Source: Nitrospirales bacterium (GTDB taxonomy: Bacteria > Nitrospirota > Nitrospiria > Nitrospirales > UBA8639). Taken from it: a DNA stretch of 64,000 bases. Below are positions 1 through 64,000 of this stretch, one piece after another. Location of the stretch: the NCBI GenBank assembly GCA_965223295.1, contig CBDCWC010000002.1:1344001-1408000 (forward strand), given 5' to 3'. The notes below the pieces were generated by a model. It was not told where the DNA came from. It worked only from the letters and a program-made list of their open reading frames with translations, and made no database searches. The position numbers were made by a program, and so were the translations under genes. The first letter of the stretch is position 1. Each line of letters starts with the position of its first letter.

Positions 1-103
1 GCGGCCTTGCTGAACGGACTTTTTTGAACAGCCCGAGGCCTCCGACATGTGACGTCGCAGAGACGAAATGTGGCTATTGATATCATCGTTATTCAACAGT
101 CCC
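1..103 (-). mobile_element. Partial MITE-like repeat (cut by window edge), inverted copy of the element at 56775-56965
   Basis: Reverse complement of 1-103 aligns by eye with 56775-56878 at roughly 85% identity with one gap; terminus GGGACTGTTGAATAA. Confidence 0.85.
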
Positions 104-241
104 AATACTTATTTTTCTCAAAAAGGCCAGATGTTATCGACGGGATAACAGTATTCAAGAAAAGGAGTGCGAGAAGTACAATAATAGAAAAATGAAAAAG
201 TAAGATTTTTTAGAACCAACAGACTATTACCGCAGCACACC

Positions 242-913
242 TCAACCAGTAGGTTTCATGGCCGTGACATAGAGTGTTCCAACTGCACGATCTTGAGTAT
301 CAAGATCTCGATTAAATTCCCGGCGGCGGACATGCTCAAACCCAACCTTAACAAGCAACCTCTCTATTGTCTTGAAATCATAAGCGAAACGATGGTCATT
401 ACCCATTCTAAAATGATAATTGAGATGCTCCATTTCTGTCTCACACCAGGCGGGATGCCATCGTTTTTTCACAAACTGGAAGTATCCTTCTTTGCGTTGC
501 CCGGCATACTCAAGTACCGGCCATTCTGTATCTGGCACTCCAAGGCTAAACTCTCCACCGGGCTCAAGCACTCTAAAGCATTCATTGATAAATGAGACCG
601 TTGGCTCCGGATAATCCAAATGCTCTAAAAAATGTTCTGAATAAATCATATGGCATGAATTCTCTAGGAACGGAAATTTTTCACGCAGATCCAATGTGAG
701 ATCTGCATGGGAACCAAGATCAATATTCACCCAACCGTCTTTTGTATTGGAACCACACCCAATATTCAATTTGAGTCCACGTTCATTTCTCAATGCCCTC
801 GCACGAAACGTTCCACATAGATGCCGAGCATTCAGTTGCAACTCTTGTATGATCACTTCAAAAGAACGTCGCAAACCACGTGTGGTTACAAACTTAACGA
901 TACCACGAACCAT
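242..913 (-). CDS. Class I SAM-dependent methyltransferase (Methyltransf_11-like)
   Basis: LNIGCG motif I, GWVNID, YSEHFLEHL, ECFRVLEPGG; paralogous to 1256-2128. Confidence 0.85.
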   Translation of the reverse strand: MVRGIVKFVTTRGLRRSFEVIIQELQLNARHLCGTFRARALRNERGLKLNIGCGSNTKDGWVNIDLGSHADLTLDLREKFPFLENSCHMIYSEHFLEHLDYPEPTVSFINECFRVLEPGGEFSLGVPDTEWPVLEYAGQRKEGYFQFVKKRWHPAWCETEMEHLNYHFRMGNDHRFAYDFKTIERLLVKVGFEHVRRREFNRDLDTQDRAVGTLYVTAMKPTG

Positions 914-1255
914 TCATCCAATCCTAAAGCCTGTGACCAGTATTGGACGCACATGTCATACGTGCAATATTGATAAAGACCAGATCTCGCTTCTCAAAGC
1001 AGGTGAAGTTCTGCTGGAACCCGTTAAGGCAGCGCAAGAGCATCTCAGCTCAAGCCATTACTGCTATAGGCAGTGTTTATCATCACAGAGGGCCACATTA
1101 ATGAGTTTGAGAGAGCCCAATTAGAATATCACTCGAGATCGCATATTTTGAGGTGCGTGATTTCACCTCAGTGGTACGACTATGAATGACACCCATAGCA
1201 CGATACGGGCAAGATGTATCTATGTAAAAAAATATTCTACAGCTAAAACATTCGT

Positions 1256-2128
1256 TTATCTCATAGACTCAACATAGAGACTTTCTGAAACACGATCAGC
1301 TTGATCAATGCAGACCTCTGGCAAAAAGGATTGTCCAAAGGATTGCTTAGTCACGCGGGTAAAATCAGATTTGATAAGCTGGAGCCTGAGATTTTCATAA
1401 TCATAAGCATACTTATGTTCTCCACCTTGGCGAAACACTAAGTTAATCAATTCCATTTTCGCGTCAAACCGACAATGATAATAGGTGTCTCGTTGATCAG
1501 AGTCTAACGGACGAACCTTACTGAGTGCCTCCCATCCAGCCTCACAATAGGCACGCAGATAGCGTTCAATATCAGGAACCACAATTCTCAGGACTCCACC
1601 CGACTGCAGAACACGATGACATTCAGCTAAAAAATACGGAACTTCTTCCGTGTAGTCGAGATGTTCAAAAAAATGTTCACAGAAAATCCCTTTTACTGAT
1701 CCATCAGGAAAGGGTAATTGTTTTCGACAATCATACACACAATTGATCCCTGGAAATGGGCGACTGTCAACATTGACCCAGCCAACCTTCCCCTTATCAC
1801 CAGCCCCAAGGTTTACTAATAATGCCTTGGCACCACTATAGTGTTTCGCAACCGAGCGGCTCTTCCACCTGATCCAGGCCATTCGTAACTCTTCTTTTAA
1901 TGGAAACAAGGTATGGACGGGAAGGATTTTATAGAGTACTCGGGTCTTGACACTCCACGGATTAGCAAAGGCTTTGCCATACTCAGGAAAAATATCGGAA
2001 TGTCGAACCTGGGGACTCATATAAACATGAATGAAAGGAGGAAGAAAATTGGCAGGCAATTTCGTCTGCCTCAAATACAAGATCTCCGTGTCACTTTTGT
2101 CTTGAGCCAGAAAAGCGTACCAAAACAA
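1256..2128 (-). CDS. Class I SAM-dependent methyltransferase (true start uncertain, possibly 2020)
   Basis: VNLGAG, GWVNVD, FCEHFFEHLDY, ECHRVLQSGGVLRIVVPD. Confidence 0.85.
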   Translation of the reverse strand: MFWYAFLAQDKSDTEILYLRQTKLPANFLPPFIHVYMSPQVRHSDIFPEYGKAFANPWSVKTRVLYKILPVHTLFPLKEELRMAWIRWKSRSVAKHYSGAKALLVNLGAGDKGKVGWVNVDSRPFPGINCVYDCRKQLPFPDGSVKGIFCEHFFEHLDYTEEVPYFLAECHRVLQSGGVLRIVVPDIERYLRAYCEAGWEALSKVRPLDSDQRDTYYHCRFDAKMELINLVFRQGGEHKYAYDYENLRLQLIKSDFTRVTKQSFGQSFLPEVCIDQADRVSESLYVESMR

Positions 2129-2293
2129 CTAAAAAAGGTCGAGACCATCCTCAGTCTCTGACCACCAACATACTAGATTGGTGATGAGGGGATACAATTT
2201 TGAGGAATAGGGAGAGTGCAGAACCCGTCGAAATAGCATCCAAGATTTGAGGAATACGCGAGAGAACCCAAAAACAGGAATGAGGAACAGTTC

Positions 2294-2587
2294 TTATTCA
2301 GAAACTGGCACCACACCTTTTTTCCGTTGGACATAGCCTGACATAGCACTGATCGACTGAAAATTATCAGGCGTAAGTTCATCATCCGATATGGAAATAC
2401 TAAATTCTTCTTCCAGATATGTCACTACATCCAATATCCCTAACGAGTCTAGCAGGCCGCTTTCAATCAATTGGTCATCATTTTTCACATCAAGTTGACG
2501 AGCTTTCGGAATATGTTCAAAAAGGAAATTCCGAATTCGATCAATATCTGAGATACCTTCCATTGCTGACTTCTCCCTTCTACTCAA
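2294..2587 (-). CDS. Acyl carrier protein
   Basis: Small acidic protein with GLLDSLGIL phosphopantetheine site and ELTPDNFQSI; overlaps the upstream GNAT stop. Confidence 0.9.
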   Translation of the reverse strand: MSRREKSAMEGISDIDRIRNFLFEHIPKARQLDVKNDDQLIESGLLDSLGILDVVTYLEEEFSISISDDELTPDNFQSISAMSGYVQRKKGVVPVSE

Positions 2588-3627
2588 ATGTCGCGATCTC
2601 CTTGCATAAGCAAAAAGGGCACAGAAATATTGTCGCCATGTCTTTCTTGGGAACCTTTCGACGACCAGTTAATGATGACAGGCGTCGAATCACGAGGCTT
2701 AAACCCAACGGCCTGAAATGCCTCTTCTAAGAAATGTCCTTCTCCGAGAGCCACACTTAATGATTCACGACCACGGGTTCGAGCCAGACCAATCACGTGG
2801 TCGATCAATCCCATGAGAATACCGTCGTCGCCTACCCCAAAAACATCGACTAACTTCACGTCAGTCTTATTGTCGGACAAGACCGCATATCCCTTGAGTG
2901 TACCATTCAACCTCACCGTGATCACTTCACAGTGGTACATTGGATTCTGAAAATACTTCCAATTCAAATATGATGCATTCCGATCAAGGCAGCGTCCATG
3001 ACTCCCTTTGACAAACTGGCACAACACTGTAAATTCTTCTCCAAACTCCTCTTCGTGTCTATGAAAGGTAATGCCCTCTCCCACAGTGACATTGCGACGA
3101 GACCAATCTAAGGCCATATTGCCACATGCACTCAAGCCCCGTTGCAAGATTGTTGAACCCACTAACGACTGCACTTTTCGATCAACCTTTAGTGGTTTCA
3201 CAAACCGAATCATCTCCATCGCGGGAAGAATTTTCAACCGCTTGTATATGGCCAACATATTCTGACTGGGAAAGTCATACCAAACCTGACTTGGATTCTC
3301 ACAAATCCCTTCAAGGCATGCCCGCTGAAGTTGAAGAGCCGGACCAAGAGATCGATAAGCATCACTCACACAAAAATCCCCAAGCACCCATCCATCGTGC
3401 TTCTTTTCTCCGGCCCACAGGGACCGATAAAAGGCGCCTGCCGTACCAATGAGGTCCCCGCTCGAAGAATCTTGAACAACCCATACTAACGGGGGACCAA
3501 ATGGATTACCGTGATACAACCAGTCAAAACGTACATCATCAGAAAGGGGTGTTAAAAATTTTCGGTGAAGAGTGATGATGTCCTGACGGTCTTGACGAAG
3601 ATCTGCAGCACGGACAAAGAAACCCAT
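2584..3627 (-). CDS. GNAT-family acyltransferase
   Basis: FDWLYHGNP, GDFCVSDAYRSLG, RNASYLNWKY, C-terminal GDRD; pattern typical of GNATs in polysaccharide loci. Confidence 0.75.
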   Translation of the reverse strand: MGFFVRAADLRQDRQDIITLHRKFLTPLSDDVRFDWLYHGNPFGPPLVWVVQDSSSGDLIGTAGAFYRSLWAGEKKHDGWVLGDFCVSDAYRSLGPALQLQRACLEGICENPSQVWYDFPSQNMLAIYKRLKILPAMEMIRFVKPLKVDRKVQSLVGSTILQRGLSACGNMALDWSRRNVTVGEGITFHRHEEEFGEEFTVLCQFVKGSHGRCLDRNASYLNWKYFQNPMYHCEVITVRLNGTLKGYAVLSDNKTDVKLVDVFGVGDDGILMGLIDHVIGLARTRGRESLSVALGEGHFLEEAFQAVGFKPRDSTPVIINWSSKGSQERHGDNISVPFLLMQGDRDI

Positions 3628-5826
3628 TCAGCGTCTCTCCGCCGTTAATCCAACTCCGCTAGCTTTTAACATTTCTCTTCCTTTTTGTATCCAACGATGT
3701 CGGTAATAGTTGAGGTGACACATATTTCTTATTTCACTGGTCCACTTTTCATGCCATTCACGTGCTCGACCGTAAAATTCCACCACCTGAATATTTTTCT
3801 TTGTATACAGCTTCTGAATAACTTGTTCCCGCAGCACAAAGCTTGGTGACACATTCTTGAACTGTTCATCATAGGCGATCTTTAACACAATCAACATGCC
3901 ATTTCGTTCAACACACAAGTCGCTCGCGATCGGCTTCCCATCAACTAACAATTGATAGACGACCCCCTCTCCTCGAGAACAGAATTCTTGCAACATATCG
4001 CGATAAAATCGCCCTTGTGCATTATGAGCAGCAACAGCTGTTCCCTCTGATCCCTTCCAACCAGATTCTTCTAAGTCTCCATATACTCGTACATTCTCCG
4101 GAATATTTTTAGGATCTCGATTGACAACAATTGAGATCTCGCCGAGTTCTTCAAGAATTTTCTTCTTACGTCTGGCAAGGTTTCGGGTCAGGTCTTTCCC
4201 CCGCGATTTCCAATACTCCTCAAACGTGCCCGTTAAGGAAATTCGAGGGGTAGTGATATACGGAACTAATTCTGCGTCCCCTAATTCATCAAACGGGCTA
4301 AATACGGAATAGTCTGGATCTTGTTGCGTAACAGATAGCCCCAGTCCAAATCCAGGCAGACTCGCAATGAGATCTTGAATCTGCGCGGAGAGATTTCGCC
4401 TGGTCCCAAGCAAGATCAGTCCAATTGGCGCCTGAGATGGCTGAAACGTCTGCCAAAAGCCTTTTCCGCGGTCTTCCAGCAATAAGATTCCGGGATACTC
4501 ATCCTTCTTCGAGATCGCCAAATATATCGAGGAGGAGGCAAAATGTTTAACCAGTGGCTCTACAAACATCGAGTCAAGTAATGGATGTTGATGAACATTC
4601 TGATTGAGTTCATCCCACAACGTACGGTATTGCCCAAAACTCTCACGTGCATCGTAAATATCCCACTGGCGCGTACGAGAAACATTTTGAAAAACCTTTT
4701 TGGCTATGTTTTTTTCTGTAACACCCGCTTCAGAACCATTTCGAACAGACCTGGAGGCTGCGCTCGCTGTGACAGGATTTTCGCAATCGGTATTAGGGCT
4801 AGGGATTTGTCGATCTCGCAAATATTGCTTGATAGACTTGACACTGGAGTTCCGAAAAAAATTCAAGTGATACATCATACGAAAATCATTCGTCCACTTA
4901 TCTGTCCATCCTTCATTCACACGTCCATAGGTTTCCGCGAAATGGATAGATGGGTCAGCAAACAATCTTTTAAGAACCTCATATTGCAAAACATAACCGG
5001 GAGCAAAAGTACGAAAATGCTCATCGTAGGCCATCTTCAAAAACACAATCATTCCATTTCGCCGGACACACAACTTCTGTGCAACAATATTGTCGTTGAA
5101 TCGTAAACTGAACACGACTCCTTCACGATTCTGGCACAGGTCTTGAAGCATCTGGATATAAAATTTCCCCTGAGTGTTGTCGGAGGTCACCGCAGTGCCC
5201 TCCCGCCCTTTCCAACCACTCCCTTCTAACATGCCATATTGTTCAATACATGACTTCATGTCTTGCGAGGCTTCATACACATCCAGGTGTACCTCAAGAC
5301 CATCACGGTCCAGCCGCCGCAACCGTTTGCGCATATTCACTTTCAAATCTTTTCCGCGGGCATCCCAATATTGTTTAAAATCTCCATCAACAGAAATCCG
5401 TGCCGTTGTAATATAGTCCACCTTTTCCGCACAGGGATTCTGGCTAAAAAAGCGAAATGGCCCAAAATGTTGATCTTGTTGAGTCACACCAAATGCCAAG
5501 GCAAGCCCAGGGAGACTTTTAAGAATCTCATGAATTTGCCATTCAACCTTTTCTGGATTCCCTAAAAGAATCGGACCAATTGGAGCTTGTGCGGGTTGAA
5601 ACGTCCGCCACATTCCCAAGCCTGTCTGCTCCACAAGAATCATTGCCGGATATTGTTTATTTTCAGCAATACCTAAAAGGAGACTTTTACTTGGGAAGTA
5701 CCTCACAAGGGGCTTCCAGAATGCTGAACTCAGCAAGATATGGCCGTCAATCGCCCGGTTAAGTTCATCCCAGACATCTTGGTGGCGCTCAAAATGTTTC
5801 TGTGCATCCAGAAATTTCCACTTCAT
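3628..5826 (-). CDS. Tandem-duplicated GNAT (Acetyltransf_6/CelD-BcsL-like) protein
   Basis: Two homologous ~340-aa halves (WDELN, TFQPxQAPIG, YITTxRIS, YWxxRGKDL, ExSGWKGxEGTAV, LKxAYDE) joined by a linker. Confidence 0.85.
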   Translation of the reverse strand: MKWKFLDAQKHFERHQDVWDELNRAIDGHILLSSAFWKPLVRYFPSKSLLLGIAENKQYPAMILVEQTGLGMWRTFQPAQAPIGPILLGNPEKVEWQIHEILKSLPGLALAFGVTQQDQHFGPFRFFSQNPCAEKVDYITTARISVDGDFKQYWDARGKDLKVNMRKRLRRLDRDGLEVHLDVYEASQDMKSCIEQYGMLEGSGWKGREGTAVTSDNTQGKFYIQMLQDLCQNREGVVFSLRFNDNIVAQKLCVRRNGMIVFLKMAYDEHFRTFAPGYVLQYEVLKRLFADPSIHFAETYGRVNEGWTDKWTNDFRMMYHLNFFRNSSVKSIKQYLRDRQIPSPNTDCENPVTASAASRSVRNGSEAGVTEKNIAKKVFQNVSRTRQWDIYDARESFGQYRTLWDELNQNVHQHPLLDSMFVEPLVKHFASSSIYLAISKKDEYPGILLLEDRGKGFWQTFQPSQAPIGLILLGTRRNLSAQIQDLIASLPGFGLGLSVTQQDPDYSVFSPFDELGDAELVPYITTPRISLTGTFEEYWKSRGKDLTRNLARRKKKILEELGEISIVVNRDPKNIPENVRVYGDLEESGWKGSEGTAVAAHNAQGRFYRDMLQEFCSRGEGVVYQLLVDGKPIASDLCVERNGMLIVLKIAYDEQFKNVSPSFVLREQVIQKLYTKKNIQVVEFYGRAREWHEKWTSEIRNMCHLNYYRHRWIQKGREMLKASGVGLTAERR

Positions 5827-5918
5827 CGTGTGCCCCGCGTTTTACTCACTCTATCTTTTTGCTCATGACCCGCAAGCATGGAAGGTGCAAGTCGGGAAAA
5901 AGCTCTCTGACTAACATG

Positions 5919-7001
5919 CTACGCTTCCGAAAAACGTCGGCATTCAAACCGAAAGCCAAAGGTTGCGATCTCCTGATCCCAATAGCCAACTCGCTTCAAA
6001 TCAAACCGGTTGGCCCCAATACTATTCACACCAGCGGTCGTGCTGACCGCACACCTAAAACCTTCTTGTGCCACCATTTTCCGAATCTCTTCTGTAACAT
6101 CTTCTGTGCGTCCACTTGGATAGGCAAACGACAACACTGAATCTTGGATCTGTTCCTCAATCGTTCGTTTAGATTCACGAACCTCTTCTGCCACAGCCGT
6201 CACTGGCAACCGGGAGAGAATCGGATGTGTGACGGTATGAGCACCGAATCGTATCCCATATTGGTACATCTCCTTGATTTCATCCCAATTGAGCATATGT
6301 TCCGAGTGAAGGCTTTCTGGGGAAACCCCTAACGAATCAGATAAACGCTTCATTTCTTCTTTCCGAACACGATCATCCATGGCTCGCAACTGCCATAACA
6401 GTCTCTCACAAGCCAGCCGTCTCCCTGAGGCGGCACGAAGATCATACTCTTCCATTCCGGCAAAACCTTTAACATGCTTAGCCTTCGTTACGTTAATCAT
6501 CCAACAGACTTGATCATGCCATAAGACGTTCCCATTTCCGATCGCGCCAGTAGCAAGAAATATTGTCGCAGGAATTCCTAAGTCTTTGAGAATAGGAAAC
6601 GCATACTGATAGTTGTCACGGTAACCATCATCTAAGGTCACGACGACAGCTCGTTCTGGCAGGCTACCGCCTTTCAACTGTTCAACAGCTTCGCACAAGT
6701 CCAGCACATGACAGTGTCTCGCAAGATACTGCATATGGCTACGAAACGTGTGCACGGAGGTGGTCGGCAAGAAAGGAGTAGGCAAATCGCTTACGCCATG
6801 ATACATCACAATCTGAAGAGAGCGTAACGTACGTTTTTGCAAAAATATAAACCGTGAAAATCCCTCTGAACGGCTTTGTGTTTGTACATGATCAACGAAT
6901 CGACTGAATAACCCCATAAGCCCACTATGATAGACACAACTTGCAACGAACTTGAATAAATGAGATTTGAGACTACCCAAGACAACACCCACAACAATCA
7001 C
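5919..7001 (-). CDS. Polysaccharide deacetylase (CE4/NodB)
   Basis: VMYHGV, VTLDDGYRDNY, GAHTVTHPIL, FAYPSG. Confidence 0.9.
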   Translation of the reverse strand: MIVVGVVLGSLKSHLFKFVASCVYHSGLMGLFSRFVDHVQTQSRSEGFSRFIFLQKRTLRSLQIVMYHGVSDLPTPFLPTTSVHTFRSHMQYLARHCHVLDLCEAVEQLKGGSLPERAVVVTLDDGYRDNYQYAFPILKDLGIPATIFLATGAIGNGNVLWHDQVCWMINVTKAKHVKGFAGMEEYDLRAASGRRLACERLLWQLRAMDDRVRKEEMKRLSDSLGVSPESLHSEHMLNWDEIKEMYQYGIRFGAHTVTHPILSRLPVTAVAEEVRESKRTIEEQIQDSVLSFAYPSGRTEDVTEEIRKMVAQEGFRCAVSTTAGVNSIGANRFDLKRVGYWDQEIATFGFRFECRRFSEA

Positions 7002-7054
7002 ATAGCATTACATCATCACCATGACAACACATAACACCAGGTGCATAAGGGCTA

Positions 7055-8950
7055 TCACTTGTTGTCACAATACCGACGAAGCCATAGCTCCAACATCATA
7101 AAGTTCCAAAGAATTGTTCCAAAAAACGAGGTGGAGTCTTGTTGATGCCGTTTGATCAGATCCGCGATAGCTTCTGGAGGGAAATAACCTCGTTGCTGGA
7201 ATGTCTCACTCAGCAAGAGGTCCATCATCAATTCACGAAGTTTTTTATCTGTCCTCAACCAAATTGGAATAGGCAACCCAAAACCCTGCTTTTGTTTTGT
7301 TCGGATTTCAAGGGGCAACAGATCGGCATAGGCACCCTTGAAAAATGACCGCAATTGCCTTCCCTCCATTTTGATATGGGCTGGAACTCGAGCAGCAAAC
7401 TCAGCCAAACGATAATCTAGAAATGGATACCGTACTGCGACACCATTGGCTTCAGTCATACGTGTCACTTTAAACAGATCGTTATCAGAAATCACCAAAT
7501 TGAGATCAAGGTAGAGTTGCCGTTCTAGCTCTGTATGCGCTAACTCTTTCGAACGAGAATAGAGCTCTCGAATATGGCCATGAGGGTCATATTGCTTCCC
7601 AGCACTTTCTAGAAAATTTTGAGAAAACAATTCCTCCATGGGAAGAATTTCAAGCAAACCCCATGATAACAATCGATCAGGGTACGGCGTATTTGCACGC
7701 TCAATATATTTTTTCCCTTTCAGAAACACTTTCAGCTTTAACAGTTCCGCCAGGACATACACCGTAGGCTGAATTCCCCAATCACGTAACCATTTTGGAA
7801 CTATTCCATAATAATCAAATATTTTCTGCGTCGCATATCTCTCATTGCCGGCAAAGAGTTCATCTCCCCCATCCCCTCCATACATAAACTTGATGCCATA
7901 TTCTTTCGCTAGCTTTGCGCAGAAATACGTAGGAATGGCTGAAGCATTGGCATACGGCTCATCAAAAGAATCAACCAGGAGATCAATAACTTGAAAGGTA
8001 TCTTCAGCCGTCACAATATATTCATGCTGTTCAGCCCCAAATGCTTGAGCTGCACACCGTGCAAACTTCAACTCATTAAATGCTTCTTCTCCAAACCCAA
8101 TAGAAAAGCTCTTCATCGATGTACCAGTCAGCTGAGTTAACACCCCTAATACGGTGCTACTATCAATACCGCCGCTTAAAAATGTCCCCATTTCATTTGG
8201 AGTCTTATCGTATTGCAGACGAACAAAAACGGAGTCGGAAAAAGACTCCTTCACTCCTCGAAAAAGTTCTGCCTTATCGGATGGCTGGCCATTGGTAAAA
8301 GAAAGCTCCCAATATGGTTTGACTTGAACGGCTCCATGCCTCCATGTGAGTAATTGCCCAGGAGGTAACTTTTGAATTTCTTGAAAAATTGTCCGCGGGG
8401 TCGGAATAAACGAAGACGTCACCACATCAACAATGGCAAAAGGGTTAACGGTCAAGTGCTGAGAGGAAGGACCAACCAACAGGCCTTTCATCCTCGAAGA
8501 AAAAACAAACTGGTGCTGATCTTGCCGATAGAAAATTGGATGGACTCGAAACCGATCTGAAGCAAGATACAACGTTTCCTGCCCAGCATCCCAAAAGGAA
8601 AGAGCAAACTCGCCTCGAAGACTGGACAAGAACGGCTCTGCTCCGCGCAATATGATGTGAAGCATGGCCACAAGCGGATCCTCGCAATCTCCAGCCTGTG
8701 CCAGGACATCATCAAAATTGTAGATGCTGCCATGAAAACCCAAAAGGTGAGTTTTCCCATGTTCCTCTAGCTGAGCAACTCCAGAGAATCGACCAGGAAA
8801 TTCCTGTGCGCCAAACCCCGCCACCTCTCCTGTCCGTACATGGCCTTGATACTTTTGTAACGGATCAAGTGCGCGTACCATAGGGTTGAGACTAGCAAAT
8901 TTCGTATGAGGTGCCGCTTCCCTGAACGCTATTCCACAAATTCCACTCAT
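7055..8950 (-). CDS. Asparagine synthetase B-like amide ligase with degenerate glutaminase domain
   Basis: Synthetase motifs FLSGGIDSS, GDGGDELFAG, RYPFLD, KQGF are present; the N-terminus is MSGICG rather than MCGI. Confidence 0.85.
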   Translation of the reverse strand: MSGICGIAFREAAPHTKFASLNPMVRALDPLQKYQGHVRTGEVAGFGAQEFPGRFSGVAQLEEHGKTHLLGFHGSIYNFDDVLAQAGDCEDPLVAMLHIILRGAEPFLSSLRGEFALSFWDAGQETLYLASDRFRVHPIFYRQDQHQFVFSSRMKGLLVGPSSQHLTVNPFAIVDVVTSSFIPTPRTIFQEIQKLPPGQLLTWRHGAVQVKPYWELSFTNGQPSDKAELFRGVKESFSDSVFVRLQYDKTPNEMGTFLSGGIDSSTVLGVLTQLTGTSMKSFSIGFGEEAFNELKFARCAAQAFGAEQHEYIVTAEDTFQVIDLLVDSFDEPYANASAIPTYFCAKLAKEYGIKFMYGGDGGDELFAGNERYATQKIFDYYGIVPKWLRDWGIQPTVYVLAELLKLKVFLKGKKYIERANTPYPDRLLSWGLLEILPMEELFSQNFLESAGKQYDPHGHIRELYSRSKELAHTELERQLYLDLNLVISDNDLFKVTRMTEANGVAVRYPFLDYRLAEFAARVPAHIKMEGRQLRSFFKGAYADLLPLEIRTKQKQGFGLPIPIWLRTDKKLRELMMDLLLSETFQQRGYFPPEAIADLIKRHQQDSTSFFGTILWNFMMLELWLRRYCDNK

Positions 8951-9001
8951 AATCTCTACGATATATCTTCGTCTTGAATTAGAACACTTTTACACTTCAT
9001 C

Positions 9002-9799
9002 TCATTTGACCGGCGGAAGCTTACCTTTAAACTTTTTTTCCTTAGCAATTTGAATATATTTTTTAGCGATTTCAGCATCTCCTTTTTTATGGTAGGCCCA
9101 CGCAAGCCACCCATAAACCACAGCAAGCTTGGGATTGACTTTTTGAGCAATTTCTAACCGTTTAATTCCAGCATCAATCTCCCCAATACCTATAAGAAAA
9201 TCTCCAAATTGTGCATGGGTAATGGCATGCTGGGGATATAACTTCAGAGCTCTCTGGTAATATTTGACTGGCAAATTAGGCCGACCTAACAACTTCCCTA
9301 AAGGTGCAGCCAATGCTAAAGCTTTAGGATGATTCACAATTCGGGCAAGAGTATAATCGACCTCTGATAATGACCCATTCAACCATCCCTTTTTTAGATT
9401 TTCCGGAGCGACCAACGCATTTTTTATTTTGGGTAAAATTTGACTCGTGTGCGCGCTATTCACAAGTTGAAGTAACTGCCTCGTGTTCGGGTTAAAATAA
9501 TCATGGCTGAATGTCGGCCCTCTGGGATCATGAGTGACTCGATACACCTGACTCGACTGTTGATGGCGAACATCGCCCTGACTCCATAGATGCCTTTCTA
9601 CCCAATCATTGTTGTGACTAAAAAAAGCGACAGCACTTTCTGGAGATACCGCAGCCACACCTAACGCCAACAATACAGTCGTAAGAAACAATAGTGTTCC
9701 ACCATTCGCCCGGCAAGGGTTCCAGCATGTTAATTTCATCGTGACACCTACAAATGAGAAAGTTTTCTGCTCCATCTTCACTACCAAACAATCTGCCAA
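9002..9799 (-). CDS. Exported TPR-repeat protein (start probably near 9739)
   Basis: Hydrophobic signal-like segment ending AVA; TPR-like helices YYQRALKLYPQHAITHAQFG and VNPKLAVVYGWLAWAY. Confidence 0.7.
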   Translation of the reverse strand: MADCLVVKMEQKTFSFVGVTMKLTCWNPCRANGGTLLFLTTVLLALGVAAVSPESAVAFFSHNNDWVERHLWSQGDVRHQQSSQVYRVTHDPRGPTFSHDYFNPNTRQLLQLVNSAHTSQILPKIKNALVAPENLKKGWLNGSLSEVDYTLARIVNHPKALALAAPLGKLLGRPNLPVKYYQRALKLYPQHAITHAQFGDFLIGIGEIDAGIKRLEIAQKVNPKLAVVYGWLAWAYHKKGDAEIAKKYIQIAKEKKFKGKLPPVK

Positions 9800-9830
9800 A
9801 TCAGTTCAAACACAAATCGATTCTCTCAAT

Positions 9831-11306
9831 CTAACTTGTGCGCTTGGGCAAGAAAATCCATCGCAGGACTTCACCAAATTCTTCAACTTGCTTGCCTCCC
9901 TGAATGAGCAAAAATCCACAATAGGTTAGTCCTCCAATTCCTGAAGCCAACAACAATCGAACGATTGAATGAGAGCCTTCAGCTGGAAGCAGATAGGTTT
10001 GTGCAGCCAGAACCACAAGCACCATTAAAAAAGTCGCAGTCACAGCGCTACGAATTTGCAGCCAAAATTCCAGAAACGTCATTGACATTTCTTTCAACAC
10101 CTCTCTCACCAGCCACAGCAATACAATAGGATAAACCACAACCCAGGCAAGAACAACGCCCATGCCCTCATACCATAGGGCACCTACCCAAAATGCTGCT
10201 GACATAATAATTAACAGAAAGGCCGTGTAGCAAAGTAAAAAACGATGGCGATAGGAGGCCAACAGGACTGGCGGCAATAACACATCAATAGACTTCAGGG
10301 AACCATACACACAAAATATTTGTAGCATGGGAACGATCGGGAGCCATTTCTCTGTCAAAAAAGCCACCACAGCATCATGCGCAACCAATGCAACTCCCAC
10401 ACACACAGGGAAAAAGCAACATGACACGATCCTGAGGGCTCTCATAAATGATTCCCGCATCGCCTCTCGGTCATCCTGCAACTCCGCCATAACTGGGAAC
10501 GCGAGGGAATTGACGACGACCGAGCCGCGCACGACAGGCAACAATGCGAGTTCTTTTGCATAGGAATAGAAGCCTAACGTCGCTTCACTTGTCAGCTTTC
10601 CCAACACGATGACATCAACTTGATTATACACAGTCCAACAAAACCGCATCCCGAGGGTCGAAAGACTATACTGAATAATCTTTGCTAATCGTGCCGTTCC
10701 AATACAAAAGCCCGGACGCCAGGGCTCAATTTTATATAAGCCAATATTGACCACCACGTGATGAATGAGGGTTGCACTAATCAGCGCCCACACACCAGCC
10801 CCATTCGCAGCAAATGATATAACGATGATCACAGACGTTAACGCTGCCAACAATTGAATCTTCGCAAGCTTATCAAACTCAAGTCGCTGCCTCAGCAAAC
10901 TATCAGGAACGATAACCAGAGAAATAAGCGGCAAGCCTAGCCCTGCAACACGTAACAGATCAGAAAGCAGGGGATTATCAAACCATTCCGCAATAAAGGG
11001 CGCGAACAGAAACAATACAAGATATCCACTTCCACCGATAAGCGCCATGAGCCAAAAACAGGCGTTTAACTCTTCTTTGGCCAAGTCTCGAAATTGAATA
11101 ATCGCAGCCCCCAACCCCATTTCCGCGATCATTCCCATCGTTGTGGTCCAGACACTCACCAATGCCATCAGACCATAATCACTTGGCTCCAACCATAAGC
11201 GAGCCACAAGAATCGTGGAAATACCGGAAAGCAATTGCACGCCACCGCGCGACCACACGATCCAAAATACGGATTTCGCGATTCGATCTTTAATCGAAAC
11301 CTTCAA
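9831..11306 (-). CDS. wzx: Polysaccharide flippase (WzxC-like)
   Basis: 491 aa polytopic membrane protein; VARLWLEPSDYGLMA, EMGLGAAIIQ, LGFYSYA. Confidence 0.9.
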   Translation of the reverse strand: MKVSIKDRIAKSVFWIVWSRGGVQLLSGISTILVARLWLEPSDYGLMALVSVWTTTMGMIAEMGLGAAIIQFRDLAKEELNACFWLMALIGGSGYLVLFLFAPFIAEWFDNPLLSDLLRVAGLGLPLISLVIVPDSLLRQRLEFDKLAKIQLLAALTSVIIVISFAANGAGVWALISATLIHHVVVNIGLYKIEPWRPGFCIGTARLAKIIQYSLSTLGMRFCWTVYNQVDVIVLGKLTSEATLGFYSYAKELALLPVVRGSVVVNSLAFPVMAELQDDREAMRESFMRALRIVSCCFFPVCVGVALVAHDAVVAFLTEKWLPIVPMLQIFCVYGSLKSIDVLLPPVLLASYRHRFLLCYTAFLLIIMSAAFWVGALWYEGMGVVLAWVVVYPIVLLWLVREVLKEMSMTFLEFWLQIRSAVTATFLMVLVVLAAQTYLLPAEGSHSIVRLLLASGIGGLTYCGFLLIQGGKQVEEFGEVLRWIFLPKRTS

Positions 11307-11592
11307 AACAACTGCCTCCGGCTAGTTCTTCTGTGTTAAAAATATGCAATAACGTATTCGCCAACGTATATCCCTCATGCTCCTTTACAATTCTGCACTC
11401 ATTGTTGCTTACAACAACGGAAAGACGGGCTTTATCCGGTTTGTAAGGAGAAGAAGAGATAAATTAGGCAAAAAACATAAGATGTTGTTACAAGAAACTG
11501 TGAGAACCTGCCACTTCGGAAATAGACAAACTCAAAGAACCGCGACTTTGGCCCTCATCTTAGCCATAGCATTATTCTTATGTTTCGGACCT

Positions 11593-12621
11593 TTAGGGGA
11601 GATACTTGATAATCTGAGGACCAATAACATTGGCAACAGGAAGGGGCAATTTCTTCCAGGCTGAAATGAATGGCTGAAATTTTGGATTCGTCGGACTGAT
11701 ATTTGGAATCGCCCCTCCACCAGGAAGATAATATTGGTAATGAAGAGGTTTTGGCTCAAACCCCCAATGGCGTTTAAAGTCATAGGCTCCCGTGCCTTCC
11801 TTACTTCGGCCAAAATCAAACACCTTATAGCCATGCTCCCAACCAAACCGCATAAGTTCCCAATACATAAAGTCGTATACGGCATACCGAAGGAATTCGG
11901 GAAGGCCACCACCATAATACGGCAACAGTTGATCCTGATAACAAAACGTCATAACCCCAGCAGCCATTTGATTTTGGTGCCAGACGGTTAAAATTTTGCA
12001 CTTGTCTCCGAGCTCATCAAGCAATATTTCAAAATAACGATAGGGGAAAGCTGGCGTACCAAGATTCCTCAAACTTGTGGAATAGATGTCGTAAAATTCT
12101 TTAAGAAATTCCTTGCCTCCTATTTTCGCTTCCAATTGATGATTGATTCCTTGTCGAACCATACGACGCTGCTTTCTGGGAATTGCTTTCATATTTTTTT
12201 CTTCTCCATCATAGATTTCTCGGGAAAACGTGTAGTAGAGATCTTTGACAGGAAGATCCAACTCCAGCATGTCCACATGCCGGAGTTCGAGAAAATCAAC
12301 GCCTAATTCTTGGGAAAGACTTTCTCCTTTCCTTTTGAGCAGTTGCGCTGCTTCAGAAGAATCCGCACAAATTCCACCATAGACACCAAATGGGACTGAA
12401 ATAAGCACCTTTCCTCGAAAAGGTTTATTCACTAAAAATAACGGAAGGACTCCCTTAACATCTCCTTCACTTTCAGCAAGGAAATACCATGGTGCATATC
12501 CAAAACATTTTTCAATGACTGTCTTCCAAGCTATCGTGTGAAAAAAGGAACCTGATCGTGACAAGCAGACAAAATCATCCCAGGATTGTTGGCTGGCAGG
12601 ACTGTACGGCTTTACTTCCAT
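11593..12621 (-). CDS. FemAB-related GNAT of the PEP-CTERM/XrtA system
   Basis: LISVPFGVYGG, IPRKQRRMVR, LRNLGTP, FDFGRSKEGTGAYDFKRHWGFEP. Confidence 0.9.
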   Translation of the reverse strand: MEVKPYSPASQQSWDDFVCLSRSGSFFHTIAWKTVIEKCFGYAPWYFLAESEGDVKGVLPLFLVNKPFRGKVLISVPFGVYGGICADSSEAAQLLKRKGESLSQELGVDFLELRHVDMLELDLPVKDLYYTFSREIYDGEEKNMKAIPRKQRRMVRQGINHQLEAKIGGKEFLKEFYDIYSTSLRNLGTPAFPYRYFEILLDELGDKCKILTVWHQNQMAAGVMTFCYQDQLLPYYGGGLPEFLRYAVYDFMYWELMRFGWEHGYKVFDFGRSKEGTGAYDFKRHWGFEPKPLHYQYYLPGGGAIPNISPTNPKFQPFISAWKKLPLPVANVIGPQIIKYLP

Positions 12622-12682
12622 CTATTCAGGCCACTTTCATGATATCGTTGAGCCTTCACAACTCAATGCCTGGAGAAACGAG

Positions 12683-13696
12683 TTACCGAAGAAACTTTCG
12701 GATAGTGTAGTCCTTCACTTTACGGGCATGAGTAAAAATAATAATCTCCCCCAGCAATCCAATCGAGCCGACTTGCACCCCTAACACCATTAACAAGACA
12801 CCTAAGATCAATAACGGCCGATCAGCTAGCGCGGTCATACCAAAAATCTTTTCCACGGCGAGTAGAAAAGAAACAAAAAACCCAGAAGCAAATAGTCCGC
12901 TTCCGATCAATCCAAAAAAACGTAAAGGCTTTTTGGTAAATTTAAAAAGAAACACAACCGTCAGTAAATCGAGCACACGCCTCAGATAGACACCCGGGCG
13001 ATAGACGCGATAGTCACCATCTGCTGGGTGTTGAGGAATGTCAACCTCTGCAATACGAAACCCTTTTTGACGCGCCAGTAGTGGAAGAAATCGGTGAAGA
13101 TCTCCATACAGATGTACTTCTTTCGTGACAATCTGTCGCATGCCACGAAGACCAGACCCAAGATCATGACATTCTATGCCCGTCAACCATGTGGAGAGAA
13201 AATTAAATAATCGCGTTTGCAATTGGCCCACCCAGGAATCGACTCTGGGAAACCGCCGGGTGACGACCACATCATATCCCTCATTCAATCGACCCAGCAC
13301 ACGTTCAATACCTTCAGGAACCGTTTGAAAATATGCCGGTAAAGTCACAATAAGTTCGCCATCCGCCCGCTCAAACCCCACAACCAAAGCCGTCGACTCC
13401 CCAAATGAATAGGGTAAGGAAATAATTTTAACAAGATTATTGTTGTGTTGGAGTTTTTCCAAAGATTCCACAATTGCCCCATCTCCTCCATCAACGACAA
13501 AAATACATTCAAAGACTATGGCTGTTTTAGCAAGTATGGTTGAGTAGGCATGGTACACGGCTTCGACATTTTGTGAACGTTCGACGACAGGCACAACAAG
13601 GGAAAGGGATGGCCTAGGCGACAATAAAGACTCTGAAGGGGCATGAGCAGAATCAGGGCTAGATGGCTTCATTGAAATCATTGACATAGTGCTCAA
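12683..13696 (-). CDS. GT2 polyprenol-phosphate glycosyltransferase-like protein with degenerate catalytic motifs
   Basis: Homologous to 13768-14733 (LYGDLHRFLP, two C-terminal TMs, GLLGE); VVDGGDG and TLPAYFQ replace DDGSSD and MDGDLQ. Confidence 0.8.
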   Translation of the reverse strand: MSTMSMISMKPSSPDSAHAPSESLLSPRPSLSLVVPVVERSQNVEAVYHAYSTILAKTAIVFECIFVVDGGDGAIVESLEKLQHNNNLVKIISLPYSFGESTALVVGFERADGELIVTLPAYFQTVPEGIERVLGRLNEGYDVVVTRRFPRVDSWVGQLQTRLFNFLSTWLTGIECHDLGSGLRGMRQIVTKEVHLYGDLHRFLPLLARQKGFRIAEVDIPQHPADGDYRVYRPGVYLRRVLDLLTVVFLFKFTKKPLRFFGLIGSGLFASGFFVSFLLAVEKIFGMTALADRPLLILGVLLMVLGVQVGSIGLLGEIIIFTHARKVKDYTIRKFLR

Positions 13697-13767
13697 TCAA
13701 CTTCCATGACATCTTCACGTTGATCGTATCGCTCACATTCTTACATTGAAAAGAAACAGATAGACAA

Positions 13768-14733
13768 TCAAGCTCTCTTTTGGATGGACACCAATTTACT
13801 CACAGCCATTGCCGGATAGTAATCACCGGTTGCCAAGAGCATTTCTCCTAGCACCCCTAACGCAACCATATGCCCAGTGAGCGCTAAGAACATAAATGCC
13901 ACAGACGGAAGAATAATCCCCGAAATATCATTAGCCAAATAGACCACAAAACAACCCATTCCGATTAAACCTGCCAACATCCCAAATTGCCCAAACCAAA
14001 GACTTGGCCGAGAAGAACACCGAACAATCAAATGGATGACAAAAAGATCTAAACACACACGCCAAGCACGGGAAATACCATACTTGCTTTCTCCAAATTT
14101 TCTAGAATGATGAGTCACGACAACTTCGGCAACCTTCGCTCCACCCAACGTGGACATGGCAGGAATAAATCGGTGAAAATCAGCATATAAAGGAAGATGC
14201 TTGACGACAGATCGACGATAGGCTTTCAGTGAACATCCATTATCATGAATGGGCACACCGGTAATTTTACCAATGAGCCAATTCGCAATCATCGAAGGAA
14301 TTTTTCGGGAAATTAACCGATCTTTCCGATCTTGCCGCCAGCCACACACAACTTCATATCCCTCCCCCAACTTCTTCAGCAACAATGGAATATCCTTAGG
14401 ATCATTTTGCAAATCTCCATCCATACTTACCACATACTGACCTCGAGCAGCGCGAAATCCTGCAGCCATTGCTGCAGTCTGGCCATAATTCTTTCGAAAC
14501 TCAACAACTCGGACATAGGCATGTTCTTCGTGAAGTTGAGCTAAGACTTGAGGAGTGGTATCAGAGCTTCCATCATCAATAAAGATGATTTCAAAGGGTT
14601 GTCCATATGCGTGACAAGCTGAAGCAATCGCTTCAAAAAGCACAGGCAGGCTCTCTTCTTCGTTAAATATGGGAACAACAATAGAAAGAATTGGTGGGAC
14701 TTTCACGGATACATTACTTCCTGCACGCTTCAT
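13768..14733 (-). CDS. GT2 polyprenol-phosphate glycosyltransferase (ArnC/GtrB-like)
   Basis: SIVVPIFNEE, IDDGSSD, NYGQTAA, MDGDLQNDP, HRFIP, GESKYG, two C-terminal TMs. Confidence 0.9.
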   Translation of the reverse strand: MKRAGSNVSVKVPPILSIVVPIFNEEESLPVLFEAIASACHAYGQPFEIIFIDDGSSDTTPQVLAQLHEEHAYVRVVEFRKNYGQTAAMAAGFRAARGQYVVSMDGDLQNDPKDIPLLLKKLGEGYEVVCGWRQDRKDRLISRKIPSMIANWLIGKITGVPIHDNGCSLKAYRRSVVKHLPLYADFHRFIPAMSTLGGAKVAEVVVTHHSRKFGESKYGISRAWRVCLDLFVIHLIVRCSSRPSLWFGQFGMLAGLIGMGCFVVYLANDISGIILPSVAFMFLALTGHMVALGVLGEMLLATGDYYPAMAVSKLVSIQKRA

Positions 14734-14825
14734 AGAGGAGTGAAATATAGCATGGGCTCAAAAAAAATACACACCCGTATTCTAAAGGTCACAGACTAAG
14801 GGCCCAGCAGTTGAGCACCTATTAC

Positions 14826-16079
14826 TCAAGCAACACGACCTAACATTTTTTGGTAGATAGGAACATACCGTTTCACGATATGTTCCCAAGAATGTTCTTT
14901 GGTGACCCATGACTTTCCTTGTGTCACTAATTTTTGAACGCGACCAGGATCTTGTAACAATTCTTCTAGCTTGGAAGCTAAAGATTGAGCGTTTCCAGCT
15001 TGAAATAACACTCCTGTCTTTTCGGATTGAATAAGCTCACGATGCCCTCCAATATCACTCGCGATAACTGGTTTTTCCATAGCCATGGCCTCTAAAGGTT
15101 TTAGCGGAGTGACCAGTTCAGTCAGACGAATCGAATTTCTGGGATACACGAGAAAATTGAATAGGCCATACACACCAGGAATCTGTTCATGAGGAATTCG
15201 CCCAGGGAAGACAACATGTGGAACCAACGATAAGCGACGAACCTGCGCCTTTAACTCTTCCTCGACTTCACCTCCCCCAACCAAGAGAAGCACCAAATTT
15301 TTGTTCTTTTTGATAAGTGTGGCAAAGGCTTCAACTAAAAGATCTAAGCCTTCGTAGCGGTAAAAAGACCCGACAAACCCGATGACAGATTTGCCCTCCA
15401 AACCCCAGGCATGGCGAAATTTTTCATCACCAGGGCATGCCTGAAAGTCCGCCGCATGAATACCATTCGGTATGATCGCAATATGATCTTCTGGAATGTT
15501 TCGCTTTTGCAAATCCTGCTTAATCCCATGACACAGAACAGCCAAATGATTCACTCTTCGACATACCCAGGTTTCCAGCGCACGCACCAGACGATATTTC
15601 CAGGATTGTTCCCCATAGGTCCCATGATCAACAGCCGCATCCTCCCAAAACGCTCGAATTTCATAAACAACAGGAATTCGGAATTTTTTTCCTAACACTA
15701 ACGCCGGCAATACATTCAAAGCTGGAGAATGTACGTGCAAGATGTCAGGCTGTTCCTGAGCAATCACCCGTTTTAAGCTGCGAAATAATTTTGTCACTAC
15801 TTGCACTTGACTGGTATATCCCCCTATCTCTTGAGGATTAAATTCAGACCGATAAAATTGAATGCCTTCGATCGTCTGATCAGAACAGGACATCCAATCG
15901 TCCTTCAGACCCATCTGATGTTTCGTAGAAGTAAGCGCACAGGGATACCATCCAAGATACTGTTGCGATTTCAGAATATTCTGGGATCTAAACGCATACC
16001 CACTATGTAAGGGCAAACTATGATCTAAGACATGAATCACCCGAGGGGCAAATACATCATTACCCACGAACTCGCTCAC
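14826..16079 (-). CDS. GT4 glycosyltransferase, exosortase-A system-associated
   Basis: HVLDHSLPLHSGYAFRS, YEIRAFWEDAAVDHG, RLTELVTPLKPLEAMA. Confidence 0.9.
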   Translation of the reverse strand: MSEFVGNDVFAPRVIHVLDHSLPLHSGYAFRSQNILKSQQYLGWYPCALTSTKHQMGLKDDWMSCSDQTIEGIQFYRSEFNPQEIGGYTSQVQVVTKLFRSLKRVIAQEQPDILHVHSPALNVLPALVLGKKFRIPVVYEIRAFWEDAAVDHGTYGEQSWKYRLVRALETWVCRRVNHLAVLCHGIKQDLQKRNIPEDHIAIIPNGIHAADFQACPGDEKFRHAWGLEGKSVIGFVGSFYRYEGLDLLVEAFATLIKKNKNLVLLLVGGGEVEEELKAQVRRLSLVPHVVFPGRIPHEQIPGVYGLFNFLVYPRNSIRLTELVTPLKPLEAMAMEKPVIASDIGGHRELIQSEKTGVLFQAGNAQSLASKLEELLQDPGRVQKLVTQGKSWVTKEHSWEHIVKRYVPIYQKMLGRVA

Positions 16080-17322
16080 TTAAAATTTTGACGATGCGCG
16101 CTCCGGCTTTGCCATCCCAATACCGAGGCTTGACTCGTTTGGGCTTGGCTTGCAATTGCTCCTGAGCATGACGAATAATTGACTGAGTCTTCACTCCAGC
16201 TAACACATTCGTGCCTTGTGTCACAGTAATTGGCCGTTCAGTATTCTCTCGAATGGTCACACAGGGCACACCAAGAATAGTTGTCTCCTCCTGTATTCCC
16301 CCTGAATCCGTCAAGACCAGCCGTGCATGTGCAGTCAGACAAAGAAAATCAAGATAACTCAGCGGATCAACACAATACAGCCCGGCCCCTCCTACCTTAA
16401 CACCGGATTGGGTCTTACCTAAGGCATTCGCAAAATACCGTTGGAATCCAAAATCAATCAATCGCGTCCGGGTACGTGGGTGAGTGGGGAAGACAACAGG
16501 AAGTTCTTTGCTAATAACCTTCAACGCATTAAGTATGGGTTTTAAGACCTTCGGGTCATCCACGTTACTGGGGCGATGCAACGTTAAGACGGCATACGGC
16601 CGAATCGACGGCAGGCGAACCTTCCTTTTTGAAGGAGACCCATTGCTTAAAACCCTTCCCAACTCGACCTGCAAACCTAAGGTCTGAAGAACGGTAGACT
16701 GCATGGCCTTTTCACGGTGTTTTAACAAGGTATCGACCATTGTGTTTCCAACAAAGAATATTTTTTTTGAGGCTATCCCCTCGTTACGCAGATGTTGTTT
16801 TGCCGTCTCTTCTGTTGTGAACAGCATATCGGACAGCGCATCAGTCAGCACCCGATTCACTTCTTCGGGCATCCCCCAATCAAAACTTCGCAGTCCAGCT
16901 TCTACATGCGCAATCAAAGGCCGCACAGCTCCTTTTTGGCTCGAAGACTGAGGATAGACAATTTTTGACGCTACAAGCGCACAAGCAATCGTGGAGTTCA
17001 CATCGCCCACCACCAAGACAATATTAGGCTGTGTTTTTAATAGCACGGGTTCTATACGCCGCATAATTTCTGCGGTTTGCTGAGCATGCGACCCCGACCC
17101 CACTTCCAAATCCACGTTCGGTTTGGGCATACCAAGATCTCGAAAAAATGACTGTGACATTTGCTGATCATAATGTTGTCCCGTATGGACCAACTTATAC
17201 CCAATGGGGCGGGAATGACTTTTATTATACTGCTTCAATGCATCAATAATAGCCGATATTTTCATAAAATTTGGGCGTGCCCCCGCCACTAACAATATTG
17301 AAAAACGCTTCGACGCTCTCAT
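16060..17322 (-). CDS. wecB: UDP-N-acetylglucosamine 2-epimerase (non-hydrolysing)
   Basis: GARPNFMK, HTGQHYD, HVEAGLRS, TLHRPSNVD, TDSGGIQEE, TERP; start moved to ATG 17322 to avoid overlap. Confidence 0.93.
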   Translation of the reverse strand: MRASKRFSILLVAGARPNFMKISAIIDALKQYNKSHSRPIGYKLVHTGQHYDQQMSQSFFRDLGMPKPNVDLEVGSGSHAQQTAEIMRRIEPVLLKTQPNIVLVVGDVNSTIACALVASKIVYPQSSSQKGAVRPLIAHVEAGLRSFDWGMPEEVNRVLTDALSDMLFTTEETAKQHLRNEGIASKKIFFVGNTMVDTLLKHREKAMQSTVLQTLGLQVELGRVLSNGSPSKRKVRLPSIRPYAVLTLHRPSNVDDPKVLKPILNALKVISKELPVVFPTHPRTRTRLIDFGFQRYFANALGKTQSGVKVGGAGLYCVDPLSYLDFLCLTAHARLVLTDSGGIQEETTILGVPCVTIRENTERPITVTQGTNVLAGVKTQSIIRHAQEQLQAKPKRVKPRYWDGKAGARIVKILSERVRG

Positions 17323-17341
17323 AGGTTCTTGATCCCCTTCA

Positions 17342-18568
17342 TCATGATCCAGAGGGAAATGGCACTTCATTTCCCATTTTTTGAATAGGTACGACCGATT
17401 GAAACACTTCTTTCACCGCATCAGCGGTTTGACTCCATCGAAATTGCTGCGCATGCGTTAAGATGTCAGATTTCGACCATGGATGTTCCAAGCTGGCCTT
17501 CAAAGCCTGGGCAACCTGGTCAGGTCTTCGTGGCACCAAAGTTCCGACCTGTGAAGACGTGACAATTTCTGGGATGCCTCCTACAGAAGTGGCGATCACA
17601 GGCGTACCACAGGCTAAGGATTCCACAATGACATTGGGCCACCCTTCTCTCTCACTCAACAAACAACACACATTCGCCGCATTAAAATACCAGGCCAACT
17701 GTTCATGAGGCACAGCCCCACAAAACTTGACACGTGAGCCCAAGCCTAAAGATTGCGCGAGACCTTCCAGCCGCTCACGTTCGATACCATCGCCAACAAT
17801 ATATAATGACCACATCACGGATGCATTGGTTTTTGTTAGAAGGGCCAATGCCTCTAACAACACATCAAGACCTTTATTCTTTGTTAAATGACACACGGAC
17901 AACACCAGCAACCGGCTTTCTTCTATAAACCCAATTTTTTTCCTGGCCTCTTCTTGAGGAATTGGGAAAAATTTTTTCGGATCCACCCCATTCGGAATGA
18001 CATGAATCTTGTTTTCATCAACTCCTAGTTCCTTGGAGACTTGTTTAAGAGCATCGGACACCACAATGACTGAATCAGCCCGTCCAAGCACCCAGGCTAT
18101 CAATTGTCGAATCACCGGGAGATCTTTAAAAAGATTCACATCACTACCCCGAGCCGACACAACGACAGGAACACGAGTGACCCAGCTTAACAACACAGCC
18201 GCAAATCCATCAGGGTACACATAATGAGCATCGATAAGAACAAACGGGAAAGTCCGTTGAAGTACACGAATTTGCCAACACACAGACAAAAATAAACACA
18301 ATCCCTGCAGCCACATCCCAACTTTTGGAATCATGACATAGCGCGGGTGCCACACCTCCATACCTTCTCGGATCTCATGAGGAAGGACTTTCCGATACTT
18401 TGCACGCCAGCCTCCCAACCCAGGCGGGTAATAGGGAACTGGTGCCATCACCTTCACGTTCCATCTGTGGCGAGTCATATACTGTTGAACACGTTGTTGA
18501 ATAAAAATTCCATGATTGGGAGACTGGTCATTGGGAAACAAACTGGTAAACACAAGGACATTCATCAC
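17342..18568 (-). CDS. GT4 glycosyltransferase (TuaC-like)
   Basis: IDAHYVYPDG, SARGSDVN, IPNGVD, EGWPNVIVESLACGTPV. Confidence 0.9.
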   Translation of the reverse strand: MMNVLVFTSLFPNDQSPNHGIFIQQRVQQYMTRHRWNVKVMAPVPYYPPGLGGWRAKYRKVLPHEIREGMEVWHPRYVMIPKVGMWLQGLCLFLSVCWQIRVLQRTFPFVLIDAHYVYPDGFAAVLLSWVTRVPVVVSARGSDVNLFKDLPVIRQLIAWVLGRADSVIVVSDALKQVSKELGVDENKIHVIPNGVDPKKFFPIPQEEARKKIGFIEESRLLVLSVCHLTKNKGLDVLLEALALLTKTNASVMWSLYIVGDGIERERLEGLAQSLGLGSRVKFCGAVPHEQLAWYFNAANVCCLLSEREGWPNVIVESLACGTPVIATSVGGIPEIVTSSQVGTLVPRRPDQVAQALKASLEHPWSKSDILTHAQQFRWSQTADAVKEVFQSVVPIQKMGNEVPFPSGS

Positions 18569-18571
18569 AAA

Positions 18572-20467
18572 TCACTGACCGCCATCCATAGTCGCACCAA
18601 ATTCCTTTTGCCACATGCGAAACATCAAGACTGTCCATAGCTCAGTTGCTCGATTATGCAAACCGGACTGATGGTCACCCCAAAGCTTTGAAATCGTAGA
18701 CATATTCAAGATAGAGTCGCCAGAATTATCAAACAATACGCTATGGGCCATGTCCTTTAGTTCCACCCGAAACCATCGTTCCAAAGGAACAGCAAACCCC
18801 ATCTTTTTTCGATAGAGAATGTTGTGAGAAAGAAATGGAGAAAACGCTTTCTTTAAAATATCTTTCCCGCTCGTTCCCTTTAATTTCAATGAAGTAGGAA
18901 TTTTGGCGGCCAACTCCATAAATTGGCTATCCAGCATCGGCGCACGCACCTCTAGAGAATTGGCCATACTGGCTCGATCCACCTTCACCAAAATGTCATC
19001 CGTCATATACGTTTTCACATCTACATATTGAATACGTGCCATCGGATTCGCATCAATAGCTTTGTCGTAGTATGTTCGAAACACATCTGCAGTATCGTAA
19101 CCGCCTAACTCTTTCCAGATATCCGGATGTAACAACGTCTGTTTGATTTCAGGTGAGACAGCCGACACTGAACGAAAATATCCTTCGATATGCGACCGCG
19201 CTAAGTTTTGAAATGTCGCTTTACCCCGAAATATTCGTGGAGCCCAATCGGCTTTTGGATACAATGATGCCAATGTCCCGAAAAGCAAGGCACGCAACCC
19301 AGGAGGCAGAAGTCCACGAATTTGCTCCTCGCGATGATCGAACATATACCGCCGATACCCGCAAAAAAACTCGTCGCCCCCGTCACCCGACAACGCTACC
19401 GTCACATGTTCACGCGCTAGCTTGGAAACATAATAGGTCGGAACTGCCGAGGAGTCGGCAAACGGCTCATCATAAAACCACGCTAATTTTTCAGTAATCC
19501 CCACCGCATCAGGCTTGACGATTTCTTCAAAATGTCGAGTGTCATATTGCTGTGCGACTTCTCTGGCATATTCAACCTCATCAAATTCCTTTTCCTGAAA
19601 CCCAATGGACGTCGTGACCACTGGCTTACCGGTAATTTGACTCATCAACGCCACCACGGACGATGAATCGATCCCGCCTGATAAAAAAGCTCCTAATGGG
19701 ACTTCGCTGATTAATCGAGATTGAACCGCATTCCGAAGAACCTGAACAATCTGATCACACCACTGCTCTTCTGACTGCTGCTCCGGCTGCGAGAAATCAA
19801 TATCCCAGTATTCCCTTTCATGAAGACCCTGAGGAGAGACCACCACATAATGTCCAGGCCGCACCTTCCGAATACTTTTGAATATGGATTTAGGGGCAGG
19901 AACATACAGCAAGGAAAAATAATCCGATAGGCCTTCCAGATCGATTTCTCTCTTGAGACCAGGGACAAGGAGCAGAGATTTCATCTCTGAACCGAACGCT
20001 AATTGGTTCCCGTCAAAGTTATAAAAAAGAGGTTTTTTCCCTACACGATCTCTTGCCAAAATAACTGACCGCTTGGGACGATCCCAAATAGCCAACGCAA
20101 ACATGCCATGCAATGACTGAAAACATGCCTCCCCTTGTTCTTCATAGAGGTGAACAATCACTTCAGTATCTGAACGAGTTTTAAAAATATGCCCCTTCTT
20201 TACTAAAAAATGTCGCAATTCTTGAAAGTTATAGATTTCACCATTGAATGCAACCCATATCGATTGATCTTCATTACAAAGCGGTTGATGTCCGCCCTCC
20301 ACATCAATAATAGAAAGCCGGCGATGAGCTAAGCCCACAGGTCCATCAAAAAAGAATCCTTCATCATCTGGCCCCCTGTGCACCAGGGTATCCGCCATAT
20401 TTTTTAAGAGAGAACCTGAGACAGGCTCTCCAGAACCCACATTAAATAACCCACAAATCCCACACAT
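18572..20467 (-). CDS. asnB: Asparagine synthase (glutamine-hydrolysing) family amidotransferase, XrtA-associated
   Basis: MCGICG, HRGPD, HRRLSIID, FNGEIYN, FLSGGIDSS, KVDRASMANSLEVRAP. Confidence 0.93.
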   Translation of the reverse strand: MCGICGLFNVGSGEPVSGSLLKNMADTLVHRGPDDEGFFFDGPVGLAHRRLSIIDVEGGHQPLCNEDQSIWVAFNGEIYNFQELRHFLVKKGHIFKTRSDTEVIVHLYEEQGEACFQSLHGMFALAIWDRPKRSVILARDRVGKKPLFYNFDGNQLAFGSEMKSLLLVPGLKREIDLEGLSDYFSLLYVPAPKSIFKSIRKVRPGHYVVVSPQGLHEREYWDIDFSQPEQQSEEQWCDQIVQVLRNAVQSRLISEVPLGAFLSGGIDSSSVVALMSQITGKPVVTTSIGFQEKEFDEVEYAREVAQQYDTRHFEEIVKPDAVGITEKLAWFYDEPFADSSAVPTYYVSKLAREHVTVALSGDGGDEFFCGYRRYMFDHREEQIRGLLPPGLRALLFGTLASLYPKADWAPRIFRGKATFQNLARSHIEGYFRSVSAVSPEIKQTLLHPDIWKELGGYDTADVFRTYYDKAIDANPMARIQYVDVKTYMTDDILVKVDRASMANSLEVRAPMLDSQFMELAAKIPTSLKLKGTSGKDILKKAFSPFLSHNILYRKKMGFAVPLERWFRVELKDMAHSVLFDNSGDSILNMSTISKLWGDHQSGLHNRATELWTVLMFRMWQKEFGATMDGGQ

Positions 20468-20486
20468 CTTACTATTCCATTCTCAT

Positions 20487-21692
20487 TTAATGCACAACCG
20501 TCTCTTGCTGACTCTCTTTCTTCAACTGATTTGCCGGAGAAGGAGAAATTCCCAACGCATGGTCATAGACTTGAAGATAATGCTCCACCATGGCTTCCAT
20601 AGAAAATTCCATTTCGACACGTTTTCTGCCTCTCTCACCATGCCTCCGCATCAAACTCGCATCTTGAAGATAGGTCAACAAAGCCTTACTCAGGGCTTGA
20701 GGATCTTTCGGGGGAATAAGCAACCCCGTTTCCCCGTCCCGCACTAGCTCTACATTCCCACCGACTCGAGTGGCAATAACGGGAATTCCTGAAGCCATGG
20801 CTTCCAAGATCGTGTTGGAAATTCCTTCAGCCTCCGACGGCAATACAAAAATATCCATACTTTGCAAGAGAGAAGATATGTCCGTACGGGGACCAGACAT
20901 CCATACTACATTCGTCAACTGACAGTCATAAGCTAATTGTTCAAGTTCTCCCCTCAAAGGGCCATCGCCAACCATCACGAGCCGAACAGCATTGGCCATT
21001 TTAGGATGCTTCTTTAGAAGCACGGCTAGTCCATTGACTAATGTGGCTTGATCTTTTACCTTTTGGAAACGCCCAACCGTTCCAATCACAATTTGGTCCC
21101 CACTCGCAAAACCTCTTGGGAAAATATCCCGGCTCTTTCTTACTGGAGAGCAAAATTTTTTCTTATCCACTCCATTATAAATCTGACTCACCTTCTCTGA
21201 AGAGACTGCCACTTTCTGTATGAGCCACTGTTTAAGGTCCTGGCTCACTGTTACATAATGATGAACTGCAGGATCGAGAACCTTCCGAAACACTAGAAAT
21301 TTTTTGCTGGTCCCATAAGCATCATGTACATCTCGTCCGTGCTCCCCATGTATACGAACAGGCACACGCGCCACCGCCGCAAGAGCCGCCATTTCAAAAG
21401 TTGGCAAATTTCGTGTATGGACAATCATTGGCTGCAGATCATGAATAATGCCCCACAACTTTCTGTAGGCTGACAGATCTACGCCAGGCTTTTTTTGGAG
21501 CGCCAACACCGAAACCGACGGAGACCGAATCCGTTCTCGAAAATCCGTAAAATCCGTTAAACATACAATGGCATGCCGGTACCGCTCAGGAGGCATGTGA
21601 TTGATAAGATTGACCAACCCATTTTCCAGGCCCCCCATTGCCAAGCGATAAATAACATGCATCACGAGTGGAGGAGAAACCGAGGCCATCAC
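20487..21692 (-). CDS. GT4 sugar transferase, PEP-CTERM/XrtA system (stp2-like)
   Basis: GGLENGLVNLIN, HGEHGRD, VKDQ, EGISNTILEAMASG. Confidence 0.9.
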   Translation of the reverse strand: MMASVSPPLVMHVIYRLAMGGLENGLVNLINHMPPERYRHAIVCLTDFTDFRERIRSPSVSVLALQKKPGVDLSAYRKLWGIIHDLQPMIVHTRNLPTFEMAALAAVARVPVRIHGEHGRDVHDAYGTSKKFLVFRKVLDPAVHHYVTVSQDLKQWLIQKVAVSSEKVSQIYNGVDKKKFCSPVRKSRDIFPRGFASGDQIVIGTVGRFQKVKDQATLVNGLAVLLKKHPKMANAVRLVMVGDGPLRGELEQLAYDCQLTNVVWMSGPRTDISSLLQSMDIFVLPSEAEGISNTILEAMASGIPVIATRVGGNVELVRDGETGLLIPPKDPQALSKALLTYLQDASLMRRHGERGRKRVEMEFSMEAMVEHYLQVYDHALGISPSPANQLKKESQQETVVH

Positions 21693-21769
21693 ACGTTTCT
21701 CAAGTTACCGCTCAGAACCTGGGCGACATTTTCGGAAATCAGCCATCAGTTCACAATAGGACAAAGCCT

Positions 21770-22960
21770 TCACACCGTTACTCTCTCAAGAATTTGATCA
21801 AATTCTTTAAGGATACCTGGCCAATCGTACTGCGAAGTCACAAACTGCCTTGCGGCAACACCCTCCGCTCGAGCCTGTCCAGGATTATCCAAAAGTTTCA
21901 CAACGGTGTCAGCAAATTCACGGGGGTCGTCAACCACATGCATCCCATACGCGGTATCCACAGCCAAACCCTGAAACGCGCAGGTTGTCCCGACGACGGG
22001 CAATTCCATTGCCATTGCTTCAAGAATTTTATTCTGGACCCCCCTCGCAATTCGCAACGGAGCCACCGCAACCATTGCCTTTGACAAATACGGACGAACA
22101 TCCGGAACCGTCCCCGTCACTTGAACCTGTGGCATCCGTTCAGCCGTTTTCCTCAGAGAAACCTCGGGATTACGACCAACAATCAGAAACTGCGCATCTG
22201 GGATAACCTGTTGAATTCGCGGAAGAATTTCCTGGCAAAAAAATAAGGCCCCATCAACATTCGGAAAGTAATCCATGGCCGCTGTAAAGACAATGACCGG
22301 TTTCGCTTTTTGCGTCTCAGAGGGAGGAGAAAAATACTCATAGTTCACCCCATTAGGAAGAACCTTAGGCACGATCTTGTGCTTAGACCGTTCTCGGAGC
22401 ACATGCGTTTCCTCTTGAGAAATGACTAGCGATTCTTGACAGATCGTCGCCATATCCAATTCATACTGTCCTAGTCGATCGGCTTCCGTCCCATACAGGA
22501 GAGACAATGGAAATGGTTTAATTTGAGCATAGGCTCTCCATTTCTCTGAATCCATATCCACAAAATCTATAATCTTGGGTATGGACGACTCATGCTTCAC
22601 ATACTCAGCCATTGGTGAAGAAAAAATGATGATTCGATCAATGGATTCCTGCGTTAAGATAGCCTTCACTTTCTCAAGAAGAGCTGGAACGAAAAATGCT
22701 CCAAGGGAAAGAGGCTGCCTGGCCAGAAAAGCCCTTCCCATTCTCCACCATTCTTGTATTCCCTTCCGGTCAACCACCTCAACATGACGACACATAGTAC
22801 GAAGAGGAGCAAGATATTGCCAATCATCGCCATCGTCAATTAAGCAGGCCAAATAAATGGAATGGTGCTGCGACAAATATTGAATCTGATGATAGGATCG
22901 TATCTTGTCGCCTTTATCCGGAGGATAGGGAATCCTGTGGCATAGGTACAAAATATTCAT
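21770..22960 (-). CDS. GT4 sugar transferase, PEP-CTERM/XrtA system (stp1-like)
   Basis: MNILYLCHRIPYPPDKGDKIRS, DFVDMDSEKW, APLRIARGVQNKILEAMAM; start set at 22960. Confidence 0.9.
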   Translation of the reverse strand: MNILYLCHRIPYPPDKGDKIRSYHQIQYLSQHHSIYLACLIDDGDDWQYLAPLRTMCRHVEVVDRKGIQEWWRMGRAFLARQPLSLGAFFVPALLEKVKAILTQESIDRIIIFSSPMAEYVKHESSIPKIIDFVDMDSEKWRAYAQIKPFPLSLLYGTEADRLGQYELDMATICQESLVISQEETHVLRERSKHKIVPKVLPNGVNYEYFSPPSETQKAKPVIVFTAAMDYFPNVDGALFFCQEILPRIQQVIPDAQFLIVGRNPEVSLRKTAERMPQVQVTGTVPDVRPYLSKAMVAVAPLRIARGVQNKILEAMAMELPVVGTTCAFQGLAVDTAYGMHVVDDPREFADTVVKLLDNPGQARAEGVAARQFVTSQYDWPGILKEFDQILERVTV

Positions 22961-23396
22961 ATGCTGTGGAATTGCACACTTCGAGCAGTAGCGTTGGGGA
23001 CATCCTAAAGACACGCCCTACCACGATATAGCATCATCGAATTCTGTTAGTCTTATTCTACCTGATTCGGTCACTCAGGGAAGATACTTGATGAGAAAAG
23101 GCGCTCAACCAGTCATAGACCTAGGCAATACGTGTTGAGACAACCCGCTATGTCTGGAATTGAACGTTAGATGAATGCGCACGAGGAATACCTGCGGATG
23201 GGTATTCACTAGGCAAATACATACCCCTCTAGGGTCAAGTATTCCCCTAAAACTACCACGCCAAGACCCTCCGCTGCCTTTCAGCAACAATCATCTTAGA
23301 AGTCTCCAGGAGGAACATGAAAAAATTAATGAGAACTCCGCCCAGCCGGGAATAGACATCATTCTCCTGAAAGGAAATTATTGAAAACACTTGATG

Positions 23397-24791
23397 CTAT
23401 CGATCAAGATAGATCGGGTCAGCAATAGCCGTTAAGCCAAGAAAGAATTGATCTACGTTTAAATCTGTCGCAGCCGAACCATTAGATTCTTGTATCAGAT
23501 GAGAATAGTAAAAATTCCCGAGTAACCAAGAGGTAAAGGAATATCCAAGCCCAGCTTGAATCCGATACGAGGTGGAATCAAAAGCGTTCCCATCCAATGA
23601 CTCATTTTCTGCCCATCCCACAGACCCAAAAGCATTCATGCGACGACTTAAATCATGATTTATTCTTCCAGTCACCGCACGTGTTCGGGTAGCTTGGGCA
23701 GCCAATCCTCCTCCATTGCCCACCGATTGTGTAAAATTTAATCCGATGTCTCCTTGGGTATACCGTTTGGTAAGATTGGCAGACCCAATAAATCTTCTAC
23801 GAAACTTCTCAGGAATTTTTCTCCTGACACGGGTATTGCCTGGCCCTTGGACTTCTTCCGATGCGCCAATTTGTTTGGTGTATGAAACCCCTCCACTGAC
23901 GGAAAAAGTTAAAGACGGAGTAACCGCATGGGAAATCCCCAGTTGAGGGTTATGGGAAATAACTTTATCACCCCGAGTTCCTTGAATCGTAGATTTTCCA
24001 ATAAACTTCGTATAGTTGTAGGAATAGGAAGGAATCACACTGGTCCGTTCCGTAAGTCGGTACGTGAGAGAGGTCCGACCAATATGGCTTATGGAATCTT
24101 GAAAACCCTTAGAAAAAAAATGGAGATAGCGGTTAGAGTACCCTAAGGAAGTTTGTAAACGACGAGTCCAAGTATACCCAAAATTAATCCCCGCATTATT
24201 ATTAAAGGAACTACCGCGTTGCCCAAAAACCCCTGTCCCTCCTCCGGCACCAAAGGCTCCAACACCACCTCCCACTCCAGCGACCCCCGCAGCCCCTGCT
24301 CCACTATTTGCGCCACTAATATTTCCTGCACCGCCAGCTCCCCCAAAACCTTGATTGCCTCCTCCTGCTAATGAAGCATCTTCAGCTCCTGATAACGAAA
24401 ACGCATCCAACTGCGGAGTAAACCTCATCGACTCATCAATACTAACTGTTAAGTTTTTATACTGTTTGGTTAAAAAAGGAAGATCAAGAATAATATTGGC
24501 ATTTTGAATGTACCGATTGGCATCGGGGTTATTGGCAAAAAATGACATTCGACCCAGATAGGTTGCACCAATCACGATGTCTGGATTCTCAAAAAGCAGC
24601 GTAAGGTTCGGGCCAAGAAAGGTTCCAAAATCTTCTCTCTGCGATTCTTCTTCAAAAAACAAATTGGTTGTATACGATTGTTGTAATGAGAAAGAGGATT
24701 GCAGACTCAAATCAGCTGTGGCCCGCTCACAAAATACCCCTATACTTAAGACGACACACATCACAACTCGCGAAACATTGGAATAACTCAT
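23397..24791 (-). CDS. Outer-membrane beta-barrel protein, probable polysaccharide export porin
   Basis: Signal peptide (ATA-D); many amphipathic strands with alternating Y/F/G/S (INFGYTW, TSLTYRL, YRIQAGLGYSF); large Gly-rich loop. Confidence 0.75.
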   Translation of the reverse strand: MSYSNVSRVVMCVVLSIGVFCERATADLSLQSSFSLQQSYTTNLFFEEESQREDFGTFLGPNLTLLFENPDIVIGATYLGRMSFFANNPDANRYIQNANIILDLPFLTKQYKNLTVSIDESMRFTPQLDAFSLSGAEDASLAGGGNQGFGGAGGAGNISGANSGAGAAGVAGVGGGVGAFGAGGGTGVFGQRGSSFNNNAGINFGYTWTRRLQTSLGYSNRYLHFFSKGFQDSISHIGRTSLTYRLTERTSVIPSYSYNYTKFIGKSTIQGTRGDKVISHNPQLGISHAVTPSLTFSVSGGVSYTKQIGASEEVQGPGNTRVRRKIPEKFRRRFIGSANLTKRYTQGDIGLNFTQSVGNGGGLAAQATRTRAVTGRINHDLSRRMNAFGSVGWAENESLDGNAFDSTSYRIQAGLGYSFTSWLLGNFYYSHLIQESNGSAATDLNVDQFFLGLTAIADPIYLDR

Positions 24792-24965
24792 AGCGCAATA
24801 ATTCCCAAAAAATATGAATAAATATTGTAAAAATGACTAAAGGGAAACTCTCTGACCGAATCGAGAGCCAATCCTACGACATCAACAATGGGGAAGCTCT
24901 GGACGAAAATATCTCGCTATCATAACGTTTTACAGAAGAAGAAAAAAGAAATTCTCAAAAAAATC

Positions 24966-25193
24966 AAAGCTAAACTAAGACCGGCCACCTTACTACGGAA
25001 AAGATCATTTACGGGAAATCCATTCAAAACATTAGTCAAGGTTGAAAGGAAGACCCAGGAAACACCTACACAGTGATTTTGAACCTCATCACAAATGTGG
25101 AAATTTTCATGGGTACTTCAATATAAAAAGAATACTCAGAAAGAAAAACCAAGACTCAGACCAGCAAAAATACTACGAAATCAATATGTTACG
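24966..25193. repeat. Imperfect 48-bp direct repeat at 180-bp spacing (24966-25013 and 25146-25193)
   Basis: 32/48 identical by hand count, ungapped; shared blocks ACT-AGACC-GC, TACTACG, TTACG. Confidence 0.6.
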
Positions 25194-25570
25194 TAATTGA
25201 AATTACTGTCACCCCTAAAAAAACAGACTCTTTCCCGGCACTCATTAAACTTGTCGAAAAAAAAGGAACCGTTTTTTTAAGCTACCGCCTAATATTTTTC
25301 TGTCAAGGCATGTGACCAATTTCCATACAGACAGCATCTTCGTAACCTAGTACTGCCAACGTTTCACAATAACAGCTCTGGCGAGATGTGTATGCCCATT
25401 TTGTCGTAATGTATCGATGGCCCATCCGAATAGGGACTACTGACTTCCGTCCTAGAATCAAGTGCCCCTGGTCATCCAGAAAAACATGCCCGTAAGTGCT
25501 CAAGGTTAATTTACTATTCAGAAATAGAAAAAGCACGTATCTCAATTGTTGAACATCCTTTTGAATACTC

Positions 25571-26815
25571 CTATGCTGATTTCACTTTTCGTTTGAGGGC
25601 GCCATTTAGCACAATCCTATCAAAACTTGTCAGGACCTCTTTCCAATTCAAGATCCGAGAAAAGTAGTATTGCCATTCTTTGTACGTAAGGGCTTGAGCA
25701 AGATCCGCTCGGCCAATTTCTTGTAGGGCCTTCTTTAAGGTACTGATGAAAGAGATGGTATGGCTTTCAAGATCAAGCCCCTGGCGGATGGTCTGTGCTG
25801 TGAGTTCTCCTTTCGGAAACGTCTGTGCATCTTGGAGCTTTCCGGCGCACAACAGCTCTAGTTTAGTTCGAATACATTTTGGACAAATACCGCAATTGAG
25901 ATGTCCTGATTTGCCATCAAAGCACACCCGAAGGGCGGCCAATGCTGTAGGCCACTGCGCAATGAGCTTGACTCGCTCCACACGACTCAGGCGCTCGCCA
26001 TCATGATGGATACGAAGATCGTAGGCTGACAAACGGGGCTCTATAATTGGATGACTCGAAAAAGGATGCAGTTTAGGGATTTCATAACTTGAAGAAATGA
26101 GGACATCTGACAACCGGCCAGAAAGGCCTTGTGCTACAGCGGCCATGGCTGACCCCATGTATTCATCCAACCAAATATCCAGGTTAGGAGCTAACGTTCG
26201 AAGATTGGTAAAGGCAGGAATCAAATTCAGCCCTGTCTCTTTCAGGAAGTCCTGAAGTCCATCAACCACATAACGAAAAAAGTCTTCTTCCCCACCGCGT
26301 GCAGGAAAGACTCCAATATCAAATCCATGCACAAAAATAAGATCCTTAATCGAACCAGCATGATCCGAAGGCACGTGTAATTGATTTCGTCGAAGGGTGT
26401 AAAAGGAATCAACCCCTGCAGAAAAGAAAGCACCCGTCCGCGGTGGTTTAGAAGTTTCCTTCCGACAGCCGCTGGCCTCAATAGTCACAAGCCGGGCATC
26501 GTTTGGCTTTCGAGCATACTTATACCAATACCAATTCGTCATATATGCCATGAACGTGTTGAGATTGTCCTTCAACCAGGGGCAAATGGAACCTTCTATT
26601 CGGATCCGACGCTCGCCATAGCGCAATGCAGGAATCACCGTAGCCAGCACAAAGGGATGGTAATTCTCGGCTAGGATATATGACTTGTCTGTGTGATAAC
26701 GAAAGTAAACTTGCTGAGCAGGACGGTCAACATCTTCCCAGCTCACTGAGGCAGAAAGCGTGTGGTAGCCATGGTCTTCCTTGTAAGTTAAACCATCAAT
26801 CCGCATCGGCTTCAA
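25571..26815 (-). CDS. PP-loop (adenine nucleotide alpha-hydrolase-like) protein with C-terminal Cys cluster; function unknown
   Basis: FFSAGVDSFYT PP-loop-like motif; LRVCF...NCGICPKCIRT. Confidence 0.65.
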   Translation of the reverse strand: MKPMRIDGLTYKEDHGYHTLSASVSWEDVDRPAQQVYFRYHTDKSYILAENYHPFVLATVIPALRYGERRIRIEGSICPWLKDNLNTFMAYMTNWYWYKYARKPNDARLVTIEASGCRKETSKPPRTGAFFSAGVDSFYTLRRNQLHVPSDHAGSIKDLIFVHGFDIGVFPARGGEEDFFRYVVDGLQDFLKETGLNLIPAFTNLRTLAPNLDIWLDEYMGSAMAAVAQGLSGRLSDVLISSSYEIPKLHPFSSHPIIEPRLSAYDLRIHHDGERLSRVERVKLIAQWPTALAALRVCFDGKSGHLNCGICPKCIRTKLELLCAGKLQDAQTFPKGELTAQTIRQGLDLESHTISFISTLKKALQEIGRADLAQALTYKEWQYYFSRILNWKEVLTSFDRIVLNGALKRKVKSA

Positions 26816-28129
26816 TTACGCATAAATATCAGGCGGCACCATACGACCATCAAATTCTGGTCGCCATCGAAACCCAAGTTGTCCACATCGATCACACAGA
26901 ATCTGACGTGGACAGGTATCAAGCGTACAACTGACTTCACCTAATTGGGCAAGATAAATTCTAGAAAGGTGATGACTTGTCCGTCCCTTGAGCAGAACTA
27001 TGTCACCCTGTTGCAGTTCATGCTTTAAGAAAGTTGCGGCATCGGCCACCGTGGCAAATACATGAACCTGTTCCGGATTCATTCCGGATTCGATCGCAGC
27101 GCGCTGTGCCTGCAAGCGACGATCTCCAACGAACACGGCCGTATCAGCAACACGGGCCGTTTCTCGACCCAACCATCGTCCTCGGTACCGATCCTTTGTC
27201 TTTGTATCAGAATAGTCACTCACCACAACAATTTTCCGTTCTGCTGTTGCTTGTTCCATGACTGAAAACGCCATTTCAAATGTCGTGTGGGAACCGTTCC
27301 ATTCATCACGAATAATGGTCGCACCATTGGAAAGAGCGATTGGTTGCATGCGTGCCCAAAATGGTTGAATTGATTCAATAACTTTGATGCCTTGTTCTAG
27401 TGGAACCCCACAACACTCACCCACTAGCAACGCCGCAAGGATGGATGACACCCAATGAGTTCCAAGGAGTGAGGTTTGTACACTCAATGTGGTGTCCTGC
27501 TTGTGGACTTGAAATCCAAGACGGCCTGGCCAAAGAGAGAAACTATTCGAAGCCCAAATATCAGCATGAGGTGACATTCCAAATGTATAGGTTGTAAAAT
27601 TTCCAAGACCAGCCATACTTCTAACGTGAGGATCATCCTGGTTGAGCACCGCAATATGACCGGGGCCTAAGGCCTGAACCAATTTGGCCTTTTCAATGGC
27701 GATTTTCTCGACTGTCTTGAATGTGTTGAGGTGCAAAGGTTTTACGCCCAACATCACGACTATATGCGGTCGCAGCATCTTTGCCATACATTCCATTTGC
27801 CCTGGCGTCTCAATCGCCGTTTCGATCACAGCAAACCGATGCCACGGACGTATGCTAAGAAGCGTACCTGCCACCCCACCTAATTTATAACCACCCCACG
27901 TTCCAGAAGTTTTTGCCGTTTGATATTTTGAGGAAAGAATTTTGGCAAGTAATTCTTTCGTGGTGGTCTTACCCGTACTGCCGGATATGGCAATAATCGT
28001 GGTACGAAAAAGGGCGAATCGCCATAGTGTGGCGGCAGGATTTCGCAGATGCGCCTTTAGTTTCCACCAAATCCGAATAATGAGATAACGAACACGAACG
28101 ATTTTCTTGAGAAAAACAGGAATCCGCAT
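26816..28129 (-). CDS. MurF-like Mur ligase lacking the N-terminal domain
   Basis: IAISGSTGKTTTKELL, IAIEKAKL, VLNQDDP, IIRDEWN, VLLKG; P-loop at about residue 50; Cys-rich tail. Confidence 0.85.
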   Translation of the reverse strand: MRIPVFLKKIVRVRYLIIRIWWKLKAHLRNPAATLWRFALFRTTIIAISGSTGKTTTKELLAKILSSKYQTAKTSGTWGGYKLGGVAGTLLSIRPWHRFAVIETAIETPGQMECMAKMLRPHIVVMLGVKPLHLNTFKTVEKIAIEKAKLVQALGPGHIAVLNQDDPHVRSMAGLGNFTTYTFGMSPHADIWASNSFSLWPGRLGFQVHKQDTTLSVQTSLLGTHWVSSILAALLVGECCGVPLEQGIKVIESIQPFWARMQPIALSNGATIIRDEWNGSHTTFEMAFSVMEQATAERKIVVVSDYSDTKTKDRYRGRWLGRETARVADTAVFVGDRRLQAQRAAIESGMNPEQVHVFATVADAATFLKHELQQGDIVLLKGRTSHHLSRIYLAQLGEVSCTLDTCPRQILCDRCGQLGFRWRPEFDGRMVPPDIYA

Positions 28130-28221
28130 GAGTCGATTTCAAGAGACGGAAATTCGACAATTTTTCAGGAGCTCTGATGAAGTCTCCATTTTTCTCCCTT
28201 GAACCTAAAACGAACCGACGA

Positions 28222-29370
28222 TTATGCCCCTGATTGTTGTGCCTTCCTAGTTTCTTGAACAATTTTTGAAATTTCTTGACGAAAAGCTTCATGGTCTTGA
28301 AGGGCCCTATTGACTTCTGGTGAGAGAAACCCTTTGCCTGATGCATGTTGTAGAAGGTCTAAATTTCCTCGAAAGTTCACCTCTAGAAGAAGAGGCCCTT
28401 CATCAGATAATGCGATATCAAAATGTAAAAGACGTAATCCTGGCAAAAGACGGGCAGCTGTCAGACAAAGGTCTTGAACCTTAGGCCACTCGGGAATCGT
28501 AAACGGACAGAGCTGTTCTTTTGTGTCTGGATGGATGGTGACAGTTGTAAATTCCCCATCGGCGCCCTGACCAATAATTCGCTCCACTTGGCCGTTCTCA
28601 ATATTTACGGCTGCAAGGAAATTTCCGGTTCGACCATGTTGAAAGTTATCGATTATATTGTTCCCGGTTGGAATCTTCCATACGGCCCGACAGAGATGAG
28701 GACCCTCTTTGGTGGCAATCACGACCATGCGCATTGTCGAAGAGCGCGATCCACACCGAAGAGCCAAATCAGAATGAGGTTGAAAGACATTCTGCAGAAT
28801 TTGCCCTCCAGATAGCTTAGTCTCTAAATTATCAATAAATTTGGAAACGGGTACGCACGACCCATCTGAAAATACGACGGAATGATCCTGCCTCTGATAT
28901 TGAGACAAGAAGTGGGCACCCCGCCCAAAATTACCATGACTGGGTTTCACGAAGATGGGATACACCGCATCGTCCTTCAAGTATCGAGCAAGTGAATCAG
29001 GTGTGAGGATTGTTGGAACCCCTTTCATGAACCGTCCATTGATATCATAAATAGCCTGTATCCGAGGATAGGGAATCCCAGCTCCTTCTAGAAAAGTATA
29101 AAATACGATTTTATCGAGAGAAAGACCTCCCCATTCAACTTTGTTAAATGTATTATTAATGAAACATTCACCATTCCATCCAATAAATTCTCGCTTCGTT
29201 CGTTCATCGTAGAGGCTGTCATCAAACAATTGATAGTCAAAGTATTCCGATGGCCCAAGCTGGCCTCCGGCACGGCGAAGACGAGCAAATTCCAAGGCTT
29301 GAGCAATGATCCCTTTTCCACTTTTGCGTTTGGCCTGACGCGCACGATTCAGAAGCAAGGAAAGATTCAT
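28222..29370 (-). CDS. Sugar-transfer-associated ATP-grasp protein (ATPgrasp_ST-like)
   Basis: EYFDYQL, DKIVF, FVKPSHGNFGRG, DNFQHG, HPDT, FDIALSDEGPLLLEVN. Confidence 0.85.
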   Translation of the reverse strand: MNLSLLLNRARQAKRKSGKGIIAQALEFARLRRAGGQLGPSEYFDYQLFDDSLYDERTKREFIGWNGECFINNTFNKVEWGGLSLDKIVFYTFLEGAGIPYPRIQAIYDINGRFMKGVPTILTPDSLARYLKDDAVYPIFVKPSHGNFGRGAHFLSQYQRQDHSVVFSDGSCVPVSKFIDNLETKLSGGQILQNVFQPHSDLALRCGSRSSTMRMVVIATKEGPHLCRAVWKIPTGNNIIDNFQHGRTGNFLAAVNIENGQVERIIGQGADGEFTTVTIHPDTKEQLCPFTIPEWPKVQDLCLTAARLLPGLRLLHFDIALSDEGPLLLEVNFRGNLDLLQHASGKGFLSPEVNRALQDHEAFRQEISKIVQETRKAQQSGA

Positions 29371-30061
29371 ATTACTATTGTTGAAGAATCATCTTTTTCG
29401 GCACAATCTTTAAGCTGGAAAACACTTTACCACTTTTCTCGGGCTAGCTAAACCTTATGACGCAATAATTCTAGACAGACATACTTTCAAGAATAGCAAT
29501 CCGTGTTTCTTTTTTATGCTTCTTCTTATACTATTGATAGCATCCAGCTCTTGGCTTCGCTTCTTTGCTTTGAAATGTTGGGAGCTTTCAAAAGCAGGGT
29601 AACATATAATCTGACAGAGGTGCCGACCGGCTGCGAGTCCAACCACCCGTTAAGAGATTTCATTGAGAAAAAGCTCTGGCGAAACTTATTCCCCTCGTCG
29701 TTCCAGATCACACGGTAGGATGCTGCACCCTCATCATTTCTTGCTCTCTCCCAACAGACGCGGCAGACAAATTTCCTTTCAGGATTCTGCCCATCTTCTT
29801 TGAAGATTCTGAACAATGAAGTTCAGTGGCCAAGCATCATGTTCTCGATCTTTATTCCTCATTTTGCTAATCTCACAAATAACTATAGCTCTGCTGGAAA
29901 TTGGCAGTCGACACAAGGCTAAAGTTTGCTGAACTTCCGCATTGGCATCGCTAGAATGTCTGAGCGTTGACGCCATATGCTCATGACAGCTGCTTGCAAA
30001 TGAAGATGAAAAAAAGAACAGTGAATGCCGAAAGAAAATTTTTACTGCGAAAGGAACTGAG

Positions 30062-31039
30062 ATGAATGTTCGCACCGCCGTGGTCGTTCCATATTTCCAG
30101 AAGAAGAAGGGAGTACTAAGAAAATGCATTACTGCAGCGATCAATCAAAAAAATATTGATGACTATGAAATTATTGTCGTTGATGACGTTTCCCCTGTGG
30201 CACCGGAGTCTGAGCTACAAGACCTTCTTACGGAACATCCCGGAAAAATTCGTATCATTAAGCAAGCGAAAAACATGAAGCAGGGGCAAGCAAGAAACAG
30301 AGCACTAGACGAGTTGCGAGCCGAGACAGAATATGTGGCTTTTCTCGATTCTGACGATGAATGGACTGACGATCATTTGAGCCACGCTATCTTCGCGTTA
30401 GACAAAGGTTATGACTTTTATTTTTCTGACCACTATCAATTGCATCAGGACATATCAGCCTTCGAACGCTCAAAACGGATTAATGTAAACGACCATCCGC
30501 TCATTGGAGAAACCACGTGGCTCAGAGAATTTAAAAAAGATATGTTTACCCAAATTATCGTGGGAAACATCTTAGGGCAGTCAACAATCGTCTATCGAGT
30601 CAAAAAGTTTCCTGACCTGCGTTATCCTATAGAATTTACGATTACCGGAGAGGAATATTTATTTTGGCTTGACCTGGCGCGAGGGACTGACAAAATAGCG
30701 TTTTCCACGAAGTGTGAATGCCGTTATGGCGAAGGACTCAATGTCTATTCGGCCACCCTATGGGGGCATGAACGAGCTATTGAGAAGATCTATGATGATA
30801 TGCGTTATCGCAAGAAAATTATGGAACGCTACGAGCTCAATGCCGTACAGCACAAAGAACTTGAGCAGCGAATTAGCGGGCTGAGAAAATCCTTTGTCAG
30901 AGAAGTCCTCCACCGCCTTTCACATCGGATGCCTATCAAAAAACAGGAACTCATCAATTTCATAAAAATGGACCCCCCAGCACTGATGGCATTTATTCCT
31001 GGCACTTTTTCTGCTGTATTATCAATGATCAAACGCTAA
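30062..31039 (+). CDS. GT2 glycosyltransferase
   Basis: VVVPYFQ, IIVVDDVSP, ARNRALD, VAFLDSDDEW. Confidence 0.9.
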   Translation: MNVRTAVVVPYFQKKKGVLRKCITAAINQKNIDDYEIIVVDDVSPVAPESELQDLLTEHPGKIRIIKQAKNMKQGQARNRALDELRAETEYVAFLDSDDEWTDDHLSHAIFALDKGYDFYFSDHYQLHQDISAFERSKRINVNDHPLIGETTWLREFKKDMFTQIIVGNILGQSTIVYRVKKFPDLRYPIEFTITGEEYLFWLDLARGTDKIAFSTKCECRYGEGLNVYSATLWGHERAIEKIYDDMRYRKKIMERYELNAVQHKELEQRISGLRKSFVREVLHRLSHRMPIKKQELINFIKMDPPALMAFIPGTFSAVLSMIKR

Positions 31040-31321
31040 ATTGGGAAACGGCTAAACGGGCTGTCGCGTACAATGACGACTCCGGCTCAACTTGAGGACG
31101 TTAAAGACCGAAATTTATCTTACAATCTGTCGCCAATTATGAGCCTTATCGATATATTCCTGAAACTCTCTTAAGGTCTATAGTCGGTTGTACCAACATC
31201 TATGTTAGGTATGATAATGTTTGGGTGTTCCTTAGATTATCCAGAAATATTGCTAAGGCAGGATTTATGAGAACGCTCACTTGTTGAGTATCATGCAGAC
31301 AAGAAAAGAAAGGGGATGTTC

Positions 31322-32278
31322 ATGCGAATACTGATTACTGGCGGAGCCGGTTTTCTCGGAAGCCATATATCGGACCTTCTTATTCAGCAGGGCCACGAAG
31401 TTATTGGCATGGATAACTTTATTACAGGCCGACCAGAAAATATCGCCCATCTGATTGGACGAGATCACTATACATTTATCAAATACAACGTCTGCGATTA
31501 CCTACATGTCGACGGCACATTAGATGCCGTCATGCACTTTGCTTCTCCAGCTAGCCCACAGGATTACCTTGAACTTCCAATTGCCACGATGAAAGTTGGT
31601 GCATTGGGGACCCATAAGGCTCTTGGCCTCGCCAAAGCCAAAGGAGCCAGATTTCTCTTAGCAAGTACCTCTGAGGTCTATGGCGATCCACTCGTTAACC
31701 CACAACCAGAAACCTATTGGGGAAACGTGAATCCTATTAGCCCAAGAGGCGTCTATGATGAGGCGAAACGGTTTGGGGAAGCACTCACGACTGCGTACCA
31801 TACATTTCATGGACTGGACACTCGAATTGTGCGAATTTTTAATACCTTTGGACCTCGGATGCGGCCAAAAGATGGTCGGGTTGTTTCGAACTTTATCGTC
31901 CAGGCCTTACAGAAAAAAGCCTTAAGTGTGTACGGCGATGGATCCCAAACCAGAAGCTTTTGTTATGCAGATGATCTTGTTCGAGGGATTGTTGCCTTGC
32001 TATTAGCTTCAAAGGACAGCACAGAAAATGGGCGAACCATTCATTACCCTGTAAATATTGGTAATCCTCGAGAACTGACAGTCCTTGAAATTGCGAAGAT
32101 GGTGTTAAGTCAAACTGGTTCAACCAGCACGATTGAACATCACCCCTTACCGACAGACGACCCTAAAGTACGTCGACCTGATATTCAGCGAGCAAAGAGC
32201 CTCTTGAACTGGGAGCCACAAATTTCACTCGAAGAGGGATTATCAAAGACCATTCAATACTTTAAAAGTATCTTGTAA
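31322..32278 (+). CDS. uxs: UDP-glucuronate decarboxylase (UDP-xylose synthase)
   Basis: [69 protein letters not shown] before ATG 31322. Confidence 0.92.
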
Positions 32279-32334
32279 CTCTCGCATTGAGGGGGGCACT
32301 GCAACATTGACAAAGGTCCATGATAATCTCTAAA

Positions 32335-32475
32335 GGGCACCTCTAAAAACTGAAGATTTTTTCTGCAGGCAAGGAAGCGGCGCGCGGAAAACCGGAGTGT
32401 ATGGGCCGATACATGAGGATTTGAGTACGCGGCTGACGCCGCCATCGGGGAAAAGGACAGTTTCTAGAGGTGCCC
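32335..32475. mobile_element. 141-bp MITE with terminal inverted repeats and TAAA target-site duplication
   Basis: GGGCACCTCTAAAAACTG ... CAGTTTCTAGAGGTGCCC (17/18 inverted match); TAAA at 32331-32334 and 32476-32479. Confidence 0.85.
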
Positions 32476-32527
32476 TAAAGTCACTCTCCGTTTACTGGGC
32501 ATTCCTATATGAATTGGGGACGGACTT

Positions 32528-35002
32528 CTAGGCGGGGGCATTCCTAGATGGCAGCTGATCTAAGTATTGATCTTCGCTCATTTCAATTTTACGCTTCAAC
32601 CATGAAAGCGCAATGTAGGCAGGGAGATAGAGACTTAATCCGATAAAAAGTGTAATAGTAAAACCCCAAAAAACCGAAAGGACGACACTGGCCAAACCAC
32701 CAATTAATGTAAAGAGACCATTCATTCCCCAGGCCCACGCAATAAAGCCACGAGGTAACTTTTCGATGGTCAATATGCCAAGAGGAAAGGGCATCCCAAG
32801 GAAAAATCCAAGAGGAAAAATTAGCACTACACTAATGAACACACGAGCTACTATCGAATAGGAAAGAAAAATTTCAAAAAGAATTGGGGAACACAGGACC
32901 AATACGGTTCCGGCAACTCCAATTCCAATAAAAGGCCACCTCCATCTTCCCGCTGTCGCCATACCAAACTTATCTGTACAGTAACTCCCAACCCCCGCCC
33001 CCACAAGCAGCGTGAAGATCACCGTCGAATACGTATACAGAGGGAACCCTATCAGCTTCATAAACACCTGGATAGCCACAAGTTCTAAGATGATAAACCC
33101 TGCACCGAGACAGGAAAAATACGTCAGAAAGCTAACTTTTTGTGCAAGGCCAACAGTTCCTAATTTAGAAAAATACAAGGGGACAGCAATAAATAATACG
33201 ATAAAAAAGGTGGATGCTGCCCCAGTGACTAAAAGATGGACAATATCCATTGGAACATGCTTCTTCATGGCTCCATTGAGGTAGTCTGCAACGGACACAT
33301 TGACAAAAAGTTGGGGGTTAGGCTGCAGTGGCTTCAGGGTTTTTCGAATAAGATTAAAATAGGGGTGGTCATCAGTTGTCGGTCGGATTTGATAAGGCAT
33401 TCCTTGTTGTAACTTCAGAGGAAAGTCCCCCGAATAAAAATCAGAGCTGAGAAAACTCTTTGAAAAATCAAGTGGATTCTCTACTATTCGATCATCAGAT
33501 CGCACGGCATTTCTCAGATCCTGAACTTGTTTCACTTCTTCACGTGTCCAAGGCTGCATCTTAAACAACACCGTCGGCAGATGGTCAGGCTTCATATCCT
33601 CAAAAACTAATACATGCCGCCGAAAGTCCTCTCTCCCTATCTGTTGCCAAGCTAACGCTGCAGTGGCTACCATTCTCGGGTAGATATGGTGGTTGATATG
33701 CAACACACCATTTTCCGTCAAATGCCCAAAATATTCTTGATATGCATCCGCCGTTTGCAAGTAGGTTGGATTCATAGCTCCAGACCCTGCGGCAAGACTT
33801 GCAGTCGTATGATTACTAAAAATTTCAATAATATCGTACTTCTTAGCACTCGATCTCAAAAAGCTTCTGCCCTCTCCGACATGCGCCGTCACTCGTGGAT
33901 CATTGAAAATATTTCCAATAAAATCTGCATAGTTATTCTTTCCCAACTCAACCACTGTGCCCACCATTTCAACGGTATCCACAGCACTCGGATTGAACAG
34001 TAAAGCAGACTTGGTTTCCTGACCAGCCGCACTTCCAATGATTAACACACGCTGCTGAGAGTCTCGTTTCAAATAATGAGAAGCCATGATCCCCCATTTC
34101 CACATGTGTGTAGTAACTTTTTCCTCTCCACTTAGAAGACGAGCTCTCAACTTTTTGAAATTGCCATCAAAGGCGTAGAAATGACTACTCTGGGACCCGC
34201 CATCATAGGCAACATGTTTCATATGGGGAGCAACTCTATGTTGTCCTGTTTGAACTTTATATAGGGCGGGAACTACATCAATCTTAGATACTGGGTCCCA
34301 TCGAGAAAATTCATGATGCCCCAGTAATTTGGCTGTTTTCACACCTCTCTTATCCACATGTTCTTTAAACTCCAATAAGTCAGGTGAGATAAAGAGTGGA
34401 AGACCTATGAATAACACGCCTAAGAACCAAGTGATCATTCGAAGCCCTATTTTCTGGCTAAATAACCCTGCCGCAAAGAACATCAATGCGGCTGCTAGGA
34501 GCACTAATCCTCCCGCTCCAATATATGGAAAGAAAGGAATCATGGCTAAGCTACCCACCCCAGCCCCAGTAAGGTCCCAAAAATACAAACGCTGAATAGA
34601 GCTTGCATACACTGAAAACACAGTTGAAAAAATTAACCCCGTTAGAAAGAATGGGATAATGAGTACGGCATACATCCCGAGAAACGAACCACTTTGAATA
34701 AATGGAGAAGCAGCGATTTCTTCATAGTTGAAAGGCAATAAATTCATACCCGGTACAATGAAGAGAATAGCGATACCACAACCCACGGCGACAATAAATA
34801 AAAATCTCGAAACGTTTTCACGGTCTGAAAAGGGCTTAACTGCCCCATAAACACCTGCAAGACCAAAGGCAAACATCGCACAGGTAATGACCATATACCC
34901 TAAATTCGAAGAAAGGATGACATCAAATACCCTGATCAACACGACTTCTAACATCAATGTCGCGGCTGCAATCAGAAATAGTCCTATCGAAATCGGCAAC
35001 AT
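32528..35002 (-). CDS. Polytopic membrane protein with central spermidine-synthase-like SAM-binding domain
   Basis: About 6-7 N-terminal TMs, VLIIGSAAGQE, DTVEM, GEGRSFL, YDII, PTTDDHPYF, about 7 C-terminal TMs with GMPFPLG and AWAWGMNG. Confidence 0.8.
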   Translation of the reverse strand: MLPISIGLFLIAAATLMLEVVLIRVFDVILSSNLGYMVITCAMFAFGLAGVYGAVKPFSDRENVSRFLFIVAVGCGIAILFIVPGMNLLPFNYEEIAASPFIQSGSFLGMYAVLIIPFFLTGLIFSTVFSVYASSIQRLYFWDLTGAGVGSLAMIPFFPYIGAGGLVLLAAALMFFAAGLFSQKIGLRMITWFLGVLFIGLPLFISPDLLEFKEHVDKRGVKTAKLLGHHEFSRWDPVSKIDVVPALYKVQTGQHRVAPHMKHVAYDGGSQSSHFYAFDGNFKKLRARLLSGEEKVTTHMWKWGIMASHYLKRDSQQRVLIIGSAAGQETKSALLFNPSAVDTVEMVGTVVELGKNNYADFIGNIFNDPRVTAHVGEGRSFLRSSAKKYDIIEIFSNHTTASLAAGSGAMNPTYLQTADAYQEYFGHLTENGVLHINHHIYPRMVATAALAWQQIGREDFRRHVLVFEDMKPDHLPTVLFKMQPWTREEVKQVQDLRNAVRSDDRIVENPLDFSKSFLSSDFYSGDFPLKLQQGMPYQIRPTTDDHPYFNLIRKTLKPLQPNPQLFVNVSVADYLNGAMKKHVPMDIVHLLVTGAASTFFIVLFIAVPLYFSKLGTVGLAQKVSFLTYFSCLGAGFIILELVAIQVFMKLIGFPLYTYSTVIFTLLVGAGVGSYCTDKFGMATAGRWRWPFIGIGVAGTVLVLCSPILFEIFLSYSIVARVFISVVLIFPLGFFLGMPFPLGILTIEKLPRGFIAWAWGMNGLFTLIGGLASVVLSVFWGFTITLFIGLSLYLPAYIALSWLKRKIEMSEDQYLDQLPSRNAPA

Positions 35003-35662
35003 CCTGGATTGTCCTTGAAAGATTGCGAGTACGAAATGCTATCTTGAGCAGACTGCTAAGTAAAAAAATTGGTCAAGTCTTTGCAACGGAAACATCACAG
35101 TTTGTCAGAACTCGTTAGCAACAACACACACTTCATCATGATCATTTCGAATACATCTCTTGCGGCTAAGGGGCGATGCCTTGAGAAACGTTCCCACCAA
35201 AATCCTTTGCATAAGTTACTTATATTGACCAGCATTATGTAAATTTGCTGGCGCTCAACCTCTTATTCCCCATCAACATTCACCTAGGAAAGAACCACCC
35301 AAGAAAACTAACCTGGCGACGGGAAAACACACTTCACTGCATTGTCTTATCGACCTTCCAAAACCATTTCTTAAAACCCTAGTCGGACTCTCACCCAAAA
35401 GGAAGTACCTCAGACCGGCCAAGACGTGGAAAGGAGCTCTTGCAAAATGTCGTCGTTGCACGATTGCTGCCTCTCCACCACGTTGCATACCGGGTTACAT
35501 ATCATGAGCCGCATCTCGTCACGTTCATCAGCCCGTGGCTTGCTTCACTCCAACACTGAATTTTCCCAAACGGCGACCTAGCTCTATTTTTTCTGATCGT
35601 CGGCCTCTAGAACCTATGCATGACAATTAAGAGGTCAGGTGATTGCACTTGGAACATAAACA

Positions 35663-37216
35663 TCATTGTACTATCCCTCTGTCCACCATTTGTTCTCTGA
35701 CATTTCCATTTCGCACCACTTCTGCAACTCTCCACTGCTTTTCCTGACTTTTCATGATATAGCCATTATCTGGAGCCTTAGTCGCCAAAATATCATCTAT
35801 TTCGCTTAAGTACACAAAAATATATCGAAACAAGTTGACATTCGTTTGTATGTCTTGCTCATAGCGAGCAACACCATCTGGCCACCGAATAGCCAGATGA
35901 ACTCCCAACTGATCTAATGCAACGAGATTATCCGGAATCCCCTCTAACACTTTATTGTCACCCCACACATATGCTCCCAAACCCCAGGCCCCATGATCGG
36001 CATTAAGGATGATCAACGCATTGGGGTCCTGAGTTAAGATTCGTTGTACGATTTGAGAAAGCGTCTCATTTGTCGCCTCTAATTTCTCATCAAAGTGTTC
36101 CCTGAAATTTTCTAATTTTTCTATTGTTTGTTGATCTTGAAAGCTATGATTAGGGGATGCAATATGTACATACAGAAAATGTGGAGATTCCCTAGACGAA
36201 ATGGTTTCTATATGTCGCAAAATATTTTCTTCGAACTTGGCCAAAGATCGATCTAAACCAAACTGGAACAACGATTTGACTTTTTCAGGAATAAGGATGT
36301 CTAGAAACTCTCCCCAAAAAACACTGGGCTCACACAGATCAACGAAACACCCTCTCATAAATACATATTCTCTTTGATGTACATAATGCACTTGATAGCC
36401 ATTTTTTTTAAAAATCTTCACGACGGGATTGTGTTTTCCCGTAATCAGTTCTCTTGAATTTAATAACTCAAAATTCCCTACGCTCCCGAGGTATAAATGA
36501 TGCTTCATGCTAAACAGAGCCGACATCGAAGACAACGTATTCATGTAGTTACTAAATGCTGAATGGTAGAGAGTAAAACCGAAGGCTTCCAATTTCTTAT
36601 AAAATTCAGTGTTATCTATATCATAGATAGTCTCTAGGGCTTCTTGATTGGGATACGCATCCGGCACAATCAGGTACACATTAGGCTTCTGAGAAAACGA
36701 GACGTGATCATAAATATTCTGTTGCGATAGATCCTCACGTCCACCGACTAATGTGTTCGTCTCTGTCGTGACAATAGAGAAAAAGGCATGCCCGATGCTG
36801 ACCACACAGAGTGTCATTAAAATACTATTGACCCGATATATGGTGATACTTGGAATAAACCATGCCAGAAGACCCGCAATCATAACGGCAAGAACCAGGA
36901 AAACAAACAAGTGGTAATCAAGCATATCCAAAAAAGTTTGCCTTAAGAGGTATGCCAGCACCAGAATCGCAAGAAAGGCAAAAAGCCTGTCTATGATTCT
37001 CTCTGAGTTTCTAGGGACCAGCATTCTGGCTATCCAAGATAGCCCCATATAATAAATGCTCAAACCGACACCTGTGATGAGAGCAAATACCCCAACAAGC
37101 ACCAAGCTCTGGTAGGGCTTAAACATAAACCAGTTATTGCTGAGATAAAATAGGATCGGATAGAGCCCAACTAAAACACCAAGCGTGTAAGGATTCGCTA
37201 ACAGGTTCTTCCACAT
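35663..37216 (-). CDS. Membrane-anchored sulfatase/alkaline-phosphatase-fold protein
   Basis: 5 N-terminal TMs, KPNVYLIVPDAY, SNYMNTLSSM, FLYVHIASPNH, IILNADHG. Confidence 0.75.
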   Translation of the reverse strand: MWKNLLANPYTLGVLVGLYPILFYLSNNWFMFKPYQSLVLVGVFALITGVGLSIYYMGLSWIARMLVPRNSERIIDRLFAFLAILVLAYLLRQTFLDMLDYHLFVFLVLAVMIAGLLAWFIPSITIYRVNSILMTLCVVSIGHAFFSIVTTETNTLVGGREDLSQQNIYDHVSFSQKPNVYLIVPDAYPNQEALETIYDIDNTEFYKKLEAFGFTLYHSAFSNYMNTLSSMSALFSMKHHLYLGSVGNFELLNSRELITGKHNPVVKIFKKNGYQVHYVHQREYVFMRGCFVDLCEPSVFWGEFLDILIPEKVKSLFQFGLDRSLAKFEENILRHIETISSRESPHFLYVHIASPNHSFQDQQTIEKLENFREHFDEKLEATNETLSQIVQRILTQDPNALIILNADHGAWGLGAYVWGDNKVLEGIPDNLVALDQLGVHLAIRWPDGVARYEQDIQTNVNLFRYIFVYLSEIDDILATKAPDNGYIMKSQEKQWRVAEVVRNGNVREQMVDRGIVQ

Positions 37217-37453
37217 TTTTATAGTTCCTTGATCTGCAAGGCTAGAAGGATTACAAGAAACACAACATACGTCGTACCTTCAGACAAGGTAGGGGAGCCC
37301 GCTAGAAACTCAAGCAACATTCTCTTTTGAACGAGACTCAATAGAACGTTTTCATGTCACAACCAGCTCTGCTCACTCTCTCACTCACAACATTTTTGGG
37401 CATGGATTTGTAAAAAAGAACTCACGAGGGCTTAACACTACCTGTTATCTCCC

Positions 37454-38833
37454 TCAGGACTTTCGCTTCATCAAGTAAATTACACGATCAGCTCCTGTTA
37501 TATCTTGCTGCTCCTTAATCGAATACCATCTTCCAAATACAGCCTCAAAATCTTCCTGGTTATAGTAACTAAATAAATCCTGTGCATCTTGTTTGCGAGC
37601 CAACAACGCTGAAGCCCACGAATCTGATGGCTTTACGAATTCAATCACAAGATAAGGAGCAATTCTTGCAAAAAATCTTGCAATAAATTCAAAGGGATAG
37701 TTATTAGTTATGGAGAGATGGTGAATGAGAGCGAGTGCGAAGATACAATCCACTCCCATGCTCATTAGACGTCTCTCTAGACTGTGTTGTCCGCCATGCA
37801 ACCCTAAGTCAGGAGTAGGATTGGTCACATCAAAAAACAGAGGGAAGACATTTTTTTCTTTATTCTTGGCCCCAAAACGATAGTTTTGATCAACCGCTTG
37901 AAGATCAATATCAGTTGATAATACACAGCCACAAGTATCTGCAGCCAACCGTGAAAACTTCCCATCATTACTCCCCACGTCCCATACCACATCAGGGCGA
38001 ATGGCATTCAAGTACTCTCGAATAATCTGCTGTTTCCCTTTCAGTGATTCTGGAGAATAGTTTAGCGTCTTCTCATAATAGTCACCCCATTCTGTGGCAT
38101 GCGCATATTCTAATTTTTCCAAATTTCGTTGCAAGCTCTGCAACATTGCTTGCAACCGCGACAGAGCCATTCGTGCTTGTTGCCCTTTTGATCCTGACTT
38201 CTGATCATTCTGGACTACATACCGTGCATGCAAATGAAGGTGCAGTTTAACGAAGAGACTCCAATGAGTTTTTCTAGGCAACATCCGACTTGCCAAGTCT
38301 AACGGTATCCCATCCAAGAAATTGTTCAACAGATGGCTACATCGCAAGTCAACATACTTCATTAATAGTAAAGGTGCGACAAAATGACGACAAAACTGGC
38401 CATACGCTTTCCACGGCAGGTTGTCTGGATATGGTTCAAACGACAAGGTATCAATGAAAATAGGGCGATGCCCGATAAACTGAATATTCGTGCCTTGGGC
38501 GTCTTTCAAACTCATCCCATACTCCAACGCTAGACATTGAATCTTGAGCGTCAAGACCGCTGCAGCCTTTAATTGCGAAAAACTCCACTCATAGGGATAG
38601 GTTATCAGCGGCAACTGTTGAGGTTTGATGACAAGATATTCGGCGTTTCGATCAATTTCTTCATGTGAGACTAAATAGTGGTTTTCCACAAGCTTCTGAT
38701 ATAAACCTGAGCTTAAAAGTTTCTGGAAAGACTCAAAATACGTGAGATTTATGCGCCGATAGACTATCCCATCTTTACGGAACATATATCCGCTGGGATC
38801 CCTATATGAGGAATCTAGTTGATACTCTTGCAT
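37454..38833 (-). CDS. NoeA-like SAM-dependent methyltransferase
   Basis: SYRDPSG, TYPYEWSFSQLK, FIDTLSFE, WKAYGQFCRHF, TEWGDYY, WDVGSNDGKFS, LALIHHL. Confidence 0.85.
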   Translation of the reverse strand: MQEYQLDSSYRDPSGYMFRKDGIVYRRINLTYFESFQKLLSSGLYQKLVENHYLVSHEEIDRNAEYLVIKPQQLPLITYPYEWSFSQLKAAAVLTLKIQCLALEYGMSLKDAQGTNIQFIGHRPIFIDTLSFEPYPDNLPWKAYGQFCRHFVAPLLLMKYVDLRCSHLLNNFLDGIPLDLASRMLPRKTHWSLFVKLHLHLHARYVVQNDQKSGSKGQQARMALSRLQAMLQSLQRNLEKLEYAHATEWGDYYEKTLNYSPESLKGKQQIIREYLNAIRPDVVWDVGSNDGKFSRLAADTCGCVLSTDIDLQAVDQNYRFGAKNKEKNVFPLFFDVTNPTPDLGLHGGQHSLERRLMSMGVDCIFALALIHHLSITNNYPFEFIARFFARIAPYLVIEFVKPSDSWASALLARKQDAQDLFSYYNQEDFEAVFGRWYSIKEQQDITGADRVIYLMKRKS

Positions 38834-38882
38834 AGGCTCTCAATTCCCCTATCGCAATCGACATTTTTTAAGAGAACGTAAT

Positions 38883-39278
38883 TCAAGAAGAAGCTGAGCC
38901 TTTTGAAGAATGGGTCTCTTCAAGGACCTCGGCTCGTAAGGTGCGATGAGGCTTGTTTTGGGGCGCTAGATCGTGGGCTTCTTGTGTGGTGGAAGGAGTC
39001 TTTTCAAGAACTTGGCTTTTTACCGTACTACGAGGGGAAGTTTGGGATTGCACAGCATCGTCGTCTTCTTCATGTGATGGTTCCTCAGCTTTCGTAAAAC
39101 CTAAGAAGTTCAAAATACGAGACCAAAAGCTCCTAAAAAAAAGATAGGCACCAGCCGCCGCCCCGATTAACATTTGAATCACCATGCTACCCGTAGCGGG
39201 ATCAATGTAGGCATACACGTCAGTTGCCAATAAACAAAACACCCCTGTCAATTGCAAAATAGTTATGACTTTCATCAT
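38883..39278 (-). CDS. Small membrane protein with YIDPATGS motif
   Basis: AAAGGAGG RBS; signal-like segment ending VYA, then YIDPATGSMVIQMLIG TM and a low-complexity tail. Confidence 0.75.
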   Translation of the reverse strand: MMKVITILQLTGVFCLLATDVYAYIDPATGSMVIQMLIGAAAGAYLFFRSFWSRILNFLGFTKAEEPSHEEDDDAVQSQTSPRSTVKSQVLEKTPSTTQEAHDLAPQNKPHRTLRAEVLEETHSSKGSASS

Positions 39279-39346
39279 TCCACCTCCTTTATGGGTCCTC
39301 ACCCAATAGCGCGCGATATCCAAGAGTGGTGTTTATGTCTCCGAAA

Positions 39347-39505
39347 GAGAATGTCGAAAAAATCCGCTAGCGGCGTGCTCACCATTGCTCCGGACCTTCA
39401 AGCTCACAAGCTTGACCCTCTTCGGGCCATGAGCGCTCACGTGATGCCAAGACGCTCTGCGCGCAACAGGGGCCACGGCCAAACTGGACGTTTTTGACCA
39501 TTCCC
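39347..39505. mobile_element. Diverged MITE-like repeat related to the element at 56775-56965
   Basis: TGTCGAAAAAATCCGCTAGCGGCGTGCTC resembles the reverse complement of 56933-56961 (TGTTGAAAAAAGCCGTCAGCGGCGTTCTC); imperfect inverted ends GAGAATGTCGAAAAA / TTTTTGACCATTCCC; no clear TSD. Confidence 0.55.
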
Positions 39506-39976
39506 ATCGCAGTAACGTCACCATGACCATGACTCTGAAGGCCTTTTCGTCACTTGAAATTGAATGATTCAACAACCTCCTACATGCGCCTAGTATGGCA
39601 AGCTGAAGTGAACACCACAACATATGAACAAATTAAATCACGAATGAAGAGACCTCACGTGACGAAGGGTAACAGAAACAGATCCAGAATATCGAGGAAT
39701 GAATACTTCTCGGACAATCAGGTTCGTAACGAAGCCCACACGCTCTTTCTGCAAACCCTCAAGACTGACGCCATCTAGCTTTTATATGATGAGTTGTAGC
39801 TTAAAAATTACAAGGATTGTAGACTGGCAGTGACCCATTAACCATGAAGCCCGTGCCAGCTAAGAATGTGCTCTCAGTTCGAAGCAAGACCAACTACAAT
39901 CTCACCGATGAGTGGGGCCCTCAAATTAAGGAACAAGACTGTAACAACAGTCAGAGTAACTGCCAGAACATGAACA

Positions 39977-41191
39977 CTACCGTGTACCTTTCGACTTCAA
40001 ATAGACACATATGTTATCCGCAAGCACACTGGCAGCCAGGTCATGGCCTTTCTCATTCCAATGTCCTGCTCCCATTCGCGTATTAGGAAATCCATGAAGA
40101 TAGACTTGACGTTCATCAACATAGTCCTGAAAGGCATATACAAGAGGCACGACAGGCACTCCTAATTTTTTACCTAACTTCATGAATCTTTGTTCGGGAT
40201 AGTCAAGGGCATCAACACCAAGCTTAACCTTCAACTCACGCCGCTGAACTGGATCAACCTGGCTAGGATTTGTCACCAACATCCAAAAGGACTGAGCTTG
40301 ATGATGCTTTACCTCCTGATTCAGCAAATCTAAGATCCCCTCCGTGATAGCCCACGCTTCATGATGAAGTGGTAGACGGGGGGGAGCATACACCCATTCA
40401 GACAAACCTGTTTCTAAAAAAGCAACCTCGTCATTTCTTTGTATGCGCCAGCTGTTTATGACTCGCATGGTTTGATTGATCAATTCAAGAGTACGAGAAT
40501 ACTGTACACCAAGCAGCAACGTTCGTTTTGTAAATGACGCGAACGTCAAATTTCTAAATGAGTTATCTAATTTCCATTGTTTCTCTTCATCAAGATAAAA
40601 ATATGGCCTTCGAATATCTGGACACCCTCCGCTTACACAGTTATTAATTTTGGGGAAATTATCAACTAAATCATTTCCATGAAAAATAGCAGTAAGGACC
40701 ATATCAGGATTGTAAGGCCAAACATGATGTTTCAATGTCAAAAGTTCATCAGTAGTAGAATACCCCCCTTGTCCGAAACTCAGCGTTTCAATTTTTTGAT
40801 AGGTCTTCGTATCACAGCTGCGCAAATACTCTTCTAATCGCTGGCCAAACATGTGCTCCAAAGAAACCTGCCGCGCTTCCATATATGAATCACCCAAGAT
40901 AGCAATACGATATGTTCCTTCTGGCTTTTCTAAAGCATGCTCAACATCTCGGAATCCTGCCGAATTAATTCGTACATAGGCCTCACCCTCAGAGCGAAAC
41001 CACCCTTCTTTTCCAGGAACAAGGGCTTTCCCTCGAATCGGATCGTATCTATGAAAAACAGGATATGAAACTCCCAAGACTCTTAAGCTGACTTCAGCGA
41101 AGGCAAATGAAAAAAAGCCACTCAGACACAGGGCTCCGATCATAAGGCTTCCCTTACTTGATAACCCTTTCTTCTTCATCAAATCTTTCAT
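39977..41191 (-). CDS. SGNH/GDSL hydrolase-fold protein (possible polysaccharide O-acyltransferase/esterase)
   Basis: N-terminal TM, INSAGFRD, RIAILGDSY, GND, GHWNEKGH. Confidence 0.85.
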   Translation of the reverse strand: MKDLMKKKGLSSKGSLMIGALCLSGFFSFAFAEVSLRVLGVSYPVFHRYDPIRGKALVPGKEGWFRSEGEAYVRINSAGFRDVEHALEKPEGTYRIAILGDSYMEARQVSLEHMFGQRLEEYLRSCDTKTYQKIETLSFGQGGYSTTDELLTLKHHVWPYNPDMVLTAIFHGNDLVDNFPKINNCVSGGCPDIRRPYFYLDEEKQWKLDNSFRNLTFASFTKRTLLLGVQYSRTLELINQTMRVINSWRIQRNDEVAFLETGLSEWVYAPPRLPLHHEAWAITEGILDLLNQEVKHHQAQSFWMLVTNPSQVDPVQRRELKVKLGVDALDYPEQRFMKLGKKLGVPVVPLVYAFQDYVDERQVYLHGFPNTRMGAGHWNEKGHDLAASVLADNICVYLKSKGTR

Positions 41192-41536
41192 CCTTTTATT
41201 GAAAATACAGAACTATCAATAAATACCTTTCTCATCTGAGACCATTTGACATAGAAATCGTGGTTGCACTAAAACTGAACAAGAGAAAAGTCGGATTTTC
41301 TGGGAATTGTGTTCAACGCTTGAATACGCTTTTACCAATTTTCGTGCGTTATTTTCGAAGACGGCCTCTAAGGCCAAGAGAGGACTGAGGCAAGTACCCG
41401 AAGAAAATACGAAGGCAAGGTATTATGATTGTTGTAACCTACTTATTGCTCCTTCCTGTCGATATCGGAACCTCACTACTCAGAAACTTGTAGGACTTAG
41501 ATTTATCAAATGTTGCTATTATCTAAATAACCAAAC

Positions 41537-43180
41537 TTATTCGGCCTTGACACCCGTCACTTTTTTCGGAGGTGCATCAAAGGCGCCTTTAGTAAGCAGC
41601 AGAACGGTGTCCCCTGAAAATGGTGAATGCAATGTACGAGATGCCCCACCATTTACCTGCCCACCATTCTTGCTAGCTCCGGAAGATGGGTTAAACCATA
41701 ACACGTCAAAAGTCGTCCCACCCGCACTGGATAAATTAATGGAGATAGATCCACCATTTTCGTCATAGACCAAATATTCAAGCCCCTCTTGTCCCGAAGC
41801 AATCTGCCGGGCCGAGCTCGAGACCAGATGATTCAACTGTTTGTATTGACGATACTTTGTTTTAGAATAGAAAAAGTCGAACATTCTCGCGACATCTGGT
41901 CCACCTGTTCCAGTCCCTCCGGTCCAAGGACTCCACTCAGAATATAATGGCATCACACCAGCCATTTGAATTCCCCAAGCTCCACGACGAACTTCTGTTC
42001 GGTTCCGGGGGTTTTCCCATTGCCCACCTGTCGTTTCCCAAATATCCTCGGAGCCGATGATGGGAAGATTATGAAACGACGAAGAAAGACTCCCTGCCGC
42101 TCCGCCATACTTTCGACCATTGCCCTCGAATACTGTCCGACTTTGTTTCTGTCTCATCGAAAAGTGTCCCCAAGATTTAAAACTTGTCCGCATCGCATCA
42201 TGAATCGTCAGGAGACGCGGGAAAGGATCCCAACTCTGCACCTGACTCATAATTTGATTAACTTGAGATTCAGACCAAACATCGGTCCATTCCCATACCG
42301 GGCTGAAGCCGAAAAAATTATAGTACGCCCCAAAACGGGCAATAAAATATCGAATAAAAACCTTAAAATCCGTAAAGCCATAGACTCCACCTGGATGGCC
42401 ATTGCCATGAAAGATCATACCTGCAAAGGTAATGGCGTAAATCTTCTTGCTTTCAAGAAAGTTCAAAACATTCTCGACGCCTTTCCAAGCACGGATATTA
42501 AATCTTTTGACATCTGTTTCATTGATCCAAAGTGTCTCTTCGTGAATCGGTCGGTAGGTGTGGACTCGGTCAGTGGGTAAATCCAGCATCGTAAAATTGT
42601 ATTTCTTGTTGACCATTTCATTTTGAATGATATATTTAAACCAATTTATATCCTGCGTATACGGGTTGTTATTCGGCGAATGGGTATCAACATGGTGAAG
42701 ATCATACCCTCGAAAATGAAAAGGGGCTCCGCGAGAATCTTTAAAATACCACGGGTTATCAGTTGCGACTCTTAACGGACCAGCCAGCCCTGTATCTACA
42801 ACATTGAAGCTCCCAGACCCTCCACCTGTCCCATCGGTCCAACTATACGTGTACTTCCAAGTACCCACTTTGTCCGGCATGAATCGTAGCTTCCACACGT
42901 TTCCATTCTGCCCACCACTCCCATTCCCATCATAAAATCCGAAAAAGTTGATCTTTGCCCCACTCGGAGAAGTGAACGTTGCTCTTAATTCAATAACATT
43001 GTAGTCGAACGGATTAGAATACGTTTTGGAGTTGGTCACTGTTCTTTCCCAGACATCATAGAGCCCTACTTGAGTCATCCCAAAGGCGGAGTTACTCATT
43101 ACTACGGTGACAGTAAGAAACAAAATCAAGCTTAATCCACATTGCCGATAAGATTTGTGCAGAATATTAGAAATTTTCAC
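41537..43180 (-). CDS. Secreted glycoside-hydrolase-like protein (DUF5060/DUF4038-type with C-terminal beta domain)
   Basis: Signal peptide (AFG), YSNPFD, GFYDG, WKLRFMPDKVGTWKY, YFIARFGAY, DPFPRLLTIH, WFNPSSG. Confidence 0.75.
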   Translation of the reverse strand: MKISNILHKSYRQCGLSLILFLTVTVVMSNSAFGMTQVGLYDVWERTVTNSKTYSNPFDYNVIELRATFTSPSGAKINFFGFYDGNGSGGQNGNVWKLRFMPDKVGTWKYTYSWTDGTGGGSGSFNVVDTGLAGPLRVATDNPWYFKDSRGAPFHFRGYDLHHVDTHSPNNNPYTQDINWFKYIIQNEMVNKKYNFTMLDLPTDRVHTYRPIHEETLWINETDVKRFNIRAWKGVENVLNFLESKKIYAITFAGMIFHGNGHPGGVYGFTDFKVFIRYFIARFGAYYNFFGFSPVWEWTDVWSESQVNQIMSQVQSWDPFPRLLTIHDAMRTSFKSWGHFSMRQKQSRTVFEGNGRKYGGAAGSLSSSFHNLPIIGSEDIWETTGGQWENPRNRTEVRRGAWGIQMAGVMPLYSEWSPWTGGTGTGGPDVARMFDFFYSKTKYRQYKQLNHLVSSSARQIASGQEGLEYLVYDENGGSISINLSSAGGTTFDVLWFNPSSGASKNGGQVNGGASRTLHSPFSGDTVLLLTKGAFDAPPKKVTGVKAE

Positions 43181-43284
43181 TGGAGTTCTCCATAGTTAGG
43201 ATTGTTTTTCGGGAAAAGGCTAACAATAGAAACTTGCTGATCTCGCAAATTAACTCAATAAACAGTTTTTCTCTTAGTCTTTTC

Positions 43285-43311
43285 TTTTCGGCAAACTGGA
43301 CAAATCCTTTA
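43285..43311 (-). promoter_or_regulatory. Sigma-28 (FliA)-like promoter
   Basis: Minus strand TAAA-N15-GCCGAAAA versus consensus TAAA-N15-GCCGATAA, about 105 bp upstream of the 43180 start. Confidence 0.6.
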
Positions 43312-43753
43312 GCCAAACCGGATTAACCAGCAAGATGAAGGGGAAAAAAGGAGAGGAGGAGATAAAACACTACGATTTTTTTAAATCCGAGGGCACATTT
43401 CATCTCTCATAAATCAAAGAAGAAATAATACCCAGCAAGTGAAGAAGCATTATGGGTTTTCATTTGATAAAAATGGGCATATTTTAAAATTTCTCGCTAA
43501 TACACAACTGGTCTGAAAATTTTAATTTATTGGGGTGCTTTAGATCTTTCTGTTCTGGAGGCATGCCTTTTTACCCGAGAGCACTGAAAATCCCAGGCCA
43601 ATTTTAACAGCAAAAACTGGGCACTGAAAACAGAGCTTCTGTTTCACACAAAACTATGCCGTGTGAGATGAAAGATATAGCCTTTCTTGAAACTACAATT
43701 CACTAATAGAAGATCTTTGATTCAGCTGTAATACTTAAAAATACTGACCTAAG

Positions 43754-43769
43754 ATTGACCTTAGTCAAT
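43754..43769. promoter_or_regulatory. Palindrome resembling a CRP/FNR-family box
   Basis: ATTGAC-CTTA-GTCAAT, perfect 6-bp arms with a 4-bp spacer, in an intergenic region. Confidence 0.4.
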
Positions 43770-43884
43770 AATTAATGACCATTTACCAATTCGAATCGAT
43801 GATCGAACCTTATTTCCGCATCGCTTCAAAACTCTCCATTCAGTTAATTTCAGGATCTGTACTCAACACCTGCGAATAAACTCA

Positions 43885-44871
43885 TTACCTGGTCTCGTCG
43901 TTTTCATTCTTTCGAGAGATTTTTATCTCATTACTTGTGGATATCGACCCAATACCCTCCTTCATGTATAAAATTGCACCAGGTAAAACAGATAGAACCA
44001 CAAGCATTCTTACGAGTAATGCCATCACCAGAATCACAACAACATCTGCTTCAGTGAGCGAAAAGAAATAAACAAAGGCTCCTTCCTGAACCCCAAGCCC
44101 GGCGATCGAAATAGGAATCATACTGACTAATGAGATCACCGGAACAAAAAGAACGTAATAGGGTAAGTCCAAGCTAATGCCCACCCCCAATCCTACAAGC
44201 CATGTAAAGCAGATACGAACAATTTGCACCAGAAAGGAGAGCACCAGAGCAATGGCCAAACGAATTTTTATGTTCTGATAATACTGCAAAGAATCACGAA
44301 TTTCTTTCAATCTTAACGCAAGATTGCTCTCAGGATTTATCAACCGTTCGAACCATGGAAAGAAGAAATACCCGACTATGCCGCAACACACACCAATGAC
44401 AAATAGCCCCAAGAAAACCCTCTCAATAATGACCACAGGAATAACTTGCAATTGCTCATAAAAAACCACAAACCCTACGACACACGTCAAAACAAGAGCC
44501 AGCAGCCCTAGTAATCTTTCTACAAGAACAGAGGAAAATGACGTGGTCACATGAAATCCAGATCTCATAAGGCCAAACCCCTTGAGAAACTCTCCTCCCA
44601 CACTAGAGGGGGCTATCAGTCCCAAAAATGAACTCTTAAAATAAATACTTAAAACTTGAGTGAAGCTAATGTCAGAATTTCGATCGTCTATGAGAATATG
44701 CCATCTGCAGGCATTGAGCACACGATCAATCATAACCAAAGCTCCAGCAAGGAATAGATACCTGCCAATCAACTGATCCCAACGGCTGGACTCAAGGAAG
44801 TCATCCCAAGGAATTAATGTGCATACAATCGCCGACACAAGAACGCTCACCAAGAGCCTAAGATAGAACAT
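43885..44871 (-). CDS. Lysylphosphatidylglycerol-synthase TM domain / flippase-like membrane protein
   Basis: RWHILI, PSSVGGE, SVLVERLLGL, IPISIAGLGVQE. Confidence 0.85.
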   Translation of the reverse strand: MFYLRLLVSVLVSAIVCTLIPWDDFLESSRWDQLIGRYLFLAGALVMIDRVLNACRWHILIDDRNSDISFTQVLSIYFKSSFLGLIAPSSVGGEFLKGFGLMRSGFHVTTSFSSVLVERLLGLLALVLTCVVGFVVFYEQLQVIPVVIIERVFLGLFVIGVCCGIVGYFFFPWFERLINPESNLALRLKEIRDSLQYYQNIKIRLAIALVLSFLVQIVRICFTWLVGLGVGISLDLPYYVLFVPVISLVSMIPISIAGLGVQEGAFVYFFSLTEADVVVILVMALLVRMLVVLSVLPGAILYMKEGIGSISTSNEIKISRKNENDETR

Positions 44872-45079
44872 AAAACTTATTCCTGCATTGAATTTTCTGT
44901 CGCTTCAATCATGCGTGAAAAATCGCTTCTTTCTATTCCCTGCTCTCTATTCATTTGTTTTTCACAAACGATTCCCGACGCAAACAACCGAGCTAACCAA
45001 AGCGTTCCCTTTATACTCAGTCTCTTTCTGTTTCTCAATTACTTACTTTTGCTCAACGATCTCTAACGTGAGGAAAATT

Positions 45080-46222
45080 CTATTGTGGTGAGGCGAGTAA
45101 TTCTCGATAAATCTTGGCAAGACGTTTTACAGAGTATGAAATATCATAGCGTTGACAGACTTCCCAACCCTTTTCACCCATACGGTTAACTAACAATGGA
45201 TTCTGAAGTAAGAAAGAAACTTTCTCAACCAATGTAGCCACGTTCTTAGGAGGAACCACGAAACCTGTTTCTCCTTCAACTATAACTTCCGGCATCATCC
45301 CTGTAGGAGTTCCGATCACTGGCTTACGCATATTCATTGCTTCAAATAAAGTCAAAGGCCCCCCCTCACCATGGATCGATGGAAGCACAACAATATCAGA
45401 GAACGCCAGCAATACAGGCACGTCTTCAGAGAAACCAGTAAAAATAACACGGTCTCCAAGCTTTAACTTTTGCGCTTCAGTCTGTAGTTTAGAAGAGTCA
45501 GGCCCATCACCAACAATGAGAAAGCGTGCTAGAGGGTATTGCTTCACAAGTTCGGCTGCGGCCCGAAGAAAATAGATTTGTCCCTTCATCTCCGCAAGAC
45601 GACCAACAGTGGACACAATGGTTTCTTTGCTTGAAATATCTAGTTCCCTACGTTTAGCCACAACCAGCTTTTCATCAGGAGGAGCAAATTCTGAAAGAGG
45701 AAGGCCATAAAAGAATGTCTCCATTATTGCTGGATTGACTTTTCTACACCGGGACATGAAATCTTCCACCGGCTTCGATATTGCAATGGCTTTAGTAGCC
45801 AAAGGAGACAAAATGGTATCCGCTATAGTTTGGTAGAACGGTTGATTTATAAGAACCGCATGCTCATGTACAATATTGGGTATCCCAGTTATCAAACTTG
45901 CAATACGTCCAAAATTTGCGGCTCCATACCCATGAAGATGCAGGATTTGAGGTTTAACTTCCCGGATTACTCTCAAGAGATGAGGAAGAGTCATAGGAGA
46001 AAATTTCCCTTTGTCTAAGTACAACACAGAAATACCTTCTCTTTCCAAAAACTTCCCTCCAGCTTGACGAGATCGAAGGCTACACACCACAAAATCAAAC
46101 TCCGATTTGTCAAAACGTGGAATCCACCATTTCAGAGCTTGGGTGATTCCGTGTATACTTGCACCAGAAATATCCAACTTATCAATAAGGTGTAGAACAC
46201 GTATGGGGTTGGGACTATTCAT
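45080..46222 (-). CDS. GT4 glycosyltransferase
   Basis: VGRLAEMKG, IVGDGP, EGGPLTLFEAM, ETGFVVPP. Confidence 0.9.
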   Translation of the reverse strand: MNSPNPIRVLHLIDKLDISGASIHGITQALKWWIPRFDKSEFDFVVCSLRSRQAGGKFLEREGISVLYLDKGKFSPMTLPHLLRVIREVKPQILHLHGYGAANFGRIASLITGIPNIVHEHAVLINQPFYQTIADTILSPLATKAIAISKPVEDFMSRCRKVNPAIMETFFYGLPLSEFAPPDEKLVVAKRRELDISSKETIVSTVGRLAEMKGQIYFLRAAAELVKQYPLARFLIVGDGPDSSKLQTEAQKLKLGDRVIFTGFSEDVPVLLAFSDIVVLPSIHGEGGPLTLFEAMNMRKPVIGTPTGMMPEVIVEGETGFVVPPKNVATLVEKVSFLLQNPLLVNRMGEKGWEVCQRYDISYSVKRLAKIYRELLASPQ

Positions 46223-46469
46223 GTATCAACTCCCTTATCGGGCATCAATTTTTATGGTAAGGACAGGATTTCCCAACGATACAATGACAACCAAAGTAGT
46301 TCGGGCTCGAAATTTTCAATTATTCCCAAACACATCTAGCTTGGCTGGCACAGTCAAAGTCCTTTGACAGAGATTAGAAATACTAATAGCTTACCTGATA
46401 AGACAATGAGAGCATTATTCCCTTCAACCCACTCCTGTACCACAAAGTAAAGAATCTATAAAAATTCTT

Positions 46470-47459
46470 CTATCGGAGGTGGCCATTTTCTTTGTACCAA
46501 ATTGCGGTGCGATGAATGCCTTCTTTTAGAGAAATTTTTGGCTGAAAGTTCAGTTCTCTCTTGGCCTTTGAAATATCGAACGCTCTATTCTTTTTGAAGA
46601 AATCTATGCGTCGCCGATACAACGGTGGCTCGATTCCAAACGGTTTACAGAGAGCTTCACAAGCAAAACCTGCTGCATACACAGGCCACATGGGAATCCG
46701 CCACCCTGGTCGGGGAACCCCTAATTCATCAGCAATCATGGTCACTAACTGATTGAGAGGCACATATTCTTCTCCAGCTAAAATATATGTTTGACCAATC
46801 GCTTGCTCTGACCTGCTGCTCAGAATGATTCCATTCACGAGATCATCGATATACGTAAAATGGTAGTTCACCGTACCTGGGCCGACCATAATAAATCGGC
46901 GTTTATGAATAGCTCGAAAAAGCTTCAAGAACCGCAGATCCCCAGGGCCATAAATTCCAGCTGGCCGAACAATCGTAACGGCTAGCTTTGCTTCATTCAT
47001 ATAACGCCGAGCAATTTCCTCTCCCTGCAACTTGGTCTCTTGGTAAATATCACCAGGACCAAACGGAGCTTCTTCATTGGCTGGTGACTTGGCAACATGC
47101 CCATGAACTCCTACTGTACTGCAGTGAACAAATCTGGAAACACCGCTTTCTATGGATGCCTTCAGCAAATGCTCAACGCACTCGGCATTCACCTTTCTAA
47201 AGACCTCTGGCCCAACGCCTTGCTGCCGAAATAACGCTGCAATATGAAAGACAACATCAACCTTGCCTACCGCTTCTTGAATACTGTGAGGATCACTGAG
47301 ATCACCCCAGACAAGGTCGACGTTGAGTCTCCTCAATTCTTCAACTTGACTCCCTTTTCGTACGAGAGTCCGAACATCATAACCCTGCTTGACGAGCTCC
47401 GCGCATAAATGACCGCCCGTAAAACCGGTTCCTCCGGTTACCAGAGCCTTCACTCGCAC
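46470..47459 (-). CDS. NAD-dependent epimerase/dehydratase (extended SDR)
   Basis: VTGGTGFTG, HCSTVGVHG, YQETK, RPAGIYGPGD. Confidence 0.9.
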   Translation of the reverse strand: MRVKALVTGGTGFTGGHLCAELVKQGYDVRTLVRKGSQVEELRRLNVDLVWGDLSDPHSIQEAVGKVDVVFHIAALFRQQGVGPEVFRKVNAECVEHLLKASIESGVSRFVHCSTVGVHGHVAKSPANEEAPFGPGDIYQETKLQGEEIARRYMNEAKLAVTIVRPAGIYGPGDLRFLKLFRAIHKRRFIMVGPGTVNYHFTYIDDLVNGIILSSRSEQAIGQTYILAGEEYVPLNQLVTMIADELGVPRPGWRIPMWPVYAAGFACEALCKPFGIEPPLYRRRIDFFKKNRAFDISKAKRELNFQPKISLKEGIHRTAIWYKENGHLR

Positions 47460-47496
47460 TTTACCTTCTGATACTTCAAATCAATGATATTCATCT

Positions 47497-48519
47497 TCAA
47501 GTCTGATTGGAGCCCTCAGGTAACTCCGCCCTCCAACTCTTTGGCATATTTTTCAGTATCTCAACTCCTTCAAAGGTCTTACCTCGCTTGGCCCCAACTT
47601 TTTTCGCCCATAAAGCCATTCGGCCAATACCGTCCTCTAAAGAAACGACAGGTGCACCGCCAAAAATATCGTGTAACTTCTTATGACTTGAAAAGGCATG
47701 CAAGACTTCGTTCCGTGCATCCAAGTAGGTGATCTCTTCCTTGCTACCCATAGCCTTAGCTACAATCGTTGCCAGTTCGTTGACGGTGTGGGGAGTTTCA
47801 GCTCCAATATTAAACACCGTATTCAGTGCACCCGAATTAAAAGGAGAGCTGGCAATAATCGGCGCAACATCCTGTATATACGAAAATGCACGACTTTGCT
47901 GCCCATCTCCAAATATGGTCATAGGTTGTCCTTGCATCAGTTGATTCATAAAAATTCCCACAACATTTCGGTACCGATCTCCGATATTTTGTCGTTCTCC
48001 ATAGACATTATGCGGGCGAAACACCACGTAATTGAGACCAAACATTTCATGACTGGCCCGCAAATCTTGCTCAACAGCTAACTTGGCAATGCCATAGGGA
48101 TCTTCAGGAACCGGGACCATCTCTTCAGTCATGGGCAATTGATTCTTTCCATACACCGCAATTGAGGAGGTAAAGACAAAACACTTCACTGAATGATTCA
48201 CAGATGCGTTAATCAGGTTGATACTTCCAATCACGTTATTCTCGTAATTGAATCTCTTAATGAAATGACTTAGACCCTCTGCTGCATAGGCAGCAAGATG
48301 ATACACATAGGAAAACTTATGTTCCGTGAAAAGCTTGTGTATGAGTTGAGTATCGACCACGCTCCCTTCAACGAACTCCGCTTTTTCAGGAACATTCTCG
48401 GGAAATCCTCCACTCAAATCGTCTAACACCACAACATCTAGCCCTCGAGCAATGACTTCATCAGCCACATGGGAGCCAATAAATCCTGCACCGCCAGTTA
48501 TGAGTACTTTCTCGTTCAT
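47497..48519 (-). CDS. NAD-dependent nucleotide-sugar epimerase/dehydratase
   Basis: ITGGAGFIGSH, HLAAYAAEGLS, TSSIAVYG, YGIAK, RPHNVYG. Confidence 0.9.
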   Translation of the reverse strand: MNEKVLITGGAGFIGSHVADEVIARGLDVVVLDDLSGGFPENVPEKAEFVEGSVVDTQLIHKLFTEHKFSYVYHLAAYAAEGLSHFIKRFNYENNVIGSINLINASVNHSVKCFVFTSSIAVYGKNQLPMTEEMVPVPEDPYGIAKLAVEQDLRASHEMFGLNYVVFRPHNVYGERQNIGDRYRNVVGIFMNQLMQGQPMTIFGDGQQSRAFSYIQDVAPIIASSPFNSGALNTVFNIGAETPHTVNELATIVAKAMGSKEEITYLDARNEVLHAFSSHKKLHDIFGGAPVVSLEDGIGRMALWAKKVGAKRGKTFEGVEILKNMPKSWRAELPEGSNQT

Positions 48520-48524
48520 CGTAG

Positions 48525-49727
48525 TTACCCTCCCTTGACAACCAAGTCCTGATCACCAACATACCGTTCATAGACCTCTTGCAACCGATGCCCTACCGCG
48601 TCCCATGAATACTCAGAAGACGCTTTCTGGTAACTATCCTCTCCAAGCTTCCGGGCACGCGCCGTATCGGTCAAGAGTTCTACAAGCCTCTGCGCAAAGG
48701 CATGTACCTCTCCATTCTCGGCATACACTCCCAAATCGCCTAATATCTCCCGATTCACCGAATTATCAAAGACAATGCTTGGAAGCCCCATGGCCATATA
48801 GGCAAACAACTTCAAATTTGCTTCCGAAGAAGAAGTCTTGGGCGATACCGCAACATCTCCCAAAGAAAGATATCGAGGCGCATCTGCGTAGGCAATTTTT
48901 CCCGTAAAAATCACGTGCTCTCCAAGTCCCATGGAAATAGCCTTTTCTCGATATGCCTGCTCAGGAAAACCAAGAATTAAAAATTTGGCCGTGTGGACTT
49001 TTTTTAAAACGATCGCCGCGGCCTCCAAGAGCAAATCAATCCCTTGATAGGATGCGAGTACGCCAATGAACACAGCGACTTTGTCTTTAACGCCGATGCC
49101 AAGCTCAGTTTTAAGCTCTAAGTCTTCCGACCGGCGGTAAAATACGTCCAGATCCACACCGTCACCAATGGTCGACACATCAGTCATTCCAAATTTTTCA
49201 GTGACCAGTTGTGTCAGACGTGAAGCACTTGTAATGAGATGACGCGGCATCTTGTTGACATTCTTTTCTATCCACTGAACAAGTCCAACAAGCCACGGCC
49301 AACGAGGAATAAACTCATGATCCAAAATTTCCTCTGTCAGACTTCCCTGCAAATCAGCCACCATTGGAATCCCGAACAACATGCTCGCAAGCTTCCCAAT
49401 GACAATCCCTTCGTGTAGATGAGCATGAATGATATGCGGGCGAAACGCCCCACAACTACGCAACACAATCCAGAGCAACAACACATCAATATAGAACTTG
49501 TGAATCGAAGGACCGGCAGACAACTTCTGATACCAAGGAATATTCATCGTTCGAACGGTATCGATCCCTTCGATGTCTCTTCCCAAATGATAAGTACAGA
49601 CTTGAACGGTCCATCCTTGGCTTTTCAAGGCCTTGATTTCACCAAGAATTCGAACATGGCATCCCCGATCTGCAAAAAATGGAGTCGGTGCGACTACAAG
49701 GATACGCTTGAGCGCTGGCTTGTGCAT
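48525..49727 (-). CDS. GT4 glycosyltransferase
   Basis: APTPFFADRGCHVRI, HAHLHEG, YQGIDLL, KLFAYMAMG. Confidence 0.88.
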   Translation of the reverse strand: MHKPALKRILVVAPTPFFADRGCHVRILGEIKALKSQGWTVQVCTYHLGRDIEGIDTVRTMNIPWYQKLSAGPSIHKFYIDVLLLWIVLRSCGAFRPHIIHAHLHEGIVIGKLASMLFGIPMVADLQGSLTEEILDHEFIPRWPWLVGLVQWIEKNVNKMPRHLITSASRLTQLVTEKFGMTDVSTIGDGVDLDVFYRRSEDLELKTELGIGVKDKVAVFIGVLASYQGIDLLLEAAAIVLKKVHTAKFLILGFPEQAYREKAISMGLGEHVIFTGKIAYADAPRYLSLGDVAVSPKTSSSEANLKLFAYMAMGLPSIVFDNSVNREILGDLGVYAENGEVHAFAQRLVELLTDTARARKLGEDSYQKASSEYSWDAVGHRLQEVYERYVGDQDLVVKGG

Positions 49728-51412
49728 TCACTCACTCCTTTGCGTCGGTACTCAGCATTCGTCTCATGCAGTTCATGTTGAATTCTCGCTTCATTCCAAT
49801 TCATTTCTCTAGCCATAAGCATGGCACACCTCCGTAGACATTCATCTCCGGGATGCCCCATGGCGCCAAGTTCCGTTCGCCGAAACACAATATCACTCAA
49901 AGTCTGAGCCATTTCTCTCCTTACACCATGAATAATTTCGGCTTTGGTCACGATCATATGGGGCTCAACCTGATCTCCTAGAGCAAGATCTTCTTCGCTA
50001 TATTGAAATATGTCACGAAAATTCGAACCGTAAGTATCCACAACATGTTGGACCACCTCTTGAGACATTCTCTTGGGCTTTTGGCTTATTGCGTCCCGTA
50101 AGAGTTCTTCGTGGGAAAGAAAGTTCCCTCCGTAAACCGGGACGGTCGCAGTTGTACATGGCACTGATTTTTTCCCAAGCTTGCGAAACACTAAATCAAT
50201 GGTCTTTTCCGCTACTCCTCGGGCAGTTGTAAACTTTACCCCGCTCACTGAAAGTATTCCTCGAACACCATCAATTTTTTCATGATCGTGAATCACGGGA
50301 TGCTTGGCCAATTGAACATCATTGTTCACCCCAGAAGTAACCGCTCGTGGAAGAAGACCCCAGTTGACTAAATGTACATCGTTTCGAGCAATCACAGCTT
50401 CGGGTAAACTAGCATTAATTTCTTTTAGCTGGGACTCAATTTCTTCTTCTGTCACACAAGCGTCATCCGGGCTTCCCTCATATCGTGTTTGAAAAGTTCC
50501 AACTAAACATCGATTTTTCCAGGGAGTCATGAAAAAATACCGGCATCCTTTATTCACAACAGCATCAACATCTACGTAGGTATATCGGCTAGGAACACCA
50601 AGAGCTATAGTATCCACAATGGGGTTTGTGACGAGGACGATAGCTTTGAGCAAGGGGAGTTGAGTTCGCGGGAAGCCCTGACGAGTCTTCATAGGCCACA
50701 TCTGATCAAGCCATGGCCCACTACAATTGACGACAAATTTTGCTCGAATTTCCAGTGAGTTATGGGCTAATACATCCTCAGCTTCCACTCCGACCGCCGA
50801 GCCATGGGTCACGAGAAGCGTAGACACCCTGACATAGTTCAGTACATCTGCGCCGTGATCGTGAGCAGACAGCAACATCGACAGTAAAAGACGTTCAGAG
50901 TTATGCACTTGGGCATCAAAATAATAGGCTCCACCGGTCAATTCATGTTGATTAATCATTCCACAATGCTCAAGGCATTTCTCATTCGATAGCACACGGC
51001 TTGCAGGAAACTGTAGCGATTCCGGCAAGTCGCGGTTCCGATCAAACGCAATGAAATCATTTGCCATCAGTGCAATGCGCAGCAAAGACTTCTTCGCCCC
51101 AATATTCTGGTAGGTTGGGATCAAAAACGGCATAGGCTTCACAAGGTGAGGAGCCATACGAACGAGTGCACGTCTCTCATAAATTGACTGCCTCATTCGA
51201 ATCAAATCGCCATGCTGTAAATACCGCAATCCTCCATGAATGATCTTATGGCTATTACCAGAAGTTGCATGTCCAAAATCACCTTTTTCCAAAAGAACAA
51301 CTTTCAATCCGCGTAAGGCCGCATCACGCGCAACACAGGCTCCATAAATCCCTCCTCCAATAACCAACACATCATACTCTTGCCTTGTGATGTCTTCGGG
51401 TACTCGATTCAT
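49694..51412 (-). CDS. glpD: FAD-dependent glycerol-3-phosphate dehydrogenase/oxidase-like protein
   Basis: DVLVIGGGIYG, DAALRGL, IHGGLRYL, APHLV, GVKFTTAR, RRTELG; the substrate may differ from G3P. Confidence 0.8.
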   Translation of the reverse strand: MNRVPEDITRQEYDVLVIGGGIYGACVARDAALRGLKVVLLEKGDFGHATSGNSHKIIHGGLRYLQHGDLIRMRQSIYERRALVRMAPHLVKPMPFLIPTYQNIGAKKSLLRIALMANDFIAFDRNRDLPESLQFPASRVLSNEKCLEHCGMINQHELTGGAYYFDAQVHNSERLLLSMLLSAHDHGADVLNYVRVSTLLVTHGSAVGVEAEDVLAHNSLEIRAKFVVNCSGPWLDQMWPMKTRQGFPRTQLPLLKAIVLVTNPIVDTIALGVPSRYTYVDVDAVVNKGCRYFFMTPWKNRCLVGTFQTRYEGSPDDACVTEEEIESQLKEINASLPEAVIARNDVHLVNWGLLPRAVTSGVNNDVQLAKHPVIHDHEKIDGVRGILSVSGVKFTTARGVAEKTIDLVFRKLGKKSVPCTTATVPVYGGNFLSHEELLRDAISQKPKRMSQEVVQHVVDTYGSNFRDIFQYSEEDLALGDQVEPHMIVTKAEIIHGVRREMAQTLSDIVFRRTELGAMGHPGDECLRRCAMLMAREMNWNEARIQHELHETNAEYRRKGVSECTSQRSSVSL

Positions 51413-51532
51413 TTTTTGCTCAGCAAATCACTTGGCTCTGTAGCCACCTTTTTAGACATAGGCACCGAGCCCACTTGCAAACTTTAGAGCAAAACATCCC
51501 ACGCAGCCCCAGAGCTGCCATGAGGGAAGTAT

Positions 51533-52210
51533 TTAGGACGATGTGGCCTGTTGAACCACCATAGCCACGGCAATATTAGTCGTATGAGAGATACTTACTG
51601 CGAAAGGAATAGGGGTAGGAATGCCATCTTGATAATGCCGGAGGATCGGCGACGCCTCAGCCTTGGAAACTAACTCAATGTTTTTCATTTCTTCATGAAG
51701 ATAGGATGGCTGGCATTTCTTCAGAGCTTCTTTGGCACACCAGCGAGCAGCAAAATGCATGCGTGGATGGTCTTGGAGCAAGCAATAGGCAATCTCAACT
51801 GATGAAAATGAATTGGTATAAAAAGAATCTTTCCAATAGTCATCAACCTCAGGAAAGCCTTCAACCATCTCAACATCTATTCCGCAACTCATTCCGGTTC
51901 CCGCTCCCATGCCATTGAACATAACGGGAACAGCTGTTTCAGAGTTTGATTTTTGAGAGACAGCTGCAACGGACGCGCCTGACTCGTCGTGAGAAGCCAC
52001 TCCTAACACTGCCTTATGCAACTCCCCATATGTTTTGGCTGAATACACCCCACGGCATGTGACTCCAAGACGATGCCGAATTGCCGCATCAAGCTTGGCC
52101 CGAGCCAAAGACCCTTGCATACGCCTCGTTGACAAGAGAAAATCTTCGTGAACTTTGGTCACGTCGGCTTCAAACAGTTCAGCAACGATTTGCTTAAGCT
52201 TGGCTTCCAT
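51533..52210 (-). CDS. Fusion of an ACP-like carrier domain and an AcpS-type 4'-phosphopantetheinyl transferase
   Basis: N-terminal LKQIVAELF...GSLARAKL...LGV helix pattern; C-terminal GIDVE, FAARWCAKEA, VSISHT. Confidence 0.8.
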   Translation of the reverse strand: MEAKLKQIVAELFEADVTKVHEDFLLSTRRMQGSLARAKLDAAIRHRLGVTCRGVYSAKTYGELHKAVLGVASHDESGASVAAVSQKSNSETAVPVMFNGMGAGTGMSCGIDVEMVEGFPEVDDYWKDSFYTNSFSSVEIAYCLLQDHPRMHFAARWCAKEALKKCQPSYLHEEMKNIELVSKAEASPILRHYQDGIPTPIPFAVSISHTTNIAVAMVVQQATSS

Positions 52211-52218
52211 CTTTACGT

Positions 52219-53601
52219 CTACCACCCCCGCATGCAGACACTACATAGGTATCCGCGCTTTCCGTCTGGCTTCACCGTCTGCACCATAAAGTGATCCCAG
52301 TGCTCGAAGTGATCCCACTCCTGAATTTTTGAAAGCGGGGTCAGACAACGTGAACAACTAAGTTTGTCGACTTCTTCCACACCTTCATCCTTCTTTGGAC
52401 CATCAACAAGTGCGGCTTCATAAGCCTGCAGATGCTCACCTAATTCACCCAAAAACTTAGCAGCTTGACGTCCCTCTGAAACCTGATGATCAAACGCTAG
52501 AATCAGATTAAAGACCCCTTCACGGCTACCAGGCGGGAAAAATTCTCCGCCGACACCAAGAATCGCAGACTGCCCTTGATTGAGAAGCGGATGAAACGCA
52601 AAGACCCCCTCACCCGACAGATCAGTTACGGTACAGGTGCCGCCTTGGAGATCTTCACTGGAAAGGCCATTCCCCAGATATGACACCATTAGTTCCTGCA
52701 TTTCACGTGTGATCTGAGCAATGCTCTTGCTGTCAGCAGCATGGATCACCGGAACCTTCAGTCCAAAATCCCCATCAATGGCAAACCCGACATTGATTTC
52801 TTCATAGAAATTGACATGTTCATCTTGATAGAACGCATTGAACCATGGATAGTGTCGTAACAAACGAGCCATTTCAAAGATAATCACGGCAGTAGTCGTA
52901 GCTTCAACATTCATATTCTGATCAACCGCCGCACGGAGACCCTTCGTTGGGATGGCGACCGTAATCACGCTCGGCAAAGCATTCTGATATCCAGAAGATA
53001 GATATCCGATTTCCGTTCGTTTACTTTTTGGCAACTTTTCTGTTTGAAATGGAACCCCTGTCGCAGGAACCGGCGAAACGTTTGATTTCAACTGCTCTAC
53101 CTTGACAGGACGAGGAGAAGAAGGCTGTGCAGGACTCTTTTCACCTAATTCCACAAGAATATCTTCAGTTCTCACGAGACCTCGATCTGCGAATCGGTCT
53201 GGTGAAAGACCACGCTCCTCTAACAAGGCCTGAGCTTTCTTCGTAAAGTGTGACGAAGACTGTTCCCTGGGCTGAGAAACCCTGGGCTCTTGTCCATTTT
53301 TCATCGTATTCGACAAAGGAGTCTTTGCTAGTCCACCGTCATCTGGTAAAGCTGCAGAGTCGTCACTTCGGATGCTGCACAGCATTGCTCCGACATTAAT
53401 ATCAGTACCCGGCTCAATAGAATATTCCAAAACTCCTGTGGCCGGAGCCTCAATTTCCATGACGGCTTTACTCGTTTCAATCTCAGCAATCATCTGTCCT
53501 TGTATCACCTTCTCTCCAGTGGGAACAGACCAAGACAACACCGTCACGGACTCGTCGTTCACGTTATCTTGTGGAATGATGACAGGAATACTATTTTTCA
53601 T
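52219..53601 (-). CDS. Dihydrolipoamide acyltransferase (E2)-like protein with C-terminal Cys4 extension
   Basis: Lipoyl motif IETSKA, GLKVPVI, DLQGGT, LAFDHQVSEG; tail CSRC...CSVC. Confidence 0.85.
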   Translation of the reverse strand: MKNSIPVIIPQDNVNDESVTVLSWSVPTGEKVIQGQMIAEIETSKAVMEIEAPATGVLEYSIEPGTDINVGAMLCSIRSDDSAALPDDGGLAKTPLSNTMKNGQEPRVSQPREQSSSHFTKKAQALLEERGLSPDRFADRGLVRTEDILVELGEKSPAQPSSPRPVKVEQLKSNVSPVPATGVPFQTEKLPKSKRTEIGYLSSGYQNALPSVITVAIPTKGLRAAVDQNMNVEATTTAVIIFEMARLLRHYPWFNAFYQDEHVNFYEEINVGFAIDGDFGLKVPVIHAADSKSIAQITREMQELMVSYLGNGLSSEDLQGGTCTVTDLSGEGVFAFHPLLNQGQSAILGVGGEFFPPGSREGVFNLILAFDHQVSEGRQAAKFLGELGEHLQAYEAALVDGPKKDEGVEEVDKLSCSRCLTPLSKIQEWDHFEHWDHFMVQTVKPDGKRGYLCSVCMRGW

Positions 53602-55559
53602 ACATCCATCATTTCTAAGGCCATTTTGACGACATGCTTTTCACCAGGCAGACATTGTTTTTCAAGCGGGCCACATGAGGGAATCGGATGGTTCGGGGAA
53701 GCGACTCGACGAACCTGCCGAAGCACGCCGGGCATCAGCTCTGAGATTTGCGCCAACACCTCAGAGCCAAGTGCTGCAAAATTTATCCCTTCCTCAACGA
53801 TCAAAAGCTTTTGAGTCTTTTGAAGCGATTCCAGTACAGCCCATGGATGAAAGGGATACACCTGAATGGGACAGATCACTTCGCAAAAAATTTCATACTC
53901 GTCACATAACTCTTGTACGGCACGTTCGACGTCCACCAGCATACCGCCATAACATAATATCGTGAGATCAGGATGACCTAATGGACGTATACGTGTTGCC
54001 GGGAATTGCTCGTTGGTATGCTCCAGCACAAATCCGTCAGGAACTTGATCAGACACACGAAGTCCATAGAGCAATTTATTTTCAATAAGGATCGTCGGAC
54101 GATCAATGGAAGAAAACACTTCATCATACACAAGCCCAGCATCACAGCGAGAATGGAGGGCCAACATAGTTGTACCTGGAAGGCCCATAAAATGCTTTTC
54201 AATACTTTGGCTGTGCGTCGGGCCATAACCACGCTTGCCTCCCATCGGCGTGCGCACCACCAACGGTACGCGGACTTGCTCGTTATACATGTAACGAAAC
54301 TTGGAGGCGTGATTGAGCAGTTGATCAAACGCAAGCCCCAAAAAATCACCAAACATTATTTCGCACACCGGCAACAAACCGTTCAGCGCCAGCCCATTGC
54401 CCAACCCAACCAGTGCCGATTCGCTAATAGGTGTATTCCGCACACGGCCTGGAAACTCTTGGCTCAAATTCTTGGTTACTTTAAAGGCACCACCATAGGG
54501 CCCCTCAATATCTTCTCCAATCAAGATGATTTTATCGTTCCGCTTCATGTTACGCTGAAACGAAAGATGAATCATATTCACCATTCGTTCGGATGACGAA
54601 ATCTTCGTGGTCATCCATTCCGTCGTGGTCGCCTCTCTTTTCTCCACCGCAACCACACTCATTTCAGAATAGGGAGCTTCATCTGAACGAGAGACCGCAG
54701 CATCAATGTTTGCTTGAATTTTCCGATCAATGGCCTCAACTTGCTGTCTATCAGCCTGTCTGCGAAAAATTTCAATCGGATCTTTGGCCCAGTACTCATT
54801 CACTTCTTCGGGGTCACGGTCATCGTCTCCCTTGGAATGTGCCATGAGCCGATATGTGTCAATTTGCAAGAACAAGGGGCGGCATTCGCTTCGTACATAC
54901 TCAATACAGTCTGCCGTCGTCACCAGGAGTTCTTCAGGTTCCCAAGTGTTTGAATGAGCAGTCTTTATGCCAAAAGCATCACCACGCGCCAGAATACTTC
55001 CAGCTAAAGTCTGTCTCTGTGAGGTACTCTGAGCATAGTAGTTGTTTTCAAGTACCACTAGTAAGGGCAATTCCCAACGTGAAACAAGATTGAGAGATTC
55101 GTAGAGTGCGCCTTCTCCCAATGTGCCATCGCCAATAAAGACCACCGCAATGAATCCCGTCTTTAAAACCTTTTGAGCCATCGCAAGACCTGCAGCAACT
55201 GGAACAATGCCGCCTTGAATTCCATTGCTATAAAACCCCTGAGAACAGATGTGCTGACTGCCTCCCCTTCCGCCGCACATGCCATTTTGCTTGCCCATAA
55301 TCTCTCCGATGAGACCTTCAACATCGCCTGTTTTCGCTAAATAATGCCCATGGCAGCGATGATTACTAAACACAAGATCACCATCTCTTAACGATTCGGC
55401 AACGGCCACCCCTGTCCATTCTTGCCCGATACAAGTATGAACAGTTCCAAACAACCGTCCTTCTTTAAACAATTCAAGGAGCCTCTGCTCAACACTTCGA
55501 ATCAGCATGGCCTTTGTATACAGCTGGATGTCTAATGTCGAGGATTTTTCTGTAATCAT
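53598..55559 (-). CDS. Fused E1 alpha/beta TPP-dependent 2-oxoacid dehydrogenase/transketolase-like protein
   Basis: HTCIGQE, SNHRCHGH, GDG...ENN TPP motif, YRLMAHSKGDD, IGEDI, NTPISE, GPTHSQ. Confidence 0.92.
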   Translation of the reverse strand: MITEKSSTLDIQLYTKAMLIRSVEQRLLELFKEGRLFGTVHTCIGQEWTGVAVAESLRDGDLVFSNHRCHGHYLAKTGDVEGLIGEIMGKQNGMCGGRGGSQHICSQGFYSNGIQGGIVPVAAGLAMAQKVLKTGFIAVVFIGDGTLGEGALYESLNLVSRWELPLLVVLENNYYAQSTSQRQTLAGSILARGDAFGIKTAHSNTWEPEELLVTTADCIEYVRSECRPLFLQIDTYRLMAHSKGDDDRDPEEVNEYWAKDPIEIFRRQADRQQVEAIDRKIQANIDAAVSRSDEAPYSEMSVVAVEKREATTTEWMTTKISSSERMVNMIHLSFQRNMKRNDKIILIGEDIEGPYGGAFKVTKNLSQEFPGRVRNTPISESALVGLGNGLALNGLLPVCEIMFGDFLGLAFDQLLNHASKFRYMYNEQVRVPLVVRTPMGGKRGYGPTHSQSIEKHFMGLPGTTMLALHSRCDAGLVYDEVFSSIDRPTILIENKLLYGLRVSDQVPDGFVLEHTNEQFPATRIRPLGHPDLTILCYGGMLVDVERAVQELCDEYEIFCEVICPIQVYPFHPWAVLESLQKTQKLLIVEEGINFAALGSEVLAQISELMPGVLRQVRRVASPNHPIPSCGPLEKQCLPGEKHVVKMALEMMDV

Positions 55560-55603
55560 AATGTATCGACTCTGTTGAACGAGACAGATGCTGTTGACAC
55601 CAT

Positions 55604-56374
55604 CTACAGTAATGACTCGCCGCGCGGCAGAAGGAGAAGTTTCCGATTAGGAATGGCAATCGCAAAATCAGGAATGTCCTCAGTCACCACTGTTCCTGAA
55701 CCAATCACACAACCATTTCCAATGTTCACACCATCTTGCACAATCACTCCCGAACCGATCCACACATCATTTCCAATAACCACAGGGCCATTAGAATACA
55801 ACCCTTGCTCCATCATCGGAATCTCTCTATCAGCCGTATGATATCGTCCGCCACCAATATAACATTGACCTGCCATCATCACTGATTTCCCCAATGAAAT
55901 GCCCCCAACCGAACTCAACTGGCATTGGCTGCCAATTGAACAATAATCTCCGATAGAGATGGGACCAGCTTTAGCCTGTATGATTGTACTGCGAGCAATC
56001 AACACATCATTGCCGATTGTTATGCCTTGGGATTCGGCGCCCTTTGCATCGACTAAACAATGATCATCAATCGCCACACGATCCCCAAGCTGGATTTTTC
56101 CGGGATGACGAAGGGAAATATTTTTTCCCCATACCACTCCAGATCCAACTTTTTTGCACAGCAAAGGAAAGAATTGTTTTCGCAGGAGTAGTCCCAGGGC
56201 TCCTGGGAAAGAGCCAAGACACATCGTCAAGAATTCAAACTTAGCCAACGCTCCAACACTCGAAGAACCCACAAAAAAATTCTGATATTTTTTCAATGCG
56301 GACGTATCAGTTTCGGCCAAACTTTTCGCAAAGGGCTGCTTCGAGATTGTCTGTCCAGACTTGGTCGAAATCAC
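55604..56374 (-). CDS. Hexapeptide-repeat (LbH) O/N-acyltransferase
   Basis: Repeated I-G-x-x-V hexapeptides (IGNDVLI, IGDYCSIG, IGNDVWIG, IGNGCVIG, VVTEDIP). Confidence 0.9.
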   Translation of the reverse strand: MISTKSGQTISKQPFAKSLAETDTSALKKYQNFFVGSSSVGALAKFEFLTMCLGSFPGALGLLLRKQFFPLLCKKVGSGVVWGKNISLRHPGKIQLGDRVAIDDHCLVDAKGAESQGITIGNDVLIARSTIIQAKAGPISIGDYCSIGSQCQLSSVGGISLGKSVMMAGQCYIGGGRYHTADREIPMMEQGLYSNGPVVIGNDVWIGSGVIVQDGVNIGNGCVIGSGTVVTEDIPDFAIAIPNRKLLLLPRGESLL

Positions 56375-56483
56375 GCTCGCTCTTTCTCCTAGTATCTCCA
56401 GATTTTTAAAATTTCTTCATGAACTAGTTGTTGGCCTTTTCAATCTGCCAATCACCCTGTATGAAAGATACATCCCCATAATA

Positions 56484-56510
56484 GTATCGGCCCTGACTCT
56501 GGACTGATTA
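56484..56510 (-). promoter_or_regulatory. Sigma-28-like promoter
   Basis: Minus strand TAAT-N15-GCCGATAC, about 110 bp upstream of the acyltransferase start. Confidence 0.45.
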
Positions 56511-56774
56511 AGAGAAAACAGCAATTTTTCGTCACTTTACTCAATCCAAATCATCAGTCCCTAGGAAAAAGGCTTTCCCAGCCGAAAAAGACGTAATCTT
56601 TTTATTTTAAAGATTCCCATTAAAAATGTAACCCTACTCCTGAAACAAATTCGCCCTGATATCAAGTCAACATTGCCTAAGAGTGTCCCACCCTCTGCTC
56701 TCTTACGGAACTGATACTAAGAGTTCGCTCATCAATGAAAGATTACGCCCATGATATCCCAGAACTATCTTTCA

Positions 56775-56965
56775 GAGACTGTTGAATAATGATGATATCA
56801 ACGGCCACATTTCATGTCTGAGGGGTAACATGTCAGAGACCTCAGGTTTGTTCAAAAAAGTCCGTTCAGCAAGGCCACAGCTATTTTTGCGCGCGGAGCA
56901 GACTGGCAGTATGTGAGCACGGGAAAATAGCGAGAACGCCGCTGACGGCTTTTTTCAACAAACCC
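56775..56965. mobile_element. 191-bp MITE-like element with 5-bp flanking duplication
   Basis: Ends GAGACTGTTGAATAA / TTTTTTCAACAAACCC; internal TIR-like copy GGTTTGTTCAAAAAAGTCCGTTCAGC from 56845; TTTCA at 56770-56774 and 56966-56970; second copy at 1-103. Confidence 0.85.
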
Positions 56966-57029
56966 TTTCAGAAAAAATGAGAACCCCTTCATAGCAAAAG
57001 GCAACTCCTTCTGAACACTATACGGAGGG

Positions 57030-57854
57030 TCATTCCGGAAGCAAGGAATGGATAGGCCCGAAGGAAAAATCTTGGAGGAGTCGAGTCAGACGGCCCCGCA
57101 CTTTGTCTAAGTTGAGGTAGTGCCGAAACTGAGAAAGAAAAGACCCACGCATACGTGGTTGTCCAGGGTCCAGCTCCCAGGGATGCAAATACATGATAAG
57201 GGGTTGGCCTTGCTGTTCAACTCGACGCAACAGTTTCTTGAGAAGAGGATAAGGAAATAATCGAAAATACCCGCCGCCCGCAATGGGCAAAGTGAATCCA
57301 GCCACATGACATGTTGATGGCGGAACTTCCACCAAAGGGCCGGAATCTGTTTTCAACGTATGAATAGCGGGGTTCGCTCCGGGGATACCATAGTAATCAT
57401 GCACAATGGGGACAATACTTGAGTCATACCGATAACCTTCTTCAACTAAAATAGGCAAAGCCCATTCGGTTTCCTTGGTCACAGAAAATGTCGGCGCGCG
57501 ATACCCCAGAACTGGTGTTCCGCCAATGTCTTCTAAAAGTTTTTTGGCGCGCTTCACATCCTCTCGAAAAGCTTGTGGACTTTGTCCCGTGATTAATTCA
57601 TGGCCATAACCGTGAGAGGCGAGTTCATGGCCCGCTTCCACGATACGTTTCACCAACGCTTTGTTGCGTTCCGCCACCCAGCCAAGCACAAACATAGTGG
57701 CCTTGATTCCTCGTTGGTCCAATACTTCGAGAATCACTTCAGTGTTTTGTACAACTCGGCTATCTTGGCTTTCCCAATTGCGGCGACGTGCTGCGCTGTC
57801 AAACGCCGCCACTTGGAAATGCTCTTCAATGTCAAAACTTATCCCATGCAACAT
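57030..57854 (-). CDS. XrtA-system polysaccharide deacetylase
   Basis: SFDIEEHFQV, ATMFVLGWVAER, HELASHGYGH, GYRAPTFS, GGGYFRL, YLHPWELDPGQPR. Confidence 0.92.
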   Translation of the reverse strand: MLHGISFDIEEHFQVAAFDSAARRRNWESQDSRVVQNTEVILEVLDQRGIKATMFVLGWVAERNKALVKRIVEAGHELASHGYGHELITGQSPQAFREDVKRAKKLLEDIGGTPVLGYRAPTFSVTKETEWALPILVEEGYRYDSSIVPIVHDYYGIPGANPAIHTLKTDSGPLVEVPPSTCHVAGFTLPIAGGGYFRLFPYPLLKKLLRRVEQQGQPLIMYLHPWELDPGQPRMRGSFLSQFRHYLNLDKVRGRLTRLLQDFSFGPIHSLLPE

Positions 57855-57888
57855 ACGCTCATTTGATCCTTTTTCCCTGCTGTCATGA

Positions 57889-58947
57889 CTATCTTGCTCC
57901 GCTACCTTGCAAGACGACTCGAATGGTGCGAAATAAGATTTTGAGATCTAACCATAAGGACAAATTTTTCACATAATAGAGGTCATACTGAAGTTTGACA
58001 TGTGAGTCTTCTAATGACGAGGCATATTGAAAACATGTTTGCGCCCATCCTGTAATCCCTGGACGGACAGTATGACGTAAATCATAATAGGGAATCTGCG
58101 TTCGAAGATCTTGCACAAAATGAGGACGCTCAGGCCTGGGACCCACGAGACTCATTTCACCCTTGACCACATTAATGAATTGTGGCAGTTCATCTAACCG
58201 AAGTTTGCGTAACCAAAATCCTACCCTCGTGACTCGTGGGTCACCTAGCGCAGCCCATTTAACCCCATCAGCTTCAGCATCATGCCGCATGGACCGAAAT
58301 TTCAGAAGAACATAAGGGTACCCATGAAGACCCACCCGTGTTTGACGATACAGAATAGGGCCAGGGGAATCCAATTTTATACAAAGGGCAATTACGCTCA
58401 TCAACGGCCCTAAAAAAGCCAAACCACAACAAGCCCCAATCATATCTCCAGTCCTTTTTAAGGCCATCACAACTGGTTTTCGCTTGAAGCCCGAGGAGAA
58501 GATTAAAAAACTGGGTTTTAGCTCATCAATAGATAAACGACCACATTCCTCTTCATACATTCGATGCCCATCTAAGACATCGATGCCCATAGATTTACTA
58601 TCCAACAACGCATCCAGAGGCAGCCCCCCACGCCGATCCTCTACGCAAACTGCAATGGTCTGAACTTGATGAAATTCAGAAAGTTCAAAGAGCTGATCAA
58701 CTGTGCCTAATACCTTGGGATTGACGATACTGGTACCGATTCGAGATTGATCGCTGGACAGAAAACCAACCACTTCGTAACGATGAGAGCGGTCATAGAC
58801 CAGTACTCTGGCTAAATCATGAGCCAAATTACCATCACCCAAGATTAAGACGCGTTTTTTCAGCCCGAACCATTTGTAGGGTGAATATAAGAGAAGGTCT
58901 GATTTCGGCATGACCGTGGCCGAAGAATCGAGGTAGGTCTCGTTCAT
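57889..58947 (-). CDS. Priming polyprenyl-phosphate glycosylphosphotransferase (WcaJ/XrtA-type), lacking N-terminal TM bundle
   Basis: KFRSM, DPRVTRVG, RLDELPQ, MSLVGPRPERP, RPGITGWAQ, YDLYY; ATGA overlap with the wzc stop supports start 58947. Confidence 0.92.
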   Translation of the reverse strand: MNETYLDSSATVMPKSDLLLYSPYKWFGLKKRVLILGDGNLAHDLARVLVYDRSHRYEVVGFLSSDQSRIGTSIVNPKVLGTVDQLFELSEFHQVQTIAVCVEDRRGGLPLDALLDSKSMGIDVLDGHRMYEEECGRLSIDELKPSFLIFSSGFKRKPVVMALKRTGDMIGACCGLAFLGPLMSVIALCIKLDSPGPILYRQTRVGLHGYPYVLLKFRSMRHDAEADGVKWAALGDPRVTRVGFWLRKLRLDELPQFINVVKGEMSLVGPRPERPHFVQDLRTQIPYYDLRHTVRPGITGWAQTCFQYASSLEDSHVKLQYDLYYVKNLSLWLDLKILFRTIRVVLQGSGAR

Positions 58948-61337
58948 TCTGAATGTGTAAGAGCGTACGGCACAGAATACCCATGGCGGACATAATAGGG
59001 TACGCCCTCGGACCAAGCATCAGTAAGAATCAGCCTGATCGGGCTCGAGCCATGTATCATTTCTGTAGCCTTTTGTACAACATCTTTGGGAGTAATGCCA
59101 GACCGGACAATCATTAACACAATGTCTGCCAGACCACTTAACACATTAATATCCGCAAGGGGGAGAATAGGCGGACCATCTAAGATAATAAAACGATAGC
59201 GAGACCGGACCGCTTCAATGAGAGAGGAGAGGTGCTGTAACTTTGACAATGAAACGGGATAGGCATCCATATCTCCTACGGACATACACCATAGTGGCAA
59301 ATCCTCAATCTTTTGAAAACAGGATTCTAAGGGAGCCTGTCCAGCAAGGTAATCTGCGACCCCTGGGTAATGACGTAGCACAAACACATTATGCAAATTA
59401 GGGCGCTTGTAATCACAATCAATCACAAGAGTTGGCTCATCAAGGTCACGAGCGAGCGTATAGGCCAAATTTGATGCCGTCGAGGTCTTGCCTTCTCCCT
59501 TCAACGCACTGGACAAAAGCACAACATTCCCCGTGGGCCGATCCCCCAACAAATCCAACCGCGTGGCCGCAACACGAAATTGCTCTGCAACGACAGACTG
59601 AGGTCGCCACTTTGAGACCAAATTCAGTTGCGTGGGAAAGGCTTGAGGCTTGGAAGCTCCACTGTAGAACAGAGACTTACTTTTCGTTAATCCTTCATCA
59701 TCAAAATAATGATTCGATCCATTCCCATTTTGCTTCAATGTATCCGCCACTGGAAAATCTGAGGTTCCTGGCAACATTTGCATCGTCTTGCCATACGCCA
59801 TTTGAAAACTAGGAATTGTGGCGAGCATCGGCAACCCAAGAGACACTTCAACATCTTCCGAGCGCCGAAATGTTGGCGATAACAGCTCCAGGAGAAACGC
59901 TAAACCAAACCCTAAACCTGCACCGCCCGCCAATCCTCCTAACAGGATTAATTTTCGACCCAATCCCTCCGGTTTTCTTGGCAAATTCGCTGGATCCAAA
60001 ATACGGAACCTCTCGCCCTTTTGGCGGTTATCCAAGTTTTCTGACATCCTGGCATTAATCCGCTTTTTATGAAGAAGTTGGTAATTTCCCTGCATGTTTC
60101 CATAATCACGCTCTAGAACAAGAAGTTCTTGTTCACGTGTCGGTGTACGTTCGATGCGTTGTGATAAATTTTGCATCTCTTGAGTAATTCTTTTTGATTG
60201 CGACCGGAGCTTAATGACTTGAGCCTTTAATTCATTTTTTGAATTTTTTAGATCAGATAAATATGGATCAAAAACAGGGCCCTCTGAAGCTTCAAGACCA
60301 GATGGGATATCTATGTCAATAACCTCCTCGTCATCCCCAACAGCCTCAGAACGTTGGGCAAGTTCGGCTTCTAGATTTTTAATTTGCGTTTTTAGTGAAA
60401 CAACGTCAGGATAGGCATCTGTGTATTCACCAGACATTTTCGTGAGTTCCCGCTTCAGCTCTTCAATCCGCAAACTCACGGGATCAGATGCCACACTAGA
60501 GACAGGACTGGGGAACGATTCATCACCAAACTCTCTAAGCGTTCCCGCAATGGACTCATAGTCATGAATAGATTTCTGAAGAAGCTCCATTCGCACATTC
60601 AATCCATTAATCGACTCTTGTATCTGGATTTTTTCTTCCTGCAATCGGTCTAGAGTCCGAAGATTGGTTTCTAATTGCCCAGGCAACTCACCGGCATACT
60701 TCAACTTATATTCACTCAACAATTTTTCTTTTTCATCCAATGCCTCTTTGGCTGCCGCTAATTCTTGTTCTAAAAAATTAGTCGCCCCTTCAATAAATTG
60801 TTCACGTATTTTGATATTACCTTCAATATATTGAGAGGCTAATTTTGACGTGACTTTCATCGCCAACATGGGATCTTCATGACTAAAGGAAATTGTAAAG
60901 GCCTCAAGTTGCCGCGCACCTTTTGTCGTGATCTTCACATTTTTCCGCAACCCTTCAATAACGGATTCATACCCTTGAGTCTTAATCGTTTCTGGAAACA
61001 ACTGAAATTCATCAATGACTTTTTGGAGATTGGTCCGGCTTAACACTTGTTGCGTAATTGTCGATACCCGTTCTGCAGCACTCCCTTTAATCACAGACGG
61101 AACGTAATTTTCATGAATTTTTTGTTGTTCAACTAAAATGACGGTACTTGACCGGTACACATCCTTTTTCATCCAAGCCAGAACGCCGCCAACAGCAATG
61201 CCAAGAATGGTGAGAATGATAATCAGCCATTTTCGGCGAATAATGAGGTCGAGAAAATCTTTAATATATCGTTGGATCAGAACTGACTGATCCTGTTCCG
61301 CTTGTCCGCCATTTGAGAGAAAAGTTGATTCCGCCAT
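58944..61337 (-). CDS. wzc: Polysaccharide co-polymerase/tyrosine autokinase
   Basis: Two TMs flanking a coiled coil, FRILDPA, EQFR, Walker A GEGKT, IDCD, ILDGPP, Tyr-containing C-terminus. Confidence 0.92.
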   Translation of the reverse strand: MAESTFLSNGGQAEQDQSVLIQRYIKDFLDLIIRRKWLIIILTILGIAVGGVLAWMKKDVYRSSTVILVEQQKIHENYVPSVIKGSAAERVSTITQQVLSRTNLQKVIDEFQLFPETIKTQGYESVIEGLRKNVKITTKGARQLEAFTISFSHEDPMLAMKVTSKLASQYIEGNIKIREQFIEGATNFLEQELAAAKEALDEKEKLLSEYKLKYAGELPGQLETNLRTLDRLQEEKIQIQESINGLNVRMELLQKSIHDYESIAGTLREFGDESFPSPVSSVASDPVSLRIEELKRELTKMSGEYTDAYPDVVSLKTQIKNLEAELAQRSEAVGDDEEVIDIDIPSGLEASEGPVFDPYLSDLKNSKNELKAQVIKLRSQSKRITQEMQNLSQRIERTPTREQELLVLERDYGNMQGNYQLLHKKRINARMSENLDNRQKGERFRILDPANLPRKPEGLGRKLILLGGLAGGAGLGFGLAFLLELLSPTFRRSEDVEVSLGLPMLATIPSFQMAYGKTMQMLPGTSDFPVADTLKQNGNGSNHYFDDEGLTKSKSLFYSGASKPQAFPTQLNLVSKWRPQSVVAEQFRVAATRLDLLGDRPTGNVVLLSSALKGEGKTSTASNLAYTLARDLDEPTLVIDCDYKRPNLHNVFVLRHYPGVADYLAGQAPLESCFQKIEDLPLWCMSVGDMDAYPVSLSKLQHLSSLIEAVRSRYRFIILDGPPILPLADINVLSGLADIVLMIVRSGITPKDVVQKATEMIHGSSPIRLILTDAWSEGVPYYVRHGYSVPYALTHSE

Positions 61338-61386
61338 TTTTTTGCGACTTAATCTTTAATTCGAAAAATTTTGAATATAGCCAACG

Positions 61387-61998
61387 TTACGGAACGACAA
61401 TAGTATCTCCAGATTTCAGCGTAATATTGTAGACTCCGCCTTCATCTGAGATTAAATCATCATAGCGAACAGGTATTCGGAGTTCGTGTATCTTGCCGTC
61501 AGCATTAATCACATTACGGACAATCCGAATATCATTGCGTGAGGCGAACTGGGTAAACCCTCCCGCCAAGGAAATGGCTTGAAGAAGGGTAGTATACGAT
61601 TTCATCTGCAATTTCCCCGGATTATTCACTTCCCCAACGATAAACACGTAATAACTATTCACGGACACCACATTCACAGACACCGACGGGTTTTCTTTAT
61701 AGGCTTTGAACCGTTCAGCAATATCACTGGCCAATTGATCTGCAATCAAGCCACTGGCCGGCACATCGCCAATGAGAGGGAGGGAGATTTTTCCATCTGG
61801 ACGAATCACAACCTGCCTTGAGAGGTCTGGGTTTTTCCATACCACGACATCAACGACATCTTCAGGCCCTAAGACAAAGCCTTCTTCGGGTGGCCCAGGA
61901 GCAATGATGACATCTGGCTTAAAACACCCACTACACATCAAGAAGAGGGAAACACTCAACAAAAGAGACATATGCTTTAACAGTAATTTACAAGTCAC
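61387..61998 (-). CDS. wza: Short OPX/Wza-family polysaccharide export lipoprotein
   Basis: Lipobox-like CSG-C, LGPEDV, IRPDGKISLPLIG, one SLBB domain, ends LKSGDTIVVP. Confidence 0.9.
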   Translation of the reverse strand: MTCKLLLKHMSLLLSVSLFLMCSGCFKPDVIIAPGPPEEGFVLGPEDVVDVVVWKNPDLSRQVVIRPDGKISLPLIGDVPASGLIADQLASDIAERFKAYKENPSVSVNVVSVNSYYVFIVGEVNNPGKLQMKSYTTLLQAISLAGGFTQFASRNDIRIVRNVINADGKIHELRIPVRYDDLISDEGGVYNITLKSGDTIVVP

Positions 61999-62034
61999 TC
62001 AACATCTCCCTTTGATAAATTCTACCCCAAATAT

Positions 62035-62730
62035 TTAGGGAAGGAGGACCATCGTTTCGGATGGCACAACCAATGTATCCCCAGGTTTTAACACAATGTT
62101 TTCTGCACCCCGTAAAATAATTTCGTCATAACTCACCACAAATTTCTTAGGTTCCTCACCTCCGCGCCCCAACCGAAAGATAGTAATACGACTCCGAACA
62201 GCATCTGGTGCTAACCCCCCAGCCATCGTAATAGCCTGAATCAGTGTGGTCCGGCTTAGCAAAGGAATTTTCGCTGTATTCCCCACTGCACCTTGAGTAA
62301 AGAAATAATAACTATTCACGGCTCTTACCACGATGGCAATCGTAGGATTTTCCTTATATGCTTGCAATTTTTCTTTGATATCATCACGCAACTCGGAGGT
62401 GGTTAAACCAACAGCGATGACATCGCCAATGAGTGGAAGGGAAATTCTTCCATCTGGACGAACCATCACCTCGCGAGATAAATCGGGGTTGCGCCACACA
62501 CTGATTTCTAGGACATCCTCAGGCCCGATAATATAATCATCCGTCACAATCAGGGCCTTTTTTTCCGCACGGCTTTCTGCTCGCTTGGCCTCGGTCGTTT
62601 GCGGAACCGTGATACCTGATTCAGCTAGACCTGAATCTGCAAGACTCGCACCTGTGAAACTCCCCAGCATTCCCCAAACAACGAAGACCATCCATGCGCA
62701 CAACTTTCCATTAACTTGAATCCCCTGCAT
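62035..62730 (-). CDS. wza: Short OPX/Wza-family polysaccharide export protein (periplasmic)
   Basis: Signal peptide (SLA-D), YIIGPEDVL, VRPDGRISLPLIG, LKPGDTLVVP; AAGAGGTG RBS before ATG 62730. Confidence 0.9.
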   Translation of the reverse strand: MQGIQVNGKLCAWMVFVVWGMLGSFTGASLADSGLAESGITVPQTTEAKRAESRAEKKALIVTDDYIIGPEDVLEISVWRNPDLSREVMVRPDGRISLPLIGDVIAVGLTTSELRDDIKEKLQAYKENPTIAIVVRAVNSYYFFTQGAVGNTAKIPLLSRTTLIQAITMAGGLAPDAVRSRITIFRLGRGGEEPKKFVVSYDEIILRGAENIVLKPGDTLVVPSETMVLLP

Positions 62731-63403
62731 AAATACACCTCTTCCCTTTAAGCGGGATGTTTGTAACACTTCCTCAAGTATTGAATGAAATCCCGACAAG
62801 ATATAGCCTCTATCGGATGAATGAATCAGTTCCTCAAGTAAGATCCGGCTTCATGAGCCGATTTCATAAAACTTCTCTTCTCGCAATGAAACATTATCGG
62901 ACAACATCAAGATTTAACATGCATAAGGTCCCATAATTAAAAAGAAATATTCATCATATCCTTCTTAAAAAATATCTGCAAGAAATTGGATTTTTACCAT
63001 GACAGAAGACTTCGCCACCCAACTATTTTAAGACTACCACAGTGCTAGACTTAATTGGTGCGTCCACACCTCAGACCCCTGGCTGTTCTGGCTATATAAA
63101 AAGCGAAAATTTGTTCAACTGAATAGGTTAACCAGATCCCCGAAGATTCTCACTCCTGCCTGAAAGCCGAAGGTCAACTGAGCCCATCTGCTATGCCTCC
63201 GACTGAAGAATTTCTCAGCCCGAAGCCTCTTTCGGGATCAATGTTCCAAGCAGGCCCAGCACGGGAATGATGTCCTGAAACAAGCAATTGCAAGAACGCC
63301 CATAAGCAGGAAGAAGAAAATTTGGTTCCAATTGAAACATCCTTCATGTGACGAACAACAATGTGGATCCACTATCGAAAACGATGGCAACAATGGTCAA
63401 TTT

Positions 63404-63480
63404 TGGTGCCCCCGACACGGATCGAACGTGCGGCCCGCGGTTTAGGAAACCGCTGCTCTATCCAACTGAGCTACGGGGGC
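63404..63480 (-). tRNA. tRNA-Arg(CCT)
   Basis: GCCCCCGTAGCTCAGTTGGATAGAGCAGCGGTTTCCTAAACCGCGGGCCGCACGTTCGATCCGTGTCGGGGGCACCA: 77 nt cloverleaf, anticodon CCT, encoded CCA. Confidence 0.96.
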
Positions 63481-63627
63481 GTTCAACAACCCTATGAAAA
63501 AAACGCAGAAATAACGTTTCCATAAATCAGAGGGTAATAATCCTAAAGGAAAAGCAGTAGATTAGCTTTCAATGTACCCTTTTTTATGAGACAGAACAAG
63601 TGAATTTGTTAGTGTTGAGAGATGACC

Positions 63628-64000
63628 ATGAAACGAGTGACCAACCCACCCAATCCTTTTCTTTCGGAAAACCGAGAGTACTTTGGCCCCGCACCCCTGG
63701 TTTCTCCAGAAGTGTACGAGGAAAAAGCCTCAGCGATCCTCAGTGAAAATCACAGTCCAGATCTTCCTTTCCGTTGGAGCCTCAATCCCTACAGGGGGTG
63801 CTTTCATGCCTGTGCCTATTGCTATGCCCGTCCCTCGCATGAATATTGGGGATTTGGCGCTGGGACCGATTTTGAGTCAAAGCTTATCGTCAAAACTAAC
63901 GCCGCCACCAGACTCCGCGAAACGTTCCATAAACCCTCATGGAAAGGTGAGCTCATTGTATTTTCTGGAAATACGGACCCCTATCAACCCCTTGAAGCCG
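63628..64000 (+). CDS. PA0069-family (SplB-like) radical SAM protein, 3'-truncated by window edge
   Basis: Hand translation gives SPDLPFRWSLNPYRGCFHACAYCYARPSHEY (CxxxCxxC) and SGNTDPYQPLE; absent from the ORF track because there is no stop. Confidence 0.9.
   Translation, partial: MKRVTNPPNPFLSENREYFGPAPLVSPEVYEEKASAILSENHSPDLPFRWSLNPYRGCFHACAYCYARPSHEYWGFGAGTDFESKLIVKTNAATRLRETFHKPSWKGELIVFSGNTDPYQPLEA

Follow-up and report, generated by a model that had tools for sequence, protein, structure and literature searches.

Which product could be made by a pyruvate dehydrogenase-like E1/E2 pair, a carrier protein and an acyltransferase encoded side by side within an exopolysaccharide (EPS) locus? 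The question is raised by a stretch of 64,000 nucleotides of a Nitrospirales genome (C2:1344001-1408000, the window), in which a previous sequence-only reading had described a hexapeptide-repeat (LbH) acyltransferase, a fused E1, a lipoyl E2 and a carrier/phosphopantetheinyl transferase (PPTase) fusion as coupled genes of an EPS locus. The four genes (LbH, E1, E2 and carrier::AcpS, all on the minus strand), their domains and their context were all confirmed (Table 1). The absence of an E3 from the window was borne out as well, as none of the 11 matches of the genome to TIGR01350 (lipoamide dehydrogenase) falls inside C2:1344001-1408000 and a phmmer search of its six-frame translation with an E3 seed gave no match.

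Within the window, the surroundings of this cassette form a large XrtA/PEP-CTERM exopolysaccharide locus, which is recognized as an EPS locus because it contains the XrtA/PEP-CTERM priming glycosylphosphotransferase. An XrtA-system deacetylase, this priming enzyme, a chain-length determinant/kinase and exporters are encoded upstream of the cassette, and the stp1/stp2/stp3 glycosyltransferases, an amidotransferase and FemAB-family genes downstream. The deacetylase could expose an amine for re-acylation. No NRPS domains were found in the window proteins scanned, the neighbours being EPS genes, and the cassette is not joined in the window by any condensation, adenylation, ketosynthase or thioesterase gene. 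Near it are also two SDR-type sugar epimerase/dehydratase genes.

Table 1. Position of the cassette genes, their domains and selected neighbours, numbered from the first nucleotide of the window.
Feature	Position	Strand	Basis or remark
GlpD-like FAD oxidoreductase (DAO + DAO_C)	49694..51412	-	120 nt downstream of cassette
Carrier protein::AcpS fusion, 230 aa	51533..52225	-	Pfam ACPS 2.9e-10
C-terminal AcpS-type phosphopantetheinyl transferase of fusion	about 51545-51898	-	Pfam ACPS
Disordered linker of fusion	residues 78-107		
N-terminal ACP-fold domain of fusion	about 51995-52225	-	predicted structure, Foldseek
Ser39 of carrier domain	52109-52111	-	invariant among aligned homologues
Lipoyl-bearing E2 acyltransferase, 460 aa	52219..53601	-	Pfam Biotin_lipoyl 8e-12, 2-oxoacid_dh 6.4e-36
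E2 C-terminal CxxC...CxxC tail	52222-52362	-	motif comparison of cassette E2s
E2 catalytic domain	about 52405-52935	-	motif FDHQVSEG
E2 lipoyl domain	about 53368-53592	-	lipoyl lysine in ETSKA motif
Fused E1alpha-beta, TPP-dependent, 653 aa single chain	53598..55559	-	Pfam E1_dh 5.3e-51, Transket_pyr, Transketolase_C
E1 beta part	about 53610-54584	-	part of fused E1alpha-beta
E1 alpha part	about 54657-55529	-	part of fused E1alpha-beta
LbH (hexapeptide-repeat) acyltransferase, WcaF/WbbJ-like, 256 aa	55604..56374	-	Pfam Hexapep 2.6e-12
XrtA-system polysaccharide deacetylase, context gene	57030..57854	-	TIGR03006, 368 bits vs 276 cut-off
XrtA/PEP-CTERM priming polyprenyl glycosylphosphotransferase	57889..59016	-	TIGR03013, 419.5 bits vs 393 cut-off

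E1 carries the TPP motif GDG-X26-NN together with the GEDI motif of beta subunits, and its best NCBIfam and PDB sequence matches are pyruvate dehydrogenase E1, with a score on TIGR03182 (223 bits) that does not reach the cut-off of 394. Similarly, E2 stays far below the cut-offs of all NCBIfam equivalogs (134 bits at best, against 722). The ATG of E2 overlaps the TGA of E1 (ATGA), and the carrier gene starts either in overlap with the E2 stop or 12 nt beyond it. By eye, the E2 linker looks like a subunit-binding domain; no Pfam family was found for the linker or for the tail. Among 31 cassette E2s, the lipoyl motif [E][TG]SK is present in 29, the catalytic FDH in all and the CxxC...CxxC tail in 24; neither RenI nor the Streptomyces E2 has this tail.

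The first 80 residues of the carrier::AcpS fusion have no Pfam match, and PP-binding does not hit them. The AF2 models (pLDDT 84 and 80) nevertheless predict that this half folds as an ACP, with helices at residues 4-17, 39-53, 58-61 and 66-74 and with Ser39, invariant in 21/21 and 24/24 aligned homologues, opening helix II. Among the Foldseek matches listed, all are ACPs, including AcpM, AcpP and DltC (TM 0.64-0.79). AcpS-type PPTases are marked by the motifs G-x-D-x-E and W/F-x-x-K-E-A. In the C-terminal half, AcpS is intact: it scores 40.6 bits on Pfam ACPS (cut-off 25) and carries CGIDVE and WCAKEALKK, both of them invariant or almost invariant among 21 homologues. A second, separate AcpS exists in the genome, which makes the fused copy an additional one. 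With the whole fusion as query, Foldseek retrieved AcpS and the PPT domain of fungal type I FAS, the latter matching the structure of the C-terminal half best (E 1.5e-7, TM by target 0.76). The fungal domain, too, is an AcpS-type PPTase encoded in one chain with the carrier that it primes, but the cassette fusion is a stand-alone protein of 230 aa and not a megasynthase.

The LbH gene is the only one found in the window. Its product has a hydrophobic N-terminal segment and matches best, among NCBIfam families, WcaF/WbbJ-type polysaccharide O-acetyltransferases, every one below cut-off (72 bits against 192 for the WcaF family). The nearest named families, as judged from these matches, use acetyl-CoA. 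We propose that the enzyme is the transferase moving the carrier-bound acyl group onto a sugar.

To what extent this association is conserved was addressed with one genome per species, and 44 loci were recovered from 185,579 species, 35 of which, with a complete or almost complete carrier::AcpS gene, are used for the counts that follow. E2 lies directly upstream of carrier::AcpS in 34 of them and E1 upstream of E2 in 33, the remaining one and two loci, respectively, being cut by contig ends. Such an arrangement is far beyond chance since the genes keep this order in 35 loci, usually surrounded by glycan genes, and these loci belong to six phyla, namely Planctomycetota (15), Nitrospirota (7), Verrucomicrobiota (7), Elusimicrobiota (4), Actinomycetota (1) and Lentisphaerota (1). 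Its spread is rare and patchy: 3/301 genomes in the phylum of this genome and 1/301 in another. In favour of the sequence-only reading, homologues are tied to glycan loci across phyla. An LbH gene is found in 17/35 loci (at most 350 nt from the cassette in 12/35), GT2 genes in 9/35, GT4 genes in 9/35, priming transferases in 4/35, and an AlgX-like gene and a GT2-exosortase fusion in 1/35 each. An MBOAT gene lies immediately upstream in 3/35 loci, all from Opitutaceae, and an SGNH/DUF1574-like gene follows the carrier in L028 and L034, both Opitutaceae loci where it was called. On the other hand, neither LbH nor MBOAT genes occur within the fetched flanks of 15/35 loci, and the neighbours are unrelated to glycans in some loci, such as those of Elusimicrobiota as well as L043 and L045. 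Finally, an E3 gene comes right after the carrier gene in 4/35 loci, and for this reason the lipoyl cycle of the cassette is considered oxidative.

The phylogeny of E1 indicates which chemistry may be at work. RenH of the renieramycin cluster, also a fused E1alpha-beta, is its best match among 746 plasmid records (48.5% identity over 98% of the length, in one piece), followed by the E1s of Streptomyces ACP-E1a-E1b-E2 cassettes next to NRPS genes (41%). In a careful E1alpha tree of 45 rows, the cassette and secondary-metabolite E1s are separated with a branch support of 100/100 from all others, i.e., housekeeping PDH, aco-type and plasmid catabolic E1s, and the cassette E1s group with RenH at 97/92. 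Quick trees built from 48 E1alpha rows and 51 E1beta rows showed the same split, with an SH-aLRT of 100. RenH is placed beside, or inside, the polysaccharide-cassette E1s, and QncN/QncL/QncM are represented in these trees by proxies, namely RenH and the ACP/NRPS-linked cassettes of Streptomyces and Paenibacillus. The comparison with housekeeping enzymes recommended beforehand hence places E1 with NRPS-linked carrier-loading E1s and RenH and, judged from its sequence, the cassette E1 is not a housekeeping enzyme.

Whether it might still serve as the only PDH of this genome was the other point raised. The cassette is indeed the sole E1/E2 encoded there, yet no PDH genes were found in the genome, which has two 2-oxoacid:ferredoxin oxidoreductases (POR-type), and five other cassette genomes keep a separate housekeeping E1/E2 besides the cassette. 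The additional E1s of these five genomes reach 265-315 bits on PF00676, compared to 152-181 for intact cassette copies, and those of L065 and L066 exceed the TIGR03182 cut-off; their additional E2s score 214-291 bits and the cassette copies 118-131. Also encoded in the Nitrospirales genome are LipA, a member of the lipoyl/biotin ligase family and a single Lpd that scores over the cut-off.

The closest known systems are the two-component transketolase-ACP glycolyl suppliers Qnc (quinocarcin), Nap, Scl (scleric acid) and Ren, which have the same domain set as the cassette. QncN/L/M and SclQ1-4 with SclP are described as sharing E1alpha, E1beta, lipoyl, E2 and carrier domains, and scl as having a dedicated PPTase in addition (PMC6335953), whereas RenH/RenI were assigned by homology to a ketose-to-glycolyl two-component transketolase-ACP reaction (PMC13249901). 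E3 is usually provided in trans, as here, and the E1s form one clade (100/100). However, the cassette sits in a polysaccharide locus and not beside an NRPS, its carrier has an AcpS of its own fused to it and is not detectably similar in sequence to the NRPS-linked ACP (BLASTP found no similarity to that of the Streptomyces cassette), its E2 has the additional tail, and its partners are LbH or MBOAT acyltransferases. In the pepteridine pathway of Photorhabdus, as described in PMC5384830, an E1 and an E2-T-C fusion are proposed to prime a carrier thiol, and not CoA, from 2-oxo acids with the E3 of the host; in that pathway, E2, the carrier and an NRPS condensation domain are joined in a single protein, with a pterin as the acceptor.

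The DltA-DltC-DltB-DltD and AlgI/J/F/X systems resemble the cassette in another respect, as a small dedicated carrier thioester feeds, or in the cassette would feed, an acyltransferase that decorates a surface polymer; the three Opitutaceae cassettes right after an MBOAT gene and the structural match of the carrier domain to DltC, one of several, add to this likeness. In contrast to Dlt, the loader is a TPP/lipoyl E1-E2 pair that stands in the stead of an adenylating enzyme, no AMP-binding gene being found in the cassette, and the partner in the window is a cytoplasmic-type LbH, without any MBOAT within the window. PDH and other 2-oxoacid dehydrogenases as well as AcoABC have in common with the cassette the folds, the GDG...NN motif, the lipoyl lysine, the DH motif of E2 and the need for Lpd. 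They differ by their separate clade and by equivalog cut-offs that the cassette proteins fall well short of; moreover, the cassette has a fused E1, an E2 with an extra tail, an obligatorily linked carrier and a rare, patchy distribution, and in this genome, unlike in PDH, E3 is not encoded with E1/E2.

Taken with these comparisons, E1-E2-carrier::AcpS is probably a self-contained acyl-carrier loader of the Qnc/Scl/Ren type that forms a glycolyl unit from a ketose phosphate, with LbH acylating the polysaccharide. The AcpS half would add phosphopantetheine to Ser39 of its own carrier domain, and E1 with TPP would take a two-carbon unit from a central metabolite, most likely a ketose phosphate giving dihydroxyethyl-TPP and less likely a 2-oxo acid. 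This unit would be moved oxidatively from E1 to the lipoyl arm of E2, whose catalytic domain would place the acyl group, most likely glycolyl, on the carrier thiol and not on CoA, and dihydrolipoamide would be re-oxidised by the single true lipoamide dehydrogenase of the genome, encoded elsewhere. The neighbouring WcaF-like LbH would then acylate a sugar of the XrtA/PEP-CTERM exopolysaccharide from the acyl-S-carrier, a role that MBOAT and an SGNH-like protein may take in some other phyla. The ketose-phosphate donor and the glycolyl-S-carrier product are suggested by clade membership, and the glycolyl link is drawn by analogy with the homology-assigned RenH/RenI and the NRPS-linked cassettes. 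The idea of a dedicated TPP/lipoate machine acting on its own carrier, modelled on Qnc/Nap, hence gains support from the E1 clade, the conserved cassette and the glycan loci.

Membership in a carrier-loading clade leaves the substrate unfixed, because there are related E1/E2 systems in which 2-oxo acids serve to prime the carrier. With the same architecture and destination, E1 may be a true 2-oxoacid decarboxylase using pyruvate, 2-oxobutyrate, hydroxypyruvate or a branched-chain oxo acid to yield acetyl, propionyl, hydroxypyruvate-derived glycolyl or a branched acyl group. We consider this rather unlikely, though it is a serious contender: E1 finds its best family and structure matches in PDH E1alpha/beta, pepteridine offers a described precedent for priming a carrier from alpha-keto acids (PMC5384830), and partners of the LbH, MBOAT and AlgX types classically transfer acetyl. 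However, E1 belongs to the RenH/NRPS-linked Scl/Qnc-like clade, separated at 100/100 from PDH and aco-type enzymes, and acetyl needs no private carrier since acetyl-CoA is available. Far less credit can be given to a common 2-oxoacid or acetoin dehydrogenase, catabolic or housekeeping, that produces acyl-CoA beside a functionally unrelated carrier::AcpS. Such an enzyme would fit with the only E1/E2 of a genome that has a true Lpd elsewhere, but not with scores so far below all equivalog cut-offs, with a clade apart from housekeeping and aco-type E1s, nor with a carrier gene that is translationally coupled and co-inherited in 35/35 loci; two POR-type oxidoreductases are present besides, and an occurrence in 3/301 genomes of the phylum poorly fits a core enzyme.

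The destination of the acyl group can be questioned too. The carrier may serve, for instance, a small metabolite that is secreted, a lipid anchor or the modification of PEP-CTERM proteins, with the glycan genes as mere neighbours, as the 15/35 loci with no LbH or MBOAT found nearby could suggest, along with L041, where the cassette runs on into a giant FAD/AMP-binding/PP-binding/PglD-LbH fusion, and the nearest characterised relatives, all from secondary metabolism. This is improbable given that condensation, ketosynthase and thioesterase genes do not accompany the cassette in the window, that the commonest adjacent partners are acyltransferases of glycan-decoration type and that GT genes are frequent across phyla. 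AviB1/B2 and YerE are TPP enzymes that C-branch NDP-keto-sugars and are not known to need a lipoyl-E2 or a carrier. A similar direct addition of a C2 branch to an NDP-4-keto-sugar had been offered as an alternative, and the two SDR-type genes nearby would agree with it. It is disfavoured, to the point of deserving hardly any credence, because lipoyl-E2 and carrier always come with E1: direct C-branching requires neither, and both are present, with intact active-site motifs, in every locus uncut by a contig end.

If the loader reading is extended to all these lineages, which we do tentatively and at less than even chance, the cassette would represent a CoA-independent glycan decoration in which the two-carbon unit of a pentose-phosphate sugar becomes a glycolyl-S-carrier and is passed on to LbH or MBOAT/SGNH enzymes, in effect a counterpart of Dlt in which a dehydrogenase does the loading. 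LbH enzymes would then act in the cytoplasm and MBOAT/SGNH enzymes outside the membrane, glycolylated exopolysaccharides would be expected in nitrite oxidisers, Planctomycetota, Verrucomicrobiota and Elusimicrobiota, and the RenH-type enzymes behind the "glycolyl hijacking" of antitumour tetrahydroisoquinoline (THIQ) NRPSs would be offshoots of a glycan-modifying family. Little is known of how rare acyl groups, glycolyl and glyceroyl among them, are brought to bacterial surface glycans, and the genetic basis of such N-acyl groups is called "a major challenge" in PMC5378307. The cassette offers a concrete three-protein, CoA-bypassing route open to test and a candidate source of acyl donors for MBOAT-type polymer acylation. 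With it, Qnc-type chemistry, known from rare antibiotic pathways, would be extended to the exopolysaccharide loci of six phyla, among which are hard-to-culture and environmentally important groups (marine Nitrospirales, Planctomycetota, Verrucomicrobiota). The self-priming carrier::AcpS fusion and the zinc-ribbon-like tail of E2 may also be compact parts usable in glyco-engineering.

The GlpD-like gene that follows the cassette is the sole GlpD-family match in the genome. Such a gene accompanies the cassette in 4 loci, all from Nitrospirales, and in none of the other phyla, and it is possibly a lineage-specific accessory of the cassette.

The genes considered here lie in an XrtA/PEP-CTERM exopolysaccharide (EPS) locus that occupies roughly 11.6-62.8 kb of the window, on a contig (CBDCWC010000002.1, hereafter C2) of a complete 3.78-Mb genome that is assigned to Nitrospirales by the named homologues of the window's proteins; nearly every gene of the locus is on the minus strand. 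Above NCBIfam cut-offs, this locus encodes an XrtA-system deacetylase, the TIGR03013 priming transferase, a chain-length determinant, a FemAB-family protein and the glycosyltransferases stp1, stp2 and stp3; an amidotransferase (806.5 bits vs 816.9) and two exporter-like genes narrowly miss theirs. The sequence-only reading had described in this locus an LbH acyltransferase, a fused E1alpha-beta, a lipoyl-E2 and an ACP-like/PPTase fusion (carrier::AcpS), and had noted that lipoamide dehydrogenase (E3) is absent from the window; the four genes are as described (see table) and no E3 was found there. The last three, which form the cassette, are translationally coupled: E1 and E2 join in an ATGA overlap, and the start of carrier::AcpS either overlaps the E2 stop or lies 12 nt past it. 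Because a promoter and terminator scan gave counts not above those of shuffled sequences, operon boundaries are drawn from gene spacing only. Between the genes for the XrtA deacetylase and the LbH protein, 655 nt (56375-57029) are free of any ORF of at least 60 aa. The same position holds a GT4-like gene in the relatives L013 and L014, so that the window's stretch may mark a gene loss, or it may be a regulatory region; promoter-like sites are no commoner in it than by chance.

Coordinates of the cassette genes and of two neighbouring genes in the window
Feature	Position	Strand	Remark
LbH acyltransferase	55604-56374	minus	
Single-chain E1alpha-beta	53598-55559	minus	
Lipoyl-E2	52219-53601	minus	
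carrier::AcpS	51533-52225	minus	230 aa; AcpS-type phosphopantetheinyl transferase as C-terminal half
GlpD-like FAD oxidoreductase	49694-51412	minus	249.8 bits, below 360 cut-off

The cassette is a conserved unit with a rare and patchy distribution. A word-indexed search returned 317 homologues of carrier::AcpS, mostly full-length, and an exhaustive HMMER search over 1.84 billion cluster representatives returned 458 at E<=1e-10, of which 110 reach E<=1e-30. The scan of one genome for each of 185,579 species gave 44 loci, nine of which (L048-L056) were left out as non-cassettes, since they hold the PPTase half only, without E1/E2. In the other 35, E2 lies directly upstream of carrier::AcpS in 34 and E1 upstream of E2 in 33, the remaining loci being cut (L015, at a contig end, in both counts and L017 in the second). 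These 35 loci belong to Planctomycetota (15), Nitrospirota (7), Verrucomicrobiota (7), Elusimicrobiota (4), Actinomycetota (1) and Lentisphaerota (1). Within the window's own phylum the cassette was found in three genomes out of a sample of 301, the window's genome included. For the phylum of the Opitutaceae locus L028 the figure is one out of 301, namely the genome of L028 itself, in a search that scored at most eight candidates per genome and in which absences are therefore soft. E1 is split or contains stops in three MAGs: L036 has two in-frame TGA in E1 and only half of its carrier::AcpS aligns, the E1 of L020 is in two pieces, and that of L027 was matched over only about 45%. Such interruptions could be assembly errors or signs of a decaying cassette.

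Judged from their sequences, E1, E2 and carrier::AcpS of the window look functional. In E1 the TPP motif GDG-X26-NN is intact, as are the beta-subunit motif GEDI and the loop histidine of TYR..AHS, and E2 has both its lipoyl lysine (in ETSKA) and the catalytic sequence FDHQVSEG. Among 31 cassette E2s, [E][TG]SK is present in 29, FDH in all and a C-terminal CxxC...CxxC tail of about 45 residues in 24, a tail that is missing from RenI, the lipoyl-E2 of the renieramycin cluster, and from a Streptomyces homologue. Pfam at E-values up to 10 gave nothing credible for the E2 tail, the E2 linker or the carrier domain, which forms the N-terminal 80 residues of carrier::AcpS. An AlphaFold model of this protein from 21 homologues (pLDDT 84) places helices at residues 4-17, 39-53, 58-61 and 66-74, followed by a disordered linker and then the PPTase. 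When the carrier domain was modelled alone (pLDDT 80), acyl carrier proteins only, including AcpM, AcpP and DltC, were found among the Foldseek matches listed (TM 0.64-0.79), with weak E-values (best 4e-3) that are expected for a domain of only 80 residues. Ser39, invariant in 21/21 and 24/24 homologues, stands at the start of helix II, the phosphopantetheine-bearing site of carrier proteins. The carrier domain gave no BLASTP alignment with the ACP of the Streptomyces cassette. The AcpS half matches AcpS structures, most closely the PPT domain that acts in cis in fungal FAS, and a separate second AcpS is encoded elsewhere in the genome, which makes the fused AcpS an additional copy. In 12 of the 21 aligned carrier::AcpS homologues, none of them from Nitrospirales, an additional hydrophobic segment at the C-terminus looks like a membrane anchor.

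The closest characterised relatives of E1 outside the cassettes come from secondary metabolism. A tblastn search of 72,556 plasmids matched 746 records, the best being RenH, the fused E1alpha-beta from the renieramycin cluster in Candidatus Endohaliclona renieramycinifaciens, which aligns in one piece over 98% of the window's E1 with 48.5% identity and is followed by RenI. The second-best matches (41%) are from Streptomyces and Streptantibioticus, and the annotated one has the order ACP-E1alpha-E1beta-E2, next to genes for MbtH and for a condensation-domain protein; a match from a Paenibacillus plasmid sits among ACP, thioesterase and thioester-reductase genes, and acetoin-type and catabolic E1s reach at most 38%. 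In a careful IQ-TREE analysis of the alpha part (45 rows, excluding four duplicate loci and the long-branch L062, L067 and L082), a 100/100 branch sets the E1s of the cassette and of secondary metabolism apart from the rest, with 97/92 for the cassette plus RenH and 66/53 for the cassette alone. The same split received SH-aLRT 100 in quick trees of both parts, alpha with 48 rows and beta with 51, and the cassette alone received 98 in the beta-part tree. The proposed kinship with QncN-type enzymes is supported by way of these secondary-metabolite E1s and RenH, taken as proxies for QncN. The placement of E2 rests on identities of the catalytic domain to that of the window, which are 41-86% for cassette members, 39% for RenI, 34% for a C. 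difficile E2 and 30-31% for Streptomyces E2s.

A housekeeping dehydrogenase complex was considered and judged very unlikely. E1 and E2 of the window score about half, or below, of each NCBIfam equivalog cut-off, and five other cassette genomes encode separate and higher-scoring enzymes, with extra E1s at 265-315 bits on PF00676 (vs 152-181 for intact cassette copies) and extra E2s at 214-291 bits on PF00198 (vs 118-131); two of these additional E1s, although trimmed, still exceed the equivalog cut-off for PDH E1alpha. PDB sequence searches returned generic PDH/BCKDH matches only. The cassette is the only E1/E2 of this genome, which has no second PF00198 E2, no second full E1 and nowhere an E2 of a housekeeping pyruvate or 2-oxoglutarate dehydrogenase, but the E1 does not group with housekeeping enzymes and the five genomes mentioned keep extra E1/E2. 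Since there is no other E1/E2 and two POR-type (POR_N) 2-oxoacid:ferredoxin oxidoreductases are present, this genome is simply without PDH. It also encodes LipA (above cut-off) and one BPL_LplA_LipB-family protein, which equip it for lipoyl-group synthesis, and a single lipoamide dehydrogenase above cut-off, Lpd, about 830 kb away (C2:513685-515049).

In the proposed mechanism, the fused AcpS would prime its own carrier and E1 would form a TPP-bound C2 unit, which would be passed to the lipoyl arm of E2 by reductive acylation and then moved as an acyl group by the E2 catalytic domain to the carrier thiol. Dihydrolipoamide would be re-oxidised in trans by Lpd, and the LbH enzyme would pass the acyl group to an EPS sugar. 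By analogy with the LpxC/LpxD pair, one may speculate that the XrtA deacetylase, two genes upstream and presumably of a family general to XrtA loci, exposes an amine for re-acylation by LbH. The acyl unit is most likely glycolyl derived from a ketose phosphate, a reading favoured because of the E1 clade, and RenH and RenI have been assigned by homology to a two-component transketolase-ACP reaction (PMC13249901). The main rival is an acyl unit derived from a 2-oxo acid; for a different E1/E2-T-C system, carrier priming from alpha-keto acids with a host-borrowed E3 has been proposed (PMC5384830).

For the glycolyl reading, the chemistry and the enzyme clade are already known, and what is new is the context, the fusions and the partners. 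In the literature searched, the cassette is not reported from polysaccharide or glycan loci, and the reports of glycolyl-ACP that were found concern secondary metabolism only; among the papers listed for glycolyl and polysaccharide such genes are undescribed, and the listed titles and abstracts on PEP-CTERM, phosphopantetheinyl and dehydrogenase E1 offered nothing relevant. According to a paper of 2017, N-glycolyl was at that time undescribed on bacterial nonulosonic acids and the genes behind rare N-acyl groups were not known (PMC5378307).

The expected link to polysaccharide loci was recovered across phyla, with counter-examples, in a phmmer census of the 35 loci, with seeds whose family was fixed by Pfam: glycan genes are frequent (GT2 in 9, GT4 in 9, priming transferase in 4), but neither an LbH nor an MBOAT gene was found in 15. 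LbH genes are present in 17 loci, on the same strand and at most 350 nt away in 12, an MBOAT gene is directly 5' of E1 in three, from Opitutaceae only, and an E3 (Pyr_redox_2 + Pyr_redox_dim) is directly 3' of the carrier gene in four. Among 121 crudely called ORFs that neighbour the cassette in 21 non-redundant loci, Pfam identified group-1 glycosyltransferases (7), GT2 (5), methyltransferases (4), Hexapep (4), and GDP-mannose dehydratase, carbamoyltransferase, nucleotidyl transferase, ABC transporter and E3 (2 each), counts that are lower bounds because many of these ORFs are spurious antisense frames in GC-rich DNA. Plainly unrelated neighbours also occur in some loci, among them an HD phosphohydrolase, a fumarase-type lyase and anthranilate synthase.

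Immediately 3' of the cassette, a Tepidisphaeraceae MAG encodes a 705-aa GT2-exosortase (EpsH) fusion (L021:8411-10525), and a Verrucomicrobiota MAG a 1482-aa protein (L041:9438-13883) that joins FAD/NAD-binding, AMP-binding adenylation, PP-binding carrier, and PglD_N and hexapeptide acyltransferase domains. L020 has an AlgX-like SGNH acetyltransferase, and the product of the gene 3' of the carrier in two Opitutaceae loci (L028 and L034) is grouped by the ESM Atlas with SGNH/DUF1574, an assignment to be taken as a lead only; BLASTP between this gene and the AlgX-like one found no match. The GlpD-like gene, detected by phmmer in four of the 35 loci, all Nitrospirales, is the sole GlpD-family match of the window's genome. 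It is accompanied in the EPS locus by one GT4 gene and by two genes resembling SDR sugar epimerases/dehydratases (45080-49727), and this set is found with the cassette, on either side, in further Nitrospirales loci (L013, L016 and L019).

Elsewhere in the same EPS locus, eight ORFs (547, 404, 459, 517, 824, 382, 414 and 464 aa) located in 32528-43180 and 23397-29370 matched no NCBIfam family at E<=1e-25. The locus also encodes a MurF-like protein of the Mur-ligase family (26816-28129, minus strand; 203.7 bits, below the 288.6 cut-off), which together with the XrtA-associated FemAB-family protein (11593-12621, minus strand) hints at an amino-acid or peptide decoration of the polymer.
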